DNA from: a virus
Strand: one strand, 5' to 3'
Length of the DNA: 64,000 nt
IMG/VR virus record: IMGVR_UViG_3300021135_000003
Shown here: piece by piece, positions 1 through 64,000 of the stretch
Position numbering within the stretch: the first letter of the stretch is position 1
How the letters are laid out: each line of letters starts with the position of its first letter
Made by a program: the position numbers and the translations under genes
The notes under the pieces: model-generated
The model's input: the letters and a program-made list of their open reading frames with translations, nothing else
The model's database searches: none
Told to the model about the DNA's origin: nothing

Positions 1-696
1 GGTACTGGTTCTGCTGCTACTACTGCTCTTGTTGCGTATCGTAATTTAATCTCTAGCACTTCTTATGGTGTTATGGATTCTGGTTACAAATATCAATACG
101 ATCGTTACAACGACAAGTATCGTTTTGTTCCATTAAATGGTGATACTGCTGGTCTATGTGCTCGTACTGATAACACTAATGATCCTTGGTTCTCTCCAGG
201 TGGTTTAAATCGTGGTCAAATTAAGAACGTAGTTAAATTGGCTGTTAATCCAAATAAAGCAGATCGTGATGTTCTTTACGCTGCTGGTATTAACCCAGTT
301 GTTACTTTCCCAGGTGAAGGTACTGTTCTTTACGGTGACAAAACTCTATTGGCTAAACCAAGTGCGTTTGATCGTATTAACGTACGTCGCTTATTCATCG
401 TTATGGAAAAAGCTATCGCTACTGCTGCTAAGTTCCAGTTGTTCGAATTTAATGACAGCTTTACTCAAGCGCAATTCCGTAACTTAGTAGAACCATTCTT
501 ACGTGGTGTTCAAGGTCGTCGTGGTGTTACTGACTTCATAGTTGTTTGCGATGGTTCAAACAATACTGGTGACGTTGTTGATGCTAACCAATTCGTTGCA
601 GACATCTACGTTAAACCAAATCGTTCTATTAACTTTATTACTCTAAACTTTGTTGCTGCTCGTTCTTCAATCAGCTTCACAGAGCTTGGTGCTTAA
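1..696 (+). CDS. gp18: tail sheath protein, C-terminal part (5' truncated by window)
   Basis: Frame is open from base 1; motifs PWFSPGG, GINPV, FDRINVRRLF and PNRSINFITLNF; lies upstream of the tail tube gene. Confidence 0.97.
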   Translation, partial: GTGSAATTALVAYRNLISSTSYGVMDSGYKYQYDRYNDKYRFVPLNGDTAGLCARTDNTNDPWFSPGGLNRGQIKNVVKLAVNPNKADRDVLYAAGINPVVTFPGEGTVLYGDKTLLAKPSAFDRINVRRLFIVMEKAIATAAKFQLFEFNDSFTQAQFRNLVEPFLRGVQGRRGVTDFIVVCDGSNNTGDVVDANQFVADIYVKPNRSINFITLNFVAARSSISFTELGA

Positions 697-727
697 TAAA
701 TAAATAAAGAACTAAGGAGAAAAATAA

Positions 728-1315
728 ATGGCAAATATTGCTGATTTTAAAGCGCAGATGTTGGGTGGCGGTGCTCGCCCAAACCAATTCCGTGTTGAAC
801 TAACATTTCCAAGTTTTGTGACATTAGGCGCAGTTGCTGGCCAACGTGCACAATTCTTGTGTAAAGCTGCTCAGTTACCAGCTTCTACTATTGAGAACAT
901 TGGTGTTCTTTATCGTGGTCGTCCTGTTAACTTTGCTGGCGAACGTACTTTCCAACCTTGGACTGTTACTGTGTATAATGATACTACTTTTGGTATCCGT
1001 AATGCACTAGAACAATGGCAGTCTGGTATTCAGAACTATGACACTACTGATGGTCGTGTTAATCCTACTGACTACCAAGTTGACTTAGCTGTACACCAAT
1101 TAGATCGTAGTGGTGCTATCATCAAGACTTACAACTTTATTGATGCTTACCCAACTACTGTTGCTGCAATTGGTTTAGATTACGAACAACAAAATGCTAT
1201 TGAACAGTTTGATGTAGAATTCCAATACAACTTCTTTACATCTGCTACTGGTGCTGCTTCTGGATTTGGTGTTAATGTTTCTGTTGACACTCCAGTTGGT
1301 AGTTTCCCAGTTTAA
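728..1315 (+). CDS. gp19: tail tube protein
   Basis: GGARPNQF, AGERTF and WTVTVYND motifs; synteny gp18-gp19-gp20; AAGGAG RBS. Confidence 0.96.
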   Translation: MANIADFKAQMLGGGARPNQFRVELTFPSFVTLGAVAGQRAQFLCKAAQLPASTIENIGVLYRGRPVNFAGERTFQPWTVTVYNDTTFGIRNALEQWQSGIQNYDTTDGRVNPTDYQVDLAVHQLDRSGAIIKTYNFIDAYPTTVAAIGLDYEQQNAIEQFDVEFQYNFFTSATGAASGFGVNVSVDTPVGSFPV

Positions 1316-1343
1316 TAATTAAACAATTCGAGGGTTTTATATA

Positions 1344-2933
1344 ATGCAGTTATTTGGATTCGAGATACTACGTAAAAAGGAAAGGGAGTTAGACAGTATT
1401 GTCGCTCCTAATCCTCAAGATGGATCAACTGTAGTAAACACTGGTGTAAATGCTGGTGGTTACTATGGTATGGTCATGGACCTAGATGGTGTCATTAAAA
1501 ATGAAAATGATCTAATCCGTCGTTATCGTGAAGTTGCAACATATAGCGATTGTGATGGTGCCATTGAAGATATTGTTAGTGAAGCAATTGTATACGATGA
1601 AGAAGATCAAACAGTTACTATTAATTTAGATGACGTTGATGTTTCTGAAAGTATTAAGAAAAAAATTCGCATTGAATTTGAAGAGATAGTTAAACTATTA
1701 AAATTCCAAGAACGTGGTCATGAAATTTTTCGCACTTGGTATGTTGATGGTCGTATTTACTATCATATTCTTTTAGATGAAAATAATTTAAAACAGGGAA
1801 TTGTTGAGTTACGTTACATTGATCCACGTAAAATTCGTAGGATTAAAAATGTAGTTAAGTCAAGAACTCCTCAGGGTGTTGAAGTTGTTAAAGAAGTTCA
1901 AGAATATTATCTTTACAATGATAAAGGTATTACTGAACAAACAACTCAAGGTGTTAAGTTATCTTTAGACTCAGTGGTTTATACACCATCTGGTTTCTTA
2001 GATGCTAATACTGGTATGATGATGTCTTATTTGCATAAAGCAATTAAGCCAACTAACCAATTAAAGATGATTGAAGATTCTTTAGTTATCTACCGTATTA
2101 GTCGTGCGCCTGAACGTAGAATATTTTATGTTGACGTAGGTAACTTGCCAAAAGTTAAGGCAGAACAATACGTTAATGATATCATGAACAAGTTCCGTAA
2201 TAAGATTGTTTATGATGCAACGACAGGCGAGGTCAGAGATGATCGTCGCCATTTGTCAATGATGGAAGATTTCTGGATGCCACGTCGTGAAGGTGGTAAA
2301 GGTACTGAGATTACTACTCTTCCAGGTGGTCAAAATCTTGGTGAGATTCAAGATATTGAATACTTCCAGCAAAAATTATATCGTTCATTGAATGTGCCAA
2401 TTGGTCGCCTTCAACAAGATGGTGGTTTTAGCATAGGTCGTGCGCAAGAAATTAGTCGTGATGAGGTTAAGTTTAATAAGTTTATTATAAGACTACGTCA
2501 AAAGTTTAGCCACATATTTACTGATGCACTTCGTGTTCAGTTAATCGCTAAAAATATTATGCGCCCAGAAGACTGGGAACTAATTAAACAAGATATTCGT
2601 TACAATTATGTTGTTGATAATCATTATGCTGAATTAAAAGATAATGAAATTTTAATGGGTCGTTTAAATGCCCTACAATTAATTGAACCATATCTTGGTA
2701 AATTTTATTCTATGGACTGGGTTAAGAGAAATGTTCTTTACCAGACTGAAGATGAAATTGAAGAAATGCAAGCTGAAATGGATTCTGATGAAGAATACCA
2801 TGTAAGTGATGCAGAAAGAACTGGACAACTTGCTGGTGTTACCCAAGCTGCTCAACAGAATTTTTTACAAGCAAATGCGCCACAGGCTGCTGAAGCACCA
2901 GTTGCTGATGCTCCAAAACCTGCTGGTCAATAA
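1344..2933 (+). CDS. gp20: portal vertex protein
   Basis: YRISRAPERRIFYVDVGNLPK and EDFWMPRREGGKGTEITTLPGG motifs. Confidence 0.98.
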   Translation: MQLFGFEILRKKERELDSIVAPNPQDGSTVVNTGVNAGGYYGMVMDLDGVIKNENDLIRRYREVATYSDCDGAIEDIVSEAIVYDEEDQTVTINLDDVDVSESIKKKIRIEFEEIVKLLKFQERGHEIFRTWYVDGRIYYHILLDENNLKQGIVELRYIDPRKIRRIKNVVKSRTPQGVEVVKEVQEYYLYNDKGITEQTTQGVKLSLDSVVYTPSGFLDANTGMMMSYLHKAIKPTNQLKMIEDSLVIYRISRAPERRIFYVDVGNLPKVKAEQYVNDIMNKFRNKIVYDATTGEVRDDRRHLSMMEDFWMPRREGGKGTEITTLPGGQNLGEIQDIEYFQQKLYRSLNVPIGRLQQDGGFSIGRAQEISRDEVKFNKFIIRLRQKFSHIFTDALRVQLIAKNIMRPEDWELIKQDIRYNYVVDNHYAELKDNEILMGRLNALQLIEPYLGKFYSMDWVKRNVLYQTEDEIEEMQAEMDSDEEYHVSDAERTGQLAGVTQAAQQNFLQANAPQAAEAPVADAPKPAGQ

Positions 2934-2942
2934 GGAGATATT

Positions 2943-3116
2943 ATGAGTACATTAGATTTAGTGTCGGCGATTATTAATAAAGATGCAACTGGAATTGAAA
3001 CTGCATTTAATGACGCAATGGCGGAAAAGATTTCTACACGTTTAGATGATATGCGTACTGATGTTGCGCAATCAATGTTTAATCAAGAAGAACCAGTAAC
3101 CACTGAAGAAGAATGA
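2943..3116 (+). CDS. gp67: small acidic prohead core protein (gp67-like), 57 aa, absent from the ORF track
   Basis: Manual translation MSTLDLVSAIINKDATGIETAFNDAMAEKISTRLDD...EEE; AAGGAG RBS; located directly after the portal gene. Confidence 0.75.
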   Translation: MSTLDLVSAIINKDATGIETAFNDAMAEKISTRLDDMRTDVAQSMFNQEEPVTTEEE

Positions 3117-3658
3117 AATATTACGAATTAAAATCTTCTCTTAGAAAATCTAACATTGTTGAAAGTGTTAGATCCTATCGCCAGTTAATAGAAATGACTG
3201 ACGAAGGTAAGATTTTAATTAATGGTTTAAACACTGATCATAAGACTATCGAAGAAGCAAGAAAATATATTAAAGAAGATTACGATACACATCAATTAGC
3301 TGGCAAGATTACAAAAGATACATATCAGGAAATTTCGGAACATACGGTAGCCAGTATTATTAAAGAACACCACGATATTAAAGTTACTGATACATTAATA
3401 GAATCATACGTAGAACTTGCTTCTTCAAATATTTTTAGTGTTGACCCAGTCGTTCATAAAATTCGTTCTTTAAATAAACTTGATAGAATCGTTGAAGGCA
3501 AATTGCACTATGTGCTTGCTGATAACTCCACAGTTGCAATAAATGAAGATACACAAGATATCCTAAATAAGTTATTAGGTGATCAAACAGAGATTATCGA
3601 GTATATGAGAGAATCAAAAGATAACTTCTTTCACGTGCTTGAACAAATAGAGGAATAA
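3113..3658 (+). CDS. hypothetical protein in head-assembly cluster
   Basis: 181-aa ORF, ATGA-coupled to the upstream gene, between gp67 and gp21. Confidence 0.7.
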   Translation: MKYYELKSSLRKSNIVESVRSYRQLIEMTDEGKILINGLNTDHKTIEEARKYIKEDYDTHQLAGKITKDTYQEISEHTVASIIKEHHDIKVTDTLIESYVELASSNIFSVDPVVHKIRSLNKLDRIVEGKLHYVLADNSTVAINEDTQDILNKLLGDQTEIIEYMRESKDNFFHVLEQIEE

Positions 3659-3660
3659 AA

Positions 3661-4113
3661 ATGGCTGTCTTATTTACAACTGTTAAAAATACAAACCAAG
3701 AAGTAATCGTACATTTTGATACTGTTGCTGCTGAAACTGGAACCCTTACTATTGCTAACTTAGGTGCTGCTACTCAGGCTAGAAATTCTGATACACCAAC
3801 TGTTAACATTGTTAAGTTTATTTCTACTGGTGCGGATGGTGCTACATTGCGTATTACTCGCAATAGCAAAAACATTATTGCATGCGCCCCAGAAAATGCT
3901 CCATTCTTAGATTTTAATTCTAATGGTTTTGCTGACACAACTAACAACACATATGATATTGTTGTTAACAATGATGTAGCAAAACCAGTTACTGGTTATT
4001 TAATTTTACGTAAAGTCGCTGGTTGGTCTACTACAGTTGAGACTGCTACTTACGGTTCTTATGACGATCCAACTATTGTTGGCGCTAACACTAGCTTATC
4101 AGGACACCCATAA
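3661..4113 (+). CDS. hypothetical, probable virion structural protein
   Basis: 150-aa Thr/Ala/Asn-rich ORF with GAGG RBS and late-gene codon usage. Confidence 0.7.
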   Translation: MAVLFTTVKNTNQEVIVHFDTVAAETGTLTIANLGAATQARNSDTPTVNIVKFISTGADGATLRITRNSKNIIACAPENAPFLDFNSNGFADTTNNTYDIVVNNDVAKPVTGYLILRKVAGWSTTVETATYGSYDDPTIVGANTSLSGHP

Positions 4114-4766
4114 TGAAACTTATTAGAGAAGTTTTTGATACAACTAACTTAATCGTTGAAGAAAAGTTAGGTAAACCAAAACAATATTTTATTGAAGGTG
4201 TTTTCCTTCAATCAGAAATTACTAACCGCAATGGTCGTATGTACAAAGAAAGTACAATGGATCGCGAAGTTGGTCGTTATATTAAAGAAGCTGTAGAGAA
4301 TAATCGTGCATACGGTGAACTAGGTCACCCAGAAGGTCCAGGTATTAATCTTGATCGTGTATCACATATGATTACTTCTTTACGCAAAGAAGGTACGAAC
4401 TATATTGGTCGTGCTAAAATTTTAGATACTCCAATGGGTCAAATCGCTAAAGGTCTTTTAGAAGGTGGCGCAAACCTTGGTGTTTCTTCAAGAGCAATGG
4501 GTTCACTTAAGACTAATAACGAAGGTGTACAAGTTGTTCAAGATGATTTCATGCTGTCTACTGCAGCTGATATCGTCGCGGATCCTTCAGCCCCAGATGC
4601 TTATGTACGTGGCATTATGGAAGGTAAGGAATGGACATTTGTTGATGGAAAGTTTGTGGAACAAAATATTGAAGAGGTAAAATCTTTCATTAAGAAAACT
4701 TCTTCTAGAAATCTAGAGGAAGCAAAGATTCGAGCTTTCCAACACTTTCTGAGTAAAATCAGATAA
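4113..4766 (+). CDS. gp21: prohead core protease
   Basis: NRNGRMY, GELGHP, GVSSRAMGS and DIVADPSAPDA motifs. Confidence 0.98.
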   Translation: MKLIREVFDTTNLIVEEKLGKPKQYFIEGVFLQSEITNRNGRMYKESTMDREVGRYIKEAVENNRAYGELGHPEGPGINLDRVSHMITSLRKEGTNYIGRAKILDTPMGQIAKGLLEGGANLGVSSRAMGSLKTNNEGVQVVQDDFMLSTAADIVADPSAPDAYVRGIMEGKEWTFVDGKFVEQNIEEVKSFIKKTSSRNLEEAKIRAFQHFLSKIR

Positions 4767-4808
4767 TTAATAAATAAATAATAGAACTATCCAGTTAGGA
4801 GAATAACG

Positions 4809-5825
4809 ATGTCAATCGAACAAAAAATCGCTGAAATTTTAGCAGAGTCTAAGAATAAACAATTAGATGAAGCCAAATTGGCTGGCGCTGAAACAGGTAA
4901 AAAAGATGTTACTGCTCATTCTGCAGGTGGCGATAAAGAGCCTATCCGTAAAGGTGATGCTGTTAAAGCAACTAAACCAGAAGATGAGCCAAGCAATGCT
5001 AAGAATGACGTGCAAACCCAAGAAGATGCTGAGAAAGGTCCAGAAGGTTCTATGAACCCACACAATGGCGACCAGACTCCAGTTCGCAAAGGTAACGCTG
5101 TTAAAGGTGTTAAGGAAGATTTAGATGCTATGTTTGGCACTGAAGATCTTTCAGAAGAATTTAAAGACAAAGCTGCTATGATTTTTGAAGCTGCAGTTAT
5201 GTCACGTGTAACTGCTGAAGTTGCACGTTTAGAAGAAGAGTTCGAAGCAAAAGTAGCTACTACTGTTGCTGAAGAAATTGAGGGTATTGTTGAACAAGTT
5301 GATGGATACCTCGGCTATATTGCTGAGCAGTGGATGACACAGAATGAAATCGCCCTTGAGCGTGGTATTAAGTCTGATATTTTAGAAAGTTTCGTTGATG
5401 GTCTGAAAGGACTATTCGAAGAACACTATATTGATGTTCCTGAAGAAAAGTATGACCTACTTGCCGACATGGAAGAAACAATTGGTGAACTTAAAGCGAA
5501 GATTGATGAACAAGTTGCTGCTAATATTGAGTTGACTAAATCAGTTAACGAAGCAAAGCGTAGCGAAATTGTTAAATCAATCAGTGAAGGTTTAACTGAC
5601 ACACAAGCTGAAAAGTTTGCTGGTTTAGTTGCTGAAGTTACTTTCGATGATGCTGAAACTTATGAATCTAAAGTTAAGACTTTACGTGAATCTTATTTCA
5701 CTACTAAAACTACATCAGGTGTAACATCTGTTGTAACTGATACTCCAGTTGAAGTTATCACTGAAGCTGGATCAAAGCGTACAGACCCAAAAATGTCTGC
5801 TTATCTATCAGCACTCAACAATTAA
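4809..5825 (+). CDS. gp22: major prohead scaffolding protein
   Basis: Acidic coiled coil with LSEEFKDKA..IFEAAV and VDGYLGYIAEQWM..NEIA; between gp21 and gp23. Confidence 0.95.
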   Translation: MSIEQKIAEILAESKNKQLDEAKLAGAETGKKDVTAHSAGGDKEPIRKGDAVKATKPEDEPSNAKNDVQTQEDAEKGPEGSMNPHNGDQTPVRKGNAVKGVKEDLDAMFGTEDLSEEFKDKAAMIFEAAVMSRVTAEVARLEEEFEAKVATTVAEEIEGIVEQVDGYLGYIAEQWMTQNEIALERGIKSDILESFVDGLKGLFEEHYIDVPEEKYDLLADMEETIGELKAKIDEQVAANIELTKSVNEAKRSEIVKSISEGLTDTQAEKFAGLVAEVTFDDAETYESKVKTLRESYFTTKTTSGVTSVVTDTPVEVITEAGSKRTDPKMSAYLSALNN

Positions 5826-5851
5826 TAAATTTTTAAATAAAGGAATCCAAA

Positions 5852-7144
5852 ATGGATCGCAAACAATTAATGGAAAAATGGGCACCCGTGTTAAATCACG
5901 AAGGCTCTGCTCCAATCGAATCATCTTACAAGCGTGAAGTTACTGCTGTTCTATTAGAGAACCAGGAACGTGAAATGGCTAAGCAAACTGAAGCTCTTTT
6001 CGAAGCAGCTCCAGCTAACAGCGTTGGTTCATATCCTGATGCTGGCGGTATCGCTAAGTTTGACCCAGTATTGATCAGCTTGGTACGTCGTGCAATGCCA
6101 CAACTTATCGCTTATGATATCGCTGGTGTTCAACCAATGACTCAACCTACTGGTTTGATTTTCGCAATGAAATCACGTTACAGCACTCAAGGTGGTACTG
6201 AAGCGTTATTCAACGAAGCAAACTCTGCATTCTCTGGTACTGGTACACAATCTGGTGGTCCATCTACTGGTGATGCTGCTGCAGGTACTGGTCTTGCTAC
6301 TTCCGCAGCTGAGCGACTTGGCCAAGGTGGTACTGGTGACGGTTCTTTCGGTGCTATGTCTTTCTCTATCGAAAAGACTTCTGTAGTTGCTAAGACTCGT
6401 GCTCTTAAAGCTGAATACTCAGTTGAATTAGCACAAGACTTGAAAGCAGTTCATGGTCTTGACGCTGAAGGCGAATTAAGCAACATTCTCTCTACTGAGA
6501 TTCTTGCTGAGATCAACCGTGAAGTTGTTCGTACTGTATACCGTAGTGCTGTTCCAGGTGCTGCTGTTGGTACTGCTACTCAAGGTACTTTTGACCTAGA
6601 CGTTGACTCTAATGGTCGTTGGTCTGTTGAAAAATTCAAAGGTCTAATGTTCCAAATCGAACGTGAAGCCAATGCTATCGGTCAACAAACTCGTCGTGGT
6701 CGTGGTAACTTTATCATCACTTCAGCTGACGTTGCTTCTGCTCTAGCAATGGCTGGTGTGTTGGATTATCAATCTGGTCTAACTGGTAAAAATAATCTAA
6801 CTGTTGATGATACTTCTACTACTTTCGCTGGTGTTCTAAACGGCAAGTACAAAGTTTATGTTGACCCATATTCATCAAACGTATCTGCTAGCCAATTCTT
6901 CGTAGTTGGTTACAAAGGTGCTTCTGCGTTTGACGCTGGTTTGTTCTATTGCCCATACGTTCCGCTCCAAATGGTTCGTGCTGTTGATCCTAACAGCTTC
7001 CAACCTAAAATTGGTTTCAAGACACGTTATGGTATGGTTGCTAACCCATTCGTTGACTTGGACGACAGCTCTGGTACTACTGGTGATATTATCTCCAATA
7101 AGAACTACTACTACCGTCGCGTAACTGTTACTAACTTGCTATAA
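5852..7144 (+). CDS. gp23: major capsid protein
   Basis: GVQPMTQPTGLIFAM, RALKAEYSVELAQDLKAVHGLDAE and FQPKIGFKTRYG motifs. Confidence 0.99.
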   Translation: MDRKQLMEKWAPVLNHEGSAPIESSYKREVTAVLLENQEREMAKQTEALFEAAPANSVGSYPDAGGIAKFDPVLISLVRRAMPQLIAYDIAGVQPMTQPTGLIFAMKSRYSTQGGTEALFNEANSAFSGTGTQSGGPSTGDAAAGTGLATSAAERLGQGGTGDGSFGAMSFSIEKTSVVAKTRALKAEYSVELAQDLKAVHGLDAEGELSNILSTEILAEINREVVRTVYRSAVPGAAVGTATQGTFDLDVDSNGRWSVEKFKGLMFQIEREANAIGQQTRRGRGNFIITSADVASALAMAGVLDYQSGLTGKNNLTVDDTSTTFAGVLNGKYKVYVDPYSSNVSASQFFVVGYKGASAFDAGLFYCPYVPLQMVRAVDPNSFQPKIGFKTRYGMVANPFVDLDDSSGTTGDIISNKNYYYRRVTVTNLL

Positions 7145-7175
7145 TAGTTAGAATCAGTAAAACGATTAGTAATTC

Positions 7176-7201
7176 AAAGGGCACTTCGGTGCCCTTTTTT
7201 T
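7176..7201 (+). terminator. intrinsic terminator after gp23
   Basis: AAAGGGCAC-TTCG-GTGCCCTTT hairpin with a UUCG loop followed by a T-tract. Confidence 0.93.
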
Positions 7202-7204
7202 CAT

Positions 7205-7212
7205 TATAAATA
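7205..7212 (+). promoter_or_regulatory. T4-type late promoter
   Basis: Exact TATAAATA upstream of the gp3-like gene. Confidence 0.7.
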
Positions 7213-7217
7213 ACTAT

Positions 7218-7736
7218 ATGACTATTTCTATTCCAGCTGGCTTAAATCCACTATCCCCTAATGGGTTCAACTTTAGTATATCTAAAGTTCCTGATGTTAC
7301 ATTCTTTTGCCAACAAGCAAATATCCCAGGTATTACATTAGGTGATCCTGCATTTTCAACACCTTTTGCTACTGCTCCAGTTCCAGGTGATCATTTAACC
7401 TATGACACATTAACTGTTAATTTTATGGTTGATGAGCAGATGTCAAATTATAATGTAATCTATAATTGGATTGTTGCGTTGGGATTCCCAGAATCTTATA
7501 CACAATATACAAATTTACTTGCTGGTGATACAACACAATATGATGAACTTGCAAAAAATTATTCTGATGCAACTTTACAAATTTTAGATGCAAATAATAA
7601 TCCTGTAAGAACTATTACGTTTACTGATTGTTTCCCAATTGCATTAGAGTCATTAACTTTTGCATCTACTAATGTTGATGTTTCTTATTTAATCGGTTCT
7701 GCTACTTTTAGATTTACACTATATAAATTTACTTGA
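7218..7736 (+). CDS. gp3: tail completion / tube terminator protein (gp3-like)
   Basis: LSPNGFNF, FFCQQANIPGI, PGDHLTYDTL.VNFMVDE and SDATL motifs; located after gp23. Confidence 0.85.
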   Translation: MTISIPAGLNPLSPNGFNFSISKVPDVTFFCQQANIPGITLGDPAFSTPFATAPVPGDHLTYDTLTVNFMVDEQMSNYNVIYNWIVALGFPESYTQYTNLLAGDTTQYDELAKNYSDATLQILDANNNPVRTITFTDCFPIALESLTFASTNVDVSYLIGSATFRFTLYKFT

Positions 7737-7761
7737 CTTTATTGCAGATTTATAGTATAAT
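7733..7761 (+). promoter_or_regulatory. sigma70-type promoter for uvsY
   Basis: TTGACT-17 bp-TATAAT. Confidence 0.85.
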
Positions 7762-7778
7762 GTTATTTTGAGGTTATT

Positions 7779-8216
7779 ATGAATATAGAACAGTTGCAGG
7801 ATATGTGGGATGTTGATTGCCAAATAGATGATAATTATCTTGGTGAAACAACCACAGCTACGCCCAAACTCCACGCTAAGTATTTAAAACTACTTGTCAA
7901 TGTCAAACTTAAACATACTAAGTTAAGTTCTGACGCAAACATTCTCCGCAAAAACAAATTTCGTTTATATCGTGGCGAGTTATCACGTGATGAATTAACA
8001 CAACTTGGTTGGGAACAATGGCAAGGTGTTAAACCATTAAAGAATGAAATGGATGAATTCTTAACAGGCGATACAGAATTAAATACATTAAAAATAAAAA
8101 TTGATTATCTTGAGACAATGATATATTTTCTTGAATCAGTCCTTGGTCAAATTAAAGCAAGAGACTGGCAAATTAAAACTGCTGTTGAGTGGAAGAAATT
8201 CCTTGCTGGAATGTAA
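7779..8216 (+). CDS. uvsY: recombination mediator UvsY
   Basis: W..D..ID, PKLHAKYL and R.WQIK.A.EW.KF motifs; located upstream of uvsW. Confidence 0.93.
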   Translation: MNIEQLQDMWDVDCQIDDNYLGETTTATPKLHAKYLKLLVNVKLKHTKLSSDANILRKNKFRLYRGELSRDELTQLGWEQWQGVKPLKNEMDEFLTGDTELNTLKIKIDYLETMIYFLESVLGQIKARDWQIKTAVEWKKFLAGM

Positions 8217-9700
8217 TGATAAAGATTGAAAAACTTGATGAAGTTTTTGTTCGCATATTTTCTGACCCAAGTGTTGAACAAGAACTAGGTGACTTCTTCA
8301 CTTATGAATATCCAGGTGCTAGGTTTACACCTCAATTCAGAGCAAGACTCTGGGATGGTAAAGTGCGTTTGTATGATGTTATTCGTAAAACACTTTATAT
8401 CGGTTTGCTTGATTATGTAAAAGATTTTGCTGAAAGGAATCAGTATGAAATACAATATGTTAAACCAGAAAACTTCGTACAAAATAATATCGTTTACAGT
8501 GACATTGAACGATGGGTCAAAACACTCAATCCTCAATCCAAAAATGAAGCAATCACAGTACGAGATTACCAATGTGATGCAATCCATAAAGCAATCAATT
8601 CTGAACGAGTATTACTCTTATCGCCAACAGCGTCAGGTAAGTCCCTAATCATCTATTCAATACTTCGATGGCATTTAGAAAATAATCGCAAATGTATTAT
8701 TATAGTTCCAACCACTTCATTGGTTGAACAATTATATACTGACTTCGAAGATTATTCAACTGTAAATGGTTGGGATACAAAATTACATTGTCAAAAACTT
8801 TATAGTGGTTATACTAAAGATTTTACTAAAGATGTTTTAATTACAACTTGGCAATCTGTTTATCTTCAACCAAAATCTTGGTTCAAACAATTTGATGTTA
8901 TCTTTGGCGATGAAGCCCATCAATTTAAAGCGAAATCCCTTACTGGGGTTATGGAAAAGATGGATTCTATTAAATACCGTATTGGAACTACAGGAACTCT
9001 TGATAATAAGAAAGTTCATAAATTAGTTCTTGAAGGTGTTTTTGGTCCAGTGCATAGGGTCACCACTACCAAGAAATTAATGGATAGTGGGAAACTCGCT
9101 GACCTAAATATCATGTGTGTGTTATTAAAATATAATGAAGAGATTCGTAAGGAACGTAAAAATAAAACGTACCAAGAAGAAATGGATTGGCTAGTATCTT
9201 GTGAACCAAGAAATAAGTTTATCCGAAACTTGGCAGTAAATTCTAAAGGAAATACGCTAGTCCTTTTTCAATACGTTGAAAAGCATGGCAAGGTTCTTTA
9301 CGAACTTATTAAATCTAAAGTGCATGATAAAAGAAAAGTGTTCTTTGTTTATGGTGGCACTGAAACTACAGATAGAGAAGCAATTCGCCATATAACTGAA
9401 GGCGAAAGTGACGCTATTATTATTGCATCTTTTGGTACGTTTAGCACAGGGATTAATATCCCATCATTAGAAAATGTTATTTTTGCTTCACCATCTAAAA
9501 GTAAAATACGTAACTTACAAAGTATTGGTCGTGGGTTAAGATTAAAAGATGGCAAAACTACATGTAACTTATTTGACCTTGCTGATGATTTACATTGGAA
9601 GTCTTGGAAGAATCATACTTTAAATCATGCAGCAGAGCGTTATAAAACTTACGCTGAAGAAGAGTTTAAAGTTAAACTGGTTGAGGTAGATTTATGTTAA
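8216..9700 (+). CDS. uvsW: UvsW DNA/RNA helicase
   Basis: SPTASGKS, DEAH and QSIGRGLR SF2 motifs; ATG at 8216 overlaps the uvsY stop. Confidence 0.97.
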   Translation: MIKIEKLDEVFVRIFSDPSVEQELGDFFTYEYPGARFTPQFRARLWDGKVRLYDVIRKTLYIGLLDYVKDFAERNQYEIQYVKPENFVQNNIVYSDIERWVKTLNPQSKNEAITVRDYQCDAIHKAINSERVLLLSPTASGKSLIIYSILRWHLENNRKCIIIVPTTSLVEQLYTDFEDYSTVNGWDTKLHCQKLYSGYTKDFTKDVLITTWQSVYLQPKSWFKQFDVIFGDEAHQFKAKSLTGVMEKMDSIKYRIGTTGTLDNKKVHKLVLEGVFGPVHRVTTTKKLMDSGKLADLNIMCVLLKYNEEIRKERKNKTYQEEMDWLVSCEPRNKFIRNLAVNSKGNTLVLFQYVEKHGKVLYELIKSKVHDKRKVFFVYGGTETTDREAIRHITEGESDAIIIASFGTFSTGINIPSLENVIFASPSKSKIRNLQSIGRGLRLKDGKTTCNLFDLADDLHWKSWKNHTLNHAAERYKTYAEEEFKVKLVEVDLC

Positions 9701-10143
9701 CTGGTAACGAATTCTATGTAGTAATGAAACTTACTACTGGTGAACAAATTATGGGTGTTCTTGAACAAGAAGACTCAACGCACCTCCAAATAATTTCCCC
9801 AATGATTATTAGATCTATTCCTATTCCACAAGAAGGTAGAGAGCATATAACTGCTCACCCTTATTGCCAGTTCACAAACGACAATGTGTTTGATATAGAT
9901 AAGAAAAATGTTATTTACATTAAACCTCTTAAAGAGATTATGATACCACATTATAAAAGAATTGTAATGCAACATGAACGAGAAGATAGTGTTGAAGTTG
10001 CTACTGAGATAACAGCAGAAGAAGCGAGAAAACGAATTAGAATGTTAGCGGATATCTTTGGGGATGAATTAGATAGTGCTTTGGGAGAAGAAACAGAAAA
10101 AGAACCAAGTCACTTCGTAGAAGGAAACGATACTAAACATTAA
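9694..10143 (+). CDS. conserved T4-like hypothetical (Sm-like fold likely)
   Basis: KLTTGEQIMG N-terminal motif; typical position between uvsW and gp55. Confidence 0.7.
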   Translation: MLTGNEFYVVMKLTTGEQIMGVLEQEDSTHLQIISPMIIRSIPIPQEGREHITAHPYCQFTNDNVFDIDKKNVIYIKPLKEIMIPHYKRIVMQHEREDSVEVATEITAEEARKRIRMLADIFGDELDSALGEETEKEPSHFVEGNDTKH

Positions 10144-10166
10144 CTAATATCAAACCCGACATGGTT

Positions 10167-10195
10167 ATTATACCCACTGTTGGCGCACAAGGCAA
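10167..10195 (-). promoter_or_regulatory. leftward (antisense) sigma70-type promoter
   Basis: Minus strand reads TTGCCT-17 bp-TATAAT. Confidence 0.65.
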
Positions 10196-10231
10196 ATTTA
10201 AATGACTGCAAGATGCATAGTCAAATGAAGT

Positions 10232-10260
10232 TTGCCTTTTTTCATTATATAAGGTATACT
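10232..10260 (+). promoter_or_regulatory. sigma70-type promoter for gp55
   Basis: TTGCCT-17 bp-TATACT. Confidence 0.7.
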
Positions 10261-10297
10261 TACTGTATGTTGATAATTATAGGAAACAAATAATGCT

Positions 10298-10936
10298 ATG
10301 GCTCATTACGTAAACAATAAAGACTTTCTCGCAGCAATTGTTGAGATGAAAACAAAAGTTAAACATGCTGAAGAGAATGGTTTACCTAAACCAGTTATTA
10401 GTAATTATATCGGTGAGTGTATTTTAAAAATCGCAACTCATTTATCATATAAACCAAACTTCATTGGATATTCATATCGCGATGATATGATTCTTGATGG
10501 GATTGAAAACTGTATTCAGTATATAGATAACTTTGATCCATCTAAATCAAGCAATCCTTTCGCATACTTTACGCAAATTATTTACTACGCATTTTTACGT
10601 AGGATAGCCAAAGAAAAGAAACAGTCTTATATTAAAGGTAAGTTAATTCAGAACATGCCTTTTGAAGCATTTGAATTACAAGATCAAGATGATGGTGGTG
10701 AGTTCCATAACGCATATCTTGAATTTATGCAGCAGAATAATACGTTTGATGATTTTATCGGCAGGAAAAAAGAAAAAGCTGCCAAGAAAAAAATGGAAAA
10801 TACACTTAACGCATTTATAGGTGAAGAACAAAATGTCAATGACGAGCAGAGCAGTGAGGGAATGGATACGGGACTTGTCGGTATCGACTCGATCTTATCC
10901 ACCGATTCGGTCGAGGAAGAAAAACAGAAAGACTAA
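10298..10936 (+). CDS. gp55: late transcription sigma factor
   Basis: HYVNNKDF, YIGECILKIA and NPFAYFTQIIYYAFLRRI.KEKKQ motifs. Confidence 0.97.
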   Translation: MAHYVNNKDFLAAIVEMKTKVKHAEENGLPKPVISNYIGECILKIATHLSYKPNFIGYSYRDDMILDGIENCIQYIDNFDPSKSSNPFAYFTQIIYYAFLRRIAKEKKQSYIKGKLIQNMPFEAFELQDQDDGGEFHNAYLEFMQQNNTFDDFIGRKKEKAAKKKMENTLNAFIGEEQNVNDEQSSEGMDTGLVGIDSILSTDSVEEEKQKD

Positions 10937-12005
10937 AAAAACTATCAGAAAGTTTACTTGGGATGCTTCTGATAATATGTTTTATTTGAATAAGATTATG
11001 AACGAAAATACAAACGAAAAAATATTTTTAGGTGTTAGTGATTTTGATGATATGATTACTTCAGAAATTCTGAAGCGTCGTGTTGAAGCAGGAGAGCGCA
11101 CTATCCATCGCGAAACTAATGTTCTTTGTAATAGAGAACACTGGGCTGAATGGGCTGAAGAAACTTTCAAGAACGACCTTCATGTGCAAGGTAATTCTTC
11201 TAATGGTTTTATTATTGAACGTGATACTAATAACTATATCAAGTTCGATGTTAATAGCAATACAACTACTGTTCGTGCTTATGGTGATGTGCATTTTGCA
11301 GACGCTATTATTGCATTAGTTGAATCTAAATTTGATATTGTTACTTGTCACATCGAATGGGTTTATGGTGGTGATGGTCAATCAGTTAATGTTCCACTTA
11401 ATCGCGATCGTTTACCTTGTGCTGAAATGTATCCTTTCTTAAAAGGAGAAACCCTTGAATCATATTATGATCGTTACATGGAATCTTCTGCGAATATTCT
11501 TTTGTTAATTGGTCCACCTGGAACTGGCAAAACTACATTCATCCGTGGCTTACTTGCTCACACAAACTCCTCAGCTATTGTATCTTATGATGCAGCAATC
11601 TTAGATAAAGATGGTTTCTTTGCTCGTTTTATTGAAGGAGACGAAAGCATTATGGTTCTTGAGGATAGTGACGCATTCCTTAAACCACGCAGTGATGGTA
11701 ATACAATGATGCATCGTTTCCTTAACGTAGGTGATGGTCTTGTTACAACCAAAGGTAAGAAAATGATTTTCTCTACCAACTTACCATCTATCCGTGATAT
11801 CGATTCTGCCTTGACTCGTCCAGGAAGATGTTTTGATATTGTTGAATTCAAACCACTGTCTTTGTTTGATGCTAAAAAACTAGCAGAAAAATTAGATGGT
11901 TCTGTTCCTGAAGTTTCTCCAGGTAAAGTTGTTGAGTTTTCTATCGCTGAAATCTTTAATACACAAACTAATAAGCCAACTGAGCGAAAGGTAGGGTTCA
12001 TTTGA
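10833..12005 (+). CDS. AAA+ ATPase (start uncertain: 10833 or 10998)
   Basis: Walker A GPPGTGKT, Walker B VLEDSD, STN sensor and DSALTRPGR arginine finger. Confidence 0.85.
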   Translation: MSMTSRAVREWIRDLSVSTRSYPPIRSRKKNRKTKKTIRKFTWDASDNMFYLNKIMNENTNEKIFLGVSDFDDMITSEILKRRVEAGERTIHRETNVLCNREHWAEWAEETFKNDLHVQGNSSNGFIIERDTNNYIKFDVNSNTTTVRAYGDVHFADAIIALVESKFDIVTCHIEWVYGGDGQSVNVPLNRDRLPCAEMYPFLKGETLESYYDRYMESSANILLLIGPPGTGKTTFIRGLLAHTNSSAIVSYDAAILDKDGFFARFIEGDESIMVLEDSDAFLKPRSDGNTMMHRFLNVGDGLVTTKGKKMIFSTNLPSIRDIDSALTRPGRCFDIVEFKPLSLFDAKKLAEKLDGSVPEVSPGKVVEFSIAEIFNTQTNKPTERKVGFI

Positions 12006-13057
12006 AAGTAGCAATTATTACTGATCAGCATTTCGGTGCTAGAAATGATAGTGTTGCGTTTTTAGATTTCTTCCAAAAATTCTATGACAATACTTTTTTT
12101 CCTACTCTTGATGCATCTGACATTGACACTGTTCTTATTCTTGGTGATACTTTTGATAGACGCAAGTACGTCAATTTTTATGCTTTGGACAGAGCCAAGA
12201 AAATGTTCTTTGACAAATTGGAAGAACGTGGTATTACTGTTTATATGCTTGCTGGTAATCATGACACCTATTATAAAAATACCAATGAAGTAAATTCTCC
12301 TGATTTGTTATTAAATGAATACAATAACATTGAAGTTATTGCTGAGCCAAAAACTATTAACGTAAATGGCTTTGAGGTTTGTATGTTACCTTGGATCTGT
12401 CCTGAAAACTATCAACAAAGTATTGATGAAATAAAGAACACCACAGCTACGTTATGCATGGGGCATTTGGAGATTGCTGGGTTCGCAATGTATAGAGGAA
12501 TGGAAAGTCATGAAGGATTTTCTGCAGAAATTTTCAACAAATTTGATTTGGTGTTTAGTGGTCATTATCATCATCGTAGTAACGACCGCAATATTTACTA
12601 TTTGGGAAATCCGTACGAACTTACTTGGCAGGATTATAACGATCCCAGAGGATTCCACTTGTTCGACTTCTCTACAAGACAACTCGACTTCATTAAAAAT
12701 CCTTATCGAATGTTCGAAAGACTCGAGTACACCGACAAGGAAACCGACCCGATCGACATTGATCAGTTAGAACTAAAAGAGAAATATGTAAAATTAGTTG
12801 TTTTGGAAAAAACTGATTTTTATAAATTTGACAAATTTATTCAGAAGTTATATAATAAAGGCTGCCACGAAATTAAAATTGTGGAAGACTTTTCTGAATT
12901 TGAAGCAGGTGAAATCAATGAGGAGATTAACTTAGAAGATACAGTTTCTGTTCTTTCTAATTATATTGAATCAATTGAAACTGATGTTGATAAAGAAAAA
13001 GTTAAGTCATATATGCGTGGCTTATATACTGAGGCAATTAACATAGAGGTAGTCTAA
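12002..13057 (+). CDS. gp47: recombination nuclease subunit (Mre11/SbcD-like)
   Basis: DQHFG, GDTFD, GNHD and GHYH phosphoesterase motifs. Confidence 0.97.
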   Translation: MKVAIITDQHFGARNDSVAFLDFFQKFYDNTFFPTLDASDIDTVLILGDTFDRRKYVNFYALDRAKKMFFDKLEERGITVYMLAGNHDTYYKNTNEVNSPDLLLNEYNNIEVIAEPKTINVNGFEVCMLPWICPENYQQSIDEIKNTTATLCMGHLEIAGFAMYRGMESHEGFSAEIFNKFDLVFSGHYHHRSNDRNIYYLGNPYELTWQDYNDPRGFHLFDFSTRQLDFIKNPYRMFERLEYTDKETDPIDIDQLELKEKYVKLVVLEKTDFYKFDKFIQKLYNKGCHEIKIVEDFSEFEAGEINEEINLEDTVSVLSNYIESIETDVDKEKVKSYMRGLYTEAINIEVV

Positions 13058-13359
13058 TGAGTCAATTAGAGATTCAATATTTCTTTCCACTTACGGAACA
13101 GATTGAACTTGATTTAGATTTTTCTCAGTGTTCTCCGCACCAATATTATTATCGTGCTCAAGGTATAGCTGGTCTTCATGGACCAATTCCTGTTGGTATG
13201 CAATACAGAAATGCTGTACTTGTTAGTGATGGTGGAACAGGAGCAACTTGGTCTCAACGTATTGGTGAATGGGAAATTCCCAGTGAAAAAAAACAACCAA
13301 GCAAACTTCAAAAGTTTATGATGAAGTATTTCTTGGGTTGGAAATGGATGGGTAAATGA
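13057..13359 (+). CDS. hypothetical protein inserted between gp47 and gp46
   Basis: 100-aa ORF coupled to both neighbours. Confidence 0.7.
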   Translation: MSQLEIQYFFPLTEQIELDLDFSQCSPHQYYYRAQGIAGLHGPIPVGMQYRNAVLVSDGGTGATWSQRIGEWEIPSEKKQPSKLQKFMMKYFLGWKWMGK

Positions 13360-15068
13360 TTGTATTTAAAAGTGTAAGCTGGAAGAACTTTTTATCAACT
13401 GGCAACTCACCCAATAAAGTATTACTAAACAAATCTCAAACTACTTTAATCATTGGTAAAAATGGTGAGGGTAAAAGCACAATCTTAGATGCTTTGTGTT
13501 TTTCTTTATTTGGTAAACCATTTCGTAATGTTAATAAAGGTCAGTTGGTTAACTCTATTAACAATAAGAATTGTTTAGTTGAGGTTGAGTTTGATATCAA
13601 TGGTAAAGAATATAAAATCATTCGTGGTATAAAACCAAACGTCTTTGAGATTTGGTGTGAGAATGAAATGATTAATCAAGATGCTGCTTCTCGTGATTAT
13701 CAAAAGATCCTTGAGCAACAAATCCTAAGATTAAATTATAAAACTTTTACCCAAGTTGTTATTCTTGGCTCGGCATCTTTCGTTCCATTTATGCAGTTAT
13801 CTTCATCGCAACGTAGGGAAGTTATTGAAGATATTTTAGATATTAGAATTTTCTCTACAATGAACTTGCTATTGAAAGAAAAAGCGCAGGAGACTAAAGA
13901 TGCCATACTACGGACTGAGAGTGAAATTAAAAGCGCAAAAGATAAGGTTGAAAATCAACAAGCGATTATCAAAACGATCACGGAAGCGAAAACTGAAAGT
14001 ATCAACAATATCTTATCAAAGATATCTGCGAACAATGCAGAGATTTTACACACAGAGAGCGAGATCGAACTTATCGTTTCGGAGATCGGTACTCTTAAAG
14101 CAAGCATCAATGATAAGGAAACTGTTACTGATGACATTGAAAAAGCAAAATCCTTTAAAAGTAAGTTGCTCCAAAAGATCGAAACTTGCGAGCATCAGTC
14201 AGAGTTTTTTAACGAGCACGATGTTTGCCCTTCATGTGACCAAGGTATCCCAGAGGAACATAAATCGAAAATTGTCGAGGAACTTAATTCAAAGTTGCTG
14301 GAACAAAATGGAAAAGTTAGCGAACTCGAAACAATCCTATCCAGCCTTAATGAAAAATTATCTGTCATTGCTGAAGTACAATCAAAAATTACCGAAAAAA
14401 ATATTGAGTTATCTACAAGAAACTCAGCAATCACCCTCCTCAACAAACAAATTAAAACGCTACAGGACGAAGCTGAAAGCGCAAAAACTGATACGGCAAA
14501 TATCGATGAGGAGAAGAACAAGTTAAAAGATCTAGCAAAAGATGCGCTAGATAAAATTGCTCAGAAGAATCAACTGCAAGAACATCGCAACATTGAAGAA
14601 GTTGCTAATGTGCTTTTGAAAGATACAGGTATTAAGACTGCTATTATTCGTGAATATCTACCAGCAATGAATAAGTTAATTAACAAGTATCTGAACGCAA
14701 TGGATACTTACATTCACTTTGAACTTGATGAAGCGTTCAACGAAAAGATTAAATCTCGTTTCCGTGATGAGTTTACTTACGCAAGTTTCTCTGAGGGTGA
14801 GAAAATGCGCATTGACCTTGCAATTCTTTTTACTTGGCGCCAAATAGCAAAAATGAAAAACTCAGTTAATACTAACCTACTTCTACTCGATGAAATTTTT
14901 GATTCAAGTTTAGATACAGCAGGTACTGATTATTTCCTAACCCTAATGAATCAGTTTGGTGAAAATTCAAACATCTTTGTTATTAGTCATAAAGGTGATC
15001 AGTTGTTTGATAAATTCAGATCTGTGATTAAATTTGAAAAACGAAACGACTTTTCAATTATCGTGTAG
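13356..15068 (+). CDS. gp46: recombination ATPase subunit (Rad50/SbcC-like)
   Basis: GKNGEGKS, CPSC zinc hook, FSEGEKMRIDL and LLDE motifs. Confidence 0.97.
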   Translation: MIVFKSVSWKNFLSTGNSPNKVLLNKSQTTLIIGKNGEGKSTILDALCFSLFGKPFRNVNKGQLVNSINNKNCLVEVEFDINGKEYKIIRGIKPNVFEIWCENEMINQDAASRDYQKILEQQILRLNYKTFTQVVILGSASFVPFMQLSSSQRREVIEDILDIRIFSTMNLLLKEKAQETKDAILRTESEIKSAKDKVENQQAIIKTITEAKTESINNILSKISANNAEILHTESEIELIVSEIGTLKASINDKETVTDDIEKAKSFKSKLLQKIETCEHQSEFFNEHDVCPSCDQGIPEEHKSKIVEELNSKLLEQNGKVSELETILSSLNEKLSVIAEVQSKITEKNIELSTRNSAITLLNKQIKTLQDEAESAKTDTANIDEEKNKLKDLAKDALDKIAQKNQLQEHRNIEEVANVLLKDTGIKTAIIREYLPAMNKLINKYLNAMDTYIHFELDEAFNEKIKSRFRDEFTYASFSEGEKMRIDLAILFTWRQIAKMKNSVNTNLLLLDEIFDSSLDTAGTDYFLTLMNQFGENSNIFVISHKGDQLFDKFRSVIKFEKRNDFSIIV

Positions 15069-15266
15069 TTGGAATTCCTAAGTCAACTCCTTCCAAAACT
15101 TATCTCTATGGTTTTATCTTGGATAGACCATGGGAATCTCCGCAACCGAGTCTATGAGTTGCAAGATCGGCTTGAAACCCTTGAGATCGCTTTAGAGGAT
15201 ATAGAGCGGATGAATAAAGACCCTAAGATCCATAGGGTTATTCAGAACACTAAAAAACCCTTATAA
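15069..15266 (+). CDS. hypothetical small coiled-coil protein (start uncertain, ATG at 15108)
   Basis: ORF fills the gap after gp46; no clear RBS. Confidence 0.4.
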   Translation: MEFLSQLLPKLISMVLSWIDHGNLRNRVYELQDRLETLEIALEDIERMNKDPKIHRVIQNTKKPL

Positions 15267-15350
15267 ATCAACAACTTACGATTATAGTCAAATTTCGCTT
15301 TACTTTTACAAAAAGATGGCGTATAATAGTTGTATAAATGATGAAAAGGT
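15265..15350 (+). promoter_or_regulatory. early promoter module copy 1 with IHF-consensus box
   Basis: AAATCAACAACTTACG, then TTTACT(15299)-17 bp-TATAAT(15322) followed by AGTTGTATAAAT; shared with the copies at 17.7 and 27.3 kb. Confidence 0.85.
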
Positions 15351-15357
15351 GATAAAT

Positions 15358-15516
15358 ATGTGGAATGAATTTAATGATTTTGAACTAGCCCAGTTGGCTG
15401 GTCAATATGGTCTAGAAGACTCATTAGTTTTCTCAGGTGAACTTTCCTTAGCAAATCGTGCTGAAGTTGAGTCATTGCTGACTTTAGCAGAACACGATAT
15501 GGCGTTTGGAGAATAA
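15358..15516 (+). CDS. small acidic early protein
   Basis: ATG at 15358 with AAGGTG RBS directly downstream of the early promoter. Confidence 0.7.
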   Translation: MWNEFNDFELAQLAGQYGLEDSLVFSGELSLANRAEVESLLTLAEHDMAFGE

Positions 15517-15517
15517 T

Positions 15518-17698
15518 ATGGATATCAAAGCATCAGATCTTTCCGCACGTCTTCTTGCTACTGAAAATCTTTCAGTGCAGCGTGCTAGAACTCGCACTGC
15601 ATCATTCGATGTAAAATCCCGTGTACTAACACTACCTCTTTGGAAAGATATGACTCCCGAGATTGAGGACATGCTTGTTGGTCACGAAGTCGGTCATGCA
15701 TTATATACAACCGATGAGTATTTTGTTCCTATTAAAGATAACTCAAAAATAATGACCTACCTCAACGTACTTGAAGATGTACGTATTGAGAAAATGATCA
15801 AACGTAAATATCCAGGTCTGCGTAAACGTATGAACGAAGGATATAAACAACTCAATGATCGTGACTTCTTTGGCGTTAAACAAGTTCAGAATTTCAATGA
15901 CTTATTGTTGATTGATAAAATTAATCTATACTTTAAAGCAGGATTTTCCTGTGGCGTTACTTTTGACGCTGATGAAAAACCATTCGTCAATCGTGCTGAA
16001 CGTACTGAGACTGTTCAAGAAGTTATCGATTTGGCTGAAGAGATCTGGGGTTACTCTAAACAAAAATTAGAGGAAAAGAAGAAACAGATGCTTGAACAAA
16101 ATCCTGAAGATCTCGAGCCAACTGACGATGAGCCTATGGGCGAGTTCGATGATTCGGATCTTGACTATGATGATTTTGAAGAATCAGAAGATCAAGATGA
16201 TTCTGACTTGAAACCTTCTAGCCAAAAATCTGCTTCAAACGAACAACGTGAAGAAGATAAACCTGATGAAACAACTTCTTCAGTTGGCGATCAAGAACTT
16301 GAGTCAAAGACTGAGAAAGCATTCTCTGAGAAATTAGAAGACCTTGCTGATGAGAGCAATGAATATCTCTATCATGAATTTGATACTGATTATTTTGCTG
16401 ATCCAGTAATCGGTTATAAACAGGTACTCAATGAGACTAAACAATATTGGGTTACTGAAGATAACCTTATTGAATCCGCAAAAATTATTGCTGAAGAAAA
16501 TAGTAAATATGATAAGTTCAAAACCGAGACTACACGTGCTGTAAATTATCTCGTTAAAGAATTTGAGATGCGTAAATCTGCTGCACTATACAAACGTGCT
16601 CAAGTAGCAAAATCAGGTTCTCTAGATATGAAACGTGTTTGGTCATATACCCTCAGCGATGATATCTTCAAACGTGTTACAATCCTTCCTGAAGGCAAAA
16701 ACCATGGTATGGTTTTCTTGCTTGACTGGTCTGGTTCTATGGATGGTGTTCTTGAAGATACTTTGAAACAGGTTATCAATTTGGCTATGTTCTGTGCTAG
16801 AATCAATATTCCATATCGTGTTCTTGCTTTTACTTCTCAGTACAATGATCGTAAATATCCTACTGAAGAAGAACGAATTAAGAATCGTCAGTGGGCTGTT
16901 AATAAAAATGCACGAAATGAAAACAAGAATATCTTGAGCAATGTAAGTAATAATTTTAATCTTCTAGAATTATTCTCCAGCAAAATGAGCACTAGTGAAT
17001 TCCACTCTATGGCAAAACGTGTTTTGAATACACGCAAATTCCAGTGGAACGATGGGTTCTCTACTGGTGGAACTCCACTCAATGAAGCATTGGTTTGGAT
17101 TTACCTAAACATTGACAAATATATCAAACAAAATTCTATTGAGAAAATGACTTTGATTACTTTGACTGATGGCGCTGGTGGACCATTGTATTCTTCTCGT
17201 GGTCTTGAAGATCAGAAATATGAATATGGTTCTGATGGCGTTACGAAGAAAGTTAAACAGAAACACTTTATTCGTGATACTGTTACTCAGAAGACTTATC
17301 AGTTGTCAAGATTTGCTGGTGTTCAAACTGAAACCTACCTGCGTATGATTAAAGATCGCCATAATATTATGATTGTTGGTTTCTATATTTGCGCAAACCG
17401 CAGACGTGATTTGCAGTGCGCATTGAATGATAATTTACCAAATTATAATGGTAATTCTACTTTCCAGATTGATTCTTGGAGGAAAGATTTCCGTGATCAA
17501 GGGTTTGCTTCAATTAAGAATACTGGTCGTGATGATTTGTTTTTGATTCCTCAAAGTTCAACGAAGATTGAAGAGGGTGAGTTAGATGTAAAAGCCGATG
17601 CGAATGCAAAGGTTATTGCAAAGAATTTCAGTAAATTCCTCAACATTAAGAAAACCTCCCGAGTGCTACTCAATAGGTTCGTGGGTTATGTTGCGTAA
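15518..17698 (+). CDS. CobT-like protein: HExxH metallopeptidase-like N-terminus plus VWA domain
   Basis: GHEVGHALY, acidic linker, MIDAS DWSGSM, GGTPL and LTDG motifs. Confidence 0.85.
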   Translation: MDIKASDLSARLLATENLSVQRARTRTASFDVKSRVLTLPLWKDMTPEIEDMLVGHEVGHALYTTDEYFVPIKDNSKIMTYLNVLEDVRIEKMIKRKYPGLRKRMNEGYKQLNDRDFFGVKQVQNFNDLLLIDKINLYFKAGFSCGVTFDADEKPFVNRAERTETVQEVIDLAEEIWGYSKQKLEEKKKQMLEQNPEDLEPTDDEPMGEFDDSDLDYDDFEESEDQDDSDLKPSSQKSASNEQREEDKPDETTSSVGDQELESKTEKAFSEKLEDLADESNEYLYHEFDTDYFADPVIGYKQVLNETKQYWVTEDNLIESAKIIAEENSKYDKFKTETTRAVNYLVKEFEMRKSAALYKRAQVAKSGSLDMKRVWSYTLSDDIFKRVTILPEGKNHGMVFLLDWSGSMDGVLEDTLKQVINLAMFCARINIPYRVLAFTSQYNDRKYPTEEERIKNRQWAVNKNARNENKNILSNVSNNFNLLELFSSKMSTSEFHSMAKRVLNTRKFQWNDGFSTGGTPLNEALVWIYLNIDKYIKQNSIEKMTLITLTDGAGGPLYSSRGLEDQKYEYGSDGVTKKVKQKHFIRDTVTQKTYQLSRFAGVQTETYLRMIKDRHNIMIVGFYICANRRRDLQCALNDNLPNYNGNSTFQIDSWRKDFRDQGFASIKNTGRDDLFLIPQSSTKIEEGELDVKADANAKVIAKNFSKFLNIKKTSRVLLNRFVGYVA

Positions 17699-17800
17699 GT
17701 TATTGATTTAGAAGGGGATTTTAATCCCCTCAAGTTTGTAAGGTTATACAAAATATCGCTTTACTTTAATTGCGAACTGGCGTATAATAGTTGTATAAAT
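17694..17800 (+). promoter_or_regulatory. early promoter module copy 2 (IHF box inverted)
   Basis: CGTAAGTTATTGATTT (reverse IHF box), then TTTACT(17760)-17 bp-TATAAT(17783) and AGTTGTATAAAT. Confidence 0.85.
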
Positions 17801-17834
17801 TGATTGATTATGTTGTTTTTTGAAAGTGAGTTAT

Positions 17835-18998
17835 ATGATGGCTAAGATTGACAGTGCGTTTCAGACCGAGTTTGAGACTAAACTTTTTGAATTATTCCCT
17901 GATGTGAAAACCGAAGGACTTGTGCAAAATGCGCAGTTGCTTGAAACGATGCGTGCTCTTAATACGAAAACCTCACCCAAGTGGTTGATGGTGAATAAAG
18001 TAAGTCGTGGTTTGTATGCGATCGATGGTAGTAAACCTATGGTCGTTGGCAATACTGCTTTGAAACCCCAACCAAAGATTGAATCATTTACAGTGGATTA
18101 TAATAATACATCATCGTTGATTCCTGCGAAGGATCCAAATTTTGTTCCTTTCGGCAACTATGCTGACTTGGAAAATATTATTAAGGCGAAGATTTTCTAT
18201 CCAGCCTATATCAGTGGTCCGACTGGGAATGGCAAGTCAACTATGATTGAGCAGATTTGTGCCAAACATAAGCGTCCATTGATTCGTGTTAACTTGAATA
18301 TGATGACTGATGAGGAACAACTCATCGGTACGAAAACCCTCGAAGACGGTAACGTGCTTATCGTTGAAGGTCCAGTTCTTATCGCTATGCGAACTGGTTG
18401 TACCTTATTGCTTGACGAGATTGACGCAGGCTCAGCAAATACTTTGCTCTGTTTGCAACCTATCCTTGAAGGTAAACCCTATTACTTCAAACTTAAAAAC
18501 GAGATGATCGTTCCTGCTCCTGGATTTAATATTTTCGCTACTGCGAATACTAAGGGTAAGGGTTCAGATGATGGTCGTTACATTGGCACGAACGTCTTGA
18601 ACGAAGCATTCTTGGAACGATTCGCTGTTACGTTTGAACAGGATTATCCTAATGCTAAGATTGAACAAAAGATTATTGAGAATCTGATGGAAACCTACGA
18701 ATGCAAAGACGTAGAGTTCGCAGAGACATTGGTTAAATGGGCTGACGCAATCCGTCGCACGTTTGCTGATGGTGGTGTGGATGAAACTATTACGACTCGT
18801 CGTATGATTCATATTGTTCGTGCGTTTGCAATCTTTAAGAAGCGTGAGAAAGCAGTAGAACTTTGCTGCAATCGATTTGATTCTGCAACAAAGACTGCGT
18901 TCATTGACCTATATGATAAAGTTGCAAATCCTGCACCTGAGGTTCCTGCAACACCTGAAGTTGCTATAACACCTGCAAGTGATGAAGTGCCATTTTAA
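17835..18998 (+). CDS. cobS: MoxR/CobS-like AAA+ ATPase
   Basis: GPTGNGKS, LLLDEID, ATANTKGKGSDDGRYIGTNVLNEAFLERF; adjacent to the VWA partner. Confidence 0.88.
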   Translation: MMAKIDSAFQTEFETKLFELFPDVKTEGLVQNAQLLETMRALNTKTSPKWLMVNKVSRGLYAIDGSKPMVVGNTALKPQPKIESFTVDYNNTSSLIPAKDPNFVPFGNYADLENIIKAKIFYPAYISGPTGNGKSTMIEQICAKHKRPLIRVNLNMMTDEEQLIGTKTLEDGNVLIVEGPVLIAMRTGCTLLLDEIDAGSANTLLCLQPILEGKPYYFKLKNEMIVPAPGFNIFATANTKGKGSDDGRYIGTNVLNEAFLERFAVTFEQDYPNAKIEQKIIENLMETYECKDVEFAETLVKWADAIRRTFADGGVDETITTRRMIHIVRAFAIFKKREKAVELCCNRFDSATKTAFIDLYDKVANPAPEVPATPEVAITPASDEVPF

Positions 18999-19000
18999 AC

Positions 19001-19029
19001 TTGCTTTGCATATTAAATCGTAGTATAAT
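19001..19029 (+). promoter_or_regulatory. sigma70-type promoter
   Basis: TTGCTT-17 bp-TATAAT. Confidence 0.75.
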
Positions 19030-19059
19030 ATTATTTGAAATTGAAAAAGGAAATTGATT

Positions 19060-19509
19060 ATGTTGAAATTCGCTGACCTGAGTATGGCTCAAAAGAAATG
19101 TGTTGTTGCTTTGATTGAAGCCCAACCATCTCTAAAAAAGAATAGCAAGATCTCTTTGAAAGAAGTTGTTGCTATCACCCAAGATTTGGCTAAAAAGCGT
19201 AGTGCTGGTGCGCCAAAGATTGGATATCCTAACTGGTTGTTCAAGAGCAATAAACTTGAGCGTGGTTTGTATCAGTTGCCAGTTCCTACTGAAACTGAAC
19301 TCTCTACTTACGCTAAAGATTTGAACAACAAACCTTCTTCTAAGAAGATTGTAAAGAACAAGAAAGTAGTTAAGGTAGCCAAGACTGCTTCTACTACTGA
19401 TCTTTCTGAGACCACTCGTCTTGAAAAGATTATCAATGATTCTGTTGAAGTTGACCAAGATACGGAAGACTTCAATCAGATCTTACGTGAAAACGGCATT
19501 ACTGTTTAA
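19060..19509 (+). CDS. hypothetical basic protein, possibly DNA-binding
   Basis: Lys-rich ORF with AAGG RBS; the PNWLF...RGLY segment resembles the N-terminus of the upstream AAA protein (PKWLM...RGLY). Confidence 0.75.
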   Translation: MLKFADLSMAQKKCVVALIEAQPSLKKNSKISLKEVVAITQDLAKKRSAGAPKIGYPNWLFKSNKLERGLYQLPVPTETELSTYAKDLNNKPSSKKIVKNKKVVKVAKTASTTDLSETTRLEKIINDSVEVDQDTEDFNQILRENGITV

Positions 19510-19521
19510 TCACGTGTTTGA

Positions 19522-19560
19522 GTCAGAGGGGTCACTGCCATCTCCCCTCTGACCTTTTTT
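19522..19560 (+). terminator. intrinsic terminator-like hairpin with 12-nt loop (possible pseudoknot)
   Basis: GTCAGAGGGG/CCCCTCTGAC 10-bp stem followed by a T-tract. Confidence 0.75.
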
Positions 19561-19600
19561 ATTTTATGATGGTTCGTTAATTATGGAGTTTTCTCTTATT

Positions 19601-19861
19601 ATGTCTAAACAACAAACGCTGTTGAAACACCTCTCAGCTGGTAAAGCATTTACTGCAAAGCAAATCAAAGCATCTTTTGGTATTGCTCACCCAGCTTCCT
19701 CAATCCGTAACCTACGTGAACAAGGTTACTGCGTATACGCAAACCCTGCTGTTGTTAATGGCGCAGAAGTAGTTAAGTATCGCATTGGTAAGCCAACTCG
19801 TGCTATGGTTGCTCTTGCTGCTGCAATCAAAGGTTCATCTGTATTCACTCGTACAGTATAA
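19601..19861 (+). CDS. winged-HTH DNA-binding protein
   Basis: LLKHLSAGKAFTAKQIKASFGIAHPASSIRNLREQGY winged-helix pattern; GGAG RBS. Confidence 0.75.
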   Translation: MSKQQTLLKHLSAGKAFTAKQIKASFGIAHPASSIRNLREQGYCVYANPAVVNGAEVVKYRIGKPTRAMVALAAAIKGSSVFTRTV

Positions 19862-19874
19862 TTAAGTGAGTTAT

Positions 19875-19902
19875 AAATGGATATTCTTCGGAGTATCCAT
19901 TT
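19875..19902 (+). terminator. UUCG hairpin, probable terminator
   Basis: AAATGGATATTC-TTCG-GAGTATCCATTT. Confidence 0.7.
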
Positions 19903-19924
19903 GTCGTTTCATTTGGAGAAATGT

Positions 19925-20026
19925 ATGATTGAGATTATTTTAGGTATTACCTTCCTTATTATTATTGCTGTAGTTTGTAAAGGGATTTCCTGTATGAAAA
20001 ACCATAGTGAAACATTGGAGGATTGA
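19925..20026 (+). CDS. small single-TM protein, 33 aa, absent from the ORF track
   Basis: MIEIILGITFLIIIAVVCKGISCMKNHSETLED; GGAG RBS; stop overlaps the next ATG. Confidence 0.55.
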   Translation: MIEIILGITFLIIIAVVCKGISCMKNHSETLED

Positions 20027-20415
20027 TGTCAAAAGTAAAAATTCAAGATGCTCCATTTACTGGACAGTTTTCAAAGCAACAGATTCAAGATGCTATTAAA
20101 GAATCACAGAACGCCACTACTGGTGGTAGAAAATTTGATGGTGGTAAACTGCAATATGGTTTACTGCCACCACTCGCATTAAAAGCGACTGTAGAAATTC
20201 TAACATTTGGCGCAGAGAAATATGAGCCAGATAATTGGAAACATGTGCCTGATTCAAAACGTAGATACTTTGACGCAATGCAAAGACATCTTTGGGCATG
20301 GAAAGAGGAAGAGCAAAACGATCCCGAAACTGGCAAGAACCATTTGGCGCATGCAATGTGCTGCTTAATGTTTTTGTATGAGCATGATGTAAAGTATTCT
20401 AAGGAAACCAAATGA
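20026..20415 (+). CDS. DUF5664-type dATP/dGTP diphosphohydrolase-like protein
   Basis: GRKFDGGK, LTFGAEKY..DNW, AMQRHL.AW and DPETG.NHLAHA motifs. Confidence 0.85.
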   Translation: MSKVKIQDAPFTGQFSKQQIQDAIKESQNATTGGRKFDGGKLQYGLLPPLALKATVEILTFGAEKYEPDNWKHVPDSKRRYFDAMQRHLWAWKEEEQNDPETGKNHLAHAMCCLMFLYEHDVKYSKETK

Positions 20416-20765
20416 CCATCGAACAATGGATTTATGCAGCAACAGCATGGGGAATTTTAATTGCTATTATATATGGTAAAACTGGGTATCAAAACGTATT
20501 CAATTGTTACAAAATGTGGACAACAAAAGAATACTGGACTAATTATAACACAGTCGAGTTTCTTTCTTGGGCTGCAAAGGCAATTATTATTATTCCAGGA
20601 TTGATTTGGGGTATTCAACTTTGGTGGTTATATATCCTAACACTTGGTACAAGTCTTTCTTTAATTTGGGCGAGTAATAAGAAATTACTTCCAACCCTAG
20701 TAGGATTTAATACTATTTGGGCATGGATTAGTTGCATGGTTATTGTTCAACATTTAGTCAAATAA
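20412..20765 (+). CDS. hypothetical membrane protein
   Basis: Several hydrophobic, Trp-rich segments. Confidence 0.75.
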   Translation: MTIEQWIYAATAWGILIAIIYGKTGYQNVFNCYKMWTTKEYWTNYNTVEFLSWAAKAIIIIPGLIWGIQLWWLYILTLGTSLSLIWASNKKLLPTLVGFNTIWAWISCMVIVQHLVK

Positions 20766-20767
20766 AT

Positions 20768-20796
20768 TTGTCAAAAAGCCACTTTTAGGGTATAAT
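20768..20796 (+). promoter_or_regulatory. sigma70-type promoter upstream of the gp45 operon
   Basis: TTGTCA-17 bp-TATAAT. Confidence 0.75.
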
Positions 20797-20837
20797 GAAT
20801 TATACATATTATTATACCAAACAAAAAGGAGTTAATA

Positions 20838-21014
20838 ATGGAACATGTATATGTGCGTTGCCCAATGGATGGAACACAGAATCAAAAGTTTTGTGGTCTA
20901 GTTGAACACTATAAATCAAATGGAAATATTGATGAATGTCCACATCTCCAAGAGTGTAGTGAAATTAAAAATTATGTTATCAATGAAGAAGGAAAATTAA
21001 ATGAAATTAAGTAA
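20838..21014 (+). CDS. small Cys-containing protein, 58 aa, absent from the ORF track
   Basis: MEHVYVRCPMDGTQNQKFCGLVEHY...ECPHLQECSE; AAGGAG RBS; four Cys. Confidence 0.6.
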   Translation: MEHVYVRCPMDGTQNQKFCGLVEHYKSNGNIDECPHLQECSEIKNYVINEEGKLNEIK

Positions 21015-21657
21015 AGAAACTGTAGGTCTAATTAAGAACTTTGCTGGTATCAATAGCAATTTGCTTTTGAAGGCTGGTAATAAATTGGCCACTATCTCGG
21101 CTCAGAAAAACGTAATGGCTGATGCAGTTGTTACTGAAACTTTCCCAGACTTTGGTATCTATGACCTCAATGAGTTCCTCGGTGCCATGTCTTTGTTCGA
21201 TGATCCAGAATTGACATTCAATGACAAGTGGGTTACTATTGAACAAGGTGGCAACAGTATTAAATACTTTGCAGCTGAAGCAAGCGTATTGACTGCTCCA
21301 CAAAAAGCGATTACCTTCCCAGATCCAGAAATTGAATTTAATATGAGCGCAAATATGCTCAGCATGATTCAACGTACTGCTTCTGTATTGCGTGCTTCTG
21401 ATGTATCTATCGTTGGTGATGGTTCAACTATGAGCGTAGTTGTTGGTGATAAAAAGAATGCCACTGGTAACTCATATAACTCTACTGTTGGTTCAAGTGA
21501 CAAGAAATTCAAAGTTAATTTGAAAGTAGAAAACCTAAAAATGATTCCAGGTGATTATGCTGTTAGTGTTTCCAGTAAGAAGATCTCTCGCTTCAAAGGT
21601 GCTGGTGATTTGGTTTATTATGTAGCAGTTGAGGCAGATTCATCATTCGAGTTTTAA
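21001..21657 (+). CDS. gp45: sliding clamp
   Basis: MKLSKET...KNFAGIN, FGIYDLNEFL and YYVAVE motifs. Confidence 0.96.
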   Translation: MKLSKETVGLIKNFAGINSNLLLKAGNKLATISAQKNVMADAVVTETFPDFGIYDLNEFLGAMSLFDDPELTFNDKWVTIEQGGNSIKYFAAEASVLTAPQKAITFPDPEIEFNMSANMLSMIQRTASVLRASDVSIVGDGSTMSVVVGDKKNATGNSYNSTVGSSDKKFKVNLKVENLKMIPGDYAVSVSSKKISRFKGAGDLVYYVAVEADSSFEF

Positions 21658-21658
21658 T

Positions 21659-23128
21659 ATGAAGAACATTATTGTTCTTGGTGGCGGAACAGCTGGGTTA
21701 ATCTCTGCTATCACTTTAAAGAAAACTTTTCCCGATTATTCAATTAAAGTTATTGAATCCGATAACATTGGAATCATCGGTGTTGGAGAAGGATCAACTG
21801 AACATTGGAGACGATGGGTTGAATATTGTGGTTTAGACATTAGAAATTTAATTAGAGAAACTGATGCTGCATTAAAGAAAGGTATCAAATTTGAAAACTG
21901 GAATGGTGATGGTAAAAGTTATTTCCACTCACTTGGTGGATTATGGTATCCTTACAATCAACCAGTTAATGAAAATGAGTTTGTAAAATCTTTAATTATT
22001 TCAAATATTAAAACTGAAGATGTTTTAGTTGACACGAATTTAATTGATTCAAAATCTGGAATTTTTAGTGTCAATCAATTTCATTTTAATACATTCAAGT
22101 TAAATGTTTATTTACATAAGGTTTGTGAAGAACGTGGCATTGAAGTAACAAATGATACAATCTCCAATGTTACACTATCGCCTACTGGCGATGTTGCCTC
22201 TATTGTTGGAGAGAATGCTGAGTATTTTGCGGATTTCTTTATTGATAGTAGCGGATTTAAAAGGGTTATTGCTTCAGCAGTTGGAGCGAAGTTTATTTCC
22301 TATAAAAAATATCTTCCAATGAATCATGCATTAGCATTTCCAACTGATGATGTATCAGATCTTAAACCATACACACTATCTCGTGCCCTCTCTTCTGGAT
22401 GGAATTGGAGAATATCTACACAGGGTAGGTACGGTAATGGTTATGTTTTCTGTGATGACTTTATTGACTCAACAAAAGCCCATGATGAAGTTCAATCATT
22501 TTATACTGAACAAGTTAATGTCGCCAAAGATATTAGATTTGAAGCTGGTCGTGTAGATAAATTTTGGATTAATAATGTAGTTTCTGTCGGTTTATCTGCA
22601 TCATTTGTTGAACCTTTAGAAGCATCTAGTATCGGCAACTCAATATTGCAAGCATTTGGTATATGCGAAATGTTAGGGGACTGGGTTGAAGACAGATCAG
22701 TATGCAACAAATACAATGATACCTTTACTAAGTGTTTTGACAATATAGTTGATTTTGTTCAGTTACATTATATCACTAAACGTAAAGATACTTTGTTTTG
22801 GCAAACATTACCAGAGATGATGACGCAGACTGATTTTATTAAAGATCATCTTGAACATTTCAAACGAAATATGCCATCCCAGCATTATTTTTCTGGTTTC
22901 TATAATATGTTTAATGCACCAAATTGGGCTCAGGTAATGGCTGGTCTTGATTTGTATGAAAAAGAACATATGAAATATAATTTGATTAATACTCATGGTA
23001 AGGGTATAATTGAAAACCAGTTGACTGAATATGATAAGTATCTTTCTGAATTGGAAACTGAGTCGTGGATTGAACATAAAGTTTTACTATCCCAAAATAA
23101 TATTGTAGTAAAAATTGACCGTAATTAA
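21659..23128 (+). CDS. flavin-dependent tryptophan halogenase-like protein
   Basis: GGGTAG, IGVGEGS, K in LKKGIKF, WNWRI (WxWxIP-like) and FVEPLEASSI motifs. Confidence 0.9.
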   Translation: MKNIIVLGGGTAGLISAITLKKTFPDYSIKVIESDNIGIIGVGEGSTEHWRRWVEYCGLDIRNLIRETDAALKKGIKFENWNGDGKSYFHSLGGLWYPYNQPVNENEFVKSLIISNIKTEDVLVDTNLIDSKSGIFSVNQFHFNTFKLNVYLHKVCEERGIEVTNDTISNVTLSPTGDVASIVGENAEYFADFFIDSSGFKRVIASAVGAKFISYKKYLPMNHALAFPTDDVSDLKPYTLSRALSSGWNWRISTQGRYGNGYVFCDDFIDSTKAHDEVQSFYTEQVNVAKDIRFEAGRVDKFWINNVVSVGLSASFVEPLEASSIGNSILQAFGICEMLGDWVEDRSVCNKYNDTFTKCFDNIVDFVQLHYITKRKDTLFWQTLPEMMTQTDFIKDHLEHFKRNMPSQHYFSGFYNMFNAPNWAQVMAGLDLYEKEHMKYNLINTHGKGIIENQLTEYDKYLSELETESWIEHKVLLSQNNIVVKIDRN

Positions 23129-23143
23129 ATAATGGAGTAAGTG

Positions 23144-24097
23144 ATGATTGATTTTCGTGATGACCAATTTCTTTGGGTAGAAAAATATCGCCCACAGAAA
23201 ATTGATGACTGTGTTCTTCCTGAATCTTTGAAAGAAACTTTTAAGCAATATGTAACTCAGGGTGAACTACCTCATTTCCTTCTTTCTGGAACTGCAGGGG
23301 TGGGCAAAACTACCATTGCCAAAGCACTCTGTAATGAGATTGGTGCTGAATATATTATGCTTAATGGTTCAGATACTGGGGGTCATATTGATACCCTTAG
23401 AACTCAGATCAAGGGATTTGCTTCAACAGTATCCCTAACTGATTCACCAAAGATAGTTATTATGGATGAGGCAGATTTTCTTCAGGCAAACTCTACTCAG
23501 CCAGCCTTGCGTGCATTTATTGAAGAGTTCTCCGCTAATTGTCGTTTCATCTTTACTTGTAATTTTAAGAATAAGATTTTAGAAGCGATTCATTCTCGTT
23601 GCGTTTGTATCGATTTTAAGATTGACGCAAAAGATAAACAAGTGATGTTAACTCAATTCTTTAAACGTGCAACGCAAATTCTTAAACAAGAGAATGTTGA
23701 CTTTGATCAGAAAGTAGTTGCTGAACTAATTACTAAACACTTTCCAGATTATCGTAGAGTTTTAAACGAACTTCAGCGTTATAGTGTTTCAGGTAAGATT
23801 GATTCTGGTATTCTAGTTAATATGAGTCAGGAATCTTTCAAAGATCTAATTAAGATGATGAAAGAAAAAGATTTTACTAATGTGCGTAAATGGGTTGGTA
23901 AAAATTCTGATTCAGATACAGTTGCTCTGTTTCGTGAACTTTATGACACGTCAGTAACATATATGGTTCCAGAAAGTATTCCCTCATTGGTTTTGGTTCT
24001 TGCTGATTATCAATACAAAGCAGCATTCGTTGCTGATCATGAACTGAATATTATGGCAGCATTGACTGAGATTATGGCCAACTGTAAATTCAAGTGA
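23144..24097 (+). CDS. gp44: clamp loader large subunit
   Basis: LWVEKYRP, GTAGVGKT, DEAD and SRC motifs. Confidence 0.97.
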   Translation: MIDFRDDQFLWVEKYRPQKIDDCVLPESLKETFKQYVTQGELPHFLLSGTAGVGKTTIAKALCNEIGAEYIMLNGSDTGGHIDTLRTQIKGFASTVSLTDSPKIVIMDEADFLQANSTQPALRAFIEEFSANCRFIFTCNFKNKILEAIHSRCVCIDFKIDAKDKQVMLTQFFKRATQILKQENVDFDQKVVAELITKHFPDYRRVLNELQRYSVSGKIDSGILVNMSQESFKDLIKMMKEKDFTNVRKWVGKNSDSDTVALFRELYDTSVTYMVPESIPSLVLVLADYQYKAAFVADHELNIMAALTEIMANCKFK

Positions 24098-24104
24098 GGC
24101 TGAT

Positions 24105-24434
24105 ATGACATTATATGATTATTTGATATGGATTGTTGTTTGGATTATGGGTGCTGTATATGGATGGTATGCTAGAGAACGTCATGCAAAAAGAACTATC
24201 GAGCGTTTTGTTACAGAGATAATGCCAAAGGTTGAAGAACAATCTGATTCCCGCATCCACGTTTCAATTGAAAAACATAATGGTGTATTTTATGTTTATG
24301 ATAAAATACAAAATGAATTTATGGCTCAAGGTAAAACTCGTAGAGAGTTAGAAGATGCTCTTGCAAAAAGATATCCAAATAAATATTTTGCCGCAACAAC
24401 AGAAGATCTAAGGGTACTCAATGAGTCCCTTTGA
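24105..24434 (+). CDS. hypothetical protein with N-terminal TM helix
   Basis: 109-aa ORF with GAGG RBS. Confidence 0.7.
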   Translation: MTLYDYLIWIVVWIMGAVYGWYARERHAKRTIERFVTEIMPKVEEQSDSRIHVSIEKHNGVFYVYDKIQNEFMAQGKTRRELEDALAKRYPNKYFAATTEDLRVLNESL

Positions 24435-24804
24435 TTTTTTAAATGCAATTAATTTTACCAAAGAAGATTTGTTTGAAAAGGATCCGCAAGCAGGTAAAGA
24501 TTATAAACCTTTCATTATAAATAGAGGGTTATCGTATTTCCCCGATACCGTATTCTATGCTAACCAGATGAATCAACATGCTGGTTTAGATAAGGATATG
24601 CAGTTTTTCTTTTTCCTAAATATTATTTCGAGGAAAAAGAGATTTAGTAAGTGGTCTAAAAAAGACGCTGAAACGGAATCTCTTGAACTCGTTAAAGAGT
24701 ATTATGGGTATTCAAGTGAGAAGGCGACAGAAGCATTAAAAGTGCTGTCCGAAGAGAACTTGATTATGATAAAAGAGAAACTATATAAAGGTGGAAAATC
24801 ATGA
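24421..24804 (+). CDS. gp62: clamp loader small subunit
   Basis: PFIINRGLSYFPDT, RKKRFSKW and EYYGYS.EKA motifs. Confidence 0.95.
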   Translation: MSPFDFLNAINFTKEDLFEKDPQAGKDYKPFIINRGLSYFPDTVFYANQMNQHAGLDKDMQFFFFLNIISRKKRFSKWSKKDAETESLELVKEYYGYSSEKATEALKVLSEENLIMIKEKLYKGGKS

Positions 24805-25220
24805 CTGTTGAAATGATTTATTACGACTGGACGCCAGAGTCCATGCTTGAAGTGGTTTTACCTGAGCCTGATAACTTTCTAAAGGTTCGTGAAACTTTGA
24901 CTCGCATTGGGATTGCTTCTAGGAAAGAAAACAAATTATACCAATCTTGCCATATTTTGCATAAGCAAGGTAGGTACTTTATCGTGCACTTCAAAGAACT
25001 ATTTGCTTTGGACGGTAAAGAATCGAATATCACTGCTGGTGATATTGAGCGCAGGAATGCTATTTCTGGTTTGCTACAGGATTGGGATCTGTTAAAGATC
25101 CTAAATAATACGCAGGCTGAGCAAAAAGCATCTCTGTCTCAAATTAAAGTTGTGTCCTTCAAAGAGAAAGACCAATGGGAATTAGTACCGAAATATAACA
25201 TAGGAAAAAAATCAAAATGA
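24801..25220 (+). CDS. regA: translational repressor RegA
   Basis: FLKVRETLTRIGIAS and QSCHILHKQGRYFIVHFKELF motifs. Confidence 0.97.
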   Translation: MTVEMIYYDWTPESMLEVVLPEPDNFLKVRETLTRIGIASRKENKLYQSCHILHKQGRYFIVHFKELFALDGKESNITAGDIERRNAISGLLQDWDLLKILNNTQAEQKASLSQIKVVSFKEKDQWELVPKYNIGKKSK

Positions 25221-25393
25221 TTAAACTTGAACTTGAAATTAATGAAGTAAATTCTATTCTTGCCGTATTGGGTAAGCATCCTTTCGAGGAAGTTGTAGCA
25301 TTGATCCAAAAGATCAAAGTACAAGGCGACCCACAAGCACAAGCAATCGCTGACGCTGAAGCTGCACAGGCACCAGAAACACCAGCTGTTTAA
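25217..25393 (+). CDS. small hypothetical, 58 aa, absent from the ORF track
   Basis: MIKLELEINEVNSILAVLGKHPFEEVVALIQKIKVQG...; ATGA overlap with regA. Confidence 0.7.
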   Translation: MIKLELEINEVNSILAVLGKHPFEEVVALIQKIKVQGDPQAQAIADAEAAQAPETPAV

Positions 25394-25407
25394 TCAGGAG
25401 AAACTAA

Positions 25408-25602
25408 ATGGCAGAACAAGTAAACCCAACAATCGAAGAAATTGAAGCAAAAGATGCTGCTGCTCGCGCAGAAGCTATTAAGGCTGCAGAAGAAAAAGCT
25501 GCTGCTGAACTTGCTGCTCACGTAGCTGCAGTTAAAGCTACTGAAGCTGAGGCTCTTGCTAAATCTGCCGAACAGTTTCCAGAATATCACGCTGATAAGT
25601 AA
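25408..25602 (+). CDS. small Ala/Glu-rich helical protein
   Basis: AGGAG RBS; codon usage typical of highly expressed genes. Confidence 0.7.
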   Translation: MAEQVNPTIEEIEAKDAAARAEAIKAAEEKAAAELAAHVAAVKATEAEALAKSAEQFPEYHADK

Positions 25603-25603
25603 T

Positions 25604-25740
25604 TCACCTTAGGACCGCTAAGTTACGAATCGTTGGTAAAGCTGTCAGTACGTTAAGCTGTCGCTGGAACCAGTAACCAGCATTTAATCGACATGCCTTC
25701 GGGGTGTCAAATTTATAACTCGCTTAATAGGAGAAACACC
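25604..25740 (+). ncRNA. candidate structured RNA / hsp20 5' leader
   Basis: Non-coding, GC-richer than flanks, with hairpins CTTAG-GACCG-CTAAG, GCTGG-N9-CCAGC and GACATGCC-TTCG-GGGTGTC. Confidence 0.45.
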
Positions 25741-26241
25741 ATGGGAAATTCATTTCCAAACATTGCATTATTTGGTCCAGGATTTAAGGACTTCGACAAA
25801 TTCTTTGTCGGCTTTGAGGATCACGCAAAACAGTTACAGTCTTTGCATGCTGATCTAACTAAAAACATTCCAAACTACCCACCTTATAACATTCGCAAGA
25901 ATGATGAGAACTCATACACAATCGAAATCGCAGTTGCTGGTTTCGGTGAGTCAGAGATCGATATTGAGATTGATGGTGGTAAGTTGATTGTTAAGGGTAA
26001 TGTTGATGCAGCTACTGATGCACTAGAAGATAACTTCTTGTTCAAAGGTATTGCTACTCGTGCATTTACTCGTGCATTTGCTATCGATGATCATATCGAA
26101 GTTAAGAACGCAGAACTATTTAATGGTATGCTTAAAATCGCTTTGGAGCGTTTAGTTCCAGAAGAACAGAAGCCAAAGAAAGTTCCAGTAAAGACAACTG
26201 GCAAAAAAGAATTTTTGACTGAAGGAAATACAAATGACTAA
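25741..26241 (+). CDS. hsp20: small heat shock protein Hsp20 (IbpA-like)
   Basis: NYPPYNI, IEIAVAGF, KGIATRAFTRAF and NGMLKI motifs; AGGAG RBS. Confidence 0.95.
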   Translation: MGNSFPNIALFGPGFKDFDKFFVGFEDHAKQLQSLHADLTKNIPNYPPYNIRKNDENSYTIEIAVAGFGESEIDIEIDGGKLIVKGNVDAATDALEDNFLFKGIATRAFTRAFAIDDHIEVKNAELFNGMLKIALERLVPEEQKPKKVPVKTTGKKEFLTEGNTND

Positions 26242-26341
26242 CATTCTAAAATCTATTAAGGGATTTGTTGTGGAAGTTATTGCGTGTATTCAAGAAGCAA
26301 AAAGAATTCAAGCACAGGAGTACACAAAATGGCACTCCTAA
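26234..26341 (+). CDS. small hypothetical, 35 aa
   Basis: MTNILKSIKGFVVEVIACIQEAKRIQAQEYTKWHS; AAGGA RBS; overlaps the hsp20 end. Confidence 0.5.
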   Translation: MTNILKSIKGFVVEVIACIQEAKRIQAQEYTKWHS

Positions 26342-26475
26342 AATTGATTAGTAAATTATTTCCAAAACAACAATCATCTCTTGAACAATTTATCGTAAGT
26401 AAACGACCACTTAATGCTGCAGATGTAGAGCATTGGACTCGTAGATATTACGAAGGTCAAGCAAGGGGATTATAA
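26329..26475 (+). CDS. small hypothetical, 48 aa
   Basis: AGGAG RBS; LEQFIVSKRPLNAADVEHW. Confidence 0.65.
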   Translation: MALLKLISKLFPKQQSSLEQFIVSKRPLNAADVEHWTRRYYEGQARGL

Positions 26476-26555
26476 TGTGTAATTGGATTCCAATGACCGA
26501 TGATGATTGGGATTGGGTTAATGGTAAAGTACCAGTAACTCCTAACCAAAAATAA
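26475..26555 (+). CDS. micro-peptide, 26 aa
   Basis: MCNWIPMTDDDWDWVNGKVPVTPNQK; AAGGGG RBS; TAATG coupling. Confidence 0.5.
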   Translation: MCNWIPMTDDDWDWVNGKVPVTPNQK

Positions 26556-26565
26556 TCATAGCAAG

Positions 26566-26589
26566 TAGGGGGACTTTCGGGTTCCCCTA
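26566..26589 (+). terminator. GC-rich hairpin (terminator or RNA stabiliser)
   Basis: TAGGGGGAC-TTTCGG-GTTCCCCTA; weak T-tail. Confidence 0.55.
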
Positions 26590-26599
26590 AATACTTGTT

Positions 26600-26806
26600 A
26601 TGATGAAAGCAAAACTATCACCAAACCTCATATCCTTCTTTCTGGTTCGCAGAGGGAATTGGACATTGAAAGTTTCGGTGTACAAGAATAAGCAGATTCT
26701 AGTTTTAATGCAACACGTATATGATATGGATAAAATTATTATGGAATATTTCCAGAGTCAAGACGAAGCAGCAAATTTTATTGAACACATGATAGAGGAA
26801 GTATAA
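26600..26806 (+). CDS. hypothetical protein
   Basis: 68-aa ORF coupled to the next gene. Confidence 0.65.
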   Translation: MMKAKLSPNLISFFLVRRGNWTLKVSVYKNKQILVLMQHVYDMDKIIMEYFQSQDEAANFIEHMIEEV

Positions 26807-27108
26807 TGATTAAAGTTTTTAAACTATTGAATGGTGAAGAGATTATCGCCAAGACTGAATTAACTGAATTTGGTTATACATTAAGCGATCCCGCTGCAAT
26901 CGTAATTCAACAAACAGAAAAAGGTGTTGGTGTTGGACTTGCTCCATACATGCCTTACGCTGAAAGCGACATTATCCTTTACGCTACCGCAATCGCTACT
27001 GAAGGTATTCCAGCCCCAAACATGGCGAACGAATATAACCGAATCTTTGGCTCGGGTATCGAGGTCGTTTCCGCCAGTGCCCTGAGTGGTCTAAAGATCG
27101 TCTCTTAG
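26806..27108 (+). CDS. conserved T4-like hypothetical (Sm-like fold likely)
   Basis: IKVFKLLNGEEIIA, LAPYMPY and YNRIFGSGI motifs. Confidence 0.8.
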   Translation: MIKVFKLLNGEEIIAKTELTEFGYTLSDPAAIVIQQTEKGVGVGLAPYMPYAESDIILYATAIATEGIPAPNMANEYNRIFGSGIEVVSASALSGLKIVS

Positions 27109-27213
27109 GACGTGCCAAAACGATCGTAGAGACGTTTTTCGGCTCCCAATAGGGGTTTACCCACCCCTACCTCTCCGACCTCCCTACGGTCTCCTACGCC
27201 CTCTCTCGGGCTT

Positions 27214-27330
27214 TAAAATCCCTTTCTAAATCAATAACTTACGTATTCCCCTCAGGTTTGTAGGGGATAGTCAAATTTCGCTTTACTTTAATGCAATTAT
27301 GGCGTATAATAGTTGTATAAATGATGAAAA
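27214..27330 (+). promoter_or_regulatory. early promoter module copy 3 with IHF-consensus box
   Basis: AAATCAATAACTTACG(27228), then TTTACT(27282)-17 bp-TATAAT(27305) and AGTTGTATAAAT. Confidence 0.85.
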
Positions 27331-27341
27331 AAGGAACTGAA

Positions 27342-27554
27342 ATGAGCGTAATTTATAAGTCAAAATCTGAGTTGGCTAAAGAAACTGAAAAACAAATTAA
27401 AGCATTCCTCCGTAAAGGTGGTTCGATTGAAGTTGTTAAGTCTCGTAAAGCACCAAAACAAATGATGCGTTCGAAATCTTCACGTGGCTTTGTTCAAGGT
27501 ACTTCTGGTTTTCCAGCTGGTGCTCCACGCAAATCTGCTTTCAGTTTAGTTTAA
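27342..27554 (+). CDS. small basic early protein
   Basis: AAGGA RBS; FLRKGGSIEV motif. Confidence 0.75.
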   Translation: MSVIYKSKSELAKETEKQIKAFLRKGGSIEVVKSRKAPKQMMRSKSSRGFVQGTSGFPAGAPRKSAFSLV

Positions 27555-27572
27555 TTTTTTAGGAGATCATAA

Positions 27573-27947
27573 ATGTCTGAATTCAAATCTTGGGAAGAAA
27601 TGTCTGCGTTGGAACAAGCCCAGTGCACTTACTCGGACTTTCATAAAGATGCTTATGGTTTCCGTCCACGCAATGATGTTAGCAATTGGACACTAGAGGA
27701 TTTTGATCGTGAGTTCGCTGTGTTTGCTCGTGTATGTGAAGAGAATCGCATCCAAGAAGAAGCTGCAGAAGCTGAAGCAATTATTCGTTTCGAGGATCGT
27801 GTAACAAATCTTATGCACACTGGCACTAATCGTGCTCGTGTTATTGCTTGGCTCATGGATGCTGAGGGTGTTAATGGTGACTTTGAGTATTTCTGTTTTA
27901 CGCAGGGTCTTCCTTATGGTTACTTCAAAGAAATGGAAGTAGCATGA
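27573..27947 (+). CDS. hypothetical early protein
   Basis: AGGAG RBS; SDFHKDAYGFRPR motif, which I recall from other phage early proteins. Confidence 0.8.
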   Translation: MSEFKSWEEMSALEQAQCTYSDFHKDAYGFRPRNDVSNWTLEDFDREFAVFARVCEENRIQEEAAEAEAIIRFEDRVTNLMHTGTNRARVIAWLMDAEGVNGDFEYFCFTQGLPYGYFKEMEVA

Positions 27948-28291
27948 TTTTAGCAAGAGAACTTACAACTTGGGAAGATGGTATGGATTGTAACCATACA
28001 TATATAATGAGCGAATCAATGGATAAGATTTTTGGTTATTTCAAAAAGAATAATCCTAAAGATTTTATGATGTTTAAAAATTTTATTCGCATTGATACAA
28101 GGTATCGTAAGTTTAAAGTTATTCAACGCAACTTAAATTTTGCTGGGCAGAAACCCTCTAATCGAACTTGGGAAATTAAAGGTAGCAAGGATCACGTATA
28201 TACTGTTGAAGAAACAGAAAATGGTTTGAGTTGTAGCTGTATTGGTTTTAAATATCATGGTAAGTGTAAACATATCGAGAGTGTAAAATGA
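27944..28291 (+). CDS. hypothetical protein with C-terminal SWIM zinc finger
   Basis: CSCIGFKYHGKCKH. Confidence 0.8.
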   Translation: MILARELTTWEDGMDCNHTYIMSESMDKIFGYFKKNNPKDFMMFKNFIRIDTRYRKFKVIQRNLNFAGQKPSNRTWEIKGSKDHVYTVEETENGLSCSCIGFKYHGKCKHIESVK

Positions 28292-29595
28292 ACATCAATA
28301 AATTTTTGGATAGTCTTGCGGCAAATGCTTCACGCAACTTTAAGAAAGAACAACTAGAAGCAAACAAAGATAATGAAACTCTCCGTGAAGTAATTCGTTT
28401 GGCTCTTGATCCATTTACTCAATTTTATATCCGTAAGATTCCAGCGTATACTCCACAGACAGAACAAACTAATGTTACGTTGAGGTTTGCATTGGATTCT
28501 TTATTTGATTTATCCAGTCGTCTAGTAACAGGAAATGCGGCAATTGCTCATCTTAAAGGTATGCTAGAAGTTCTAAGCCCAGATGACGCTAAGGTTATTG
28601 AAAGAATTATTCAAAAAGATTTGAAGTGTGGGGTTCAAGTATCAACAGCAAATGATGTATGGATGGGACTCGTTCCAGAATATCCATGCATGCTTTGCTC
28701 ACCATTTGAACAGAAATTGGTTGATAAGATTAAATTCCCAGCCTATGCTCAAATGAAGATGGACGGTATGCGTTTCAATGCGATCGTTCGTGATGGTAAG
28801 TGTGAATTTAGGAGTAGAAATGGCAAAGAAATTTTATTACTTGGCAATTTGGAGCAAGAGTTTATTTCTCTTGCTGGTTCTGTTGATTGTGTTTTTGATG
28901 GTGAACTTTTGGTAATGGATGACGATAGTTGTCAGTTTATGGATCGTCAGACTGGTAATGGTATCCTCAACAAAGCAAACAAAGGAACTATATCAGCTGA
29001 AGATGCAGCAAAGGTTCATGCTTCTGTTTGGGATTTAATTCCTTATGTTCAATTTATTGACGGACATTGCGGAACTCCATATTCAAAAAGGTTCTCAACT
29101 CTTGAGGCGATTGTAAATAAACAACCAGCCAAAGATAAAAAGATTTGGGCTGTTACTTCAACCATTGTTGAAACGATTGAACAGGCTCAGGAGATTTTTC
29201 AAGATTATCTATCAAAGGGATATGAAGGTATTATTCTTAAAGATGGTAATGGTGTTTGGGAAGATAAACGTAGCAAGACTCAGATTAAATTCAAAGGCGA
29301 ACTAGAATGTGATCTTAAGATCGTTGCAATTGAAGAAGGTACTGGTAAGTATGCAGGAATGCTGGGTAATATTGTTTGCGAATCAGCTGATGGTAAAATT
29401 AAAGTAAACGTAGGCTCTGGTTTTAATGATACACATCGCAAGAATTATGGTCAAGAAATAGTTGACAAAATCGTGGCAATCAAGTATAATAGTAGAATAA
29501 AGAATAAGTTGGGAGACGAGAGTTTGTTTCTTCCAATCTTTGTTGAAATTCGTGATGATAAAGATATCGCAGATAGTTCAAAGGACATAAAATGA
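28288..29595 (+). CDS. gp30: ATP-dependent DNA ligase
   Basis: KMDGMR, FDGEL, EGIILK, KFK and SLFLPIF motifs. Confidence 0.96.
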   Translation: MNINKFLDSLAANASRNFKKEQLEANKDNETLREVIRLALDPFTQFYIRKIPAYTPQTEQTNVTLRFALDSLFDLSSRLVTGNAAIAHLKGMLEVLSPDDAKVIERIIQKDLKCGVQVSTANDVWMGLVPEYPCMLCSPFEQKLVDKIKFPAYAQMKMDGMRFNAIVRDGKCEFRSRNGKEILLLGNLEQEFISLAGSVDCVFDGELLVMDDDSCQFMDRQTGNGILNKANKGTISAEDAAKVHASVWDLIPYVQFIDGHCGTPYSKRFSTLEAIVNKQPAKDKKIWAVTSTIVETIEQAQEIFQDYLSKGYEGIILKDGNGVWEDKRSKTQIKFKGELECDLKIVAIEEGTGKYAGMLGNIVCESADGKIKVNVGSGFNDTHRKNYGQEIVDKIVAIKYNSRIKNKLGDESLFLPIFVEIRDDKDIADSSKDIK

Positions 29596-29957
29596 AAGTA
29601 GCAATCAATACATGTTTCGGTGGGTTTGGTATTTCAAATGTAGCGTTTGAGAAATTGCTTGAGCGTAAGGGTATCGCATTCGATAAGGTGCCAGCAAAAT
29701 GGCCAATTCGTGGTAACGACTCAGACTATTACAAAGCTGGTAGTCCACAATCTGATGCGACATATCTAAGTGAGTATGAATTCTATGAACAACGCAATGA
29801 TCCAGATTTGATTGCAGTGATTGAAGAATTGGGTAAAGAAGCATGGGGTTTTGCAGCAGAACTAGCAATCGTTGATATTCCTGATGATGTCGAATGGCAT
29901 ATTCACGAGTACGATGGTCTTGAGCATGTAGCAGAAAATCATAGGACTTGGGGTTAA
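29592..29957 (+). CDS. conserved phage hypothetical
   Basis: KVAINTCFGGFGIS, RNDPDLIAVIEELG and EYDGLE motifs. Confidence 0.8.
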   Translation: MKVAINTCFGGFGISNVAFEKLLERKGIAFDKVPAKWPIRGNDSDYYKAGSPQSDATYLSEYEFYEQRNDPDLIAVIEELGKEAWGFAAELAIVDIPDDVEWHIHEYDGLEHVAENHRTWG

Positions 29958-31456
29958 TGATTGATGCTGTTATTCTTAGTGGTGGTCAAGATATGCCAAA
30001 CGACTACCCTAAGATACAAAGATCGCTTGGTCCATACAGGGTTGCTTCTGCTTTAGAAAAAGCAGGATACACTACATGTGTAATTGATTATATTCAGTAT
30101 CTTTCAGTAGAAGAAATTATCAATGCTTTGAAAAATGTTTTAACACCTAATACTTTATGGGTTGGTATTTCTTCTACTTTTTTCTACTCACCATTAGCAA
30201 AGAAGGTTGGTCTTTCTAGGATGTACCAAAATATATCTTATGAAAAAATTTCTAAAGTATATGAATTTATTAAAGCGAACAGTAATGCTAAGATTGTTTT
30301 TGGTGGAGCATATGCCCTTCAAGCACACGCTGATCCGATGATTGATTATTACATTGCTAGTTATGCTGATGTGACTGTTGTAGAATTAACTGATTTCCTT
30401 TCAGGTAAGAAAATATATCTTGAACATTCAACTGAGATTGATATTGGTGGAACTAAGTCTGTGTTGATTGATTCTGGTAAGTATAAAGAACCAGAAATGA
30501 ATTCATTGGAAACCTTTTGGCATAAAAAAGAATACAACATATTACCAACCGAATCATTGCCTATTGAATTTGCTAGAGGGTGTATTTTTAAATGCAAGTT
30601 TTGTAACTATCCCCTTCTTGGTAAAAAGAAAGGTACATACATTAGAGATATGTCTCAGGTTCGTGATGAGATAATTAAAGTGTGGGAAGAGAATGGAACT
30701 GATTCATTTTATATGACAGATGATACCTTCAATGATGATAATGATAAGATGGAAGAATTTCATAAGTTGTTTACATCGTTGCCGTTCAAACCTAAGTTTA
30801 GCGCATTTCTTCGACTTGATTTGATTGATAGATTCCCGCATCAAGCAGATCTTCTTTTAGAAGCTGGTTTGATTGGTAACTTTTTTGGGATTGAATCATT
30901 CAATCATAAAAGTGCTAGAGCAATTGGTAAAGGTTTGCACCCAGATAGAATTAAGAAACGTCTAAACTGGGTGAGAGAAAAATGGGATGGTAAGGTTAAT
31001 ACTGTAGTAGGATTAATTGTTGGTTTACCGTATGATGATGAGAAGTATTTTAGAGAACTTGAAACATATCTTATGTCTTCAGAATACCCTGCTCAGAGAA
31101 CTGTTATTAATCCTCTGCATATTTTTGATAGGAGCAAAGGTGTTAATCTTTATGGTTCTGAGTTTTCAGTTAACTCAGAAGTCTATGGATATAAGTTTGA
31201 TTCGAATGGTAGATGGTATCATGAAGAACAGGGTTTTGGTTTTGATGATATGATAAATGTTTCAAACTATTTTTCAGAATTGATGAGCAGTAAAAATAAA
31301 GTTAGTGGATTTGAGATGTTGACATATATGAATCTTGGTATTTCGTTGAAAGATATATTAACATACACTGAAGATGAATTAATACAACGCTATGATATCC
31401 CAAAATTAAATAATGAAAAATTGACAATGTATAAACAAATGATTGGAGCAGTATAA
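29957..31456 (+). CDS. B12-binding-domain radical SAM protein
   Basis: RGCIFKCKFC (CxxxCxxC), N-terminal LG.YRVAS.L and GISSTF, DDTFN and GIESF motifs. Confidence 0.88.
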   Translation: MIDAVILSGGQDMPNDYPKIQRSLGPYRVASALEKAGYTTCVIDYIQYLSVEEIINALKNVLTPNTLWVGISSTFFYSPLAKKVGLSRMYQNISYEKISKVYEFIKANSNAKIVFGGAYALQAHADPMIDYYIASYADVTVVELTDFLSGKKIYLEHSTEIDIGGTKSVLIDSGKYKEPEMNSLETFWHKKEYNILPTESLPIEFARGCIFKCKFCNYPLLGKKKGTYIRDMSQVRDEIIKVWEENGTDSFYMTDDTFNDDNDKMEEFHKLFTSLPFKPKFSAFLRLDLIDRFPHQADLLLEAGLIGNFFGIESFNHKSARAIGKGLHPDRIKKRLNWVREKWDGKVNTVVGLIVGLPYDDEKYFRELETYLMSSEYPAQRTVINPLHIFDRSKGVNLYGSEFSVNSEVYGYKFDSNGRWYHEEQGFGFDDMINVSNYFSELMSSKNKVSGFEMLTYMNLGISLKDILTYTEDELIQRYDIPKLNNEKLTMYKQMIGAV

Positions 31457-31986
31457 TGAAACGTGAACTTGATGAAATACTCTGTGCAAAGTATCCTCTG
31501 ATCTTTAAAGATCGTCACGAGAATATGCAACACACAGCAATGTGCTGGGGGTTTGAAACTGGTGATGGTTGGTATAATATCATTGATACTCTTTGTGGTC
31601 TATTGACAAGCGATTATCGTAGCGCAAAAAGTCGTTATGAACATCTTATAGAAACAGGTGTTGGTAATGTTCTTTACGGAACAAAAACAGTAACACAAGA
31701 AGCTGTTGATGAAGCAAAAACAAAACTTGACGAAGAAAGTCTGAAAGTTCCAGTTGCTGTTCAAGTAAAAGAAAAGTTCGGTGGACTAAGATTCTATGTT
31801 CAGGCTGCAACTGATAAACATTATCAGTATATTACTTTTGCTGAGTCTATGAGTTATCGTACTTGTGAAGAGTGTGGTGCTCCAGGTAAAACTTATACTG
31901 ATGGATGGCATATGACTCTGTGTGATATTCATGCAGAAATGAATGGTAAAGAAGAAGAATATGAATCTGATGAAGGGGATGAATAA
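31456..31986 (+). CDS. conserved phage hypothetical
   Basis: GDGW, QVKEKFGGLRFY and CEECG...LC motifs. Confidence 0.8.
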   Translation: MKRELDEILCAKYPLIFKDRHENMQHTAMCWGFETGDGWYNIIDTLCGLLTSDYRSAKSRYEHLIETGVGNVLYGTKTVTQEAVDEAKTKLDEESLKVPVAVQVKEKFGGLRFYVQAATDKHYQYITFAESMSYRTCEECGAPGKTYTDGWHMTLCDIHAEMNGKEEEYESDEGDE

Positions 31987-32351
31987 TGTTTTACGGTAAA
32001 GATATGGTCGAAGAAAACTTTGACGTTCTCTTACGCAAATTAGAACAACAGGAATTGTTTTTGTTTGAACCAATGCCAAGTTATAAAAATGGTGAACGAT
32101 GGACTGATGAGTTCCGCACTCGTGATGGTCATACTAAACTTGCTGATGGATCATGGGTAACTATTCATAAAGTAAACACTTGGGTTGAAAAACTTAAGAA
32201 AGATACCATCGAGTTATATGAACAGAATACAAAACAATCTCGTGAGATTAATTTACTCAAACAACAAAGATATGAGATGGAATTTGGTTTGCGTTCTGCG
32301 CAGAAATCTTTAAACAAAGCATTAGCAATGAAAGGTAATAGTTATGAATGA
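31986..32351 (+). CDS. hypothetical protein
   Basis: Coupled ORF with a C-terminal coiled coil. Confidence 0.7.
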   Translation: MFYGKDMVEENFDVLLRKLEQQELFLFEPMPSYKNGERWTDEFRTRDGHTKLADGSWVTIHKVNTWVEKLKKDTIELYEQNTKQSREINLLKQQRYEMEFGLRSAQKSLNKALAMKGNSYE

Positions 32352-32634
32352 TAAAGTATGGGTAAAGGTTGACTGTATTGCACAGCATAAAGTAAGTTAT
32401 ATGGTTCAGGCTCCAAAGGATCACCCTGAATATGCTCTTGATGATGTCACTATGGAAACTGCCAAAGAATTTTCTCAGACATATCTTGGTGAAACTATTT
32501 TTAGCCATCGTGTTGTTTCTGAACAAGAAGCACTTGACATTTGCGATATTGAAAATGATTATCTTAAGGATTGGACAGATGAACAAAAGATTAATACTCT
32601 GTTCACCAAAGAAGGCGAAAAGAGGGATTATTAA
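32344..32634 (+). CDS. hypothetical protein
   Basis: Coupled ORF; AKEFSQ.YLGE motif. Confidence 0.7.
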   Translation: MNDKVWVKVDCIAQHKVSYMVQAPKDHPEYALDDVTMETAKEFSQTYLGETIFSHRVVSEQEALDICDIENDYLKDWTDEQKINTLFTKEGEKRDY

Positions 32635-33203
32635 TGTTTATATTTGACGTAGAAACTTTGGGTGTTGAATCTAATGCTGTTGTTTTATCGGCAGCATTGC
32701 TTCACTTTGACCCAGAGAAACGTCCAACCTATCAAGACTTGCTAGACAATGCGTGCTTTGTTAAGTTGAACGCAAAAGATCAAGCAAAACGTCTTGGTAG
32801 AACTGTTGATGTGAGAACACTAGAGTGGTGGGCAAACCAACACGAATATGTTCGTAGTGTTTCTTTTGATGCAAATTCAATAGATATGTATGCAGAAGAT
32901 GCAATTAAAGAGTTACATAATTATATGAACAAATATATTAATGCAAATGGTCAAACTATGTGGGCAAGGGGTTCTCTTGATCAAATGGTAATTGATTCGC
33001 TTGCTAAAAAACTTGACATGCAACCTATTACTGGGTATAATATGTGGAGGGACGTTAGAACTGCAGTTGATTTACTCAGTGGTGGAACTAATGGTTATTG
33101 TGAAGTGAATCATCCCTTATTTGAACGAGCGCAAGTTATTAAGCACCATCCTGTTCATGACTGTGCTCTTGATGCTATGATGTTAATGTATGGAAAGAGT
33201 TAA
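32634..33203 (+). CDS. DEDDh 3'-5' exonuclease (DexA-like)
   Basis: FDVETLG, TLEWW, WARG..D, RDVRT and HHPVHD motifs. Confidence 0.85.
   Translation: MFIFDVETLGVESNAVVLSAALLHFDPEKRPTYQDLLDNACFVKLNAKDQAKRLGRTVDVRTLEWWANQHEYVRSVSFDANSIDMYAEDAIKELHNYMNKYINANGQTMWARGSLDQMVIDSLAKKLDMQPITGYNMWRDVRTAVDLLSGGTNGYCEVNHPLFERAQVIKHHPVHDCALDAMMLMYGKS
33013..33041 (+). promoter_or_regulatory. intragenic consensus sigma70 promoter upstream of gp43
   Basis: TTGACA-17 bp-TATAAT. Confidence 0.8.
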
Positions 33204-35689
33204 TGGAATTTTATACCTCAGTAAACCCTATCGGAGATCGAATCTTTGTTAGAGGTGTTGAGAATGGTAAACGCTATCAACGTAAGTTAGAGTTTAGTCC
33301 TACTCTTTATGTGACTGCCAAGAAACCCTCCAAGTGGAAGACACTGGAGGGAACATTCGTTGATGAGATTAATCCAGGCACAATCAAAGATACCAGAGAA
33401 TTTATTAAACGCTATGATGGTGTTGAAGGATTCGCTGTATATGGAAACTCAAACTATGCGTATCAATACATAAGCGATAATTATCAGCATGATATCAATT
33501 GGGATATGGAACAGATTAAAGTGTTCACGATTGATATTGAAACTTCAACAGAGAATGGTTTCCCTGATATTAAATCAGCCAATGAAGAAATTCTTCTTAT
33601 CACAGTTAAAGAACTTCAGACAAAACGTATTATTACTTTTGGAAGTAAAGCATATGTCAATCCACGTGAAGATGTAATCTATGTTAACTGTAAGAATGAA
33701 CAAAACCTACTAACCCAATTCCTAGAATTTTGGACTAAGAGCCATCCAGATGTTATCACTGGTTGGAATACTGACTTCTTTGATATGCCATATCTTATCC
33801 GTAGGATTGAGCGTGAACTTGGTGATGGCGAATCTAATAAGATGAGTCCATGGGGATATGTTAATGAACGAAAGACTTTCATTAAAGGTAATGAAGAGAT
33901 TCACTACGATATCGTTGGGATTGCTCAACTAGATTATCTTGAACTCTATAAGAAATATACATATTCTAAACAGGAAAGTTATCGTTTGGATTATATTGCT
34001 GGTGAAGAACTTGGTGACAAGAAGAAAGTAAATCCAGGAGATTCATTTAAAGATTTCTATACTAATCACTGGCAGCAATTCGTTGATTATAATATTCATG
34101 ACGTAGAGTTGGTTGATAAGTTAGAAGACAAGATGCGTCTTATCGAATTGCATTTGACCATGGCTTATAATGCCAAGATTAATTTCGAGGATGTTTATTC
34201 GCAGGTTCGCATGTGGGATACGATTATCTATAATCATCTACGTAAAAAAGGTATTGTTGTTCCTGCCAAGAGTCACTCAGGCAAAGATGCTCAATTTGAG
34301 GGTGCATATGTTAAAGATCCAATTATTGGTCTTCATAAATGGATGGCTTCTTTTGACTTGAACTCATTGTATCCGCATTTGATTATGCAGTATAACATTA
34401 GTCCTGAAACTTTGACATCGGAAAAGATTAGCGTTACTGTTGATAAACTTTTGAATCAAGAAATTGATACCACATATGTTAAGCAACGAGATCTTGCTTT
34501 GACTGCCAATGGATGGACTTATACTAAAGAGTTTAAAGGTTTCATGCCAGAGTTAATGGAACAGATGTATAAAAATCGTTCTAAGTTCAAGAAACAAATG
34601 CTTGCCATCCAACAAGAGTATGAAAAAGATAAGTCTAAGAAACAATTGCTGAAAGATATTTCTCGTTTGAATAATCTGCAGATGGCTATGAAGATTGCTT
34701 TGAACTCTGCTTATGGTGCAATGGGTAATCAGTATTTCCGTTACTTTGATATTCGTATGGCTGAGGGTATTACTACTTCTGGTCAGTTGTCTATTCGTTG
34801 GATGGCCAACAAGTTAAATGCCTTCATGAATAAAACATTGAAGACTGAAGGTAAAGATTATGTAGTTGCAATTGATACTGATTCAATCTACCTTACTCTT
34901 GAAACATTAGTTGAACAAACTTGCGCTGGCAAAACTGATGAACAGAAAATTAAATTCATGGATAAAATCTGTGAAGATGTTTTCCAACCATTCATTGATT
35001 CAGGTTACCAAGAACTAGCAGACTATATGAATGCGTATAGTCAGAAGATGCAGATGAAGCGTGAGGTTCTAGCTGACAAAGGTATCTGGACTGCCAAGAA
35101 ACGATATATTCTTAATGTGCATAATTCAGAGGGTGTTCAATATGAGAAACCTAAAATTAAAGTTATGGGTCTTGAAATGGTCAAGTCCTCTACTCCTGCA
35201 GTTATTCGTGATAAATTGCGAGATTCGATTGAGGTTATTCTTAAAGGAAATCAATCACATTTACAGAACTACATATTAGAGTATCGTAAAGAGTTTGAGA
35301 AACTTCCTGTTGAAGAGATTGCGTTTCCTCGTGGTGTTAATGGTATGAAACAATACGCTGGTTCACCTATCTATTCTAAGGGAACACCAATTCATGTTCG
35401 TGGTGCTTTATTGTTTAATCACTATACTAAGAAGATGGGTCTTGATAAAAAGTATCAACCAATTCGTGATGGTGATAAAATTCGATTTGTTTATGTTCGC
35501 AAACCAAATCCATTCCAAGAAGATGTTATTGCATTCAGTCAAGAGTTACCACCAGAGTTTGAATTGAACTCCTACATAGATTATGATAAACAATTTGAAA
35601 AGGTATTTCTCGATGCCCTACAAATTATTATTGGTTCGCTTGGTTGGAATACATCAGAACAAAGTTCATTAGAGGATTTCTTTGGATGA
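33203..35689 (+). CDS. gp43: family B DNA polymerase
   Basis: DIET, SFDLNSLYP, KIALNSAYG, DTDS and KKRY motifs; C-terminal SLEDFFG clamp-binding tail. Confidence 0.99.
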   Translation: MEFYTSVNPIGDRIFVRGVENGKRYQRKLEFSPTLYVTAKKPSKWKTLEGTFVDEINPGTIKDTREFIKRYDGVEGFAVYGNSNYAYQYISDNYQHDINWDMEQIKVFTIDIETSTENGFPDIKSANEEILLITVKELQTKRIITFGSKAYVNPREDVIYVNCKNEQNLLTQFLEFWTKSHPDVITGWNTDFFDMPYLIRRIERELGDGESNKMSPWGYVNERKTFIKGNEEIHYDIVGIAQLDYLELYKKYTYSKQESYRLDYIAGEELGDKKKVNPGDSFKDFYTNHWQQFVDYNIHDVELVDKLEDKMRLIELHLTMAYNAKINFEDVYSQVRMWDTIIYNHLRKKGIVVPAKSHSGKDAQFEGAYVKDPIIGLHKWMASFDLNSLYPHLIMQYNISPETLTSEKISVTVDKLLNQEIDTTYVKQRDLALTANGWTYTKEFKGFMPELMEQMYKNRSKFKKQMLAIQQEYEKDKSKKQLLKDISRLNNLQMAMKIALNSAYGAMGNQYFRYFDIRMAEGITTSGQLSIRWMANKLNAFMNKTLKTEGKDYVVAIDTDSIYLTLETLVEQTCAGKTDEQKIKFMDKICEDVFQPFIDSGYQELADYMNAYSQKMQMKREVLADKGIWTAKKRYILNVHNSEGVQYEKPKIKVMGLEMVKSSTPAVIRDKLRDSIEVILKGNQSHLQNYILEYRKEFEKLPVEEIAFPRGVNGMKQYAGSPIYSKGTPIHVRGALLFNHYTKKMGLDKKYQPIRDGDKIRFVYVRKPNPFQEDVIAFSQELPPEFELNSYIDYDKQFEKVFLDALQIIIGSLGWNTSEQSSLEDFFG

Positions 35690-36297
35690 GATATATTTTA
35701 AATAAAGTAAAAAATTTTCAGCCAGTTCTTTCCGTAGATAATATTTTTACCAAAGAAGAATTGGATAAAATTAATTCACAACTATCTTCTGTTAATACGA
35801 CAGCAGCAATTGCTGGGTGGGGTTCATCCATTACTACAGATGAAGAAATGAATGCAGCTGTTTTACATAGTCATCAAGCAAGAAAATCTAATGTATATTG
35901 GTTAGATAATTCAGAGTATGATTGGATTTATGATAAACTTCAGATTGCTATTAATCATGTAAATCTAACAAACTTTAATAAAGTTTTATACTCAATTGAA
36001 TCATTACAGTATACAGAATATGATTCTAAGTATAATGGTTTTTATTCTTCTCATGCTGATGCTTATGAAGATAATCCACCTCTGAATCGATCGCTATCGT
36101 TTTCTCTTCAAATATCAAAACCTGAAGATTATACTGGAGGAGATGTAAAAATTTATTATCAGGATAAAATTTTTACAGCAAATAAGGCATATGGTACAGT
36201 TACATTTTTTGATTCAAAACTATTGCATGAAGTAACACCTGTAGTTTCTGGGTTTAGAAAAAGTTTAGTTGGTTGGATTATTGGTCCAAGAATATGA
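35686..36297 (+). CDS. 2OG-Fe(II) oxygenase (PKHD/prolyl-hydroxylase type)
   Basis: HAD, YTGG, HEVTPV and RKSLVGW motifs. Confidence 0.88.
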   Translation: MRYILNKVKNFQPVLSVDNIFTKEELDKINSQLSSVNTTAAIAGWGSSITTDEEMNAAVLHSHQARKSNVYWLDNSEYDWIYDKLQIAINHVNLTNFNKVLYSIESLQYTEYDSKYNGFYSSHADAYEDNPPLNRSLSFSLQISKPEDYTGGDVKIYYQDKIFTANKAYGTVTFFDSKLLHEVTPVVSGFRKSLVGWIIGPRI

Positions 36298-36842
36298 ACA
36301 ATATTAGGATTATTAAAACTGGGATTAATGTTTCAAAGATTTTGAAACAACTAAAAGATCATCCTGACGATTGGATGGCTCAACGAAATATCGAGGGTGC
36401 TCAATCTTTAATCGATAGAGGATATGATAATATCCCAGTTGGTAATCTTCAGTTGGTAATCGGTGCTGTAGAAAAAGCTGAAGACTTTGTAGGAGACAGC
36501 GAGATTTGCGTACCAACTCCAGCAATCAAACATCACACAGAGATAGTAGGATTTCTAAAAAGAAATTTTAAGAAATTCAGTAGATGCGGTTTCCTTTCTC
36601 TTGCTTCAGGTGAACACGTTGGGCTACATATTGATGAGGGAACTTATTATCTTACAAGAGATCGTTATCATTTATCCATTCAAGGAAAATATAGATATTT
36701 TGTAGGCGACGAATCAGTTATTGTTGAACCTGGAACTTTACTTTGGTTCAATAACAAACTTATGCACGGGACTGAAAACATTGGTGATTGCACTCGGATT
36801 ACTTTTGTATTTGATGTTCCACATTCTAAACAAAATCCATAG
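36294..36842 (+). CDS. aspartyl/asparaginyl beta-hydroxylase-like 2OG oxygenase
   Basis: HIDEG.YY..RDRYHL, WFNNK..H and RITFVFD motifs. Confidence 0.85.
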   Translation: MNNIRIIKTGINVSKILKQLKDHPDDWMAQRNIEGAQSLIDRGYDNIPVGNLQLVIGAVEKAEDFVGDSEICVPTPAIKHHTEIVGFLKRNFKKFSRCGFLSLASGEHVGLHIDEGTYYLTRDRYHLSIQGKYRYFVGDESVIVEPGTLLWFNNKLMHGTENIGDCTRITFVFDVPHSKQNP

Positions 36843-36850
36843 GAGGATAT

Positions 36851-37102
36851 ATGAAAGTTAAAAAGTTTTATGCAGAATGGTGTGGACCATGTAAAGGGTT
36901 ATCAATGGTAATTGCTGGAGCAGGAGATAAGATTACTATTCCAATTGAGAATATTGATATTGATACTAACATTATGGAATCAGTTCAGTATGATGTTAGA
37001 TCTGTTCCCATGTTAGTTCTCGTTGATGATAATGGAAAAGAGATCAAACGTCTAAATGGTATGGTAAATGAAACACAATTGTTAGAATTTTTAAAGGTAT
37101 AA
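36851..37102 (+). CDS. thioredoxin
   Basis: WCGPC motif; AGGAGG RBS. Confidence 0.93.
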   Translation: MKVKKFYAEWCGPCKGLSMVIAGAGDKITIPIENIDIDTNIMESVQYDVRSVPMLVLVDDNGKEIKRLNGMVNETQLLEFLKV

Positions 37103-37103
37103 T

Positions 37104-38177
37104 ATGGCAAGCATCCTAGACAAAATCAAGAAGAACTCAACTATCAAAGACTCTGCGATTCTATCTGAATCAAAGTTCTTTAAGAAGAAGGATATGATTC
37201 CTACTTCAGTTCCAATTATCAACGTAGCCTTATCAGGTCGCCTTGATGGTGGACTTACTCCAGGTATTACTATGTGGGCTGGACCATCGAAACATTTTAA
37301 AACTGCCTTCAGTTTGTTGATGGCTAAATCTTATTTGGACAAATATCCCGATGCAGCACTTCTTTTCTACGATTCTGAATTTGGTACTCCTCAGTCTTAT
37401 TTTGATACCTTTGGCATTGATACATCCCGAGTGGTTCACACTCCTCTTACAGACGTTGAACAATTAAAGATTGATATCATGCAACAACTACAAAACGTAG
37501 AGCGTGGTGATCATCTTATTATTGTTATTGACTCTATTGGTAATCTTGCTTCTAAGAAAGAAGTTGAGGATGCATTGGAAGGTAAGTCTGTAGCAGATAT
37601 GACCAGAGCAAAACAAATGAAGTCTTTGTTCCGTATGGTAACACCACACTTGAACTTAAAAGATATTCCTTTGGTTGTTGTTAATCACACCTATATGGAA
37701 ATTGGTTTATTTCCAAAAGCAATTGTCGGTGGTGGTACTGGCGCAATGTATTCAGCAGACAATGTCTATATCCTTGGACGTCAACAAGAAAAAGAAGGAA
37801 CAGAGATTGTTGGTTATAACTTTATTATCAACGTAGAGAAGAGTCGTTATGTTAAAGAAAAATCTAAGATTCCTGTTAGTGTTACTTTTGAAGGTGGTCT
37901 TAGCAAGTGGTCTGGTTTATTGGATGTTGCTCTTGAGTCAGGACATGTTATTAAGCCATCTAATGGTTGGTACTCAAAAGTGGATCTTGAGACTGGGGTT
38001 GTAGAAGATAAAAAGTATCGTATTAAAGATACTGACTCAAAAGATTTCTGGCTACCAATTCTTACAAGTAAATCATTCTATGATTTTATCAAGAACAAAT
38101 ATTCAATTGGTCAGGGTGAAGTAATGATGCGTGATGACCTTGATGAAGCACTTGAGGCATTGGCATTTGATGAGTGA
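37104..38177 (+). CDS. uvsX: RecA-like recombinase UvsX
   Basis: GPSKHFKT, YDSEFG, DSIGNLAS and VEKSR motifs. Confidence 0.97.
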   Translation: MASILDKIKKNSTIKDSAILSESKFFKKKDMIPTSVPIINVALSGRLDGGLTPGITMWAGPSKHFKTAFSLLMAKSYLDKYPDAALLFYDSEFGTPQSYFDTFGIDTSRVVHTPLTDVEQLKIDIMQQLQNVERGDHLIIVIDSIGNLASKKEVEDALEGKSVADMTRAKQMKSLFRMVTPHLNLKDIPLVVVNHTYMEIGLFPKAIVGGGTGAMYSADNVYILGRQQEKEGTEIVGYNFIINVEKSRYVKEKSKIPVSVTFEGGLSKWSGLLDVALESGHVIKPSNGWYSKVDLETGVVEDKKYRIKDTDSKDFWLPILTSKSFYDFIKNKYSIGQGEVMMRDDLDEALEALAFDE

Positions 38178-38487
38178 CCATCTTGCAAAACCTTATATCC
38201 TTGTTGAGAATCGCAAAACAGGACATGATGCGATAAAGTTGACTTCTGGACCATTTCAGGGTATAATATATTCTTACGGTAAAGTTAAGTTTGAAGAGCA
38301 ACATGATGATACTTGCAAACTTAATTTTGAGTATGAAGTCCATAATAATCAAATAGAATATAACAAAGAAGAATTCGAATTCTATATTGGTGAACTTCTT
38401 CAGTTTATTATGGCAGAAGAACTACAAAGAAATAATATTACTTACACTGGCGGAATTGATGAGAATAGAAACGAAGATTCTGAGTAA
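38170..38487 (+). CDS. gp40-like protein (head vertex assembly chaperone position)
   Basis: Between uvsX and gp41 as in T4; GIIYSYGKV.F.E motif. Confidence 0.6.
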   Translation: MSDHLAKPYILVENRKTGHDAIKLTSGPFQGIIYSYGKVKFEEQHDDTCKLNFEYEVHNNQIEYNKEEFEFYIGELLQFIMAEELQRNNITYTGGIDENRNEDSE

Positions 38488-39847
38488 TCTTGTATATGAT
38501 GAGCAGTATTGTCGTAAGGTAATCCCATTCATTAGAACAGATTACTTTTCAGAAAGAAAAGAAGCGATCCTTGCCAAAGTTATTTTGGATTTCTTTACGA
38601 AGTATAATAAACCACTGACTAAAGAAATTCTATCAATTGAGGTAGGAAACCGAACTGACATTAATGACAAAGAACTTTCTGAGATTAATAGTTATGTAGA
38701 TACTATGACTCATGAGGATGTTAATGAATCATGGATGTTGGAACAAACTGAGAAGTTCTGTAAAGATAAGGCTGTCTATAATGCAATTCTACACTCGATC
38801 CGAATCATTGATGGCGGAGATAAAGTTAACACCAAAGATTCCATACCTTCTATCCTTTCTGATGCTCTTGCCATCTCTTTCGATAATCACGTTGGTCATG
38901 ATTACATCGAAGATAGTGATGCACGTTATGACTTCTATCACCGAATTGAAGAAAAGATTCCTTTCGATTTAGATATGTTTAATAAGATTACCAAAGGTGG
39001 TTTATCCAAGAAAACTTTAAACATTGTTTTGGCTGGTACTGGTGTTGGTAAATCTTTGTTTATGTGTCACGTTGCTGCTGGAGTATTAACTGCTAGTAAG
39101 AATGTTCTTTACATTACTATGGAAATGGCTGAGGAAAGAATCGCTGAGCGTATTGATGCGAACTTGTTGAATCTTACTATGGATGAGTTGAAAGTTATTG
39201 ATAAAGATATCTTTGATAATCGTATCAATAAGATCTCTGGTAAAACACAGGGTAAATTAATCGTTAAAGAATATCCAACTGCAGGTGCTCATGCTGGTCA
39301 CTTTAGAGCATTGCTTGAAGAGTTGAAGTTGAAGCGTGAGTTTCTTCCTGACATTATCTTCATTGACTATCTAAACATTTGCGCAAGTCAGCGTATGAAG
39401 CAAGGTGGAAGTATTAATTCTTATACATATATTAAGAGTATCGCTGAAGAGTTACGTGGTTTGGCAGTAGAATATAATGTTCCAATTGTTTCTGCCACGC
39501 AAACTACTCGAAGCGGATTCACAAATAGCGATCCAGGTTTGGAAGATACTTCTGAATCGTTTGGATTACCAGCCACTGCTGACCTTATGTTTGCGCTAGT
39601 ATCTAATGAAGAACTTGAACAGTTGAATCAGATTGTTGTTAAGCAGTTAAAGAATCGTTATAACGATCCAAGTTTTTACAAGAGATTCGTCATTGGTGTT
39701 GATAGAGCCAAGATGAAGTTATATGATGTTGAGGCATCTGCTCAAGTAGGTTTATCTGACTCAGGTCAAGATGATGTTCCTATGTTTGACAAAAGTGAAT
39801 TTGGAAAGCGTCAGAAAGCAGAAGGTTTCAGTGGGTTTAAGTTTTAG
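38459..39847 (+). CDS. gp41: replicative helicase
   Basis: AGTGVGKS, KEYPT, DYLNIC, SATQTTR and KQLKNRY motifs. Confidence 0.97.
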   Translation: MRIETKILSNLVYDEQYCRKVIPFIRTDYFSERKEAILAKVILDFFTKYNKPLTKEILSIEVGNRTDINDKELSEINSYVDTMTHEDVNESWMLEQTEKFCKDKAVYNAILHSIRIIDGGDKVNTKDSIPSILSDALAISFDNHVGHDYIEDSDARYDFYHRIEEKIPFDLDMFNKITKGGLSKKTLNIVLAGTGVGKSLFMCHVAAGVLTASKNVLYITMEMAEERIAERIDANLLNLTMDELKVIDKDIFDNRINKISGKTQGKLIVKEYPTAGAHAGHFRALLEELKLKREFLPDIIFIDYLNICASQRMKQGGSINSYTYIKSIAEELRGLAVEYNVPIVSATQTTRSGFTNSDPGLEDTSESFGLPATADLMFALVSNEELEQLNQIVVKQLKNRYNDPSFYKRFVIGVDRAKMKLYDVEASAQVGLSDSGQDDVPMFDKSEFGKRQKAEGFSGFKF

Positions 39848-39856
39848 GAGAATAAT

Positions 39857-41173
39857 ATGGTAAAAGTAATTGTAGCTGAACAGAAACACAATTGTGAAGA
39901 TCTTCTTGGTAAGTTTGTTGACGAATCACATTATGATCATCTTATCGAAGAAGATACTGATGTTTATATGCCACCACAATTTGGTGAAGATCCAATCTCA
40001 GAGAAACGAATTGTATTAAAGTTTAGGAAAAACTATTTTAGTAAAGAACAACAAGATGCCGCATATGTCGGACTTAGAGAAGCAGCGATTCGCACAGAGA
40101 ATCGTGGACTTGCTTCTGGTATCAAAGATGGCATTCTTGCCACAACTGAAGGTCGCGAGTGGGTCACAAACTACCAACAGGAAATGATGGATGCGTTGCT
40201 AAAGAATCGAAACTCTGCTCTTGATGAAGAAGATGTTATTGATGTTATTCGTGCCAAGTATCCTACTGAAACTGATAAGCGTATGGCAGGTGGTAGTGGT
40301 AAAAACAACGTATGGGTTATCTCACGTTTCCGTGGAACTAAGTTTGATTTTGAAGCATGGCTAGATACTATCAAACCACTTGGTCGTCAGAATCGTGCTG
40401 AGGCATGTGAAGATGTTATGGAAATGATTAGTACCACTACCTATGGTACTGCAGTTAATTCTGGTATCGCTGGTTGGTTCGATCGTTATCCTCGCATTCC
40501 TTATGGTCGTGCCACTTCCTATACTCGTGACAACTTTGATAAGTTTGTAATGTCATATCCATTCCTGCAGAATCTTGCTGAAGGATTTAAAAATCTTTTA
40601 CCTCAACGCTATGCTGCACAAATGAAAGCAGCAAACAAACTAGATCCAAGGTTCTTAGTTCCAGGAACACCATTCACAACAGTAACTGTTAATAAAACAT
40701 TTAGAACTGCGGCACATAGAGATGCTGGTGATTTGAATGAGGGTTTATCTAATCTGTTAACATTATCCAATGATGGTAATTACACTGGTGGATATTTGAT
40801 TGCTCCTGAGTATCGAATTGCAGTTAATCCACGTCCAGGAGATTTGCTTCTAATCAATAATCACGAAGTTATGCATGGCAATACACCTATTGTTTGCGCA
40901 GAAGGTTCTGAGCGTATATCATTGGTTGTGTATTTCCGTGAGAAAATGTTAGAACTTGGTTCTTTTGAATATGAAGACTGTCGTTATAATTTTGTTGAAC
41001 ATCGTAGACGTAATCACGAGCATCCAATGTGGCAAAAACTTTGGAATGGTGTATCAGAATCTATGTGGACTAGTCAAGAATGGTATGATTACTGCGAAGA
41101 AAAACTTGGTCGTGAGGAATTAATGAAATATCATCCAGAAGCAAATTCTTCTTCACTTGAGGATTTCTTTTAA
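39857..41173 (+). CDS. TET/JBP-family 2OG-Fe(II) DNA base dioxygenase
   Basis: PFTTVTVN..FRTAAHRDAGD (HxD), DLLL...HGNTPI and RISLVVYFRE motifs; located in the modification cluster. Confidence 0.8.
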   Translation: MVKVIVAEQKHNCEDLLGKFVDESHYDHLIEEDTDVYMPPQFGEDPISEKRIVLKFRKNYFSKEQQDAAYVGLREAAIRTENRGLASGIKDGILATTEGREWVTNYQQEMMDALLKNRNSALDEEDVIDVIRAKYPTETDKRMAGGSGKNNVWVISRFRGTKFDFEAWLDTIKPLGRQNRAEACEDVMEMISTTTYGTAVNSGIAGWFDRYPRIPYGRATSYTRDNFDKFVMSYPFLQNLAEGFKNLLPQRYAAQMKAANKLDPRFLVPGTPFTTVTVNKTFRTAAHRDAGDLNEGLSNLLTLSNDGNYTGGYLIAPEYRIAVNPRPGDLLLINNHEVMHGNTPIVCAEGSERISLVVYFREKMLELGSFEYEDCRYNFVEHRRRNHEHPMWQKLWNGVSESMWTSQEWYDYCEEKLGREELMKYHPEANSSSLEDFF

Positions 41174-41877
41174 TGTGTAGCGTTATTGGTGCTTTGATTC
41201 AGAATCCTACTGAAAAGGATTTTGAATCTATCCGTAAAGTATTTCTTGAGTCAAAGATTCGAGGAATGCACGCAACTGGTTTATCTTATATTAAAGATAA
41301 TAAGATTATTACATTTAAAGAAGCAGTTCCTGCAGATAAATTTATTCATTTAGATAATTTAGAGGAGATGGTCAATGACGATGGTAATCTTTACCTTATT
41401 GGTCACTGTAGATATTCTACTAGCGATTTATTGTATAATCAGCCGATAGCAAGCGAAACCCATTCTATTGTTCATAATGGAGTTATCACTCAAGAACTTC
41501 CAGAGAACTGGAGTAAGATATTTCATTATCCTTGTGAAACAAAGAATGATTCTGAATTAGTTTTACATTCTGATAATGCTCTTGGTGAATATCCAGATGC
41601 ATCTATGGCAGTTTGTGAGTTGTCACTAAAAAAAGAACTTACTGTTTTTAGAAATGGTAAACGTCCATTATATTTGACTTCTTTAGTAAATGGAGTTATA
41701 ATTACTTCTACTGCAGATATTCCTAAACGTGCAGGTATTAGAATGCCAGCAGTAGAAGTGCCAATGAATACTTACCTCACGTTTGATTCAAATATGACAA
41801 TGAATGTTAATCTTGTTAAGACTAACAAACCAGATTTACAAAAGGTAAACTATGAGACTGAAGAAATATCCAACTGA
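41173..41877 (+). CDS. class II (Ntn) glutamine amidotransferase
   Basis: N-terminal Cys2, RG.HATG, GHCRYST, NQP, HNGVI and DSE motifs. Confidence 0.88.
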   Translation: MCSVIGALIQNPTEKDFESIRKVFLESKIRGMHATGLSYIKDNKIITFKEAVPADKFIHLDNLEEMVNDDGNLYLIGHCRYSTSDLLYNQPIASETHSIVHNGVITQELPENWSKIFHYPCETKNDSELVLHSDNALGEYPDASMAVCELSLKKELTVFRNGKRPLYLTSLVNGVIITSTADIPKRAGIRMPAVEVPMNTYLTFDSNMTMNVNLVKTNKPDLQKVNYETEEISN

Positions 41878-42733
41878 TAAATTTACTTACGGAATGGAGA
41901 TAGAGTGGGGTGATGTGCCTCGCTCTTTTTCAATTCCAGAACATCTCGGAACTTGGGAACACTCAGAACGAGATATTATTAACTTAAGAGAGCCATATCA
42001 ATATGTCTGCGCTGACCCACTTGGTGAATCTCCTCCAGTCGGTGGGGAAATTAATACTAAACCGACTAAGACTTGGGAAGAGCAGGTTGATCGCTACTTT
42101 GAACTCAAACAGTTATTTGAGAAGGAAGGACACCCACCTACTGTTGGTGCTACTGCTCATACTCATATTCATTGCCGTGTACCGAATCTCCGAAATGATA
42201 TCAATGCTCTGAAGCGTTTGACAAAGTATATTAAAGAAAACCAACACCAAGCAGTTGAACACGTCTATGGTTACTTTGAACATAATCAAATGAAAGGTGC
42301 CAAAGGCGCAAAAATGTATTTGAAGTTTGATGGTGGTCGAACTCTGCCTGACTATATGGCTGATAACATTATTAATCTAGCGACTGACTTTGATTCATTC
42401 ATTAAGATGCACGCTGCAGGTAAAGATGGAGTATCAATGGGTCGCCCATTCCGCTACGCTATTAATATGTACGCACTGAAGCATATCGATACGGTAGAGT
42501 TTAGATTGTTCCGTGGTACAATGGATCGTACGGAACTTGAATCGTGTTTCCGATTTGTTCAAGACTTTCTTGATGCTGCGTTGAATACTGGTGAATCAGT
42601 AGTACAATTAATTTCAAATAATAATTATAAATTCCCTCCAATGATTTGGGATCTTCATCAGTTTATTGGTTGGGAGAAAACAAAACATCCAGAAGATCGT
42701 GGAGAAAAAGTAAGAACATATGTTGAAGTATAA
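41852..42733 (+). CDS. amidoligase (COOH-NH2 ligase, Amidoligase_2-like)
   Basis: TYGMEIE, GGEIN, HTHIH and RYAIN...TVEFR.F.GT motifs. Confidence 0.82.
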   Translation: MRLKKYPTDKFTYGMEIEWGDVPRSFSIPEHLGTWEHSERDIINLREPYQYVCADPLGESPPVGGEINTKPTKTWEEQVDRYFELKQLFEKEGHPPTVGATAHTHIHCRVPNLRNDINALKRLTKYIKENQHQAVEHVYGYFEHNQMKGAKGAKMYLKFDGGRTLPDYMADNIINLATDFDSFIKMHAAGKDGVSMGRPFRYAINMYALKHIDTVEFRLFRGTMDRTELESCFRFVQDFLDAALNTGESVVQLISNNNYKFPPMIWDLHQFIGWEKTKHPEDRGEKVRTYVEV

Positions 42734-43226
42734 AGTAATAGAAGATTGTGTATCAAGAGATTTGCAAAACAAATATTTGGAGATCTCAGAAGGTATACAT
42801 TGGACCTATAATAAAACTTGTATACATCCTTTAGATATTCCAATTCAGAATGAAACTACATTTGATGTTGGACAACTAACATGTAGAGTTCCAGAACACG
42901 ATTATAATTTGTTCCTCCCTCTTCTAGATCATTTTGAACAATACTCTAAAATTAATCGCATAAAATATAATTTGTTATGGAGATGTTCTGAAACAAATAA
43001 TAGACATACAAGTTTACATAAAGATGGTGATGACCAATGTATGAGTGCAGTATATTATGTTAATGATTCTGATGGAGATACCATCATAATTGATGGTGAT
43101 GATGAATATAGAATTAAACCAAAGAAGGGATCTATTCTAATATTTCCTGCGCATCTAATTCATGCCTCATCTAACCCATCAAATGCGTTTGAGAGAATTT
43201 GTATAAATTTGGTAGTAACAAAATGA
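42720..43226 (+). CDS. 2OG-Fe(II) oxygenase
   Basis: HKD, YYVNDSDGDT, HASSNP and RICIN motifs. Confidence 0.85.
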   Translation: MLKYKVIEDCVSRDLQNKYLEISEGIHWTYNKTCIHPLDIPIQNETTFDVGQLTCRVPEHDYNLFLPLLDHFEQYSKINRIKYNLLWRCSETNNRHTSLHKDGDDQCMSAVYYVNDSDGDTIIIDGDDEYRIKPKKGSILIFPAHLIHASSNPSNAFERICINLVVTK

Positions 43227-43774
43227 AATTACTAAATTGCCCACGTGCGGATTTTATCGCAGCAATAACTACAGACAAAGAAGATAACTTTGCTAAGACG
43301 TTTGTTGCCAAAGCAGATATGCAAGACCAATGGGATTATTGTATTGGCGCATTCGATGGTAATGAATTAACTGCTGCAATTATCACCACAATATCAAAGA
43401 CCAAACCTCATGTTGCAAACCTTCAACTGTTACATACATTTGCAAAACATAGAGGTAAAGGTTCAGCTCGATTACTTTGTGAAGATTCATTGAAGCGAGC
43501 AAGAGCCACTGGTGCTACATACTTCAGAGTATCTTCCGAGAAGACGGCAGTTGGTTTCTATGAACGATTGGGTTTTAAGTTTTGGGGTACTCAAAAGAGT
43601 GGTTGCCAATTATCCATATTCAGGATAAATGGAGATAATTATTCAGAAGCTGATTACGACTACTCCGATACAATTATCAACAAGGCTGTTAATCGCAAAG
43701 GTAAAGGTGGCTGTGTAACTCTGTTTAGTCTTGCAGAGGATCAGAAACAACTTGACTTTCATTCATTTTTGTAG
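43223..43774 (+). CDS. GNAT acetyltransferase
   Basis: HRGKGSAR acetyl-CoA loop and AVGFYERLGF motif. Confidence 0.88.
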   Translation: MKLLNCPRADFIAAITTDKEDNFAKTFVAKADMQDQWDYCIGAFDGNELTAAIITTISKTKPHVANLQLLHTFAKHRGKGSARLLCEDSLKRARATGATYFRVSSEKTAVGFYERLGFKFWGTQKSGCQLSIFRINGDNYSEADYDYSDTIINKAVNRKGKGGCVTLFSLAEDQKQLDFHSFL

Positions 43775-43780
43775 TATAAT
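43752..43780 (+). promoter_or_regulatory. sigma70-type promoter
   Basis: TTGACT-17 bp-TATAAT. Confidence 0.8.
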
Positions 43781-43799
43781 ATAATTTTGGGAACACACT

Positions 43800-44120
43800 A
43801 TGACACACTTGAGAGAAGAAAATTTGGCAGTTGTTACAAGAAGAATTGCTGAGGATGCATGGGTAACTAATCTTGATGGAACAAAATCAAGAGCAGTATC
43901 TTGGTGCAAATGCTGTAGGGTTCATAAACCTTTAAGTGCATTTTACTTAAAATCAAAGAGTACTAGAAAACATAAAAATGATGTTCGAGGATATTGTTGC
44001 ATTTGTTTTGATGAACAAAACAAAAAAGCAAAAGAAATTCGTGAAGAACGAAATGCAGTCAAACAATTGAATATTCTGATCAATGAATTAAAGATAGAAT
44101 TTGAGACTGCGAATCAGTAA
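43800..44120 (+). CDS. zinc-finger hypothetical protein
   Basis: CKCC..KPLSAFY...CCIC pattern. Confidence 0.7.
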   Translation: MTHLREENLAVVTRRIAEDAWVTNLDGTKSRAVSWCKCCRVHKPLSAFYLKSKSTRKHKNDVRGYCCICFDEQNKKAKEIREERNAVKQLNILINELKIEFETANQ

Positions 44121-44683
44121 TGAATTTCGAACATATTTTTCCATCAGTTATAGGTTATGAGATTAATAAAGATTTAACAGATAACATTTTGCTTATTGCA
44201 AAAGAATATCTTTCTGATGATTCTAAGATAACCTATGAATGGAATTATAAAAACACATATGGTAATATCTTAATAGATGATAAATTAAATTTTGTATATG
44301 AGAAGATAGCTGAACTATCAAATACATATTTGATAACCTCTAATATTAAACCACCAGAAAAATTAGAAATACAACTTTTCTTTAGTGAAATATACGGAAA
44401 CGACACTCATGTTAAACACTCTCATCCAGGAGCATTACTTTCTGGATTATTTTATTTGACTGTTCCAGATGATGCTGCTCCAATTATTTTTTATGATACG
44501 AGCCCACATTATGATTATATTCCGTATAATGCATTAAATCCATCTGATGACCGTAGGCAATATATTATAAATCCAAAAGAAGGTATGGTTCTAATATGGA
44601 ATTCTTGGTACCAGCATGAAGTTCCAAAATCAAATAGTATTAAACCAAGAATTACAGCAGTGTTTAATGTTGCTAGAAAATAA
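44120..44683 (+). CDS. putative 2OG-Fe(II) oxygenase (TIGR02466-like)
   Basis: HSHPGALLSGLFY, P.EG....W.S...HEV and RITAVFN motifs. Confidence 0.82.
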   Translation: MNFEHIFPSVIGYEINKDLTDNILLIAKEYLSDDSKITYEWNYKNTYGNILIDDKLNFVYEKIAELSNTYLITSNIKPPEKLEIQLFFSEIYGNDTHVKHSHPGALLSGLFYLTVPDDAAPIIFYDTSPHYDYIPYNALNPSDDRRQYIINPKEGMVLIWNSWYQHEVPKSNSIKPRITAVFNVARK

Positions 44684-45699
44684 TGGATTACAGACAACCT
44701 CAAAATAATAGAGAAGCGTTCATTCGCTGGTACGCATGGTCATTGAAGTATGATGACTGTGATCCAGCTGTTTGGTGCACGAACTATCTCAATAAGCGTT
44801 ACGAGCATAATGATGAACAACGTCTTTGGCTCGCTTGGCTTTACGGTAACACTTATCAACTACCAACTGCGTGGGTATTGATGAATGAATTTCCTGATTA
44901 TGAATTAGCAACAGTTGATAGAATTACGCAGTGGAACTCAACAAATTATAAACGATTACGTTACCAAACTGATACCAAGTGGAACAAGGGGCATCTCCCT
45001 GCCATGTTTGCTTCATATCAGCAATTTATTGGTAACAAAACTCAACGAGAAAGAATGGAAGGGTTTTATGGAGACAATGAAGAGACAAACTTTGATAACC
45101 TGTGGGAAAGCGTTAAGTCTGGGCTGCATAAGTTTGGTCGCTATTCCACTTGGTTTTATCTTCAGCATCTTAAGCATACCGCTGGTATTCTTATCAGCCC
45201 TACTAGTCTCATGCTGGATGATTATGATGGCTCTCGGTCTCATCGTAATGGATTATTATGCGCCCTCGGCAGACATTACGATATGGATAGAAAACTCACT
45301 GAACAAGAGTATGCAACTCTTGAGTCAGAAGCCAGATCTATTCTCATCGAAACCAAAGATAGATTCCCAGATTTGGAAACGCAAATAGATTTTTTTACAA
45401 TGGAAACCTGTCTGTGTTCGTTTAAGAAAATCTTTAGAGCACATCATGGACGTTACCTTGGTTACTACTTAGATCGTCAGGCTGAAGAGATTATTAAAGC
45501 AGAGGGTGATGGTTGGTATGGTATTGATTGGGATGTTCTGTGGCAAGCACGTGAAGAAACTATTGACTTACGTCTAGATCACAAAAGAGGAATCGATAAA
45601 GAAAAGTTTCCTGCATTTATAAATTCAGGTAAAATAGAAAACTTGGATTGGATGTTTGATGATGAAGAACCTATGTTAATTGGATTGGAGAATTTTTAA
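44683..45699 (+). CDS. amino acid:DNA transferase-like protein (aGPT-PPlase clade 2, HhH glycosylase-like fold)
   Basis: DCDP, EQRLWLAWLY, KFGRYSTWFYL (HhH-like) and METCLCSFKK motifs; near the P-loop kinase. Confidence 0.75.
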   Translation: MDYRQPQNNREAFIRWYAWSLKYDDCDPAVWCTNYLNKRYEHNDEQRLWLAWLYGNTYQLPTAWVLMNEFPDYELATVDRITQWNSTNYKRLRYQTDTKWNKGHLPAMFASYQQFIGNKTQRERMEGFYGDNEETNFDNLWESVKSGLHKFGRYSTWFYLQHLKHTAGILISPTSLMLDDYDGSRSHRNGLLCALGRHYDMDRKLTEQEYATLESEARSILIETKDRFPDLETQIDFFTMETCLCSFKKIFRAHHGRYLGYYLDRQAEEIIKAEGDGWYGIDWDVLWQAREETIDLRLDHKRGIDKEKFPAFINSGKIENLDWMFDDEEPMLIGLENF

Positions 45700-46151
45700 T
45701 GGCTATTACTAAAGGTCAAATGACTGGACTTACTGGTGCTATGTATGAAGATATGAATCCTGCTAGTGTTTCAATTTCAAATACTGGTGCTATTACTGGA
45801 ACTATTATTGGAGCAGCAGGTAGTACGATTACTACTGGAACAGGAATAAGTTCTATCTCAATTCGAACAAGTGCTGATGAAATCTTTGATAGATATTCTT
45901 TAAATGAGTTTCTTGTTGAGCATCGTGTTCAAGAATTTGAACTTATGAAACTCCGTGAAACCACTGTTGACTATGCTGATGTTATTAAAAATAATCTAGC
46001 AAAGACTGCTTCTAAAGAAATTATCAAGAAAATGACCTTCACAAAGAAACATGAGATTGATAGTGATACTCATTCATTCCGTGGACGTGTTTGGGTATTT
46101 ACGAAAGATGAACTAAACAAAATGATTGAGGAGATCAGAAATGGCATTTGA
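45699..46151 (+). CDS. hypothetical protein with Thr/Gly/Ser-rich N-terminus
   Basis: Coupled ORF with GGAG RBS. Confidence 0.7.
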   Translation: MAITKGQMTGLTGAMYEDMNPASVSISNTGAITGTIIGAAGSTITTGTGISSISIRTSADEIFDRYSLNEFLVEHRVQEFELMKLRETTVDYADVIKNNLAKTASKEIIKKMTFTKKHEIDSDTHSFRGRVWVFTKDELNKMIEEIRNGI

Positions 46152-46749
46152 AGAACGTATCGGCGCAACTGATATTATTACATTCGAAAGAACTACCATG
46201 GAAACAAAAGAACGAAAGATAGTTGCTGTCGGTGGATCTCCTGGAACTGGAAAGACTACGTTATTCCGTAAATATATGGAAGATAAACAGTGGATCGGAG
46301 TTGAGCCAGCAAAATTAGTATCAACAATGTATAATACCGAACGAGATCTTTATATCCTTGGTAAATACGAAGAGGGTGAAACCTTTGCTGGAACCGATCG
46401 CCTTTCTATGGCTGTTCAACCACCTCTTCAAGAATGGGTCGCTTCCCATAACTGCAATATCCTTTTCGAGGGAGATCGGGTTTTCAACCAATCATTCCTA
46501 GAGTTCTGCATGGGTCTCCCAAATACCAAGCTAGAAGTGGTATTTCTAAAGGCTCCCAAAGATATTTTAGAACAACGCTATAAAGATCGTGGATCTGACC
46601 AGTCAGAACAATTCCTAAGAGGAAGAGAAACTAAATATAGTAACTTGATGTCTAATTTTGAACTTATGCCATATATTACTGAGTTTGTAAACACTAACTT
46701 AGAGGAGCAGGGGAAGGTTCTTGCATTTTTGGAGAAGCAGTTTAGTTAA
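46141..46749 (+). CDS. P-loop nucleotide/DNA kinase (5-hmU DNA kinase-like role predicted)
   Basis: GGSPGTGKT, LGKY....FAGTDRLSMAVQP, FEGDR and R..RGS.Q motifs. Confidence 0.78.
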   Translation: MAFEERIGATDIITFERTTMETKERKIVAVGGSPGTGKTTLFRKYMEDKQWIGVEPAKLVSTMYNTERDLYILGKYEEGETFAGTDRLSMAVQPPLQEWVASHNCNILFEGDRVFNQSFLEFCMGLPNTKLEVVFLKAPKDILEQRYKDRGSDQSEQFLRGRETKYSNLMSNFELMPYITEFVNTNLEEQGKVLAFLEKQFS

Positions 46750-46769
46750 GCAAGCATCTTCTGGGGATT

Positions 46770-47465
46770 ATGTATCACCTAGAAAACGCCAATTATGACT
46801 TTATGGAATTACTGAATTTCTATTCAGTACCTTTCCGAGCGAAATTCATACCCTCAAAAATATGGAAAGATTTAGATAACTACCGAAACGACTCAGTTGG
46901 ACTAGGTAATTATGTTAAGAAGTGGCGCACTAAAATAGAATGGAGAAAAGAGCCATCTAAAGCCACAAGATTTAAAAGAGGGGTTAGTATTGCAGGCGAA
47001 TACGATATCGAGAAACGCCAGTGCTGTCTTATAATCTATACAGATTATTTTAATACATTCCCCTTTACTGAAAATGGTTGGAGAAATTTTAAGTTCCGAT
47101 TAATAACATGCCTTCAGCATGAGATTATCCACTACATGCAATATGATAGACGTGACGATCAATGGAGCCACTACGTAGTTCCATATAAAAAAGCCCATAA
47201 CAAAAGAAAGAATGACGAGAGACAATATCTCTCTGAGTTCGATGAGATCCAAGCATATGCTCATTGTATATTAATGGATTTTAAATCTAGACGTCCAAAT
47301 ATGGATATTGAAACCCTCCTCAATAGATGTAAAACCCATCGTGATTCTAGAACTTTAACATACTTCTTAAAGACATTTGATTATGATTTTAAGAATAACG
47401 CAGCAATACCTAAATTAATGCAGCAAATAGTTAAATGGGAACGTAAATATAATCGAATTACTTAA
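46770..47465 (+). CDS. putative zincin-like metallopeptidase
   Basis: QHEIIHYMQ plus a downstream EIQAYA. Confidence 0.6.
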   Translation: MYHLENANYDFMELLNFYSVPFRAKFIPSKIWKDLDNYRNDSVGLGNYVKKWRTKIEWRKEPSKATRFKRGVSIAGEYDIEKRQCCLIIYTDYFNTFPFTENGWRNFKFRLITCLQHEIIHYMQYDRRDDQWSHYVVPYKKAHNKRKNDERQYLSEFDEIQAYAHCILMDFKSRRPNMDIETLLNRCKTHRDSRTLTYFLKTFDYDFKNNAAIPKLMQQIVKWERKYNRIT

Positions 47466-47476
47466 ATCCATCTCGT

Positions 47477-47484
47477 TATAAATA
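47477..47484 (+). promoter_or_regulatory. T4-type late promoter
   Basis: Exact TATAAATA at the head of the internal-protein cluster. Confidence 0.75.
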
Positions 47485-47515
47485 AAGATATAACACTACT
47501 TAATTGATGGATTAA

Positions 47516-48859
47516 ATGAAAGATTATAGACAACTAATCAAAGAACTACCGAGTAAAACGATAGTTCTAGCCTGTGGAAAGTTTAACCCTCCGACTATCG
47601 GACATGAACTTCTTATAAAGGCTGTCAAATCTCTAGCCGAGCAGAAGAATGCCAGCTACGCCATTTATGCGTCCGATCTAAGCGACGCTAAAAAGAATCC
47701 TCTAATAGTAGAAAAGAAAGTACAGTATTTAAATCTGTTATTTCCGAATACACATTTTTCTACATACTCAGATAATATTAATGAAACAGTTTCTAAACTA
47801 AAAGAAACTTATCGAAAAGTTATCGTTGTTACAAGCGCAGATAAAGTAGCATCACTAAAGAAATCTTTGAAAGAAGCTACAGTTATATCAGCAATGGATA
47901 AAGATCCAGACAGCGAAGATACTACTCGTACTTATGCAGTTAAAGGTTTATACGAAGAGTTTAAAAAGAATTTACCTTCAGCAATTCGTGAAATTGATTC
48001 TCGTAGATTAATGAATGATTTAAGAGTTGGTTCAGGATTAGAACCAATCAAAGAAGAAATTAAATTAGTCAAAGATAATCTACGTGAACAATATTTCCGT
48101 GGTGAAATATTTAATGTTGGTGAACACGTTGAGTCAGATGGTCAAGAATATGAAATTATTAAACGTGGTTCTAATCATTTGTTGCTAAAAGAATCAACAG
48201 GTAAATTAGTAAGCAAATGGATTCAAAATGTTAAATTAATAGAAACCGATATGCAAAAGAAAAAATTAAAATCATTTAGAACTATCGCAGAAACTTACGA
48301 CCATCACCACGAAGAAGCGATGCAGCATAAAGATAATGCAGAGAAATCTAAAACTGCTGGTAACATGGGTGGTTATCATGCACATATGGTTAATCATCAC
48401 GACTCAATGGGTCGCTGGCATGAATCTAAAGGTAGACATTCTTCTGCTGAGCGTGAGTGGGAAAAAGCTGAACAACATCATAGCGAAGGATTAAAACATC
48501 CTTATGTTTCTGAAAGTGTTATTAAAGAAGAAACTAAAATTGAACACCATGCTGACCACAAGTTAATTGACCATGGTCATGCTGTTCAAATTAAAATTGG
48601 TAAAGAACACCACTCTAAGATTGGTAAACTACAACACGGGCAACGCCATTCTTTTAAAGAAAAAGATGGAGAGAATCACTGGGTTGCTGTAAAGCGTGGT
48701 GATCGTTTACATTTTTTACCTAATCATTTAGATACACAGACTATGTCTTCAATGTCTTGTCATATCGGTGCTGCTGACTGGAATGGTCCATCAGGTGCTG
48801 CTCCTCAAGATGGAAGACAACCATTTGATCCAATGAGTAGTTCGAATGCTGACGTTTAA
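47516..48859 (+). CDS. cytidyltransferase-like (HxGH) protein with His-rich C-terminal modules
   Basis: GKFNPPTIGH, KKNPL and REQYFRGEIFNVG motifs; CTS-like N-terminus MKDYRQLIKE. Confidence 0.75.
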   Translation: MKDYRQLIKELPSKTIVLACGKFNPPTIGHELLIKAVKSLAEQKNASYAIYASDLSDAKKNPLIVEKKVQYLNLLFPNTHFSTYSDNINETVSKLKETYRKVIVVTSADKVASLKKSLKEATVISAMDKDPDSEDTTRTYAVKGLYEEFKKNLPSAIREIDSRRLMNDLRVGSGLEPIKEEIKLVKDNLREQYFRGEIFNVGEHVESDGQEYEIIKRGSNHLLLKESTGKLVSKWIQNVKLIETDMQKKKLKSFRTIAETYDHHHEEAMQHKDNAEKSKTAGNMGGYHAHMVNHHDSMGRWHESKGRHSSAEREWEKAEQHHSEGLKHPYVSESVIKEETKIEHHADHKLIDHGHAVQIKIGKEHHSKIGKLQHGQRHSFKEKDGENHWVAVKRGDRLHFLPNHLDTQTMSSMSCHIGAADWNGPSGAAPQDGRQPFDPMSSSNADV

Positions 48860-49238
48860 AGACTATGTTTCTGATAGAGAAGCAATTGATGAGGCAACAA
48901 CTTCATCAAGAATGCATGCTAAGTTTAGATTAAGAACTAGCAAAACTAAACGTAAACAAAGAAGTAAAATAGCAACACATACTGTTGCTAATGGTAAGAA
49001 AGCTGAAAGCAGAGCCAGAAGAATGGCTATTAGAATGATGAAGAAAAGAATGTTGCGTGGTAGAAAGTTACGTAATCTAGCACCAGATGAAAAAGCAAGT
49101 ATTGAAAAGCGTATGAAAACAAAAATGGCGCAGATTAAACAAATGACTTCAGGTCTAGTTGCGACAGTTAGAAGAATTGAAAAATCAAGATTAACCCATG
49201 GGGAAGTTTCTCGTGGAAAAACTAGAAGAGTATTTTAA
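48846..49238 (+). CDS. highly basic putative internal head protein
   Basis: MLTFKDYV...IDEA leader followed by an Arg/Lys/Met-rich body. Confidence 0.7.
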   Translation: MLTFKDYVSDREAIDEATTSSRMHAKFRLRTSKTKRKQRSKIATHTVANGKKAESRARRMAIRMMKKRMLRGRKLRNLAPDEKASIEKRMKTKMAQIKQMTSGLVATVRRIEKSRLTHGEVSRGKTRRVF

Positions 49239-49685
49239 ATGGATGAATTAAAAACCGCAATTAAAGTATTGTTGGCAAATGCTACTGTCATGTATTATAA
49301 AACACACCAATTCCATTGGAACGTAGAAGGTATTTTATTTACACAATATCATGCATTCTTTGAAGAAGTTTACGTTGATGTATATAATTCTATTGATCCT
49401 ACTGCAGAACTGCTACGTAAGATTGATGACTATGCGCCAGTAAGTATTGATGAGTTATACAAATATAAAACAATCGAAGAAGAATCAACTAGATTAATAC
49501 TTCTTTCTGATATTTTGCAAAAGTTAATCGAAGCAAATCAAGAAGTGATTAACAGCCTAAATAAAGTGTTCGAACTAGCAAATGCAAATAAACAACAAGG
49601 TATTTGTAATTTTATTGCTGACCGAATCGATACACATCAGAAACATGGATGGTGGTTAAAAACATCCGCAAAGAAAATAGGTTAA
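49239..49685 (+). CDS. dps: Dps/ferritin-like protein
   Basis: HQFHWNVEG..F..YH.FFEE.Y, D..AE and H.KHGW motifs. Confidence 0.9.
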   Translation: MDELKTAIKVLLANATVMYYKTHQFHWNVEGILFTQYHAFFEEVYVDVYNSIDPTAELLRKIDDYAPVSIDELYKYKTIEEESTRLILLSDILQKLIEANQEVINSLNKVFELANANKQQGICNFIADRIDTHQKHGWWLKTSAKKIG

Positions 49686-49686
49686 T

Positions 49687-50880
49687 ATGAAATCATTCCA
49701 AACATATTTAAAAGAAGAAGCCGAAGGTGCTAAGTTAAAGCACATTACGCATCCTGAAGATCGTCCATTAATGCATGGTCACGAAGGATTTGAACATGCT
49801 CATGGTGCTTTAATGCACGCACATGAACATATGAAAGCTGGTAAGAACAATAGTAACCTTACCACTAAGTATGATGGTTCTCCTGCTGTAGTTTTCGGCA
49901 CTCATCCTAAGAATGGTAAATTCTTTGTTGCTTCTAAATCAGCATTTAATAAAGAACCAAAGATTAATCATACTGATGCTGACATTGACAAGAATCATGG
50001 CCACGCTCCAGGTCTTGCCACTAAATTAAAAGCTGCGTTACATCACCTACCTAAAGTTACACCAAAAGGTAAAGTATATCAGGGTGATATTATGCACTCT
50101 GAGGGTGATGTTAAACACGATAAAAAATCTGGTAAAGCATCCTTTACTCCTAACACTATTACCTACACTGCGCATGGTGAAGAAGCCAAGAAAGCTACAA
50201 AAGCAAAAGTAGGTGTTGCTGTTCATACTCAATATCATGGTAAAGATATTCAATCATTATCTGCTCATCATGAAGTTAATCATCACGAATTTGGTCAGCA
50301 TCCTGATGTTCACCACCATGATGCCAGCTATGATACTAGCACAGCAAATCATTCTAAACAAAATCAAGATGAGTTTCATAAACATATGGCAGCTGCCAAA
50401 GCAGTTCATGACACTCATGGCGACAAAATGTATAATGCTATTCACCCAGCGCATAGTGGTGAACATGGTCATCTAGCAACATACATTAACTCAACTGTTA
50501 GAAATAACACTACTCCAAACGTAAAAGATTTTAAATCTCATCTTGAAGCCCACCATGCTAAGCAAGTTGCTGGTGTTAAGACAGAAAAAGCCCAAGAACA
50601 AAAACGTGCAAAAGGTAAAGAAGAAATTGCCCACGTTGAGAAAAACAAAGGGCATTATGAGAATACATTAACTGCTCATAATCATTTGGCAGCAGCAAAG
50701 AATACATTAGTTAAATCTTTAGAAAGTGGTCATAGTAATTATGAACACCACATCGAAGGTAAAGAATCCAAACCAGAAGGTTTTGTTATTAATCATGAAC
50801 ACAATGGTAAAACAGAACCATCTAAACTTGTGAATCGTGCTGAGTTCGCAAGATCAAATCTTTTAAAGGTGCGTAAATGA
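49687..50880 (+). CDS. His-rich DUF6267-like protein with ligase-type nucleotidyltransferase motifs
   Basis: KYDGSP (motif I), YQGD, EGFVI and KLVNR; N-terminus MKSFQTYLKEE. Confidence 0.7.
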   Translation: MKSFQTYLKEEAEGAKLKHITHPEDRPLMHGHEGFEHAHGALMHAHEHMKAGKNNSNLTTKYDGSPAVVFGTHPKNGKFFVASKSAFNKEPKINHTDADIDKNHGHAPGLATKLKAALHHLPKVTPKGKVYQGDIMHSEGDVKHDKKSGKASFTPNTITYTAHGEEAKKATKAKVGVAVHTQYHGKDIQSLSAHHEVNHHEFGQHPDVHHHDASYDTSTANHSKQNQDEFHKHMAAAKAVHDTHGDKMYNAIHPAHSGEHGHLATYINSTVRNNTTPNVKDFKSHLEAHHAKQVAGVKTEKAQEQKRAKGKEEIAHVEKNKGHYENTLTAHNHLAAAKNTLVKSLESGHSNYEHHIEGKESKPEGFVINHEHNGKTEPSKLVNRAEFARSNLLKVRK

Positions 50881-51947
50881 AATCATTTAAATCATTCTTA
50901 AACGAAGAAATTTATTTCGAAGATAATCTAACAGAAGCTGCTGACGATGCTTCTAAAGAAGGTGGCGTTTCCAATAATACTAAAGGTGTTCTTCATGAAC
51001 TTTTAGTTGGCAAACATTTAAACAATGGTCAGCATATGTCTAAACATGAAAATGCTGAAGGTGAAACACCACAACAAGCGCATGATCGTTTAAAGAAACA
51101 GATTCATCCTAATGATTATAAACGTATTGAAGCAAATGCCAAAAGCGCAGCTGCAGATATTCATAAGAACATCCAAGCAACTCATCCAGGTCATGTAATT
51201 CATGGAGTTCATTGGACTTCAAAACCTGGAGATACAGAAAAAGTAACTGGTGTTAAAGCAACTCAGAAACAAGACTCTTCAGATATCTATATTTCTACTC
51301 ACCACCCTAAGAAACCTAAAGATGAAACCCATCATGGTTATAGTTTAAAGGTTAGTGATAAATCTAGTAAGAATGTTCCATCATCAAGTCTTGGTATGAA
51401 ATCAAGTGGTGAAAAGGCGCAATCGCTTTATAAAGAACACCAAAAGAAAATTAAAACGATGCATCCTGAGTTAGAAGGTAAGAACGAAGAAGCACGTAAA
51501 GAATGGGCACAAAAGAACCCAGAGAAACACAATCAAGTTAAAGCTGAAAATAAAAAACTATTGGCCAATGTTGCGCATCACCATGCTGCTGAATTACAAC
51601 ATCATTTAGATTCTGGTAATCATGAACACGTAGTTAATCATATCCGTGATGTTCTTGCAGCTAAAAGTACTCCAGCTGCAGAAGCTGGTAAAGCAAACTT
51701 CTCTAAACATACTACATACCAAACTGCAAAGGGTGTTCAACATCATACAGCAAACCCAGCTCAAGATTATGAACATATTCTAAAAGATCATAAGAATATT
51801 AAAGTAAAAGCAAGTGGTGGCTCTGTTCATTTTAGTCACACTGATCCAAAAACTGGTAAAGAAACAAAGTTTGCTTCTCAAGCGCATAAGTTTGATTCAC
51901 AAAGCGATCCATTATCAACAATTAAAAGCGCAGGTAAAGCTGTATGA
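50877..51947 (+). CDS. His-rich putative PD-(D/E)xK-like nuclease, internal head protein
   Basis: GVLHE, SDIYI and GYSLK motifs; N-terminus MKSFKSFLNEE. Confidence 0.55.
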   Translation: MKSFKSFLNEEIYFEDNLTEAADDASKEGGVSNNTKGVLHELLVGKHLNNGQHMSKHENAEGETPQQAHDRLKKQIHPNDYKRIEANAKSAAADIHKNIQATHPGHVIHGVHWTSKPGDTEKVTGVKATQKQDSSDIYISTHHPKKPKDETHHGYSLKVSDKSSKNVPSSSLGMKSSGEKAQSLYKEHQKKIKTMHPELEGKNEEARKEWAQKNPEKHNQVKAENKKLLANVAHHHAAELQHHLDSGNHEHVVNHIRDVLAAKSTPAAEAGKANFSKHTTYQTAKGVQHHTANPAQDYEHILKDHKNIKVKASGGSVHFSHTDPKTGKETKFASQAHKFDSQSDPLSTIKSAGKAV

Positions 51948-52363
51948 TTTCCTTTAAAGAATACTTAGAAGAAGCCAAGCGTGGATTGTGGGATAACATC
52001 CATGCTAAACAAGAAAGAATTAAGAATGGTTCTGGTGAACATATGCGCAAACCAGGAAGCAAAGGTGCTCCAACTGATGCAGCATTAAAAGCGTCTCAAA
52101 CAAATGAAGCAGCAGTTGACGCAAAAGGATATAAGTCATCTACTGGTGGGCTAACACAAAAAGGTCGTGATCACTATAATGCACAAGGTGGTCATTTAAA
52201 GGCTCCAGTTACTACACCACCTTCAAAGTTAAAGGCTGGTAGTAAAGCTGCCAATCGTAGAAAATCTTTTTGTGCACGTATGAGTGGCGTTGATGGTCCA
52301 ATGAAGAAACCTAATGGTGAACCAACTCGTAAAGCACTAGCATTAAGAAAATGGAATTGTTAA
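51944..52363 (+). CDS. basic DUF6321-like putative internal head protein
   Basis: RRKSFCARM...RKALALRKWNC; N-terminus MISFKEYLEE. Confidence 0.7.
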   Translation: MISFKEYLEEAKRGLWDNIHAKQERIKNGSGEHMRKPGSKGAPTDAALKASQTNEAAVDAKGYKSSTGGLTQKGRDHYNAQGGHLKAPVTTPPSKLKAGSKAANRRKSFCARMSGVDGPMKKPNGEPTRKALALRKWNC

Positions 52364-52364
52364 A

Positions 52365-55235
52365 ATGATTACCTATAACGAATTAAAAGAAAAATGTACT
52401 TGCTGGACAGGTTACAAACGTAAACCTGGAACTGCACCATGCGCTGAAGGAAGCTGTGTGAAAGAAGAACTAGAAAAACACCACGCATTAGCGTTTGGTC
52501 GTATGAACCCAATTACTTCTGGCCATGAGGCAGTAGTTAATAAACTTCATTCAGTTGCCAAAGAACATAATGCTACTCATAGTCTTGTAGTTTCTCATAG
52601 CCAAGATTCTAAGAAGAATCCTTTATCTGCTGAACAAAAAGTTAATCACGCTAAACACGCATTCCCTGGAACAAATGTAACTGCTGCTAGTAAAGAAGCA
52701 CCTACAATCCTCCACCATGCTGCAGCTGCTCATGCTGCTGGCGCAACTCACTTACATGTAGTTGCTGGTTCTGATCGCCATGAAGAGATGCATAATCTTC
52801 TTCATAAATATAATGGTCAGAATGCTGCTCATGGCAATTATAATTTTAAAAAGATAACAGTACATTCTTCTGGTGAACGTGATCCAGATGCAGAAGGAAC
52901 TACTGGTATCTCTGCAAGTAAAATGCGTGAACATGCTGCTTCTGGAAACAAAAAAGCATTCCACGCTGGAGCACCATCAAAAATGAAACCAGAACACAAG
53001 GACGCCATGTATAACGATGTGCGTAAAGGTATGAACTTAAAAGAAGAAACTATGGATCAACAAGACGATCACGCTAAACAACTAAAGCGTTTTAAAGACC
53101 AAATGACCAAAGGTAATGGTCCAAAAATAGATCCTGAACTTGCTTTAGATAAAAAAGAAAAAGCAGCTATGGGTGTTAAAGAACATCTAGATGCTAACGC
53201 TGGCGCAGGTGCTTGGATTAATGATTTTATTTCTTCAACTAATCCACGTTTTAATAATAAGTCTAAATCAGAACGTCGCAAAATGGCTATTGGTGCTTAC
53301 ATGGCTGCCAAAGCAAAAGGTATGAAAGAAGAATTTGAAATTGAAGAAGGATATGATAAAACTTCTGCAATGCATAAAGCTGCTAAACAAGCTGCTCAAG
53401 GTTTTGATGGTAAAGCAATCTACCATCCAAATGGTCACGCAGAAGTAAGAATGCGCGCAATGGTTCATGGTCATAGTACTGTTAATCCGCATGGAACAGT
53501 TTTAATGTCTGGTGAGGAAAAAGCCAAACGTGCTGCTAAAGAACATGGTGGCAAAGCTGAAGGTAGTATAGTTCATTTTAAAGAAGGTACTCTTCAAGGT
53601 AACGTAGCTGGTGGTGATGCAATGAACACAACTACTTCTGCTCCATCAGATAATAAAATGCCAGCAGGTAGTGTTAAGAAAGTTAAAGGATTCAAATTTT
53701 TTAATGGCACAAATGAACCAAATACTCAAATGGCAGTTAAAGAAGAAACTCTAGATGAACGTAATAAAGCCAATGCTCTTATGCGTAAAACTATGGACGC
53801 TTCTCGTGGTGCTCGTTACAAATTAAACAATCCAGTTCCTGCTGCTGAACCAGAACATAAAACTGCCCAAGCGCATAATAAAGCAATTGGTCGTGCGCTA
53901 CGTAATGAAGGTACCATAGAAACTTCAACTGGAAGAGTTCATAAAAAAGATGAATGGGAAGGATATCCTTCTACATTTAAAGATAAAGACGATAACAAGT
54001 TACTAAAAGGTAATGAACGTAGTCGAATGAATAAAGCAATCCCTCCAAACGATAAGTTAAAGGAAGCTGCTACTGGTAATCCAGGAAATGGTTACCATGG
54101 TGCTGTTCAAAGTCCAGATGAGAAATATGAAGCAACACATAAACATGTTAAGAACTTAACTGACGCTGATGATAAGACAGTTAAACATTATCTAGATTCT
54201 GCTCATGGTCGCCATTTGGCTGGTCGTGAAGAAGATCATGAGTATATTAAAAAGGACTTTAAGAAATTTAAAAAGTATTATCGTCCAGAAATGCATGAGT
54301 CAACTGAGATGGCTAGATTAGATCTTCAAACTATTATTAACAATGTTAATAGAGTTAAACCAATGGTTGATAAAGAAACTGATCTACCAGATTGGATTGA
54401 ATCTAAGATTACTATGGCTGCAGATTATATCAAGTGCGTAAGCGATTATATCGAAGCAGCAGAACAAATCGGAACTGGATTAGAAGAAGAAACTGCTCCA
54501 GTTGGTAAAGTTCAAAAAATTGATAAAAAAACCGCAGTAATAAAATTACATCCTAATGGTGCAGCTTCTGACACCGATGAGGGTTGGGCTAAACCAAAAA
54601 TTAAAGAGGGAACTATGAAATCATATAAAGATTTTTTACAAGGATTAGATGAGGCTTCTAAAAAGAAACCAGCATGGCTTCTTGATGCTGAATTAAATGC
54701 AGAGAAGAAAGAAGGCAAACTTAAAGAAGCAAAAGAAGGCAGTGCTGAAGATAAAAAAGAAGATAAAGCTGGTATGAAGCGTACTGGGATGACTGCCAAA
54801 GAATGGGAAAAGTCTGCTGAAGATAAAAAAGAAGATATGCAGGAAGCTAATTGGATCAAGGGTGCTATTAAACATCCAGGCGCAATGACTGCTGCTGCAA
54901 AACGTGCTGGCGAAACTAACGCTGAGTACGAACAGCAACATAAACACGATTCTGGTAAAGCAGGTCGTCGTGCTCGTCTAGCATTAACTTTAAAGAAAAT
55001 GCATGAAGAACAGATTAATGAATATGAAGCAGATAAGAATGGTGTTTATCGTCATACTAAGAAAGCCACTTACGGAACATCTTATGTTGATCCAGAAGGT
55101 GCTGACGAAACTGCTGCTGATCTAAAGAAAAAAGAAAAGAAAACAGCTGGACGTAAAGCAGGTTCAGGTGCTGGTGTATACAAGCCACGTGCAACAATGT
55201 CCAAGTTAAAACAACTTGGCGCAACTTATAAATAA
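52365..55235 (+). CDS. large modular protein: cytidyltransferase domain plus many short modules (putative polyprotein)
   Basis: FGRMNPITSGH, KKNPL, AGSDR, GERDPD and ISASKMR motifs, then repeated (L/I/V/M)xE boundaries. Confidence 0.8.
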   Translation: MITYNELKEKCTCWTGYKRKPGTAPCAEGSCVKEELEKHHALAFGRMNPITSGHEAVVNKLHSVAKEHNATHSLVVSHSQDSKKNPLSAEQKVNHAKHAFPGTNVTAASKEAPTILHHAAAAHAAGATHLHVVAGSDRHEEMHNLLHKYNGQNAAHGNYNFKKITVHSSGERDPDAEGTTGISASKMREHAASGNKKAFHAGAPSKMKPEHKDAMYNDVRKGMNLKEETMDQQDDHAKQLKRFKDQMTKGNGPKIDPELALDKKEKAAMGVKEHLDANAGAGAWINDFISSTNPRFNNKSKSERRKMAIGAYMAAKAKGMKEEFEIEEGYDKTSAMHKAAKQAAQGFDGKAIYHPNGHAEVRMRAMVHGHSTVNPHGTVLMSGEEKAKRAAKEHGGKAEGSIVHFKEGTLQGNVAGGDAMNTTTSAPSDNKMPAGSVKKVKGFKFFNGTNEPNTQMAVKEETLDERNKANALMRKTMDASRGARYKLNNPVPAAEPEHKTAQAHNKAIGRALRNEGTIETSTGRVHKKDEWEGYPSTFKDKDDNKLLKGNERSRMNKAIPPNDKLKEAATGNPGNGYHGAVQSPDEKYEATHKHVKNLTDADDKTVKHYLDSAHGRHLAGREEDHEYIKKDFKKFKKYYRPEMHESTEMARLDLQTIINNVNRVKPMVDKETDLPDWIESKITMAADYIKCVSDYIEAAEQIGTGLEEETAPVGKVQKIDKKTAVIKLHPNGAASDTDEGWAKPKIKEGTMKSYKDFLQGLDEASKKKPAWLLDAELNAEKKEGKLKEAKEGSAEDKKEDKAGMKRTGMTAKEWEKSAEDKKEDMQEANWIKGAIKHPGAMTAAAKRAGETNAEYEQQHKHDSGKAGRRARLALTLKKMHEEQINEYEADKNGVYRHTKKATYGTSYVDPEGADETAADLKKKEKKTAGRKAGSGAGVYKPRATMSKLKQLGATYK
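55227..55234 (+). promoter_or_regulatory. T4-type late promoter
   Basis: Exact TATAAATA. Confidence 0.7.
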
Positions 55236-55264
55236 CTTAAAGTCCAAATTCAAGGAGAATAAAA

Positions 55265-56179
55265 ATGGCACTATGGGGAAATCAAGACACATTAGCGTCT
55301 TCACCAAAAAATATCGCTAGAAAGGCAATTTTTGATGCCACTAGCACTAGCATTGTAAATACAACTAATAAAACAATCAGCTTAGTTAATTCTACTACTA
55401 ACTTTACTAATGGTGATGCCGTTCTGTATTCTGTTAATGGTGGAACAGCATGTACTGGTCTAACAGATGCAACTGTTTATTATGTTCGTCGCGTAGATTC
55501 TTTCAACGTAGCGTTATATGATACTCTTGCTCATGCTGTTGCTGGCGGTGCAACTGGTTTGGTTAATATTAGTGCAGTTGGTACTGGTACTACTCATTCT
55601 TTACAGCGTTATGCTAACACTGCAAATACTAATTCTGGTAGTGGTAAAGCAGGTAATAACACTTCAGTATTCTTAGTTACTAAAGAAGAAGCCCAAACAC
55701 CAGAAAATAGAGCAAAAGGAATTAAAGGTCCAGGCTGGTATAATTATCTAACTTATACTGCTGCTGACAGTTCAGTTCGCAATAAAGTAGAAAAACTTAT
55801 TGCTTTTGAATCTGAAGTAACTGAAACATCTTCAAACTACGTAACTACTAATGATCCATTAGTTTCTGGTTTAATTACTATCGGTACACAACCTTCTAGC
55901 GTTGCTGGTGCTTCTACACCATACACTGGTACATTCGCAGTTGCTGCGACTATTACTGGTAACGGAACTATTGGTTACCAATGGCAAGTTTCTACAGATG
56001 GCGGAACTACTTACACTAACGTAACTAACGCTGGCGTATATAGTGGCGCAACAACTAATACTCTAACATTGACTGCTGCTGCTAAAGCAACATACAATAA
56101 CTACAAGTATCGTGCTGTTCTAAGTGCTACTGACTACACAACTCAGACTTCTGCTGCTGCAACTCTAGTTTACGCTTAA
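55265..56179 (+). CDS. virion structural/decoration protein with C-terminal Ig-like domain
   Basis: MALWG start; Thr/Ala/Gly-rich; YQWQVSTDGG...TLTL...YKYR Ig-like pattern; AAGGAG RBS. Confidence 0.8.
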   Translation: MALWGNQDTLASSPKNIARKAIFDATSTSIVNTTNKTISLVNSTTNFTNGDAVLYSVNGGTACTGLTDATVYYVRRVDSFNVALYDTLAHAVAGGATGLVNISAVGTGTTHSLQRYANTANTNSGSGKAGNNTSVFLVTKEEAQTPENRAKGIKGPGWYNYLTYTAADSSVRNKVEKLIAFESEVTETSSNYVTTNDPLVSGLITIGTQPSSVAGASTPYTGTFAVAATITGNGTIGYQWQVSTDGGTTYTNVTNAGVYSGATTNTLTLTAAAKATYNNYKYRAVLSATDYTTQTSAAATLVYA

Positions 56180-56195
56180 TAAATAAATTATGTAA

Positions 56196-56219
56196 GGTGG
56201 GGAGGTTTTTCTCCCCATC
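56196..56219 (+). terminator. hairpin, probable terminator
   Basis: GGTGGGGAG-GTTTTT-CTCCCCATC. Confidence 0.6.
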
Positions 56220-56240
56220 ACTCTTTGAAGGTATTATGGT

Positions 56241-56618
56241 GTGAATGAAAAGTTAAATGAATCGAATTTTCTACTTTATGCGATGCATCATTATGATAAC
56301 ACTCAGTGTTATAGTTTAGCAGAGTTCGAAGATGATTTAAAAAAGTTTTTATATCTTAAGAAACTAATATCTCGATATAAAAACAATGGCGATTTAAAAG
56401 AAAGACTAATACTCAATCATATAATCGTTCTTTATAATCTATTCGGTGAAGCTACTACTAAGATGTTATTTTATAAAGTAGATGAAGAGTGCTGGGATAT
56501 TCTAACAACATTCCTAGTATATCTTGATAGGATGCCAGAATCTTTACCTGATTTTGGCATAGTGTTATCGGAAGTTGTATTAGATGAGAAAGTTATCTCA
56601 ATACTAAGGAAGATCTAA
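56241..56618 (+). CDS. conserved T4-like hypothetical
   Basis: LNESNFLLYAM.HYDN, EFEDDLK and LKERLILNH motifs. Confidence 0.8.
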   Translation: MNEKLNESNFLLYAMHHYDNTQCYSLAEFEDDLKKFLYLKKLISRYKNNGDLKERLILNHIIVLYNLFGEATTKMLFYKVDEECWDILTTFLVYLDRMPESLPDFGIVLSEVVLDEKVISILRKI

Positions 56619-57160
56619 TGAGTAGCCGTATTATAGACAATCTGTTAGCATATAAAGTTTTACGTATGTTAGTAACAAACTTTGTTGATACCGATGCATT
56701 TAAACTCGGTATCATTGACGCACACGGTAATACATTAATTAAAACTAGCCAATTCAAAACTGATGCTCAACGTAATGCATATAATTATCTAACACGTTTA
56801 GTTTTTAATCTTAAAAAATTAATTAATAAATTTGGCGGAGAAAGTAGACTAAAAAGTTTTGCTGCTGCTCTTTGGTTAATTAAAGAAAACTATCAAAGCG
56901 GTTCAAGAACTACTTCTCAGTTAGAAGAGAAATTTAAAAAACTAATGGAAACTGAAATCCATTTAGTTGAAGAGGAAATTTTAGTTGGTAGATTCCTTAA
57001 AGAAGATGGTGATGGTGGCGCTGTAGTTGGTGGACCACCAGCCAATAATACATCTGGTCCAGTGGCAACGCAAGAGCCAAAGATTTATCCTAATAGTAAG
57101 AAGAAACCTATATTTGGATTAGCAAGACGTTCAGCACTGGCAGTTAAAGAGATTAAATAA
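56618..57160 (+). CDS. conserved T4-like hypothetical
   Basis: DAFKLGIID..G, RLVFNLKKL and SFAAALWLIKE motifs. Confidence 0.8.
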   Translation: MSSRIIDNLLAYKVLRMLVTNFVDTDAFKLGIIDAHGNTLIKTSQFKTDAQRNAYNYLTRLVFNLKKLINKFGGESRLKSFAAALWLIKENYQSGSRTTSQLEEKFKKLMETEIHLVEEEILVGRFLKEDGDGGAVVGGPPANNTSGPVATQEPKIYPNSKKKPIFGLARRSALAVKEIK

Positions 57161-57161
57161 A

Positions 57162-57605
57162 ATGTGGATTTTGTCATTTGTTCCTGATGCTTGGCTTCAG
57201 TTTGCTGTTTATTGTATATTGATTAGTGGTGTTGGTATGTATGTGGTAAGTTTCTTTTTGAACTTTATACCACCTGCATTACCATATAAAGAACCAATTA
57301 GAATTATGGGAACTTTACTAGCAATTGCTGGTATTTGGTTCCATGGTGGTGCTGCTGCTGATGCAGAATGGCGAGCGAAAGCTGCAGATTTACAAAATAA
57401 GATTGCAGTAAGCGAAGCCCAATCTAAAGACAACAATGTAAGAATTAAAACTGTTTATGTTGATCGTGTTAAAGTAGTTAAAGAAACACAAGTAGTAATA
57501 CAAGAAAAAATTAAAGAAATTGAGAAACATATTGATTCTCAATGTACTGTTGATACTCAGGTTATTAATATCCTCAATGATTCCGCAAAGAGGAAAGTGA
57601 AATGA
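57162..57605 (+). CDS. putative inner-membrane spanin (Rz-like)
   Basis: N-terminal TM helices, periplasmic coiled coil and a C-terminal Cys; coupled to a lipoprotein gene. Confidence 0.7.
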   Translation: MWILSFVPDAWLQFAVYCILISGVGMYVVSFFLNFIPPALPYKEPIRIMGTLLAIAGIWFHGGAAADAEWRAKAADLQNKIAVSEAQSKDNNVRIKTVYVDRVKVVKETQVVIQEKIKEIEKHIDSQCTVDTQVINILNDSAKRKVK

Positions 57606-57862
57606 AACTATTATTAATTGTTCCTGTATTATTATTGGCTGGCTGTTTAGCAACACCTGTGCAGAGAAGTTTTCCCGAGGTTCCTGAAGAACTAAAGGTG
57701 GCTTGTCCAGATTTGAATTTACTTGAACCGACAACTAAACTTAGTGAAGTTGTTTCGGTTGTGACTAAGAACTATGGTCAATATCAAGAATGTCAAATTA
57801 AAGTTGACGCTTGGATTGAATGGTATAAAACACAAAAAGAAATCTTTGAATCGGTAAAGTAA
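57602..57862 (+). CDS. putative outer-membrane spanin lipoprotein (Rz1-like)
   Basis: Signal peptide with lipobox LAGC; Pro-rich; ACP.L and NY..Y.EC motifs. Confidence 0.75.
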   Translation: MKLLLIVPVLLLAGCLATPVQRSFPEVPEELKVACPDLNLLEPTTKLSEVVSVVTKNYGQYQECQIKVDAWIEWYKTQKEIFESVK

Positions 57863-57863
57863 A

Positions 57864-58190
57864 ATGGATCTACCACAAGAGAGAATAGCAAAATTGGAAG
57901 CTCAAGTCGAAGGCATTAAAGATGATGTCGCAGCCGTAAAACAAGACATCAAAGAATTGCATTCTCGCATTACCACAGGTAATCGCGAGATTACTGATCA
58001 CATTGATCGCAAGATTGACGATCTAGCAAAGTCTGATGAAGACCAACATACTGCAATGGGTAAAAAAATTGATGCAATGAAAGATCGTATAGATTTACTT
58101 GAACGCTGGAAATGGATGATCGTTGGTGGTGCAATTGCAGTTGGTTATCTATTATCCCATATTAATATTTTGGATAAAATATTCAAATAA
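57864..58190 (+). CDS. coiled-coil protein with C-terminal TM (XhlA/holin-like)
   Basis: Heptad repeats followed by WKWMIVGGAIAVGYLL. Confidence 0.6.
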   Translation: MDLPQERIAKLEAQVEGIKDDVAAVKQDIKELHSRITTGNREITDHIDRKIDDLAKSDEDQHTAMGKKIDAMKDRIDLLERWKWMIVGGAIAVGYLLSHINILDKIFK

Positions 58191-58193
58191 AGT

Positions 58194-58222
58194 TTGCTTT
58201 GCAAGAGCATATGGGGTATAAT
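58194..58222 (+). promoter_or_regulatory. sigma70-type promoter for primase (possibly leaderless mRNA)
   Basis: TTGCTT-17 bp-TATAAT; ATG 8 bp downstream with no RBS. Confidence 0.75.
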
Positions 58223-58230
58223 TACTCTAT

Positions 58231-59262
58231 ATGCTCTATATTGATAACAAATACGCACAAATCCTTGGCACTCGTCTAAGGAACTTCAAACAAAAGAAAG
58301 ACTACCTCTGGAATTACAGTTGTCCAGTGTGTGGAGATTCTTCGAAGAACAAACTCAAGGCTCGTGGTTATATTTACCGTGGTGAGCAAGAGTTATTTGT
58401 TAAGTGTCACAACTGCGGTTATGGTACTAACCTTGGTAATCTAATTAAGTATGTGGATGCGAAACTTTATGATGAATATGTTTTGGAACGCTACAAAGCT
58501 GGCGCATCAAAACACCATGATCACAAAGACGTTAAACAAACAAGCGTCATCTTAGAAACTCCCAAAGAAGAATTACTTGAGGATGATATTCTCTCAAGTT
58601 TATCACGATTAGATAAACTACCATTGAATCATCCAGCAGTTGAGTATTTAATTAATAGAAAGATTCCAAAAGATAAATGGAGTCTACTATATTTTGCTCC
58701 AAAGTTTAAAGCGTTTACTAATTCAGTAACTGCTAAATTCCAAGAGCCAATTAAGGATGAACATCCTAGAATGATTATACCTTTCTTTACACCAGCAGGT
58801 AAATGTTTTGCTTTTCAAGGCAGAGCATATGGTAAAGAAGAACCTAAGTATTATACCATTAAAGTTGATGAAACACAGGAGAAGATTTATGGACTTGACA
58901 GGATTGACTACTCTAAAAGAATATATGTTGTTGAGGGACCAATTGATTCGTTATTCCTTCCAAATGCAATTGCTGTATCAGGAGCAAGTTTTGATACCCC
59001 TACTATTCGGCAGCTATTGGCTAATGCAACGATAGTAATGGACAATGAACCAAGAAGCAAAGAGATAACTAAGTTTCTTGAAAAAAATATTGAAGCAGGT
59101 TATTCTGTTTGTATGTTCCCTGAGCATATTGAACAGAAAGATATTAATGATATGATTTTACATGGTAATATGACAGCCGATGAGATTATAGATACGATAA
59201 ATACAAATACCTTCAAAGGAATGGAAGCAAAATTGAAATTTAGTACATGGAAGAAAATATGA
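58231..59262 (+). CDS. gp61: DNA primase
   Basis: CPVCGDS...CHNCG zinc finger, FQGR, VEGPIDSLF, DNEPR and KDINDM motifs. Confidence 0.97.
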   Translation: MLYIDNKYAQILGTRLRNFKQKKDYLWNYSCPVCGDSSKNKLKARGYIYRGEQELFVKCHNCGYGTNLGNLIKYVDAKLYDEYVLERYKAGASKHHDHKDVKQTSVILETPKEELLEDDILSSLSRLDKLPLNHPAVEYLINRKIPKDKWSLLYFAPKFKAFTNSVTAKFQEPIKDEHPRMIIPFFTPAGKCFAFQGRAYGKEEPKYYTIKVDETQEKIYGLDRIDYSKRIYVVEGPIDSLFLPNAIAVSGASFDTPTIRQLLANATIVMDNEPRSKEITKFLEKNIEAGYSVCMFPEHIEQKDINDMILHGNMTADEIIDTINTNTFKGMEAKLKFSTWKKI

Positions 59263-59414
59263 AAGTTAAGATGGTAAGTTATAGTCAAGCTGCCGATGAA
59301 TATGAATTCGATGGTTTGACTAATGTACAGGATTTAATTGCGTTCTGTGCACGTGTTAGTAATCCAAGCAATCAGTTCAACACAGAGACTAATAAAAATT
59401 GGGGCGAAGTATGA
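59259..59414 (+). pseudogene. thyX: truncated flavin-dependent thymidylate synthase (N-terminal ~44 aa only)
   Basis: MKVKMVSYSQ...DLIAFCARVSNPSNQFNTET matches the ThyX N-terminus, then stops after 51 aa; the H.SP.E and RHR catalytic motifs are missing. Confidence 0.8.
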
Positions 59415-61210
59415 CAGATATTGTGCATGGCATAAAGGTAGACTATTCTCGTGATGAATTGTTTGATGAGTTAGGTAAGTTAAGATTAAAAGAAAGTTAT
59501 ATGAAGGATGATGAAGTAAGCCCACAAGAGAGGTTTGCTTTTGTTTCAAATAAATTTGGGAGTAACCCTGAACATGCGCAACGACTATATGAATACAGCA
59601 GCAAGCATTGGCTATCTTATTCTACTCCCATTCTCAGTTTTGGTCGTAGTAAACGTGGCATGCCTATATCATGTTTCCTTAATTATATCGAAGATACTGC
59701 AGAGGGTTTAGTTGATAATCTTAGCGAAACTAATTGGCTATCTATGCTTGGGGGTGGTGTGGGCATTGGCTTTGGTATTCGTAGCGCAGACGATAAATCT
59801 ACTGGTGTCATGCCTCACCTCAAAATGTATGACGCAAGTTCTTTGGCATATCGTCAAGGTCGTACTCGCAGGGGTAGTTATGCTGCTTACTTGTCTATTG
59901 ATCATCCAGATATCATAAACTTTCTTGAGATGCGCAAGCCGACAGGCGATCAAAACATGCGCACTCTTAATATGCATCATGGTATTAATATCCCTGATGC
60001 GTTTATGCAGATTATTGAAAACTGTATGCTAGATCCAGATGCAGATGATAAATGGAATTTGATTGACCCAGCGTCAAACGAAATCCGTGAAACTGTTTAT
60101 GCCAAAGAACTCTGGCAACGCATTCTAGAAATGCGTATGATGACTGGTGAACCATATCTACATTTTATTGATGAATCAAATCGTAAAATGCCTCAGTGGT
60201 TAAAAGATAAAGGTTTACAGATTAATCAATCTAATCTCTGTTCAGAGATTATTCTTCCAACAGATGTTAAACGAACAGCAGTTTGTTGTTTATCTTCTTT
60301 AAACCTTGAACACTATGATGCTTGGAAAGATGATAAACTATTTTTGAAAGACGTTGCTGAGATGCTTGACAATGTTCTTCAATTCTTTATTGATAACGCA
60401 CCAAAGACTATTAAACGTGCTATCTATTCAGCCAAACAAGAACGTAGTATTGGTATTGGTGCTTTGGGTTGGCATGCATATCTTCAACGCAATAATTTGC
60501 CATGGGAATCACCAATGGCGATCGGCAGAAATAAACAAATCTTTGCTAATATCAGAGGACAACTAGATGAAGCGAACAAACAATTGGGATTGGAACGTGG
60601 TGAAGCACCTGATGCAGTGGGTACTGGGAATAGGTTTAGTCATCTTATGGCTATTGCTCCCAATGCTTCTTCTTCCATTCTCATGGGGAATACTTCTCCT
60701 TCTATTGAACCTTATCGTGCCAATGCTTATCGCCAAGACACTTTATCGGGTTCTCACCTAAACAAGAACAGGTGGCTTGATGAAATTATCCAAAAAGAAG
60801 CAGTCAATCATAAAGAAGGTTGGGCAGACGAAGTGTGGTCTAGCATCATTGCGAATGATGGTTCAGTTCAGCACCTCGATTGGATGGACGAGTGGACAAA
60901 AGATGTTTTCAAAACTTCTATGGAAATCGACCAGCGTTGGGTCGTCCAACATGCAGCAGACAGGCAAGTATATATAGACCAAGCGCAGTCATTAAATGTT
61001 TTCTTTAGACCTGATAGCAATATCAAATACATTCACGCTGTGCATTTCCAAGCATGGAAACAAGGTTTGAAAACTATGTACTACTGCCGTAGTGATAAGA
61101 TTGCTAAAGCAGATAAAGTATCTAAGCGTATCGAACGTGAAGTGATTAAAGAAATCGATTTACACGCATTAACAGGAGATGCTGACGCTTGTCTAGCGTG
61201 TGAGGGATAA
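59411..61210 (+). CDS. nrdA: class I ribonucleotide reductase alpha subunit (no ATP cone)
   Basis: PISCFL, QSNLCSEI, APNASSS, GLKTMYY and C-terminal CLACEG motifs. Confidence 0.97.
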   Translation: MTDIVHGIKVDYSRDELFDELGKLRLKESYMKDDEVSPQERFAFVSNKFGSNPEHAQRLYEYSSKHWLSYSTPILSFGRSKRGMPISCFLNYIEDTAEGLVDNLSETNWLSMLGGGVGIGFGIRSADDKSTGVMPHLKMYDASSLAYRQGRTRRGSYAAYLSIDHPDIINFLEMRKPTGDQNMRTLNMHHGINIPDAFMQIIENCMLDPDADDKWNLIDPASNEIRETVYAKELWQRILEMRMMTGEPYLHFIDESNRKMPQWLKDKGLQINQSNLCSEIILPTDVKRTAVCCLSSLNLEHYDAWKDDKLFLKDVAEMLDNVLQFFIDNAPKTIKRAIYSAKQERSIGIGALGWHAYLQRNNLPWESPMAIGRNKQIFANIRGQLDEANKQLGLERGEAPDAVGTGNRFSHLMAIAPNASSSILMGNTSPSIEPYRANAYRQDTLSGSHLNKNRWLDEIIQKEAVNHKEGWADEVWSSIIANDGSVQHLDWMDEWTKDVFKTSMEIDQRWVVQHAADRQVYIDQAQSLNVFFRPDSNIKYIHAVHFQAWKQGLKTMYYCRSDKIAKADKVSKRIEREVIKEIDLHALTGDADACLACEG

Positions 61211-61875
61211 TGATACCAGCAACTATAATTGACGACTTCTTTGAGACACCAACATTGGTTAGAGATTATGCTTTATCTTTAGATTATAAAAATACAGGAA
61301 TATTCCCAGGCACTAGGACTGACAATTTAAAAGATATAAATCAAAATCTGTATAATCATCTAACTTCAAAAATTGTATCAGTATTTTTTGATCTTTCAAA
61401 AGATAAACTTAATTGGGAGTTTGATATTAGGTTTCAGTTGGCTCCAGAAAAATATAAAGAAGGGTGGGCTCATACTGACGGTGATGTTGCTAATTTTGCT
61501 GGAGTAGTTTATCTCAATCCAACTGCACCATTGAATGGTGGAACTTCTTTATGTTATCCATCAGTTCCAAGTAATTGGAGAGATGAGAATCATACAGTAA
61601 AGACTATTTCGTTTAGAGATAAACTATATTCTGGTGATATAGATAATGCTGATGATAAAAGAGTTGAACATAATAGTCAATTTTATACTACGTTAGAAGT
61701 ACAAAATATTTTCAATAGGGCATTTATATATGACGGTAATAAGTGGCATAAAGAAAATAAATTATTTGGAGAAGGTAATGAATCTAGATTGACATTGGTT
61801 TTCTTTGCCAATATAATCACTTTTGGATCAACCAAATCTCCATTAGAAAAATGGAAAACAATTTCGGGATATTGA
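61210..61875 (+). CDS. 2OG-Fe(II) oxygenase-like protein (DUF6445-like)
   Basis: IDDFF, FPGTRT, HTD, AGVVYL, FNR...Y...H and RLTLVFF motifs. Confidence 0.82.
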   Translation: MIPATIIDDFFETPTLVRDYALSLDYKNTGIFPGTRTDNLKDINQNLYNHLTSKIVSVFFDLSKDKLNWEFDIRFQLAPEKYKEGWAHTDGDVANFAGVVYLNPTAPLNGGTSLCYPSVPSNWRDENHTVKTISFRDKLYSGDIDNADDKRVEHNSQFYTTLEVQNIFNRAFIYDGNKWHKENKLFGEGNESRLTLVFFANIITFGSTKSPLEKWKTISGY

Positions 61876-61876
61876 T

Positions 61877-62407
61877 ATGTTGAATATTGGTGACGTTTAT
61901 GAGATAGATACATTTCTTACTGAATCTGAAAGAGAAATCGTTGATAATGAATTTGAGAATCCTAGTTGGGAATTGAAGGGTGGTGAACTTGCATTAAGAT
62001 CTCATGGAATTCCAATTAAATCTTTTCTGTATAAAGAATTACAAGGAACTAAAATTGAAGATCTATTCAAATCTAAAGTTGAAGGTATTTTAAACACTAA
62101 AATAAAAACATCAAGGATTTATGGAAATGGTCAAGCCCATGGACAATGTGGTTTCTTACACTATGATGATAATGATGCAAACTCCCTTTCTGGAAGTTTA
62201 GTTTATTATGTTCATAAACAATGGCCACCATTCTTTGGTGGACATCTTATTTTTACTGAAAACGATACTGTTGTAAAGTCAGTATTCCCATATCCAAATT
62301 CCGCAGTTCTTTTTAATTCTGCTATGCAACACTGCCCATTGGAACCAACAATCTACTGTTTAGACATGAGAATAAGTATAGCATATAAATTTAAGGTAAT
62401 AGAATGA
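61877..62407 (+). CDS. 2OG-Fe(II) oxygenase (prolyl-hydroxylase type)
   Basis: NGQ..G..G.LHYD, W...GG, H and RISIAYK motifs. Confidence 0.85.
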   Translation: MLNIGDVYEIDTFLTESEREIVDNEFENPSWELKGGELALRSHGIPIKSFLYKELQGTKIEDLFKSKVEGILNTKIKTSRIYGNGQAHGQCGFLHYDDNDANSLSGSLVYYVHKQWPPFFGGHLIFTENDTVVKSVFPYPNSAVLFNSAMQHCPLEPTIYCLDMRISIAYKFKVIE

Positions 62408-63396
62408 TCACAAAAACAAAAAATAATTTAACAGACCAGCGAACATATTTTAAACCATTCAATTATCCATGGGCATATGATGCTTGGTTGAAACACGAAC
62501 AGGCTCACTGGCTTCATTCTGAAGTTCCAATGGCTGAAGACGTAAAAGACTGGAAAAAGAAATTAACAAATGAAGAAAAACAATTCCTCACGAACATCTT
62601 CCGATTCTTTACTCAAGGAGACATTGATGTTGCTGGGGGTTATGTTAACAATTACTTACCGTATTTCCCGCAGCCAGAAATACGTATGATGCTCATGGGT
62701 TTTGCTGCTCGTGAAGCATTACACATTGCTGCTTATAGCCACCTTATTGAAACATTAGGTATGCCTGAATCAACTTATAATGAATTTCTTGAATATCAAG
62801 AAATGAGGGATAAACACGAATATGTTACCGAACTCAGTTCGAAAAATGGTACTCTTGCGTCAACTGCAACGCACATCGCAGTATTCTCTGCTTTTACAGA
62901 AGGTATGCAGCTTTTTAGTTCTTTTATTATGCTCCTTAATTTTCCTCGTCATGGTATTATGAAAGGGATGGGGCAAATTGTTACTTGGTCTATTGTTGAT
63001 GAAACGATGCACTCTGAGAATATGATTCGTTTGTTTAAAGAATTTATTAAAGAAAATAATGAAATTTGGAACGATGAACTGAAGGGTAAGATCTATACCA
63101 TTGCTGAGCGAATGGTGGAGTTAGAAGATAAATTTATTGACCTTTGCTATGCTAATGGTGATATGCGCGATTTATCTGCAGCTGATGTTAAACAGTATAT
63201 TCGTTATATCGCAGATCGTCGTCTTATCTCATTGGGTATGAAAGGTATTTACAAAGTTAAAAAGAACCCATTACCATGGGTTGAGGAAATGATTAATGCA
63301 CCAGTGCATGGAAACTTCTTTGAGAATCGTGTAACTGACTATGCTAAAGGTGCGCTGTCTGGGTCTTGGAATGACGTATGGGGCAAAGCAGCATGA
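62404..63396 (+). CDS. nrdB: ribonucleotide reductase beta subunit
   Basis: FFTQGD, EALH..AY, EGMQLFSSF, DETMH and NFFE motifs. Confidence 0.97.
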   Translation: MITKTKNNLTDQRTYFKPFNYPWAYDAWLKHEQAHWLHSEVPMAEDVKDWKKKLTNEEKQFLTNIFRFFTQGDIDVAGGYVNNYLPYFPQPEIRMMLMGFAAREALHIAAYSHLIETLGMPESTYNEFLEYQEMRDKHEYVTELSSKNGTLASTATHIAVFSAFTEGMQLFSSFIMLLNFPRHGIMKGMGQIVTWSIVDETMHSENMIRLFKEFIKENNEIWNDELKGKIYTIAERMVELEDKFIDLCYANGDMRDLSAADVKQYIRYIADRRLISLGMKGIYKVKKNPLPWVEEMINAPVHGNFFENRVTDYAKGALSGSWNDVWGKAA

Positions 63397-63542
63397 TAGT
63401 AAAACAATTTCAATGTCCGTCTTGTGCGGCAGAAGGAAAAATTACAGTAAAGGGCGATGACTTTAATTTTGAAGATATTGTTTATTGCCCTTTATGTTCA
63501 GCTGATATTTACGAAGAAGAGGAACTAGAAAAAGATGAGTAA
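63393..63542 (+). CDS. small zinc-ribbon protein, 49 aa, absent from the ORF track
   Basis: CPSC...CPLC followed by an acidic tail; ATGA overlap with nrdB. Confidence 0.75.
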   Translation: MIVKQFQCPSCAAEGKITVKGDDFNFEDIVYCPLCSADIYEEEELEKDE

Positions 63543-64000
63543 CATTAAATTTGTGAGTAATGTTCTTTCGCCATCTCTATTAGAAATTATAAAAGATTTT
63601 TCTAGAACTGGAGAAGTCCGACATAGTTATATGAGTTGGGGTTCAGATATTATTAAGGATAGTAATCCAGTATTAGTCAAAGACCTAAACGATCAAATAA
63701 CATCTAGAATATCACAAGAGATAAAACAATACCTACCAGAATATAATAGCATTGGTTGTATGTGGTATGGTTGGATAAGAGGTAGCTACATCCCATGGCA
63801 TGGTGATAGTCATGTTAAGTTTGGGGCAACAATCTATCTAAACGAATATTGGGATGATGACTGGGGTGGTTACTTTGCCTATAAAGATAATAATGAGATC
63901 AAGTGCATAAAACCAGAATACAATAAGATGGTTTTTATTGAACCTCCAATCCAACATACAGTTTTTAATACCTCTTCAGTAGCTCCAATCAGAGAAACTA
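63535..64000 (+). CDS. 2OG-Fe(II) oxygenase, 3' truncated by window
   Basis: Manual translation includes GSYIPWHGD, TIYLNEYWDDDWGG and a distal H. Confidence 0.82.
   Translation, partial: MSNIKFVSNVLSPSLLEIIKDFSRTGEVRHSYMSWGSDIIKDSNPVLVKDLNDQITSRISQEIKQYLPEYNSIGCMWYGWIRGSYIPWHGDSHVKFGATIYLNEYWDDDWGGYFAYKDNNEIKCIKPEYNKMVFIEPPIQHTVFNTSSVAPIRET

Follow-up and report, generated by a model that had tools for sequence, protein, structure and literature searches.

A putative post-replicative thymidine hypermodification cassette in an uncultured T4-like myovirus

Analysis of a 64 kb stretch of viral DNA (the window; the full genome measures about 165 kb) makes it reasonably probable that this uncultured T4-like myovirus hypermodifies thymidine after replication, by means of a cassette directly downstream of gp41 with a TET–kinase–GATase/AADT–amidoligase/GNAT route. 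Most likely, thymine already within the phage DNA is oxidised and then converted into an amine- or amide-type base, and the glutamine amidotransferase (GATase) appears to feed the AADT (aGPT-Pplase2), not the amidoligase. This kind of gene cassette is already known: clusters of TET_JBP, P-loop kinase, AADT, GATase and amidoligase have been published from metaviromes (Lee et al. 2021, NAR, PMC8989533; O'Toole et al. 2026, PNAS, PMC13229309). The novelty claimed for this locus in an earlier note was thus overstated; what those papers do not give is the product. New are the core conserved over 83 loci, the assignment of the GATase to the AADT, the swap with glycosyltransferases and the polymerase-type tails.

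In the proposed route, the TET/JBP enzyme would hydroxylate thymine in phage DNA to 5hmU, which the PF18751 P-loop kinase, judging by context only, would phosphorylate to phospho-5hmU. The Ntn glutaminase and the AADT would then work as one glutamine-dependent enzyme, in which the Cys2 site, facing the AADT, would free ammonia from glutamine and the AADT would displace the phosphate with it, a presumed chemistry leading to 5-aminomethyl-dU. An ATP-dependent GS-like amidoligase (its donor perhaps an amino acid, e.g. the glutamate set free in the preceding step) and the GNAT would acylate or acetylate this amine, and the end product would be an amide-bearing base. The 106-aa gene and both small 2OG oxygenases are sporadic insertions.

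Cassette layout and conservation

All named ORFs are on the plus strand and their stops and starts overlap or abut, in the manner of translational coupling (Table 1). The gene cluster described after gp41 in the earlier note proved real: ORFs, order and coupling were confirmed, and HMM searches matched Tet_JBP, GATase_6, ADDT, Ploopntkinase3, GNAT and 2OG families, the amidoligase being recognised via its homologues. The list in that note lacked the HExxH gene just beyond the cluster (46770-47465) and two small genes within it (43800-44120 and 45699-46151).

Table 1. Features of the cassette and its genomic context, with positions in the window
Feature	Coordinates	Strand	Match	Predicted role or remark
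gp45 sliding clamp	21001..21657	+	gp45-slide_C 2.8e-10	context; proposed docking platform for tails
gp43 DNA polymerase	33203..35689	+		context; tail ...SSLEDFFG, model for TET/AADT tails
DnaB_C/gp41 helicase	38387-39847		domain match	upstream of cassette
TET/JBP-family (5mYOX) Fe(II)/2OG dioxygenase, 438 aa	39857..41173	+	Tet_JBP 1.5e-24	predicted thymine C5-methyl hydroxylase (T to 5hmU on DNA)
TET C-terminal tail SSLEDFF	41150..41170	+		identical to heptapeptide near gp43 end (SSLEDFFG)
Stand-alone class-II (Ntn) GATase, 234 aa	41173..41877	+	GATase_6 1.2e-7	predicted glutaminase subunit of AADT
GS-like amidoligase (Amidoligase_2 family), 293 aa	41852..42733	+		putative optional tailoring enzyme
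Small 2OG-Fe(II) oxygenase, 168 aa	42720..43226	+	2OG-FeII_Oxy_3 8e-7	
GNAT acyltransferase	43199..43774	+	Acetyltransf_10 1.5e-11	predicted N-acetylation of appended amine
Cys-rich protein, 106 aa	43800..44120	+	no Pfam family above curated cut-off	sporadic insertion
Small 2OG-FeII_Oxy_5 oxygenase, 187 aa	44120..44683	+	9.4e-18	sporadic insertion
AADT (aGPT-Pplase2), 338 aa	44683..45699	+	ADDT 3.8e-22	predicted acceptor subunit, swapping 5-phosphomethyl-dU phosphate for glutamine-derived ammonia
Conserved protein, 150 aa	45699..46151	+		variable Gly/Thr/Ser-rich N-terminus, conserved ~95-aa C-terminal domain
P-loop kinase, PF18751	46126..46749	+	Ploopntkinase3 8.6e-7	predicted 5hmU-DNA kinase
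HExxH protein, 231 aa	46770..47465	+		possible zincin or SprT-like; right cassette border, outside the cluster first described

Conservation of the neighbourhood was found for a core of the cluster. Among 83 related bounded loci the conserved AADT-type set comprised TET, GATase, AADT and kinase, amidoligase and GNAT formed an optional pair or sub-type, and the two small oxygenases, listed in the earlier note as part of the cluster, were sporadic and not co-conserved. The 168-aa oxygenase has a homologue in one other locus only (L005) and is probably a sporadic insertion outside the core pathway; the 187-aa one has just distant relatives elsewhere (26-29%), at another cassette position. Homologues of the 106-aa protein occurred in few loci (L013, L095, L134, L130 and L133), and its similarity to FBA_1 (20.9 bits, below the cut-off of 21.1) was judged a chance match. 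The 150-aa gene, without a family in Pfam, belongs to most AADT cassettes and lies immediately 3' of TET in the glycosyltransferase-type loci L036 and L029.

The cassette occupies a swappable slot bounded by gp41/TET and the conserved HExxH gene, and in sibling phages it is replaced at the same slot by glycosyltransferases (GT1 or TAGT genes). The HExxH gene is kept across cassette types and accompanies TET in all 22 further loci with enough upstream DNA. Residues H117, E118, H121 and E159 of its product are invariant, and a fold search with the AF2 model (pLDDT 88.8) gave no clear match.

The C-terminal tail of TET (S/T-L-E/D-x-F-F) is retained by nearly all its homologues, down to 46% identity, and among 109 plus-strand ORFs only gp43, TET and AADT (...GLENF) end with this motif. 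Judging by its sequence, the GNAT (...QLDFHSFL), whose homologues carry related tails, probably has a polymerase-type tail too. Since these tails are shared with the polymerase, TET, AADT and probably GNAT may be recruited to new DNA via the gp45 clamp. Metabolite pathways often include GATases, amidoligases, GNATs and 2OG oxygenases, and cyanophage-like genomes are rich in the last of these, but action of the cluster off DNA, in small-molecule synthesis or in RNA or protein modification, is extremely improbable: replication genes lie on both sides of the cassette, its tails resemble that of the polymerase and, to our knowledge, characterised TET_JBP and ADDT members all act on DNA.

Proposed formation and phosphorylation of 5hmU

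The Tet_JBP match of the dioxygenase reached 86.5 bits against a Pfam cut-off of 34.9, and residues H287, D289, H340 and R353 were invariant in an alignment with 18 homologues. When its AF2 model (pLDDT 70.8) was compared with the PDB using Foldseek, the best 26 matches were CcTet, TET2, NgTET1 and CMD1; the fold therefore groups with DNA-base dioxygenases. Phage TETs of the same gene context have T-dioxygenase activity in vivo and in vitro (PMC13229309; preprint 10.1101/2025.08.14.668559). Together with family membership and the lack of another source of hmU or 5mC, this points to conversion of T into 5hmU by the TET, and the earlier proposal that hmU is made on the DNA is thus supported by the fold, by the gene content of relatives and by the published enzymes.

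Action of the TET on 5-methylcytosine, as in clades A and B of Burke et al. 2021, with cytosine as the base decorated by the pathway, is highly improbable. Neither Pfam family nor fold separates T from 5mC enzymes, and in the related Melnitz phages a C5-MTase accompanies TET and a kinase of similar type; against this, characterised AADTs act on hmU (PMC8989533), and the published enzymes of the same gene context oxidise T (PMC13229309). Furthermore, five complete relatives (DTR, 100%) had TET and ThyX, and neither PF00145 (C5-MTase) nor PF00303 (ThyA-like) was found in them. For the window, the statement that C5-methyltransferase and dUMP hydroxymethylase genes are missing holds within the domain scan of about 30 of its ORFs and a tblastn search with one phage C5-MTase and two phage ThyA-like queries (best E only 0.06). 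On dsDNA, published relatives of this TET context depended on a ParB partner. In the window no ParB-like gene was found; the closest relatives carry one within the cassette, at the slot taken here by the 106-aa gene.

The kinase has the Walker A motif GGSPGTGKTT and its likely true start is Met25, at 46198. It falls outside HMUD1 and HMUD2, the 5-hmdU DNA kinase families with experimental characterisation, so its substrate is assigned solely from gene context; the homologues in Cr30 and Melnitz are close to the TET genes of those phages. With this reading of the kinase, the suggestion that kinase and AADT act after hmU formation is supported.

Probable partner of the glutamine amidotransferase

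The GATase starts with MCSVIG, and C2, R80, H101-N102-G103 and N125-D126-E128 were invariant among 19 homologues. These conserved glutamine-site residues would suit a gamma-glutamyl hydrolase as well.

GATase and AADT occurred together in 84 of 84 loci, many of them lacking the GS-like amidoligase. In addition, five natural fusion proteins (611-646 aa) have a GATase at the N-terminus (MCGIAG...) and an ADDT domain at the C-terminus; one of them matched the window proteins with 28% (GATase, 3e-22) and 40% identity (AADT, 2e-62). The fusion genes adjoin HMUD1-type kinases and a ThyA-like gene, and no Amidoligase_2 or GNAT was called among their neighbours. A three-chain model of AADT, amidoligase and GATase scored 0.85 (best of three controls 0.00), above a mark that 58 of 80 solved complexes attained, as did 2 of 110 mismatched pairs, a calibration that is only rough here given three chains and the analyst's own alignments. 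The runs shared at least 77% of contacts, with a partner pLDDT of at least 84. GATase residues 1, 28-33, 81-83 and 103-104, i.e. the glutaminase active-site face, were directed towards the AADT, and replacing the AADT while leaving the amidoligase in place brought the score down to 0.00. As AADT has no solved relative by sequence, this result is unlikely to reflect memory of a solved complex. The pairing is drawn from co-occurrence, natural fusions and complex model; the ammonia chemistry is what we infer.

Another order, following the earlier note, would have the AADT attach a free amino acid, for instance Ser, Gly or Glu; the carboxylate would next be amidated by the amidoligase, with the GATase as ammonia source, and the amine acetylated by the GNAT. 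GATase and amidoligase genes adjoin in the window, and the Pfam description of Amidoligase_2 mentions conserved neighbourhoods with GATase-like proteins. Characterised AADTs all take amino acids or putrescine, not ammonia, which counts against the ammonia route as well; among cultured phages the window AADT is nearest to those of ViI-like phages (about 28% identity), and the enzyme of ViI itself transfers serine (PMC8989533). This order is nevertheless unlikely, and the delivery of ammonia to the amidoligase is not supported, given the constant presence of AADT, about 26 bounded cassettes in which GATase, AADT and kinase occur without a GS-like amidoligase, fusions in phages without a neighbouring Amidoligase_2 call and docking of the GATase on the AADT in the model. 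Where the GS-like amidoligase is missing, its place is taken by a weak GNAT-like protein; a GATase lacking any potential amide-forming partner was therefore not observed in these T4-like phages, but only in those with fusions.

It is also conceivable, though very unlikely, that the Ntn protein is a hydrolase (gamma-glutamyl or peptide amidohydrolase, EgtC-type) trimming a Gln or Glu group put on DNA by AADT or amidoligase. Enzymes of both types use the Cys2, Arg, Asn-Gly and Asp residues to bind a glutamyl group, and Ntn peptidases of the 'GATase-like' type are known to partner Amidoligase_2. However, the fusions have the GATase-then-acceptor order of true class-II amidotransferases (GlmS, PurF) and show a weak GlmS match starting at residue 1, and the modelled active-site face is buried on the AADT, not open to DNA.

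Predicted tailoring steps and comparison with known systems

The window amidoligase matched Amidoligase_2 below threshold (E 0.011, 16 bits, cut-off 22), whereas 14 of 14 aligned homologues matched it (best 7.5e-9). E16, E18, H105, H107, R201, E216 and R218 were invariant, in the expected acidic, His and Arg columns. The enzyme is limited to part of the AADT-type cassettes, usually paired with the GNAT. The latter has the motif HRGKGSA and a likely start at Met9 (43223), homologue alignments beginning at residue 9; the N-acetylation ascribed to it is plausible, with PaMx11 gp48 as a precedent (PMC8989533).

The final base could also be that of PaMx11, 5-acetylaminomethyl-dU, reached by another route, with the amidoligase serving another purpose or a minor side product. 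In PaMx11, gp48 acetylates 5-NmdU (PMC8989533), and the commonest sibling cassette consists of GATase, GNAT-like protein, AADT and kinase only. We regard this as quite unlikely, since conservation of the window-type amidoligase (57-96% identity) with invariant catalytic-type residues argues for a genuine extra step.

Among known systems, the metavirome 5mYOX clusters (PMC8989533 Fig. 2 sequences 22-25; PMC13229309 clade C1/'E' ParB-dependent subclass) likewise have PF12851, PF18751, PF18724 and PF13522 side by side, with amidoligase and GNAT, no C5-MTase or dUMP hydroxymethylase nearby and representatives with T-dioxygenase activity. Unlike the ParB-dependent subclass, the window lacks the ParB-like gene of its close relatives' cassettes; those papers assign no function to GATase and amidoligase, the former being assigned here to AADT. 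Pseudomonas phage PaMx11, whose 5-AcNmdU pathway consists of gp46 (AADT), gp47 (FAD lyase), gp48 (GNAT) and gp49 (kinase) (PMC8989533), shares the succession of kinase, AADT, primary amine (5-NmdU in PaMx11) and GNAT acetylation. Its 5hmU comes from hmdUTP and its amine from glycine and the FAD lyase, whereas in the present cassette T in DNA would be the source of hmU and glutamine the direct source of the amine, with an additional amidoligase step.

The kinase-then-AADT logic is also that of Salmonella phage ViI and Pseudomonas phage M6 (5-NeOmdU, 5-NedU; PMC5889632, PMC8989533). In contrast to the window, these have HMUD1/HMUD2-type kinases, amino-acid donors and PLP or radical-SAM tailoring, and lack TET, GATase and amidoligase. 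The GATase resembles the class-II (Ntn) enzymes GlmS, PurF and AsnB in its N-terminal Cys nucleophile, its Arg, Asn-Gly and Asp glutamine-site residues and the position of the glutaminase, N-terminal to the acceptor domain or docked on it. The acceptor here would differ, being DNA-bound phosphomethyl-uracil held by the AADT domain, and we know of no characterised enzyme of this type. Finally, as in the base J pathway (JBP1/2 and glucosyltransferase) and with TET-associated glycosyltransferases, T in DNA would be converted to 5hmU and then decorated, but by the kinase/AADT route, GT1 or TAGT being the choice of the sibling phages.

Composition and setting of the cassette

The window comes from a T4-like myovirus, whose gp43 polymerase (33203-35689) shares about 55% identity with cyanomyovirus homologues. 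UvsX and the gp41 helicase are encoded immediately upstream of the cassette, and gp45, gp44, gp62 and RegA farther upstream. The cassette itself (39857-46749) is a series of ten consecutive plus-strand ORFs with overlapping or abutting stops and starts. When searched by megablast, the cluster matched none of 50,697 phage records, relatives being detectable at the protein level only. The ORFs named in the earlier note are real, and Pfam backed most of its family assignments. The amidoligase copy of the window remained below threshold, but 14 of 14 aligned homologues matched Amidoligase_2 (best 7.5e-9), with invariant Glu, His and Arg columns.

Genes of the cassette and its right border, with the family assignments obtained
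Feature	Coordinates	Strand	Evidence
TET/JBP	39857-41173	+	Pfam PF12851 Tet_JBP, 86.5 bits (cut-off 34.9), E 1.5e-24
GATase	41173-41877	+	GATase_6, 32.3 bits (cut-off 27), E 1.2e-7
Amidoligase	41852-42733	+	PF12224 Amidoligase_2, 16.1 bits, below the gathering score of 22, E 0.011
Small 2OG oxygenase	42720-43226	+	Pfam, 8e-7
GNAT	43199-43774	+	Acetyltransf_10, 44.8 bits (cut-off 23.6), 1.5e-11; acyl-CoA motif HRGKGSA
106-aa protein	43800-44120	+	No family in Pfam search
Small 2OG oxygenase	44120-44683	+	Pfam, 9e-18
AADT (amino acid:DNA transferase)	44683-45699	+	PF18724 ADDT, 79.6 bits (cut-off 26.2), 3.8e-22
150-aa protein	45699-46151	+	No family in Pfam search
P-loop kinase	46126-46749	+	PF18751 Ploopntkinase3, 29.1 bits (cut-off 27), 8.6e-7; Walker A GGSPGTGKTT
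HExxH protein	46770-47465		231 aa, invariant HExxH...E

The GATase, a class-II (Ntn) glutamine amidotransferase, begins with MCSVIG, and its residues C2, R80, N102-G103 and D126 were invariant across 19 homologues; that the Ntn protein is instead a hydrolase is possible, at lower odds. The iron triad and the 2OG-binding Arg of the TET protein (H287, D289, H340 and R353) were likewise invariant in 18 homologues. Translation probably starts at Met25 for the kinase and at Met9 for the GNAT. The kinase had no match to PF18748 (HMUD1) or PF18747 (HMUD2) at E 0.01 or better, compared with 6e-138 on HMUD2 for the kinase of a ViI-like phage, and tblastn of HMUD1, HMUD2 and HMUDK_hel proteins against the window found nothing significant. 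It accompanies AADT, two genes downstream in the window, and was present in all other AADT-type cassettes. Sequence searches of the PDB with the amidoligase, the GATase, the HExxH protein and AADT returned nothing useful.

The cassette is a member of an already published class. Lee et al. (2021) reported metavirome contigs lacking dUMP hydroxymethylase that encode TET_JBP beside a 5-hmdU kinase and aGPT-Pplase2, as well as amidoligase and glutamine amidotransferase genes of unassigned function, and proposed an in situ conversion of T to hmU (PMC8989533). The phage clade C enzymes were established as T-dioxygenases in vivo and in vitro by O'Toole et al. (2026), who found a ParB-dependent subclass 'consistently linked' with GATases, P-loop kinases and AADTs (PMC13229309); the Pfam models named in their preprint (PF18751, PF18724 and PF13522) are those met in the window. 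Moreover, gp48 of PaMx11, a GNAT, acetylates 5-aminomethyl-dU (PMC8989533). The pathway of the earlier note, in which hmU made on the DNA by the TET/JBP enzyme is phosphorylated and substituted, was thus right in outline; its core idea was already a published prediction (PMC8989533, PMC13229309).

Two other enzymes are encoded upstream in the window. A tryptophan-halogenase-like FAD enzyme (PF04820, 5e-98; 21629-23128) lies between the gp45 clamp and gp44 clamp-loader genes, and a radical SAM protein of 502 aa (29948-31456) shares 47% identity with a B12-binding radical SAM enzyme whose gene, in relatives such as L007 and L009, follows AADT within the cassette and precedes the 150-aa gene. The radical SAM protein of the window, whose gene precedes AADT by about 13 kb, could act as an additional tailoring enzyme.

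Alternative contents of the cassette among related phages

About 290 relatives of TET and about 290 of AADT were found in IMG/VR. Comparison of 83 loci with TET and the HExxH gene delimiting the cassette showed that the slot between them holds one of several alternative contents. Type A (about 26 loci) contains GATase, a weak GNAT-like protein, AADT, the 150-aa protein and the kinase. Type B, that of the window, contains GATase, amidoligase, GNAT, a variable gene, AADT and kinase, in most cases with the 150-aa gene after AADT and sometimes with the B12-radical-SAM gene; in type B', GATase is followed by a divergent amidoligase, an LMW-phosphatase-like protein, AADT and kinase. The slot is occupied by a GT1 glycosyltransferase in type C, a TET-associated glycosyltransferase (PF20691, 1e-19) in type D, two genes of no family in type E, and AADT, an AADT-like protein and kinase in type F. 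Siblings in which glycosyltransferases or genes of no family are swapped in (L022:11320-12669, L077:11306-12103 and L053:11314-12770) retain gp41, TET and the HExxH gene. In a complete genome with a type C cassette AADT was found nowhere, so this is replacement and not relocation. The TET-associated glycosyltransferase suggests a base-J-like sugar on hmU in the siblings that carry it. Such swaps of amine, glycosyltransferase and unassigned routes in a single slot show how the DNA chemistry of a phage lineage becomes diverse. The two small 2OG oxygenases, which the earlier note had counted among the pathway enzymes, were not co-conserved and, like the 106-aa gene, are almost private to the window; they are to be dropped from the pathway.

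Caulobacter phage Cr30 (KF301602.1, 9001-17894), a cultured T4-like phage, carries TET (43% identity), AADT (ADDT 1.3e-52) and a kinase of the same kind (37%). The same 9 kb encode a weak TAGT-like protein, a dATP/dGTP diphosphohydrolase-like gene and inositol-1-phosphate synthase, and the GATase is absent. Cr30 would be a tractable model for TET-initiated hypermodification.

The HExxH gene accompanies TET in all cassette types and in 22 of 22 further loci. Its product is restricted to phages, falls only in unnamed phage clusters of the Atlas and gave no match by tblastn against cultured phages. A role as ParB-like activator was rejected on account of the invariant HExxH...E pattern. Pfam gave weak SprT-like matches in 3 of 16 members; an AF2 model (pLDDT 88.8) had as best Foldseek match the HExxH 2OG-oxygenase domain of 8s5f (E 0.02, TM 0.36), and the best VIA-align Z was 5.8, over a helical part. 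No clear structural relative thus emerged from these searches, SprT-like zincins and the 8s5f domain being weak leads.

Substrate of the dioxygenase and partner of the amidotransferase

When the AF2 model of TET (pLDDT 70.8) was compared with the PDB by Foldseek, the 26 best matches were CcTet, TET2, NgTET1 and CMD1 (E 1e-7 to 1.5e-3), FTO and AlkB ranking after them; the oxygenase therefore does not group with non-nucleic-acid 2OG families, a grouping that the earlier note had named as fatal to its pathway. Five complete relatives (CheckV 100% for all five, direct terminal repeats in IMG/VR for four), with TETs 61-86% identical to that of the window, each encode ThyX and TET, and profile searches found neither a PF00145 C5-methyltransferase nor a PF00303 ThyA-like enzyme in any of them. 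They would therefore replicate with ordinary T and, judged by gene content, would lack any other source of hmU or 5mC. Searched by tblastn with one phage C5-methyltransferase and two phage ThyA-like proteins, the window itself yielded nothing. The gene content of these relatives and the published activity of enzymes from the same context (PMC13229309) make thymine, not 5mC, the predicted substrate of TET.

In the window, thyX is absent from its usual place (59259-59414), between the gene at 58231-59262 and nrdA (59399-61210). G001, one of the complete relatives, encodes a full ThyX at this position, and about 550 bp are without counterpart in the window, whose phage may depend on host dTMP synthesis. 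In Methylophilales phage Melnitz-1 (L162, 2466-6546), an HhaI-like C5-methyltransferase, TET and a kinase (33% identical to that of the window) lie side by side, in what looks like a cytosine version of the pathway.

Ammonia supply by the GATase to the amidoligase had been proposed in the earlier note; co-occurrence, natural fusions and a complex model indicate AADT as the partner instead. In all 84 loci where an AADT of this clade had sufficient sequence upstream, the GATase was present, and no GATase without AADT was seen where at least 5 kb of downstream DNA was available; the GS-like amidoligase is missing from many of these loci. A search for longer relatives of AADT revealed five fusion proteins of 611-646 aa, with an N-terminal GATase_6/7 and a C-terminal ADDT domain. 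One of them, starting with MCGIAG, is 28% identical to the GATase (3e-22) and 40% to the AADT (2e-62) of the window. Two of the five (L234:8001-9932 and L235:8001-9929), on PolA-type phage contigs, are directly followed by HMUD1 and HMUDK_hel kinases and have a ThyA-like gene nearby. No TET, Amidoligase_2 or GNAT was called among their neighbours, several of which have no family, and the GATase-AADT pair therefore looks like a self-sufficient module. These two loci, with their kinases and ThyA-like gene, may represent a minimal, pre-replicative-hmU form of a glutamine-dependent amination module.

AADT, amidoligase and GATase were also folded together, with the GATase as partner. The score was 0.85 against 0.00 for the best of three controls. 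Of 80 solved complexes 58 reach the mark, as do 2 of 110 mismatched pairs, counts that are rough here because of the three chains and custom alignments. The runs shared at least 77% of contacts, with a partner pLDDT of at least 84, and all confident contacts were with AADT; replacing AADT while retaining the amidoligase brought the score down to 0.00. The modelled GATase interface (residues 1, 28-33, 81-83 and 103-104) is the face carrying the glutaminase site. No solved relative of AADT was found by sequence, which makes recall of a known complex an unlikely source of this result.

The model supports binding of the GATase to AADT, and the three lines of evidence, from gene content, fusions and modelling, point to an amidotransferase that serves AADT and to glutamine-derived ammonia, delivered by the bound GATase, as donor, rather than a free amino acid or polyamine. 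This assignment gives a simple, testable claim: glutamine-dependent amination of phosphorylated 5hmU in DNA.

Predicted product, C-terminal tails and known systems

Hypermodified thymines shield phage DNA from restriction and other nucleases and are a source of DNA-labelling enzymes. In the proposed route, TET would oxidise T to 5hmU, which the PF18751 kinase would phosphorylate; this second step is assigned from context only, the kinase being outside the HMUD1 and HMUD2 families, and the kinase homologues of Cr30 and Melnitz are encoded close to their TET genes. Ammonia released from glutamine would then displace the phosphate on AADT, yielding 5-aminomethyl-dU, and the ATP-dependent amidoligase and the GNAT would acylate that amine. 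The endpoint of the type A sibling cassette would be an acetylated aminomethyl base, and in type B a further acyl or aminoacyl group would be added, for which the glutamate left by the glutaminase is the obvious candidate, albeit a guess. The order of the earlier note, with amidation of a group already appended and then N-acetylation, is possible at lower odds than amination on AADT.

The C-termini of gp43 (...SSLEDFFG), TET (...SSLEDFF) and AADT (...GLENF) are alike. Among 109 plus-strand ORFs of at least 60 aa, these three only finish with [STGN]-L-[DE]-x-F and at most two further residues, and almost every homologue keeps its tail, even at 46% identity. The tail of the GNAT is related; none was found in the GATase, the amidoligase, the 150-aa protein, the HExxH protein or the AADTs of non-T4-like phages. 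In T4 and RB69, gp43 docks on the gp45 clamp by a tail of this sort, as do the late transcription factors gp33 and gp55. The resemblance to the polymerase tail suggests a way in which post-replicative enzymes might find new DNA.

Cassette comparison, the sole means by which it was detected, disclosed a ParB/Noc-like protein in close relatives (PDB profile E 7e-5; Pfam ParB_N in 4 of 13 members, best 0.0014). Its carriers (L011:6179-7552, L085:8710-10026, L091:8715-10001 and L015:13538-14824; TETs 80-89% identical) encode 430-457 aa with a GIY-YIG-like N-terminus, in the slot of the 106-aa gene and 2OG oxygenase of the window. It evolves very fast, with 27% identity between phages whose TETs are each 87% identical to that of the window. 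It may act as the ParB-type activator already published, as an element akin to homing endonucleases, or as both. It had no match anywhere in the 64-kb window, and PF02195 ParB_N matched none of the five complete relatives, including G001, whose cassette is without the gene, although this search would probably miss so divergent a protein.

Taken jointly, these observations allow a tentative proposal, which we consider rather doubtful as a whole: an undescribed 5-(acylaminomethyl)uracil, its nitrogen supplied by glutamine via an amidotransferase of a new kind (GATase docked on AADT), with TET, AADT and GNAT carried along newly replicated DNA by the gp45 clamp through their polymerase-like tails, this clamp replacing the ParB-type clamp needed by related dioxygenases. 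The 5mYOX subclass that depends on ParB (O'Toole et al. 2026) has a ParB-like gene beside the dioxygenase, whereas the window has none. As for the product, the acetylated aminomethyl base of PaMx11 resembles the endpoint predicted for the type A sibling cassette.

Follow-up and report, generated by a model that had tools for sequence, protein, structure and literature searches.

Why should an enzyme that modifies DNA bases end in the same short peptide as the DNA polymerase of the same virus? The question is raised by a stretch of viral DNA of 64,000 nucleotides (IMG/VR virus record IMGVR_UViG_3300021135_000003), referred to here as the window. All of its genes lie on the + strand, its GC content is 36%, and judged by its gene content it belongs to a T4-like myovirus without a close cultured relative. 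An earlier note on this DNA had pointed out that gp43 and a TET/JBP oxygenase end alike, and had proposed that the base-modifying enzymes ride the sliding clamp gp45 during replication.

The components of such a system are encoded in the window. The gp45 sliding clamp lies at 21001–21657 (phrog_223, E 2e-69; PF09116 in the precomputed annotation), and its product matches T4 gp45 (1CZD, E 7.6e-24) and also the RB69 structures 1B77 and 1B8H. The clamp loader is represented by its large subunit gp44 (23141–24097; phrog_168, E 5e-122) and its small subunit gp62 (24421–24804; phrog_225, E 9e-44), followed by regA (24801–25220), an ATP-dependent ligase (28288–29595) and gp43, a family-B DNA polymerase of 828 amino acids (33203–35689; Pfam DNA_pol_B; phrog_262, E 0). 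Further downstream are a thioredoxin-like gene (36851–37102), a UvsX recombinase candidate labelled from gene order alone (37104–38177), and gp41 (38387–39847), assigned from its nucleotide similarity to genes annotated as gp41 in cyanophages. A candidate gp55 with a weak Sigma70_r2 match is found at 10298–10936; it ends in ..GIDSILSTDSVEEEKQKD, in which a clear aromatic tail is absent.

The modification cluster starts directly after gp41. Its first gene (39857–41173) encodes a TET/JBP-type Fe(II)/2OG DNA dioxygenase (5mYOX) of 438 amino acids, referred to below as TET. It is followed by a class-II glutamine amidotransferase (GATase, 41173–41877; Pfam GATase_6), an amidoligase-like protein (41852–42733; weak Amidoligase_2 match), a small 2OG oxygenase (42720–43226), a GNAT acetyltransferase (43199–43774; Acetyltransf_10, E 1.5e-11), a second 2OG oxygenase (44120–44683), an amino-acid:DNA transferase (ADDT/AADT, 44683–45699; PF18724, E 3.8e-22) and a P-loop nucleotide kinase (46126–46749; Ploopntkinase3, E 8.6e-7).

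TET is assigned to its family by 86.5 bits against Pfam PF12851 (gathering cut-off 34.9, E 1.5e-24) and a match to phrog_24024 (E 9e-149). It belongs to the long forms, which here means about 190 additional residues at the N-terminus. Residues H287, D289, H340 and R353 are invariant in an alignment of 52 homologues, and by analogy the first three are the iron ligands of an HxD...H motif and R353 is the arginine that binds 2OG. The AlphaFold2 model has an overall pLDDT of 71.8, and its last block is of low confidence. The substrate is probably thymine, which is predicted to be oxidised to 5-hmU, because the cluster contains a kinase and an ADDT, and a Pfam scan of it found no C5-methyltransferase; the rule of thumb that reads a thymine substrate from neighbouring genes is taken from PMC13229309.

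The shared peptide lies at the extreme end of both proteins. Bases 41126–41173 of the + strand, which encode KYHPEANSSSLEDFF followed by the stop codon, close the 438-residue TET reading frame; the proposed gp45-docking tail SSSLEDFF comprises residues 431–438 (41147–41170, stop at 41171–41173), with LEDFF as the final five residues. The gp43 tail is QSSLEDFFG, of the form Q-x-x-L-x-x-F-F, with its SSLEDFF portion at 35663–35683, and occupies the position of the T4 gp43 tail KASLDFLFG. The two C-termini (EQSSLEDFFG and NSSSLEDFF) thus do share SSLEDFF, as the earlier note had observed, and a six-frame translation of the window finds SLEDFF at these two gene ends and nowhere else. The accompanying remark that the two copies use different codons holds for the first Ser (AGT vs TCT) and for Leu (TTA vs CTT); the remaining codons are the same, 17 of the 21 bases are identical, and the 12 bases GAGGATTTCTTT are common to both tails. 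The weaker resemblances that had been listed are also present: the ADDT ends in MLIGLENF, a degenerate variant of the tail, and the GNAT in QKQLDFHSFL, a weak one. The pattern is absent from the C-termini of the GATase, the amidoligase-like protein and the P-loop kinase.

When compared with the PIP-box consensus Q-x-x-[LIM]-x-x-[FY]-[FY], QSSLEDFF of gp43 is a full match, whereas SSSLEDFF of TET matches only in the hydrophobic core and does not have the leading Gln. This Gln is not conserved among gp43 relatives. Two other gene ends in the window were considered as tails and rejected: QLLEFLKV of the thioredoxin-like protein is conserved as part of a terminal helix, and LAFLEKQFS of the kinase is a false positive of a loose pattern.

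The tail is strongly conserved in TET homologues. The best 120 of 2573 homologues (67–92% identity) all end in [ST/D][LI][ED]xFF plus zero or one residue, so that the tail is kept in each of these closest relatives, which was a point that the earlier note had singled out for checking. The residues immediately upstream of the motif vary among the same 120 proteins. In the 52-sequence alignment F437 and F438 are invariant, and residues 427–433 form a variable linker that follows a conserved K-Y-H-P.

The 12 identical bases raise the possibility of a quite different origin, in which the tail is a by-product of a constraint on the DNA: GAGGATTTCTTT would provide a translationally coupled downstream gene with its ribosome-binding site and spacer, and similar gene ends would then give similar peptides. 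There is some evidence in this direction, as the Shine–Dalgarno-like GAGGA stands about 9 nt upstream of an overlapping ATG in both gp43 (35686) and TET (41173), and the next start overlaps the stop codon or lies no more than about 10 nt away in 64 of 67 TET relatives. The codons argue otherwise. Among 67 distinct 3' ends, the invariant Leu is spelled by six codons, both invariant Phe residues by a mixture of TTT and TTC, and Glu by GAG and GAA in about equal numbers; the third position is frequently Ser (AGT), which does not resemble a Shine–Dalgarno sequence. Moreover, the gp43 tail persists when the gap to the next gene is anywhere from 0 to 290 nt, and a ribosome-binding site would leave unexplained both the tails of T4 gp55 and gp33 and the link to gp45. 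Since invariant Leu and Phe residues are spelled by mixed codons, a DNA-level origin was rejected as the main cause of the tail, and we regard it as extremely improbable. As far as codon usage can tell, selection on the tail acts on the amino acids and not on the DNA.

We then consider how the motif is distributed among genes. The relatives whose sequences were fetched have 3039 coding-strand reading frames, and 157 of these finish with the strict tail pattern, compared with about 2 expected from its internal frequency; on the opposite strand 4 of 4700 reading frames do so. The enrichment at the ends of reading frames is far beyond chance. Apart from TET and gp43 themselves, nearly all of the strict matches in relatives are DNA-modifying enzymes. 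They include TET-associated glycosyltransferases (TAGT) in loci L079, L082, L097, L102 and L114 and in Stenotrophomonas phage DLP_6, and weakly in Caulobacter phage Cr30; D12 Dam methyltransferases in phage C48C1 and locus L051; a GT1 glycosyltransferase (L073); GNATs (L075-77, L103); ADDTs with the full tails GLEEFFV (L103), GLEEFMV and NLEEFLV; and a Mom-like enzyme in Methylophilales phage Melnitz. Locus L103 contains four consecutive tailed genes, whose products are a GNAT, an ADDT, a TET and a protein with weak HNH likeness. When the complete genomes of DLP_6, Cr30, C48C1 and Melnitz were scanned, no additional real client emerged, the remaining match being the baseplate hub gp26 family (PF12322). 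This family ends in G-h-x-x-F-F in the four phages, and was rejected as a tail because its Pfam profile matches through the last position.

This distribution bears on the idea that the tail has nothing to do with the replisome and acts as a general signal at the C-terminus, for example as a degron, an aid to folding or solubility, or an autoinhibitor, its likeness to the polymerase end having arisen by convergence. Short acidic-hydrophobic ends are common, and loose patterns also match the thioredoxin-like helix and the gp26 family. However, among real genes only gp43 and DNA-modifying enzymes, which represent at least seven folds unrelated to one another, bear the strict motif, the exceptions being the weak HNH-like protein of L103 and the structural end of gp26; the tail sits on a variable linker rather than within a fold; and it follows lineage-specific variants of the polymerase tail, as described below. 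We therefore consider a generic signal to be very unlikely.

The earlier note had gone further and suggested a modification line tethered to the replisome. Relatives lend this idea weight, with full tails on TAGT, GT1, Dam, Mom-like, GNAT and ADDT enzymes; in the window itself the ADDT and GNAT tails are degenerate and the GATase, amidoligase-like protein and kinase are tail-less. The degenerate forms are conserved as L-[DE]-x-F. In the first locus set, GLExF closes the ADDT in all 24 homologues, with at most one residue added after it. GNAT homologues end in VDLNSFL, VKLDGF or VNLEGF, and the GNAT of the window shows L-[DE]-x-F in a weaker form.

The tails of TET and of the polymerase also vary together. 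In the 36 IMG/VR loci of the first set that contain both genes, the end of gp43 is SLExFF-like in every case and that of TET in 31; one further TET is incomplete at a contig end, and four (L078-81) end in NRLVES. A second, more distant set agrees with the first. TETs without a canonical tail, which weigh against the docking reading, occur in some relatives, among them L074 and L078-81 (NRLVES) and L100, L101 and L116 (VSLWS). In L074 and L078-81 the adjoining TAGT gene carries the tail instead. IMG/VR scans with two divergent representatives, P0252 and P0249, gave no matches, and the contigs of P0252, P0254 and P0257 are too short to include gp43 and stand outside the covariation comparison.

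Where the polymerase tail changes, the tails of the modifying enzymes change with it. Phage C48C1 has ATLEDFFG on gp43 and ISLEEFFV on TET, and DLP_6 has ends that are all of the FF type (gp43 ATLDSFFA, TET ATLGDFFV, TAGT DLSSFFN). In Cr30 all three are shifted from FF to LF (gp43 DLSSLFD, TET GATLF, TAGT-like DLSKLF), and locus L093 has matching LF ends on TET (..AGLF) and ADDT (..VTLF). Tails compared with those of their own polymerase share 5.26 identities, against 4.73 with shuffled polymerase tails, the observed value being reached in about 1 in 10,000 shuffles, with shared ancestry not corrected for. The TET tail tracks the lineage-specific form of the resident polymerase tail.

A similar association is seen with the clamp. 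Seven distinct cultured phages that encode a TET homologue made up the phyletic sample. The TET tail is present in all four that have gp45 (DLP_6, Cr30, C48C1 and Melnitz) and in none of the three that do not (S-CBWM1, HTVC112P and P12024L), again with shared ancestry not corrected for. HTVC112P, which has neither tail nor gp45, has a ParB gene adjoining TET. The Melnitz tail, NLNDFLGE, belongs to a TET of the short form that is only distantly related (25% identity), pointing to an independent gain. Among TET representatives at 50% identity, the long forms are mostly tailed and the forms of about 300 amino acids are tail-less.

The conservation and distribution of the tail imply a partner shared by the enzymes that carry it, without naming that partner, which might in principle be gp32, the clamp loader or a protein scaffolding a modification complex rather than gp45. 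The loci in which a tail-less TET adjoins a tailed TAGT would also suit a complex whose enzymes share one such handle. On the other side, the gp43 tail is in the position of the T4/RB69 peptide whose partner is gp45, the tail is missing where gp45 is missing, and in a structural model the tail docks in the interdomain pocket of gp45 with controls scoring far lower. On balance, a partner other than gp45 seems unlikely.

The model was calculated for the gp45 trimer with TET residues 390–438, using three runs and three controls, a check that the earlier note had proposed. The tail is predicted to dock in the interdomain pocket with a score of 0.62 (three runs), compared with 0.23 for the best of the controls. 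Of 80 solved complexes, 58 attain that mark, as do 2 of 110 mismatched pairs, a calibration that does not extend to our own alignments. The runs share at least 42% of their contacts, with partner pLDDT of at least 43. The confident interface in TET consists of residues 431–438 only, among which L434 and F437 approach gp45 most closely. The contacting residues in the gp45 model are 32, 35–39, 101–107, 175, 193–195, 207 and 209–212, of which 101–107 align with NKPIPFP of T4 gp45, the interdomain connector. We take the modelled site to be the pocket of the RB69 clamp–peptide structure. The gp45 alignment behind the model is shallow (93–99% identity), and because RB69 clamp–peptide complexes (1B8H) have already been solved, a pass in this procedure may show likeness rather than binding. 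With this proviso, the model predicts contact between the TET tail and the gp45 pocket.

Taken together, the restriction of the tail to the polymerase and DNA-modifying enzymes, its conservation, and its co-distribution with gp45 and gp43 are observed directly. The proposal that the enzyme rides the sliding clamp is supported in silico by conservation, codon analysis, co-distribution and the complex model, the computable checks put forward in the earlier note having all turned out in its favour. We consider it likely that the TET tail is a gp45 docking peptide through which DNA hypermodification is anchored to loaded clamps. The following mechanism may be envisaged. The gp44/62 loader would place gp45 trimers onto replicating or nicked phage DNA; TET, by means of its flexible linker, would hook into one of the three gp45 pockets with L434 and F437, and once held by the clamp would slide along fresh duplex, oxidising the base as it goes. 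Downstream enzymes that act on the polymer could use the same handle: ADDT and GNAT here, and TAGT, Dam, Mom-like and GT1 enzymes in relatives. From this arrangement we infer coupling to replication, processivity and a preference for phage over host DNA.

In a stronger version gp45 would do more than tether: phage thymine dioxygenases of a third, "replicative-clamp-dependent" subclass would require it as their activator, in the role played elsewhere by ParB. The three pockets of a clamp trimer would then be occupied by consecutive enzymes of an assembly line, first the oxygenase, then the transferase, then an acyl- or glycosyltransferase, and hypermodification would be finished on the phage DNA just behind the fork. 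Members of clade C1 that lack ParB are inactive in E. coli for a reason that is not known (PMC13229309); obligatory activation by gp45 would explain why they are inactive when expressed alone. We offer this version tentatively, and think it rather doubtful.

The significance of a clamp tether lies in a problem faced by any post-replicative hypermodification, which must reach nearly all of its target bases before the host nucleases do. How TET pathways manage this, and why they are chosen over pre-replicative nucleotide pools, are posed as open questions in PMC13229309. A portable clamp handle, if that is what the tail is, would concentrate the enzymes on DNA carrying phage-loaded clamps and make them processive there. 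Full activity of the tailed enzymes, in heterologous hosts or in vitro, would then depend on gp45 and its loader, which matters for the mining of enzymes from metaviromes. DNA modification would also join replication and late transcription among the processes whose proteins are clients of gp45, a parallel to DNMT1 and PCNA. Phages that carry the tail and can be cultured are DLP_6, Cr30 and Melnitz.

The clamp-tail motif and its gp45 partner are already known from gp43, gp55 and gp33; what is new here is the modification enzymes as proposed clients. The earlier note had named C-terminal clamp peptides on these three T4 proteins, and they can be read from the T4 genome (NC_000866) as KASLDFLFG (gp43), PSLDFLYEAND (gp55) and TLDFLL (gp33); binding of gp55 and gp33 to gp45 through the C-terminal LDFL motif is described in PMC9690074. 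A scan of the whole T4 genome with a T4-type pattern matched these three as the only real genes. The window resembles T4 and RB69 in that the peptide is at the extreme C-terminus, has an (S/T)-L-acidic-aromatic character, follows a flexible linker, and is encoded together with gp45 and gp44/62; the clamp in the RB69 peptide structure 1B8H is homologous to that of the window. It differs in the form of the motif, which is L-x-x-F-F and resembles the PIP peptides of PCNA rather than L-D-F-L-F of T4, and in its proposed clients, which are base-modifying enzymes instead of a polymerase and transcription factors. No modification enzyme of T4 is tailed: the same genome scan found the motif absent from alpha-GT and beta-GT.

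In the T4 family a link between gp45 and a modification enzyme has been claimed in print once before. A 2004 report placed T4 alpha-GT on gp45 in vitro; pull-downs in 2026, both in vitro and in vivo and with C-terminally His-tagged constructs, did not reproduce this (PMC13216743). The failure to reproduce this single case counts against the tether reading. The two cases share the idea of clamp-based modification concurrent with replication; they differ in that the motif of TET is explicit and conserved, whereas alpha-GT has none.

The closest enzymatic comparison is with the ParB-dependent phage thymine dioxygenases, exemplified by 5mYOX176 and ParB176, in which the neighbours are a GATase, a P-loop kinase and an AADT, and ParB is needed for activity on dsDNA (PMC13229309). 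The window TET is of the same TET/JBP type and has GATase, kinase and AADT neighbours, and ParB176 is an accessory that resembles a DNA clamp. In contrast, the accessory proposed here is the replicative clamp, engaged through a C-terminal peptide; a Pfam scan found no ParB domain in any reading frame from 35644 to 47465, so that the adjacent ParB gene that marks the ParB-dependent enzymes is absent. A literature search that covered few subscription journals turned up no account of TET, TAGT, Dam or Mom enzymes with clamp tails.

Outside phages, DNMT1 is held on PCNA by a Q-x-x-h-x-x-a-a PIP peptide, which favours newly replicated DNA (PMC9690074). The two systems differ in the clamp (gp45 in place of PCNA), in the enzymes and in the viral setting. 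The PIP motif of DNMT1 is internal, in the N-terminal part of the protein, and the TET tail is at the extreme C-terminus. The likeness is that a DNA-modifying enzyme is held on a replication clamp by a short peptide, an arrangement that for TET is predicted from sequence and modelling.

In one sublineage of the relatives (loci L074, L078-80 and L081), the TET/JBP-type dioxygenase (TET) was found to lack the clamp tail, the SLEDFF-type C-terminal peptide proposed to dock on the gp45 sliding clamp, and ends instead in NRLVES. The tail is lost from TET yet present on the product of the abutting gene, a TET-associated glycosyltransferase (TAGT) with the C-terminus RSTLEEFF, as at L081:9986-12103 and likewise in L074 and L078-80. 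From these sequences, this suggests that a single handle may serve the TET/TAGT enzyme pair. In another lineage (L100, L101 and L116) TET ends in KKKVSLWS, the product of the following gene in TLEDIV or TLENIV, and the DNA polymerase gp43 in ASLSAFFK; we note that the ends of TET and its neighbor are degenerate or altered tails.

Tails were also identified on other proteins. In Methylophilales phage Melnitz (L152), a Mom-family protein (L152:12562-13377; PF25680, E 7.6e-49) carries a C-terminal extension whose last residues are TATLEGFF; the C5-methyltransferase adjoining gp43 in this phage is without a tail. A 231-residue HNH-like protein (L103:7981-8673; weak HNH match, E 0.002, below the cut-off) bears a full clamp tail, NTLEEFFV, and its gene adjoins those of a tailed acetyltransferase (GNAT), amino-acid:DNA transferase (ADDT) and TET; this protein may be a nuclease that docks on the clamp. 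In four T4-like phages (L129:2670-3371, L138:682-1392, L146:1101-1820 and L152:3060-3761), members of the baseplate hub gp26 family (PF12322) have the C-terminus G-h-x-x-F-F. The family was rejected as a bearer of the clamp tail: this is a structural end, which loose pattern scans pick up as a look-alike of the tail.

Within the window, the ATG of the gene 3' of gp43 (35686) overlaps the gp43 stop codon in GGATGA, and that of the gene 3' of TET (TET, 39857-41173; ATG, 41173) overlaps the TET stop codon in TAATG. The tail codons of both gp43 and TET contain a Shine-Dalgarno-like GAGGA, and the tail DNA thus has a double purpose in both genes. The TTG at 35644, listed as the start of the 2OG oxygenase gene 3' of gp43, probably lies too far upstream. 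Two inserts in the replication module are both unusual: a tryptophan-halogenase-like flavoenzyme gene (window 21629-23128; PF04820, E 4.7e-98) between gp45 and the clamp-loader gene gp44, and a gene for a 502-residue radical-SAM protein, which also has a weak B12-binding-domain match (window 29948-31456), between ligase and gp43.

The gp41 helicase (window 38387-39847) has a conserved C-terminal F-x-G-F-K-F, kept in 70+ relatives among the homologues in the loci. This end does not resemble the clamp tail; some other partner in the replisome probably uses it as a handle. A further recurrent C-terminal motif, roughly [RK]-x-x-G-D/T-P-L-[YWF], occurs in many TET/JBP representatives of the short form, about 300 residues long (P0284, P0293, P0305, P0315, P0323, P0337, P0363 and P0386), where it follows an EELERAK helix; this end may be a docking peptide for a different partner, such as ParB or a host beta clamp.

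What the first reader, a model, noticed from the sequence alone, without database searches (positions are those of the whole stretch)
47516..55235. Late cluster of proteins sharing a T4-type capsid-targeting N-terminus: a packaged and injected enzyme payload
Seen: six of seven consecutive genes behind a TATAAATA late promoter start with similar leaders: MKDYRQLIKE, MLTFKDYVSDRE, MKSFQTYLKEE, MKSFKSFLNEE, MISFKEYLEE and MITYNELKE. Known: T4 internal proteins carry a ~10-aa capsid-targeting sequence (IPIII MKTYQEFIAE) that gp21 removes after Glu, and they are injected with the DNA; IPI is an anti-restriction factor. Inference: two HxGH nucleotidyltransferases, a ligase-like protein, a nuclease-like protein and basic proteins are delivered at infection, possibly as a counter-defence or nucleotide/RNA repair kit.
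Basis: partly seen in the sequence, partly recalled or inferred. Interest (0 to 1): 0.8.

Follow-up and report, generated by a model that had tools for sequence, protein, structure and literature searches.

The report
Capsid-loading tags on phage enzyme cargo
An uncultured T4-like phage tags six proteins in one late operon, including an RNA-ligase-like enzyme, a restriction-enzyme-like nuclease and two nucleotidyltransferases, with the short leader T4 uses to load proteins into its head, which would explain why such enzymes keep being found in purified cyanophage particles.

Summary
Six of seven abutting genes (47516-55235) behind a TATAAATA at 47477 begin with M-[KLI]-[ST]-[FY]-x-x-[FYL]-[LIV]-x-E.

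- **Statistics:** a pattern shaped on T4's leader hits 4 of 170 window ORFs (0.036 expected), all in the operon. In T4 the same pattern finds ipII and ipIII.
- **PSSM:** a matrix trained only on relatives ranks the six genes as the window's top six. T4's MKTYQEFIAE scores above all 54,540 shuffles.
- **Conservation:** the leader is conserved at peptide level on at least five unrelated families in dozens of relatives.
- **Machinery:** the window encodes a gp21-type S77 protease, a gp22 scaffold, and gp23 with an ALFE|A site.
- **Virion data:** cytidylyltransferase orthologs were MS-detected in S-SM1, S-SZBM1 and S-CREM2 virions. The two I inspected carry the leader.
- **Cargo:** W4 has an RNA-ligase fold (KxDG). 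W5 has a HinP1I/MspI-like nuclease fold. W1 and W7 have TxGH, not HxGH.

Packaging through the leader is well supported. Cleavage, injection and a counter-defence role are inferred. This is a new member of the T4 capsid-targeting kind, not described in print for these phages as far as I found. This scan has flagged the same theme in other marine T4-like genomes.

The parts
47477..47484 (+). TATAAATA, T4-type late promoter motif 31 nt upstream of the operon's first ATG
   Evidence: There are only 4 copies in the window, all on the coding strand. Three sit 13-38 nt before virion-type genes (7218, 47516, 55265). The total count is not above chance, so the argument rests on position.
47516..48859 (+). 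W1, 447 aa: leader MKDYRQLIKE, a TxGH nucleotidyltransferase (cytidylyltransferase-like) and a His-rich C-terminal part
   Evidence: Pfam CTP_transf_like 23.6 bits (cut-off 21). PHROG cytidyltransferase 3e-31. Leader PSSM 14.9. pI 8.4.
48846..49238 (+). W2, 130 aa: leader MLTFKDYVSDRE..AIDE|A, a very basic small protein (pI 11.8, K+R 30%), analogous to an internal protein
   Evidence: (PSSM 13.1). No family was found.
49239..49685 (+). W3, 148 aa: Dps/ferritin-like, acidic (pI 5.5), with no leader in this phage or in any relative
   Evidence: Pfam Ferritin 2.5e-21. NCBIfam Dps models matched below their cut-offs.
49687..50880 (+). W4, 397 aa: leader MKSFQTYLKE and DUF6267, an RNA-ligase-like covalent nucleotidyltransferase fold
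   Evidence: Pfam DUF6267 1.5e-106. AF2 pLDDT 88 with residues 1-15 disordered. VIA Z 9.2 to NgrRnl, 8.4 to Trl1, 8.4/8.2 to T4 Rnl2, 8.1 to REL1 and 7.5 to T4 Rnl1, over 180-208 aligned residues. Invariant residues are K61, D63, G64, E364, G365, V367 and K380.
50877..51947 (+). W5, 356 aa: leader MKSFKSFLNE, a variable acidic linker ending L-x-E|A, and a PD-(D/E)xK nuclease fold nearest HinP1I/MspI
   Evidence: AF2 pLDDT 92 with residues 4-19 at low confidence. Foldseek HinP1I prob 0.95 and MspI prob 0.84. VIA Z 7.7 (203 aligned) and 7.3. Only 4 chains reach Z>=5 and all are PD-(D/E)xK nucleases. Invariant residues are H40, E41, D133, D136, S156 and K158.
51944..52363 (+). W6, 139 aa: leader MISFKEYLEE and a DUF6321 C-terminal domain, basic (pI 10.2)
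   Evidence: Pfam DUF6321 5e-24. PSSM 23.3.
52365..55235 (+). W7, 956 aa: a weaker leader MITYNELKE, a 4-Cys module, a TxGH nucleotidyltransferase and a long Lys/Ala/Glu-rich tail. The tail holds 10 [LI]xE sites and an internal leader-like MKSYKDFLQGLDE at residue 751.
   Evidence: PHROG cytidyltransferase 1.2e-57. Pfam 20.1 bits, just under the cut-off of 21. PSSM 6.4. The internal leader is conserved in fused relatives.
4113..4766 (+). gp21-type prohead core serine protease, the presumed processing enzyme
   Evidence: Pfam Peptidase_S77 1.9e-36.
4809..5825 (+). gp22-type scaffolding core protein, the presumed docking partner, with 15 [LI]xE sites
   Evidence: Pfam T4_CASP 1.1e-70. Sites are listed.
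5852..7144 (+). gp23-type major capsid protein with a propeptide ending ALFE|AAPA at residue 51
   Evidence: The Pfam Gp23 domain starts at residue 67.

Best explanation
The seven genes form one late operon that encodes head cargo.

Six products start with a roughly 10-residue amphipathic leader, M-[KLI]-[ST]-[FY]-x-x-[FYL]-[LIV]-x-E. This is the counterpart of T4's capsid targeting sequence. During head assembly the leader would bring the proteins into the gp22-based scaffolding core. The gp21-type S77 protease would then cut after the Glu of [LIV]-x-E. W2 and W5 may be cut again at a second L/I-x-E|A some 6-10 residues further on, and W7 may be cut at internal sites. The basic, Lys- and His-rich mature proteins would stay among the packaged DNA and leave with it at infection.

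The cargo is:
- an RNA-ligase-like nucleotidyltransferase (W4);
- a HinP1I/MspI-like PD-(D/E)xK nuclease (W5);
- two TxGH nucleotidyltransferases (W1, W7);
- a very basic small protein (W2);
- a DUF6321 protein (W6).

Shown here: the leaders and their conservation, the machinery, the folds, and virion presence of the cytidylyltransferase family in three relatives. Inferred: cleavage at the stated Glu, packaging of the other five proteins, ejection, and any action in the host.
For: - **Leader statistics:** 4 of 170 ORFs match against 0.036 expected, all in the operon.
- **PSSM:** a matrix trained on relatives ranks the six genes top. T4's MKTYQEFIAE scores 14.7, above the shuffle maximum of 11.3.
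- **T4 control:** the same DNA pattern finds the starts of ipII and ipIII in T4. The T4 CTS and its single cleavage are described in 10.1101/2021.01.19.427310 and PMC3012670.
- **Conservation:** the leader is kept across orthologs at 43-94% identity and on unrelated families, while the linker after it varies in length. Conserved positions use several synonymous codons, six Leu codons at position 8.
- **Disorder:** the leader plus linker is the only disordered N-terminal part in both AF2 models.
- **Machinery:** the S77 protease, the gp22 scaffold and gp23 with ALFE|A are present.
- **Complete relatives:** the leaders cluster at the same gp41-gp61 locus.
- **Virion proteomes:** the cytidylyltransferase was detected in S-SM1 (PMC3037559), S-SZBM1 (PMC9146016) and S-CREM2 (PMC10665884).
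- **Leaders on detected proteins:** the detected S-SM1 protein begins MKKFSAFLNE and the S-SZBM1 protein begins MRFRQFIIE.
- **Natural contrast:** leaderless stand-alone homologs occur in jumbo phages. The PA5oct copy is not MS-flagged although its neighbours are.
- **Composition:** cargo pI is 8.4-11.8 and K is 11-14%, against a background median pI of 5.6 and K of 7.8%.
Against: - There are no proteomic or N-terminal data for this phage or for five of the six cargo families.
- The residue after the proposed cut varies (L, A, E, E, A, K), whereas T4 IPII and IPIII have Ala. The exact site is therefore uncertain.
- W7's leader is weak (PSSM 6.4).
- Cyanophage DUF6267 proteins (S-PM2, S-SZBM1, S-SM1) have no leader. 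Packaging of that family is therefore not universal.
- CsCl-purified virions can carry abundant contaminants, as the S-CREM2 authors themselves caution.
- A packaged nuclease next to the phage's own DNA needs an explanation.
Confidence: 0.72

Rival explanations
1. The leader does load the proteins into the prohead, but they are internal structural or DNA-condensing proteins, or they act only in the producing cell or inside the capsid. On this view they are not an injected enzyme kit with a role in the next host.
For: Their composition is like T4 internal proteins: basic and Lys-rich. PMC3012670 notes that lysines of internal proteins contact the DNA. W2 has no enzyme domain. W7's tail is low-complexity.
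Against: Catalytic-type residues are invariant across 44-52 divergent homologs: K61-x-D-G, E364-G and K380 in W4, and E41, D136 and S156-x-K158 in W5. That argues for retained enzyme activity. T4 internal proteins and CTS fusions are ejected with the DNA (PMC3012670).
Confidence: 0.15
2. The shared N-terminus is not a capsid signal. It would instead be a recognition tag for another enzyme (RiPP or radical-SAM-type modification), an N-terminal stability signal, or a translation-initiation feature.
For: An earlier scan note (e1-127136) found a shared phage leader that tracked a radical-SAM enzyme. AAA as the second codon is common in well-translated genes.
Against: No radical-SAM gene is near the locus. 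The nearest in G001 is about 17 kb away, and G003 (99% complete) has none, yet it has a leader-bearing gene at the locus. Synonymous codons vary at the conserved positions. The leader ends in the protease motif and T4's own CTS scores as a member. Orthologs that carry the leader were found in virions.
Confidence: 0.05
3. The similarity is the residue of recent gene duplication within the operon, or it is chance, and it has no function.
For: W1 and W7 share a paralogous nucleotidyltransferase domain.
Against: W2, W4, W5 and W6 have unrelated folds and families. The leader is kept over orthologs down to 43% identity and in distant phages: P-SSM2, S-RIM8, P-RSM3, S-SM1, Melnitz and the soil phage DLP_6.
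Confidence: 0.02

Closest known systems
Phage T4 internal proteins IPII and IPIII (and IPI) with the capsid targeting sequence MKTYQEFIAE, cut by gp21
   Same: The leader has the same length, position and residue pattern, and ends in [LI]-x-E. The products are basic and Lys-rich. The phage has homologous gp21, gp22 and gp23. The leader is shared by otherwise unrelated proteins. Expression follows a late-type promoter. One pattern recovers both sets.
   Different: The cargo here is large enzymes of 356-956 aa, organised as a single conserved operon in the gp41-gp61 interval. T4's are small non-enzymatic proteins at scattered polymorphic loci. Neither cleavage nor ejection has been tested here.
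Phage T4 Alt, a packaged and injected ADP-ribosyltransferase processed by gp21 (from my own knowledge, not tested here)
   Same: It is an enzyme loaded into the head, trimmed at the N-terminus and delivered with the DNA to act before phage gene expression.
   Different: The enzyme class differs. Here there are a ligase-like protein, a nuclease-like protein and (T/H)xGH nucleotidyltransferases, and several cargoes are encoded together.
Virion-associated cytidylyltransferase of cyanomyoviruses (T4-GC190), reported in S-SM1, S-SZBM1 and S-CREM2
   Same: W1 and W7 are homologs (27-39% identity). The genomic slot is the same. The leader is present on the detected S-SM1 and S-SZBM1 proteins.
   Different: The papers treat it as an auxiliary metabolic enzyme (NMNAT- or TagD-like) or a possible contaminant. 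They give no targeting mechanism.
Ejection proteins of giant phages (SPN3US, phiKZ-like) processed by their prohead protease
   Same: Many head-internal proteins are cut at a short motif ending in Glu and are ejected (PMC7411985 and PMC10052503 abstracts).
   Different: Those phages are a different lineage, with no T4-type N-terminal CTS. I did not compare them in detail here.

Membership tests
T4-type CTS-directed head cargo | N-terminal leader of about 10 residues resembling MKTYQEFIAE and ending [LI]-x-E | tested here: met
   Four of the six match the strict T4-shaped pattern. All six are the top PSSM scores. T4's CTS scores 14.7 on the PSSM built from relatives. W2 and W7 are looser variants.
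T4-type CTS-directed head cargo | The phage encodes a gp21-type (S77) prohead protease and a gp22-type scaffolding core | tested here: met
   Peptidase_S77 1.9e-36 and T4_CASP 1.1e-70.
T4-type CTS-directed head cargo | Late expression together with the head genes | tested here: inconclusive
   TATAAATA lies 31 nt upstream, and similar motifs precede the locus in Melnitz, HTVC008M and S-PM2. The motif count in the window is not above chance and no transcript data exist.
T4-type CTS-directed head cargo | The protein is present in purified virions | tested here: inconclusive
   Met for orthologs of the cytidylyltransferase family in three relatives, from the literature. There are no data for this phage or for the W2, W4, W5 and W6 families.
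T4-type CTS-directed head cargo | The leader is removed by the prohead protease after Glu | not testable with these tools
   This needs N-terminal or semi-specific mass spectrometry, or an in vitro cleavage assay.
T4-type CTS-directed head cargo | The protein is ejected into the host with the DNA | not testable with these tools
   This needs an infection experiment.
ATP-dependent RNA/DNA ligase and capping-enzyme superfamily (W4 / DUF6267) | Adenylyltransferase-domain fold | tested here: met
   VIA Z 7.5-9.2 to seven different RNA ligases over 178-208 aligned residues. Foldseek top ranks are ligases at a weak E of 0.07-0.5. No sequence-level PDB hit was found.
ATP-dependent RNA/DNA ligase and capping-enzyme superfamily (W4 / DUF6267) | Motif I K-x-D-G with the nucleotidyl-lysine, plus motifs IV (EGxV) and V (K) | tested here: inconclusive
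   K61, D63, G64, E364, G365, V367 and K380 are invariant in 44 sequences. Assigning them to the motifs is my reading. No residue-level structural superposition was available.
PD-(D/E)xK nuclease superfamily (W5) | Restriction-endonuclease-like core fold | tested here: met
   HinP1I Z 7.7 (203 of 241 residues) and MspI Z 7.3. All four chains with Z>=5 are PD-(D/E)xK nucleases. Foldseek prob 0.95.
PD-(D/E)xK nuclease superfamily (W5) | Catalytic E ... D ... (D/E/Q/N/S)-x-K constellation | tested here: inconclusive
   E41, D133, D136, S156 and K158 are invariant. Their equivalence to the HinP1I/MspI catalytic residues is inferred from order and spacing, not from a superposition.
(H/T)xGH nucleotidyltransferases, Pfam CTP_transf_like (W1, W7) | N-terminal (H/T)xGH motif and a family profile match | tested here: met
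   W1 scores 23.6 bits, above the cut-off of 21. W7 scores 20.1 bits, just below, but matches PHROG cytidyltransferase at 1.2e-57. The motifs are TIGH and TSGH. The substrate (NMN, CTP or other) is not determined: the NCBIfam NadD match covers 60 residues and is far below its cut-off.

The most novel reading that the evidence does not exclude
The phage loads its capsid with a coordinated nucleic-acid toolkit and injects it ahead of any gene expression. A restriction-enzyme-like nuclease would cut unmodified host DNA while the phage's own DNA is shielded by the hypermodification pathway encoded just upstream. The RNA-ligase-like enzyme and the nucleotidyltransferases would repair or re-tool RNA or nucleotide pools attacked by host defences. 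The same leader would make the cargo set freely exchangeable between phages.
Probability: 0.2. Interest if true: 0.8.

Novelty: new member of a known kind. Interest (0 to 1): 0.55.

Why it matters
- It gives a mechanistic explanation for a repeated observation that had none. "Metabolic" cytidylyltransferases and neighbouring unknown proteins keep appearing in purified cyanophage and related virions.
- It shows that the T4 capsid-targeting system extends to the abundant aquatic T4-like phages. This includes cyanophages, pelagiphage relatives, methylophage Melnitz and even the soil phage DLP_6.
- It turns a set of unknown-function families (DUF6267, the W5 family, DUF6321) into testable candidates for proteins that act in the host at the moment of DNA entry.
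- The leader offers a simple sequence rule for predicting virion cargo in metagenomic T4-like genomes.

Tried and rejected
- **Nucleotide search:** megablast of the region against deposited phages found nothing. Relatives were reached only by protein.
- **Whole genome:** none is held for the window. I used a complete relative (G001) for the genome-wide census instead.
- **PDB by sequence:** profile and sequence searches for W4 and for the W7 N-terminal domain gave nothing meaningful.
- **NCBIfam:** it added only sub-threshold NadD-like and Dps matches.
- **Foldseek:** no hit reached E<=0.001 for either model. The fold calls rest on consistent families at weak E-values plus VIA Z-scores of 7-9, which the tool warns are middling.
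- **TATAAATA count:** it is not enriched in the window (4 found, 7.4 expected). Only its placement supports a promoter.
- **Radical-SAM tag rival:** tested and not supported.
- **Clean non-T4-like control for the cytidylyltransferase family:** not possible, because the family is confined to T4-like and jumbo myoviruses. The leaderless jumbo-phage copies are only a partial control.
- **Stand-alone gene for W7's C-terminal module:** none was found in the loci held.
- **Expression timing:** papers checked gave nothing usable.


Full report
**What the window is.** The window comes from an uncultured T4-like myovirus. It encodes:
- a gp20 portal (1344-2933);
- a gp21-type S77 prohead protease (4113-4766);
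- a gp22 scaffold (4809-5825);
- a gp23 major capsid protein (5852-7144);
- UvsW, gp46/47, gp44, a DNA ligase, gp43, UvsX, gp41, gp61 and NrdAB.

The capsid protein is about 62% identical to those of cyanophage P-TIM40, pelagiphage HTVC008M and methylophage Melnitz, all Kyanoviridae. No deposited phage matches at the nucleotide level. IMG/VR holds many relatives at 43-94% protein identity, including three contigs of about 165 kb that are complete or nearly so.

**The observation.** The genes abut or overlap by 1-14 nt, so they form one transcription unit. TATAAATA sits at 47477-47484, 31 nt before the first ATG. The motif occurs only four times in the window, always on the coding strand. Three copies lie 13-38 nt before virion-type genes. 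The total count is not above chance, so only the placement counts.

**Is the leader more than chance?** Four tests say it is.
- The pattern ^Mxx[FY]xx[FYL][LIV]xE, shaped so that T4's own leader satisfies it, hits 4 of 170 ORFs. All four are in the operon. Shuffled N-termini give a mean of 0.036 and a maximum of 2 in 2000 shuffles.
- I trained a PSSM on 95 leaders from related contigs, leaving out the window and the contig behind G001. It ranks the six flagged genes as the window's top six: 24.0, 23.3, 22.8, 14.9, 13.1 and 6.4. The next ORF scores -2.8. T4's MKTYQEFIAE scores 14.7, above the best of 54,540 shuffled N-termini at 11.3.
- The same pattern, written as DNA, was run over the T4 genome. 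It finds the starts of ipII and ipIII, both reading MKTYQEFIAE|A. It also finds gene 61.1 (MKTFKEFIKE) and one other site whose gene context I did not check (MLLFILLLKE, about 155.1 kb).
- In three near-complete relatives the hits cluster at the same locus, and the controls give 0-1 hits.

**Comparative evidence.** Orthologs of W1, W2, W4, W5, W6 and W7 in dozens of contigs nearly all begin M-[KL]-[ST]-F-x-x-[FY]-[LIV]-x-E. The Dps gene, the upstream 231-aa gene and the downstream head protein never do.
- Conserved positions use several synonymous codons: TTT/TTC at Phe4, six Leu codons at position 8, and GAA/GAG at Glu10. Selection therefore acts on the peptide. The set for that count was pre-filtered for F/Y at position 4, which removed only a few sequences.
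- Right after the leader, the sequence varies in length and composition before each conserved domain starts.
- The leader plus linker is the only disordered N-terminal stretch in both AlphaFold models.
- The locus is syntenic in Melnitz, HTVC008M, S-PM2, S-SZBM1, P-SSM2 and S-SM1: gp41, the cargo genes, an "S-layer"/virion structural protein, then gp61.
- Leaders of the same kind head the following proteins:
  - Melnitz genes (MQGFKTFLSE, (M)INFSKYITE, MKKFSEIIE);
  - the P-SSM2, S-RIM8, P-RSM3 and S-SM1 cytidyltransferases (MKSFSQFLTE, MKKFSAFLTE, MKKFSAFLKE, MKKFSAFLNE);
  - the DUF6267 protein of the soil phage DLP_6 (MMKFTQFLAE).
- A sub-clade has a longer leader of 20-22 residues that also ends in [IV]-[LI]-A-E.

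**The machinery.** Besides the S77 protease and the scaffold, gp23 has an ALFE|AAPA site at residue 51, just ahead of where the mature Gp23 domain begins. gp22 has 15 [LI]xE sites. The 181-aa ORF between portal and protease has 11, as expected of core proteins that are degraded.

**Direct evidence from relatives.** Three independent virion proteomes detected the cytidylyltransferase family.
- S-SM1: T4-GC190 is marked structural and is present in all 16 cyanomyoviruses studied (PMC3037559).
- S-SZBM1: gene 140 and the neighbouring gene 139 were detected (PMC9146016).
- S-CREM2: ORF154 and ORFs 155 and 156, numbered next to it, were detected. The authors note the "frequent detection" of such enzymes in cyanophage virions and caution about contamination (PMC10665884).

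None of the passages I read invokes a targeting sequence. None of the 18 papers listed for the phrase "capsid targeting sequence" concerns these phages, judging by title (21 papers hold the phrase). The detected S-SM1 and S-SZBM1 proteins begin MKKFSAFLNE and MRFRQFIIE.

There is a small natural contrast. The short stand-alone homologs in jumbo phages PA5oct and G17 start directly at the catalytic motif. The PA5oct copy is the only gene in its neighbourhood not flagged as MS-detected. Cyanophage DUF6267 proteins lack the leader, so the cargo set differs between lineages.

**What the cargo is.**
- **W4 (DUF6267).** It folds confidently (pLDDT 88). It aligns over 178-208 residues with RNA-ligase adenylyltransferase domains: Naegleria Rnl Z 9.2, Trl1 8.4, T4 Rnl2 8.4/8.2, REL1 8.1 and T4 Rnl1 7.5. 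K61-x-D63-G64, E364-G365-x-V367 and K380 are invariant. I read these as ligase motifs I, IV and V.
- **W5.** It has hundreds of unnamed metagenomic homologs and folds at pLDDT 92. It matches HinP1I (Z 7.7, 203 of 241 residues) and MspI (Z 7.3). Only four PDB representatives reach Z>=5, and all are PD-(D/E)xK nucleases. H40, E41, D133, D136, S156 and K158 are invariant.
- **W1 and W7.** Both carry TxGH nucleotidyltransferase domains. The substrate is unknown.
- **W2.** A 130-aa protein of pI 11.8.
- **W6.** It ends in DUF6321.
- **W7's tail.** It holds ten [LI]xE sites and an internal leader-like MKSYKDFLQGLDE at residue 751, preceded by KIKE. This is conserved in fused relatives and suggests an old fusion or a polyprotein cut by the protease.
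- **Composition.** All six are basic and rich in Lys and His. W4 has 12.3% His, against a proteome mean of 2.1% and maximum of 4.8%.
- **W3, the leaderless Dps.** It is acidic, and its role in the operon is unexplained.

**Rivals.**
- A radical-SAM or other modification tag is not supported. No such gene lies near the locus, and one near-complete relative has none at all.
- A nucleotide-level or translation feature is contradicted by the synonymous variation.
- Paralogy cannot explain the same leader on unrelated folds.
- The serious rival is that the proteins are packaged but serve as internal structural or DNA-associated proteins, not as an injected toolkit. The invariant catalytic-type residues argue for active enzymes. 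Where they act is unknown.

**Context worth noting.** Directly upstream (39857-46749) lies a DNA-hypermodification cassette: a TET/JBP dioxygenase, an amidotransferase, 2OG-Fe oxygenases, a GNAT, an amino-acid:DNA transferase and a P-loop nucleotide kinase. If the virion DNA is hypermodified, a packaged restriction-like nuclease could spare it and cut host DNA. This is speculation.

**Verdict.** Packaging through a T4-type leader is well supported (about 0.7-0.8). Cleavage site, ejection and function are inferred. It is a new member of a known kind: the mechanism is T4's, and the enzyme cargo and its conserved operon are the new part. Earlier notes of this scan describe the same theme in other marine T4-like genomes. 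They are not independent evidence, but they show the pattern is widespread.

Noticed in passing
window 39857-46749: A DNA-hypermodification cassette lies just upstream of the cargo operon. It holds a Tet_JBP dioxygenase, GATase_6, two 2OG-Fe oxygenases, a GNAT, an amino-acid:DNA transferase (PF18724) and a P-loop nucleotide kinase 3. The virion DNA is probably hypermodified.
   Followed up: partly
window 46770-47465: A 231-aa protein with an HEIIH (HExxH) metalloprotease-like motif and no family match. It is conserved next to the operon in relatives and never carries the leader.
   Followed up: no
L114 (T4, NC_000866) 18966-19130, minus strand: T4 gene 61.1 (54 aa, hypothetical) begins MKTFKEFIKE, a CTS-like leader. 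It lies in the gene 41-gene 61 interval, the same slot as this operon. It may be an unrecognised small internal protein of T4.
   Followed up: partly
window 52365-55235, residues 745-765 of the product: An internal leader-like MKSYKDFLQGLDE is preceded by KIKE and conserved in fused relatives. It suggests a fusion of two tagged genes, or a polyprotein cut by the head protease.
   Followed up: partly
window 52392-52457 (W7 residues 10-31); also L009, ORF frame offset 5705: A small 4-Cys module (CxCWxGYKRxPGTxPC...SC) sits directly after the leader in W7. In one relative it follows a DUF6321-type leader, so it behaves as a mobile mini-domain.
   Followed up: no
window 49687-51947: W4 and W5 have an extreme histidine content (12.3% and 9.6%, against a proteome mean of 2.1% and maximum of 4.8%). 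A leaderless Dps/ferritin gene lies in the same operon. A possible metal link is unexplained.
   Followed up: no
L049, L056, L062 (N-termini of the DUF6267 and W5 orthologs): A sub-clade uses a longer leader of 20-22 residues (MINFKALRSAVGTHLLEQVLAE, MFYLESLRSIANTYLEMILE) that also ends in [IV]-[LI]-A-E.
   Followed up: no
G001 (loci L109/L110), + strand, start 157139: A 453-aa ORF beginning MKTFKTFGEKMQ scores 11.3 on the leader PSSM and lies outside the cargo locus. It may be a further cargo gene in the complete relative.
   Followed up: no
window 3113-3658: A 181-aa ORF between portal and protease (the gp67/gp68 position) begins MKYYELKSSL and has 11 [LI]xE sites. It is probably a degraded prohead core protein.
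   Followed up: partly
L112 (PA5oct) 2456-3028; L123 (G17) 886-1419: Jumbo-phage homologs of the nucleotidyltransferase are short, stand-alone and leaderless. The PA5oct copy is not flagged as MS-detected although its neighbours are.
   Followed up: partly
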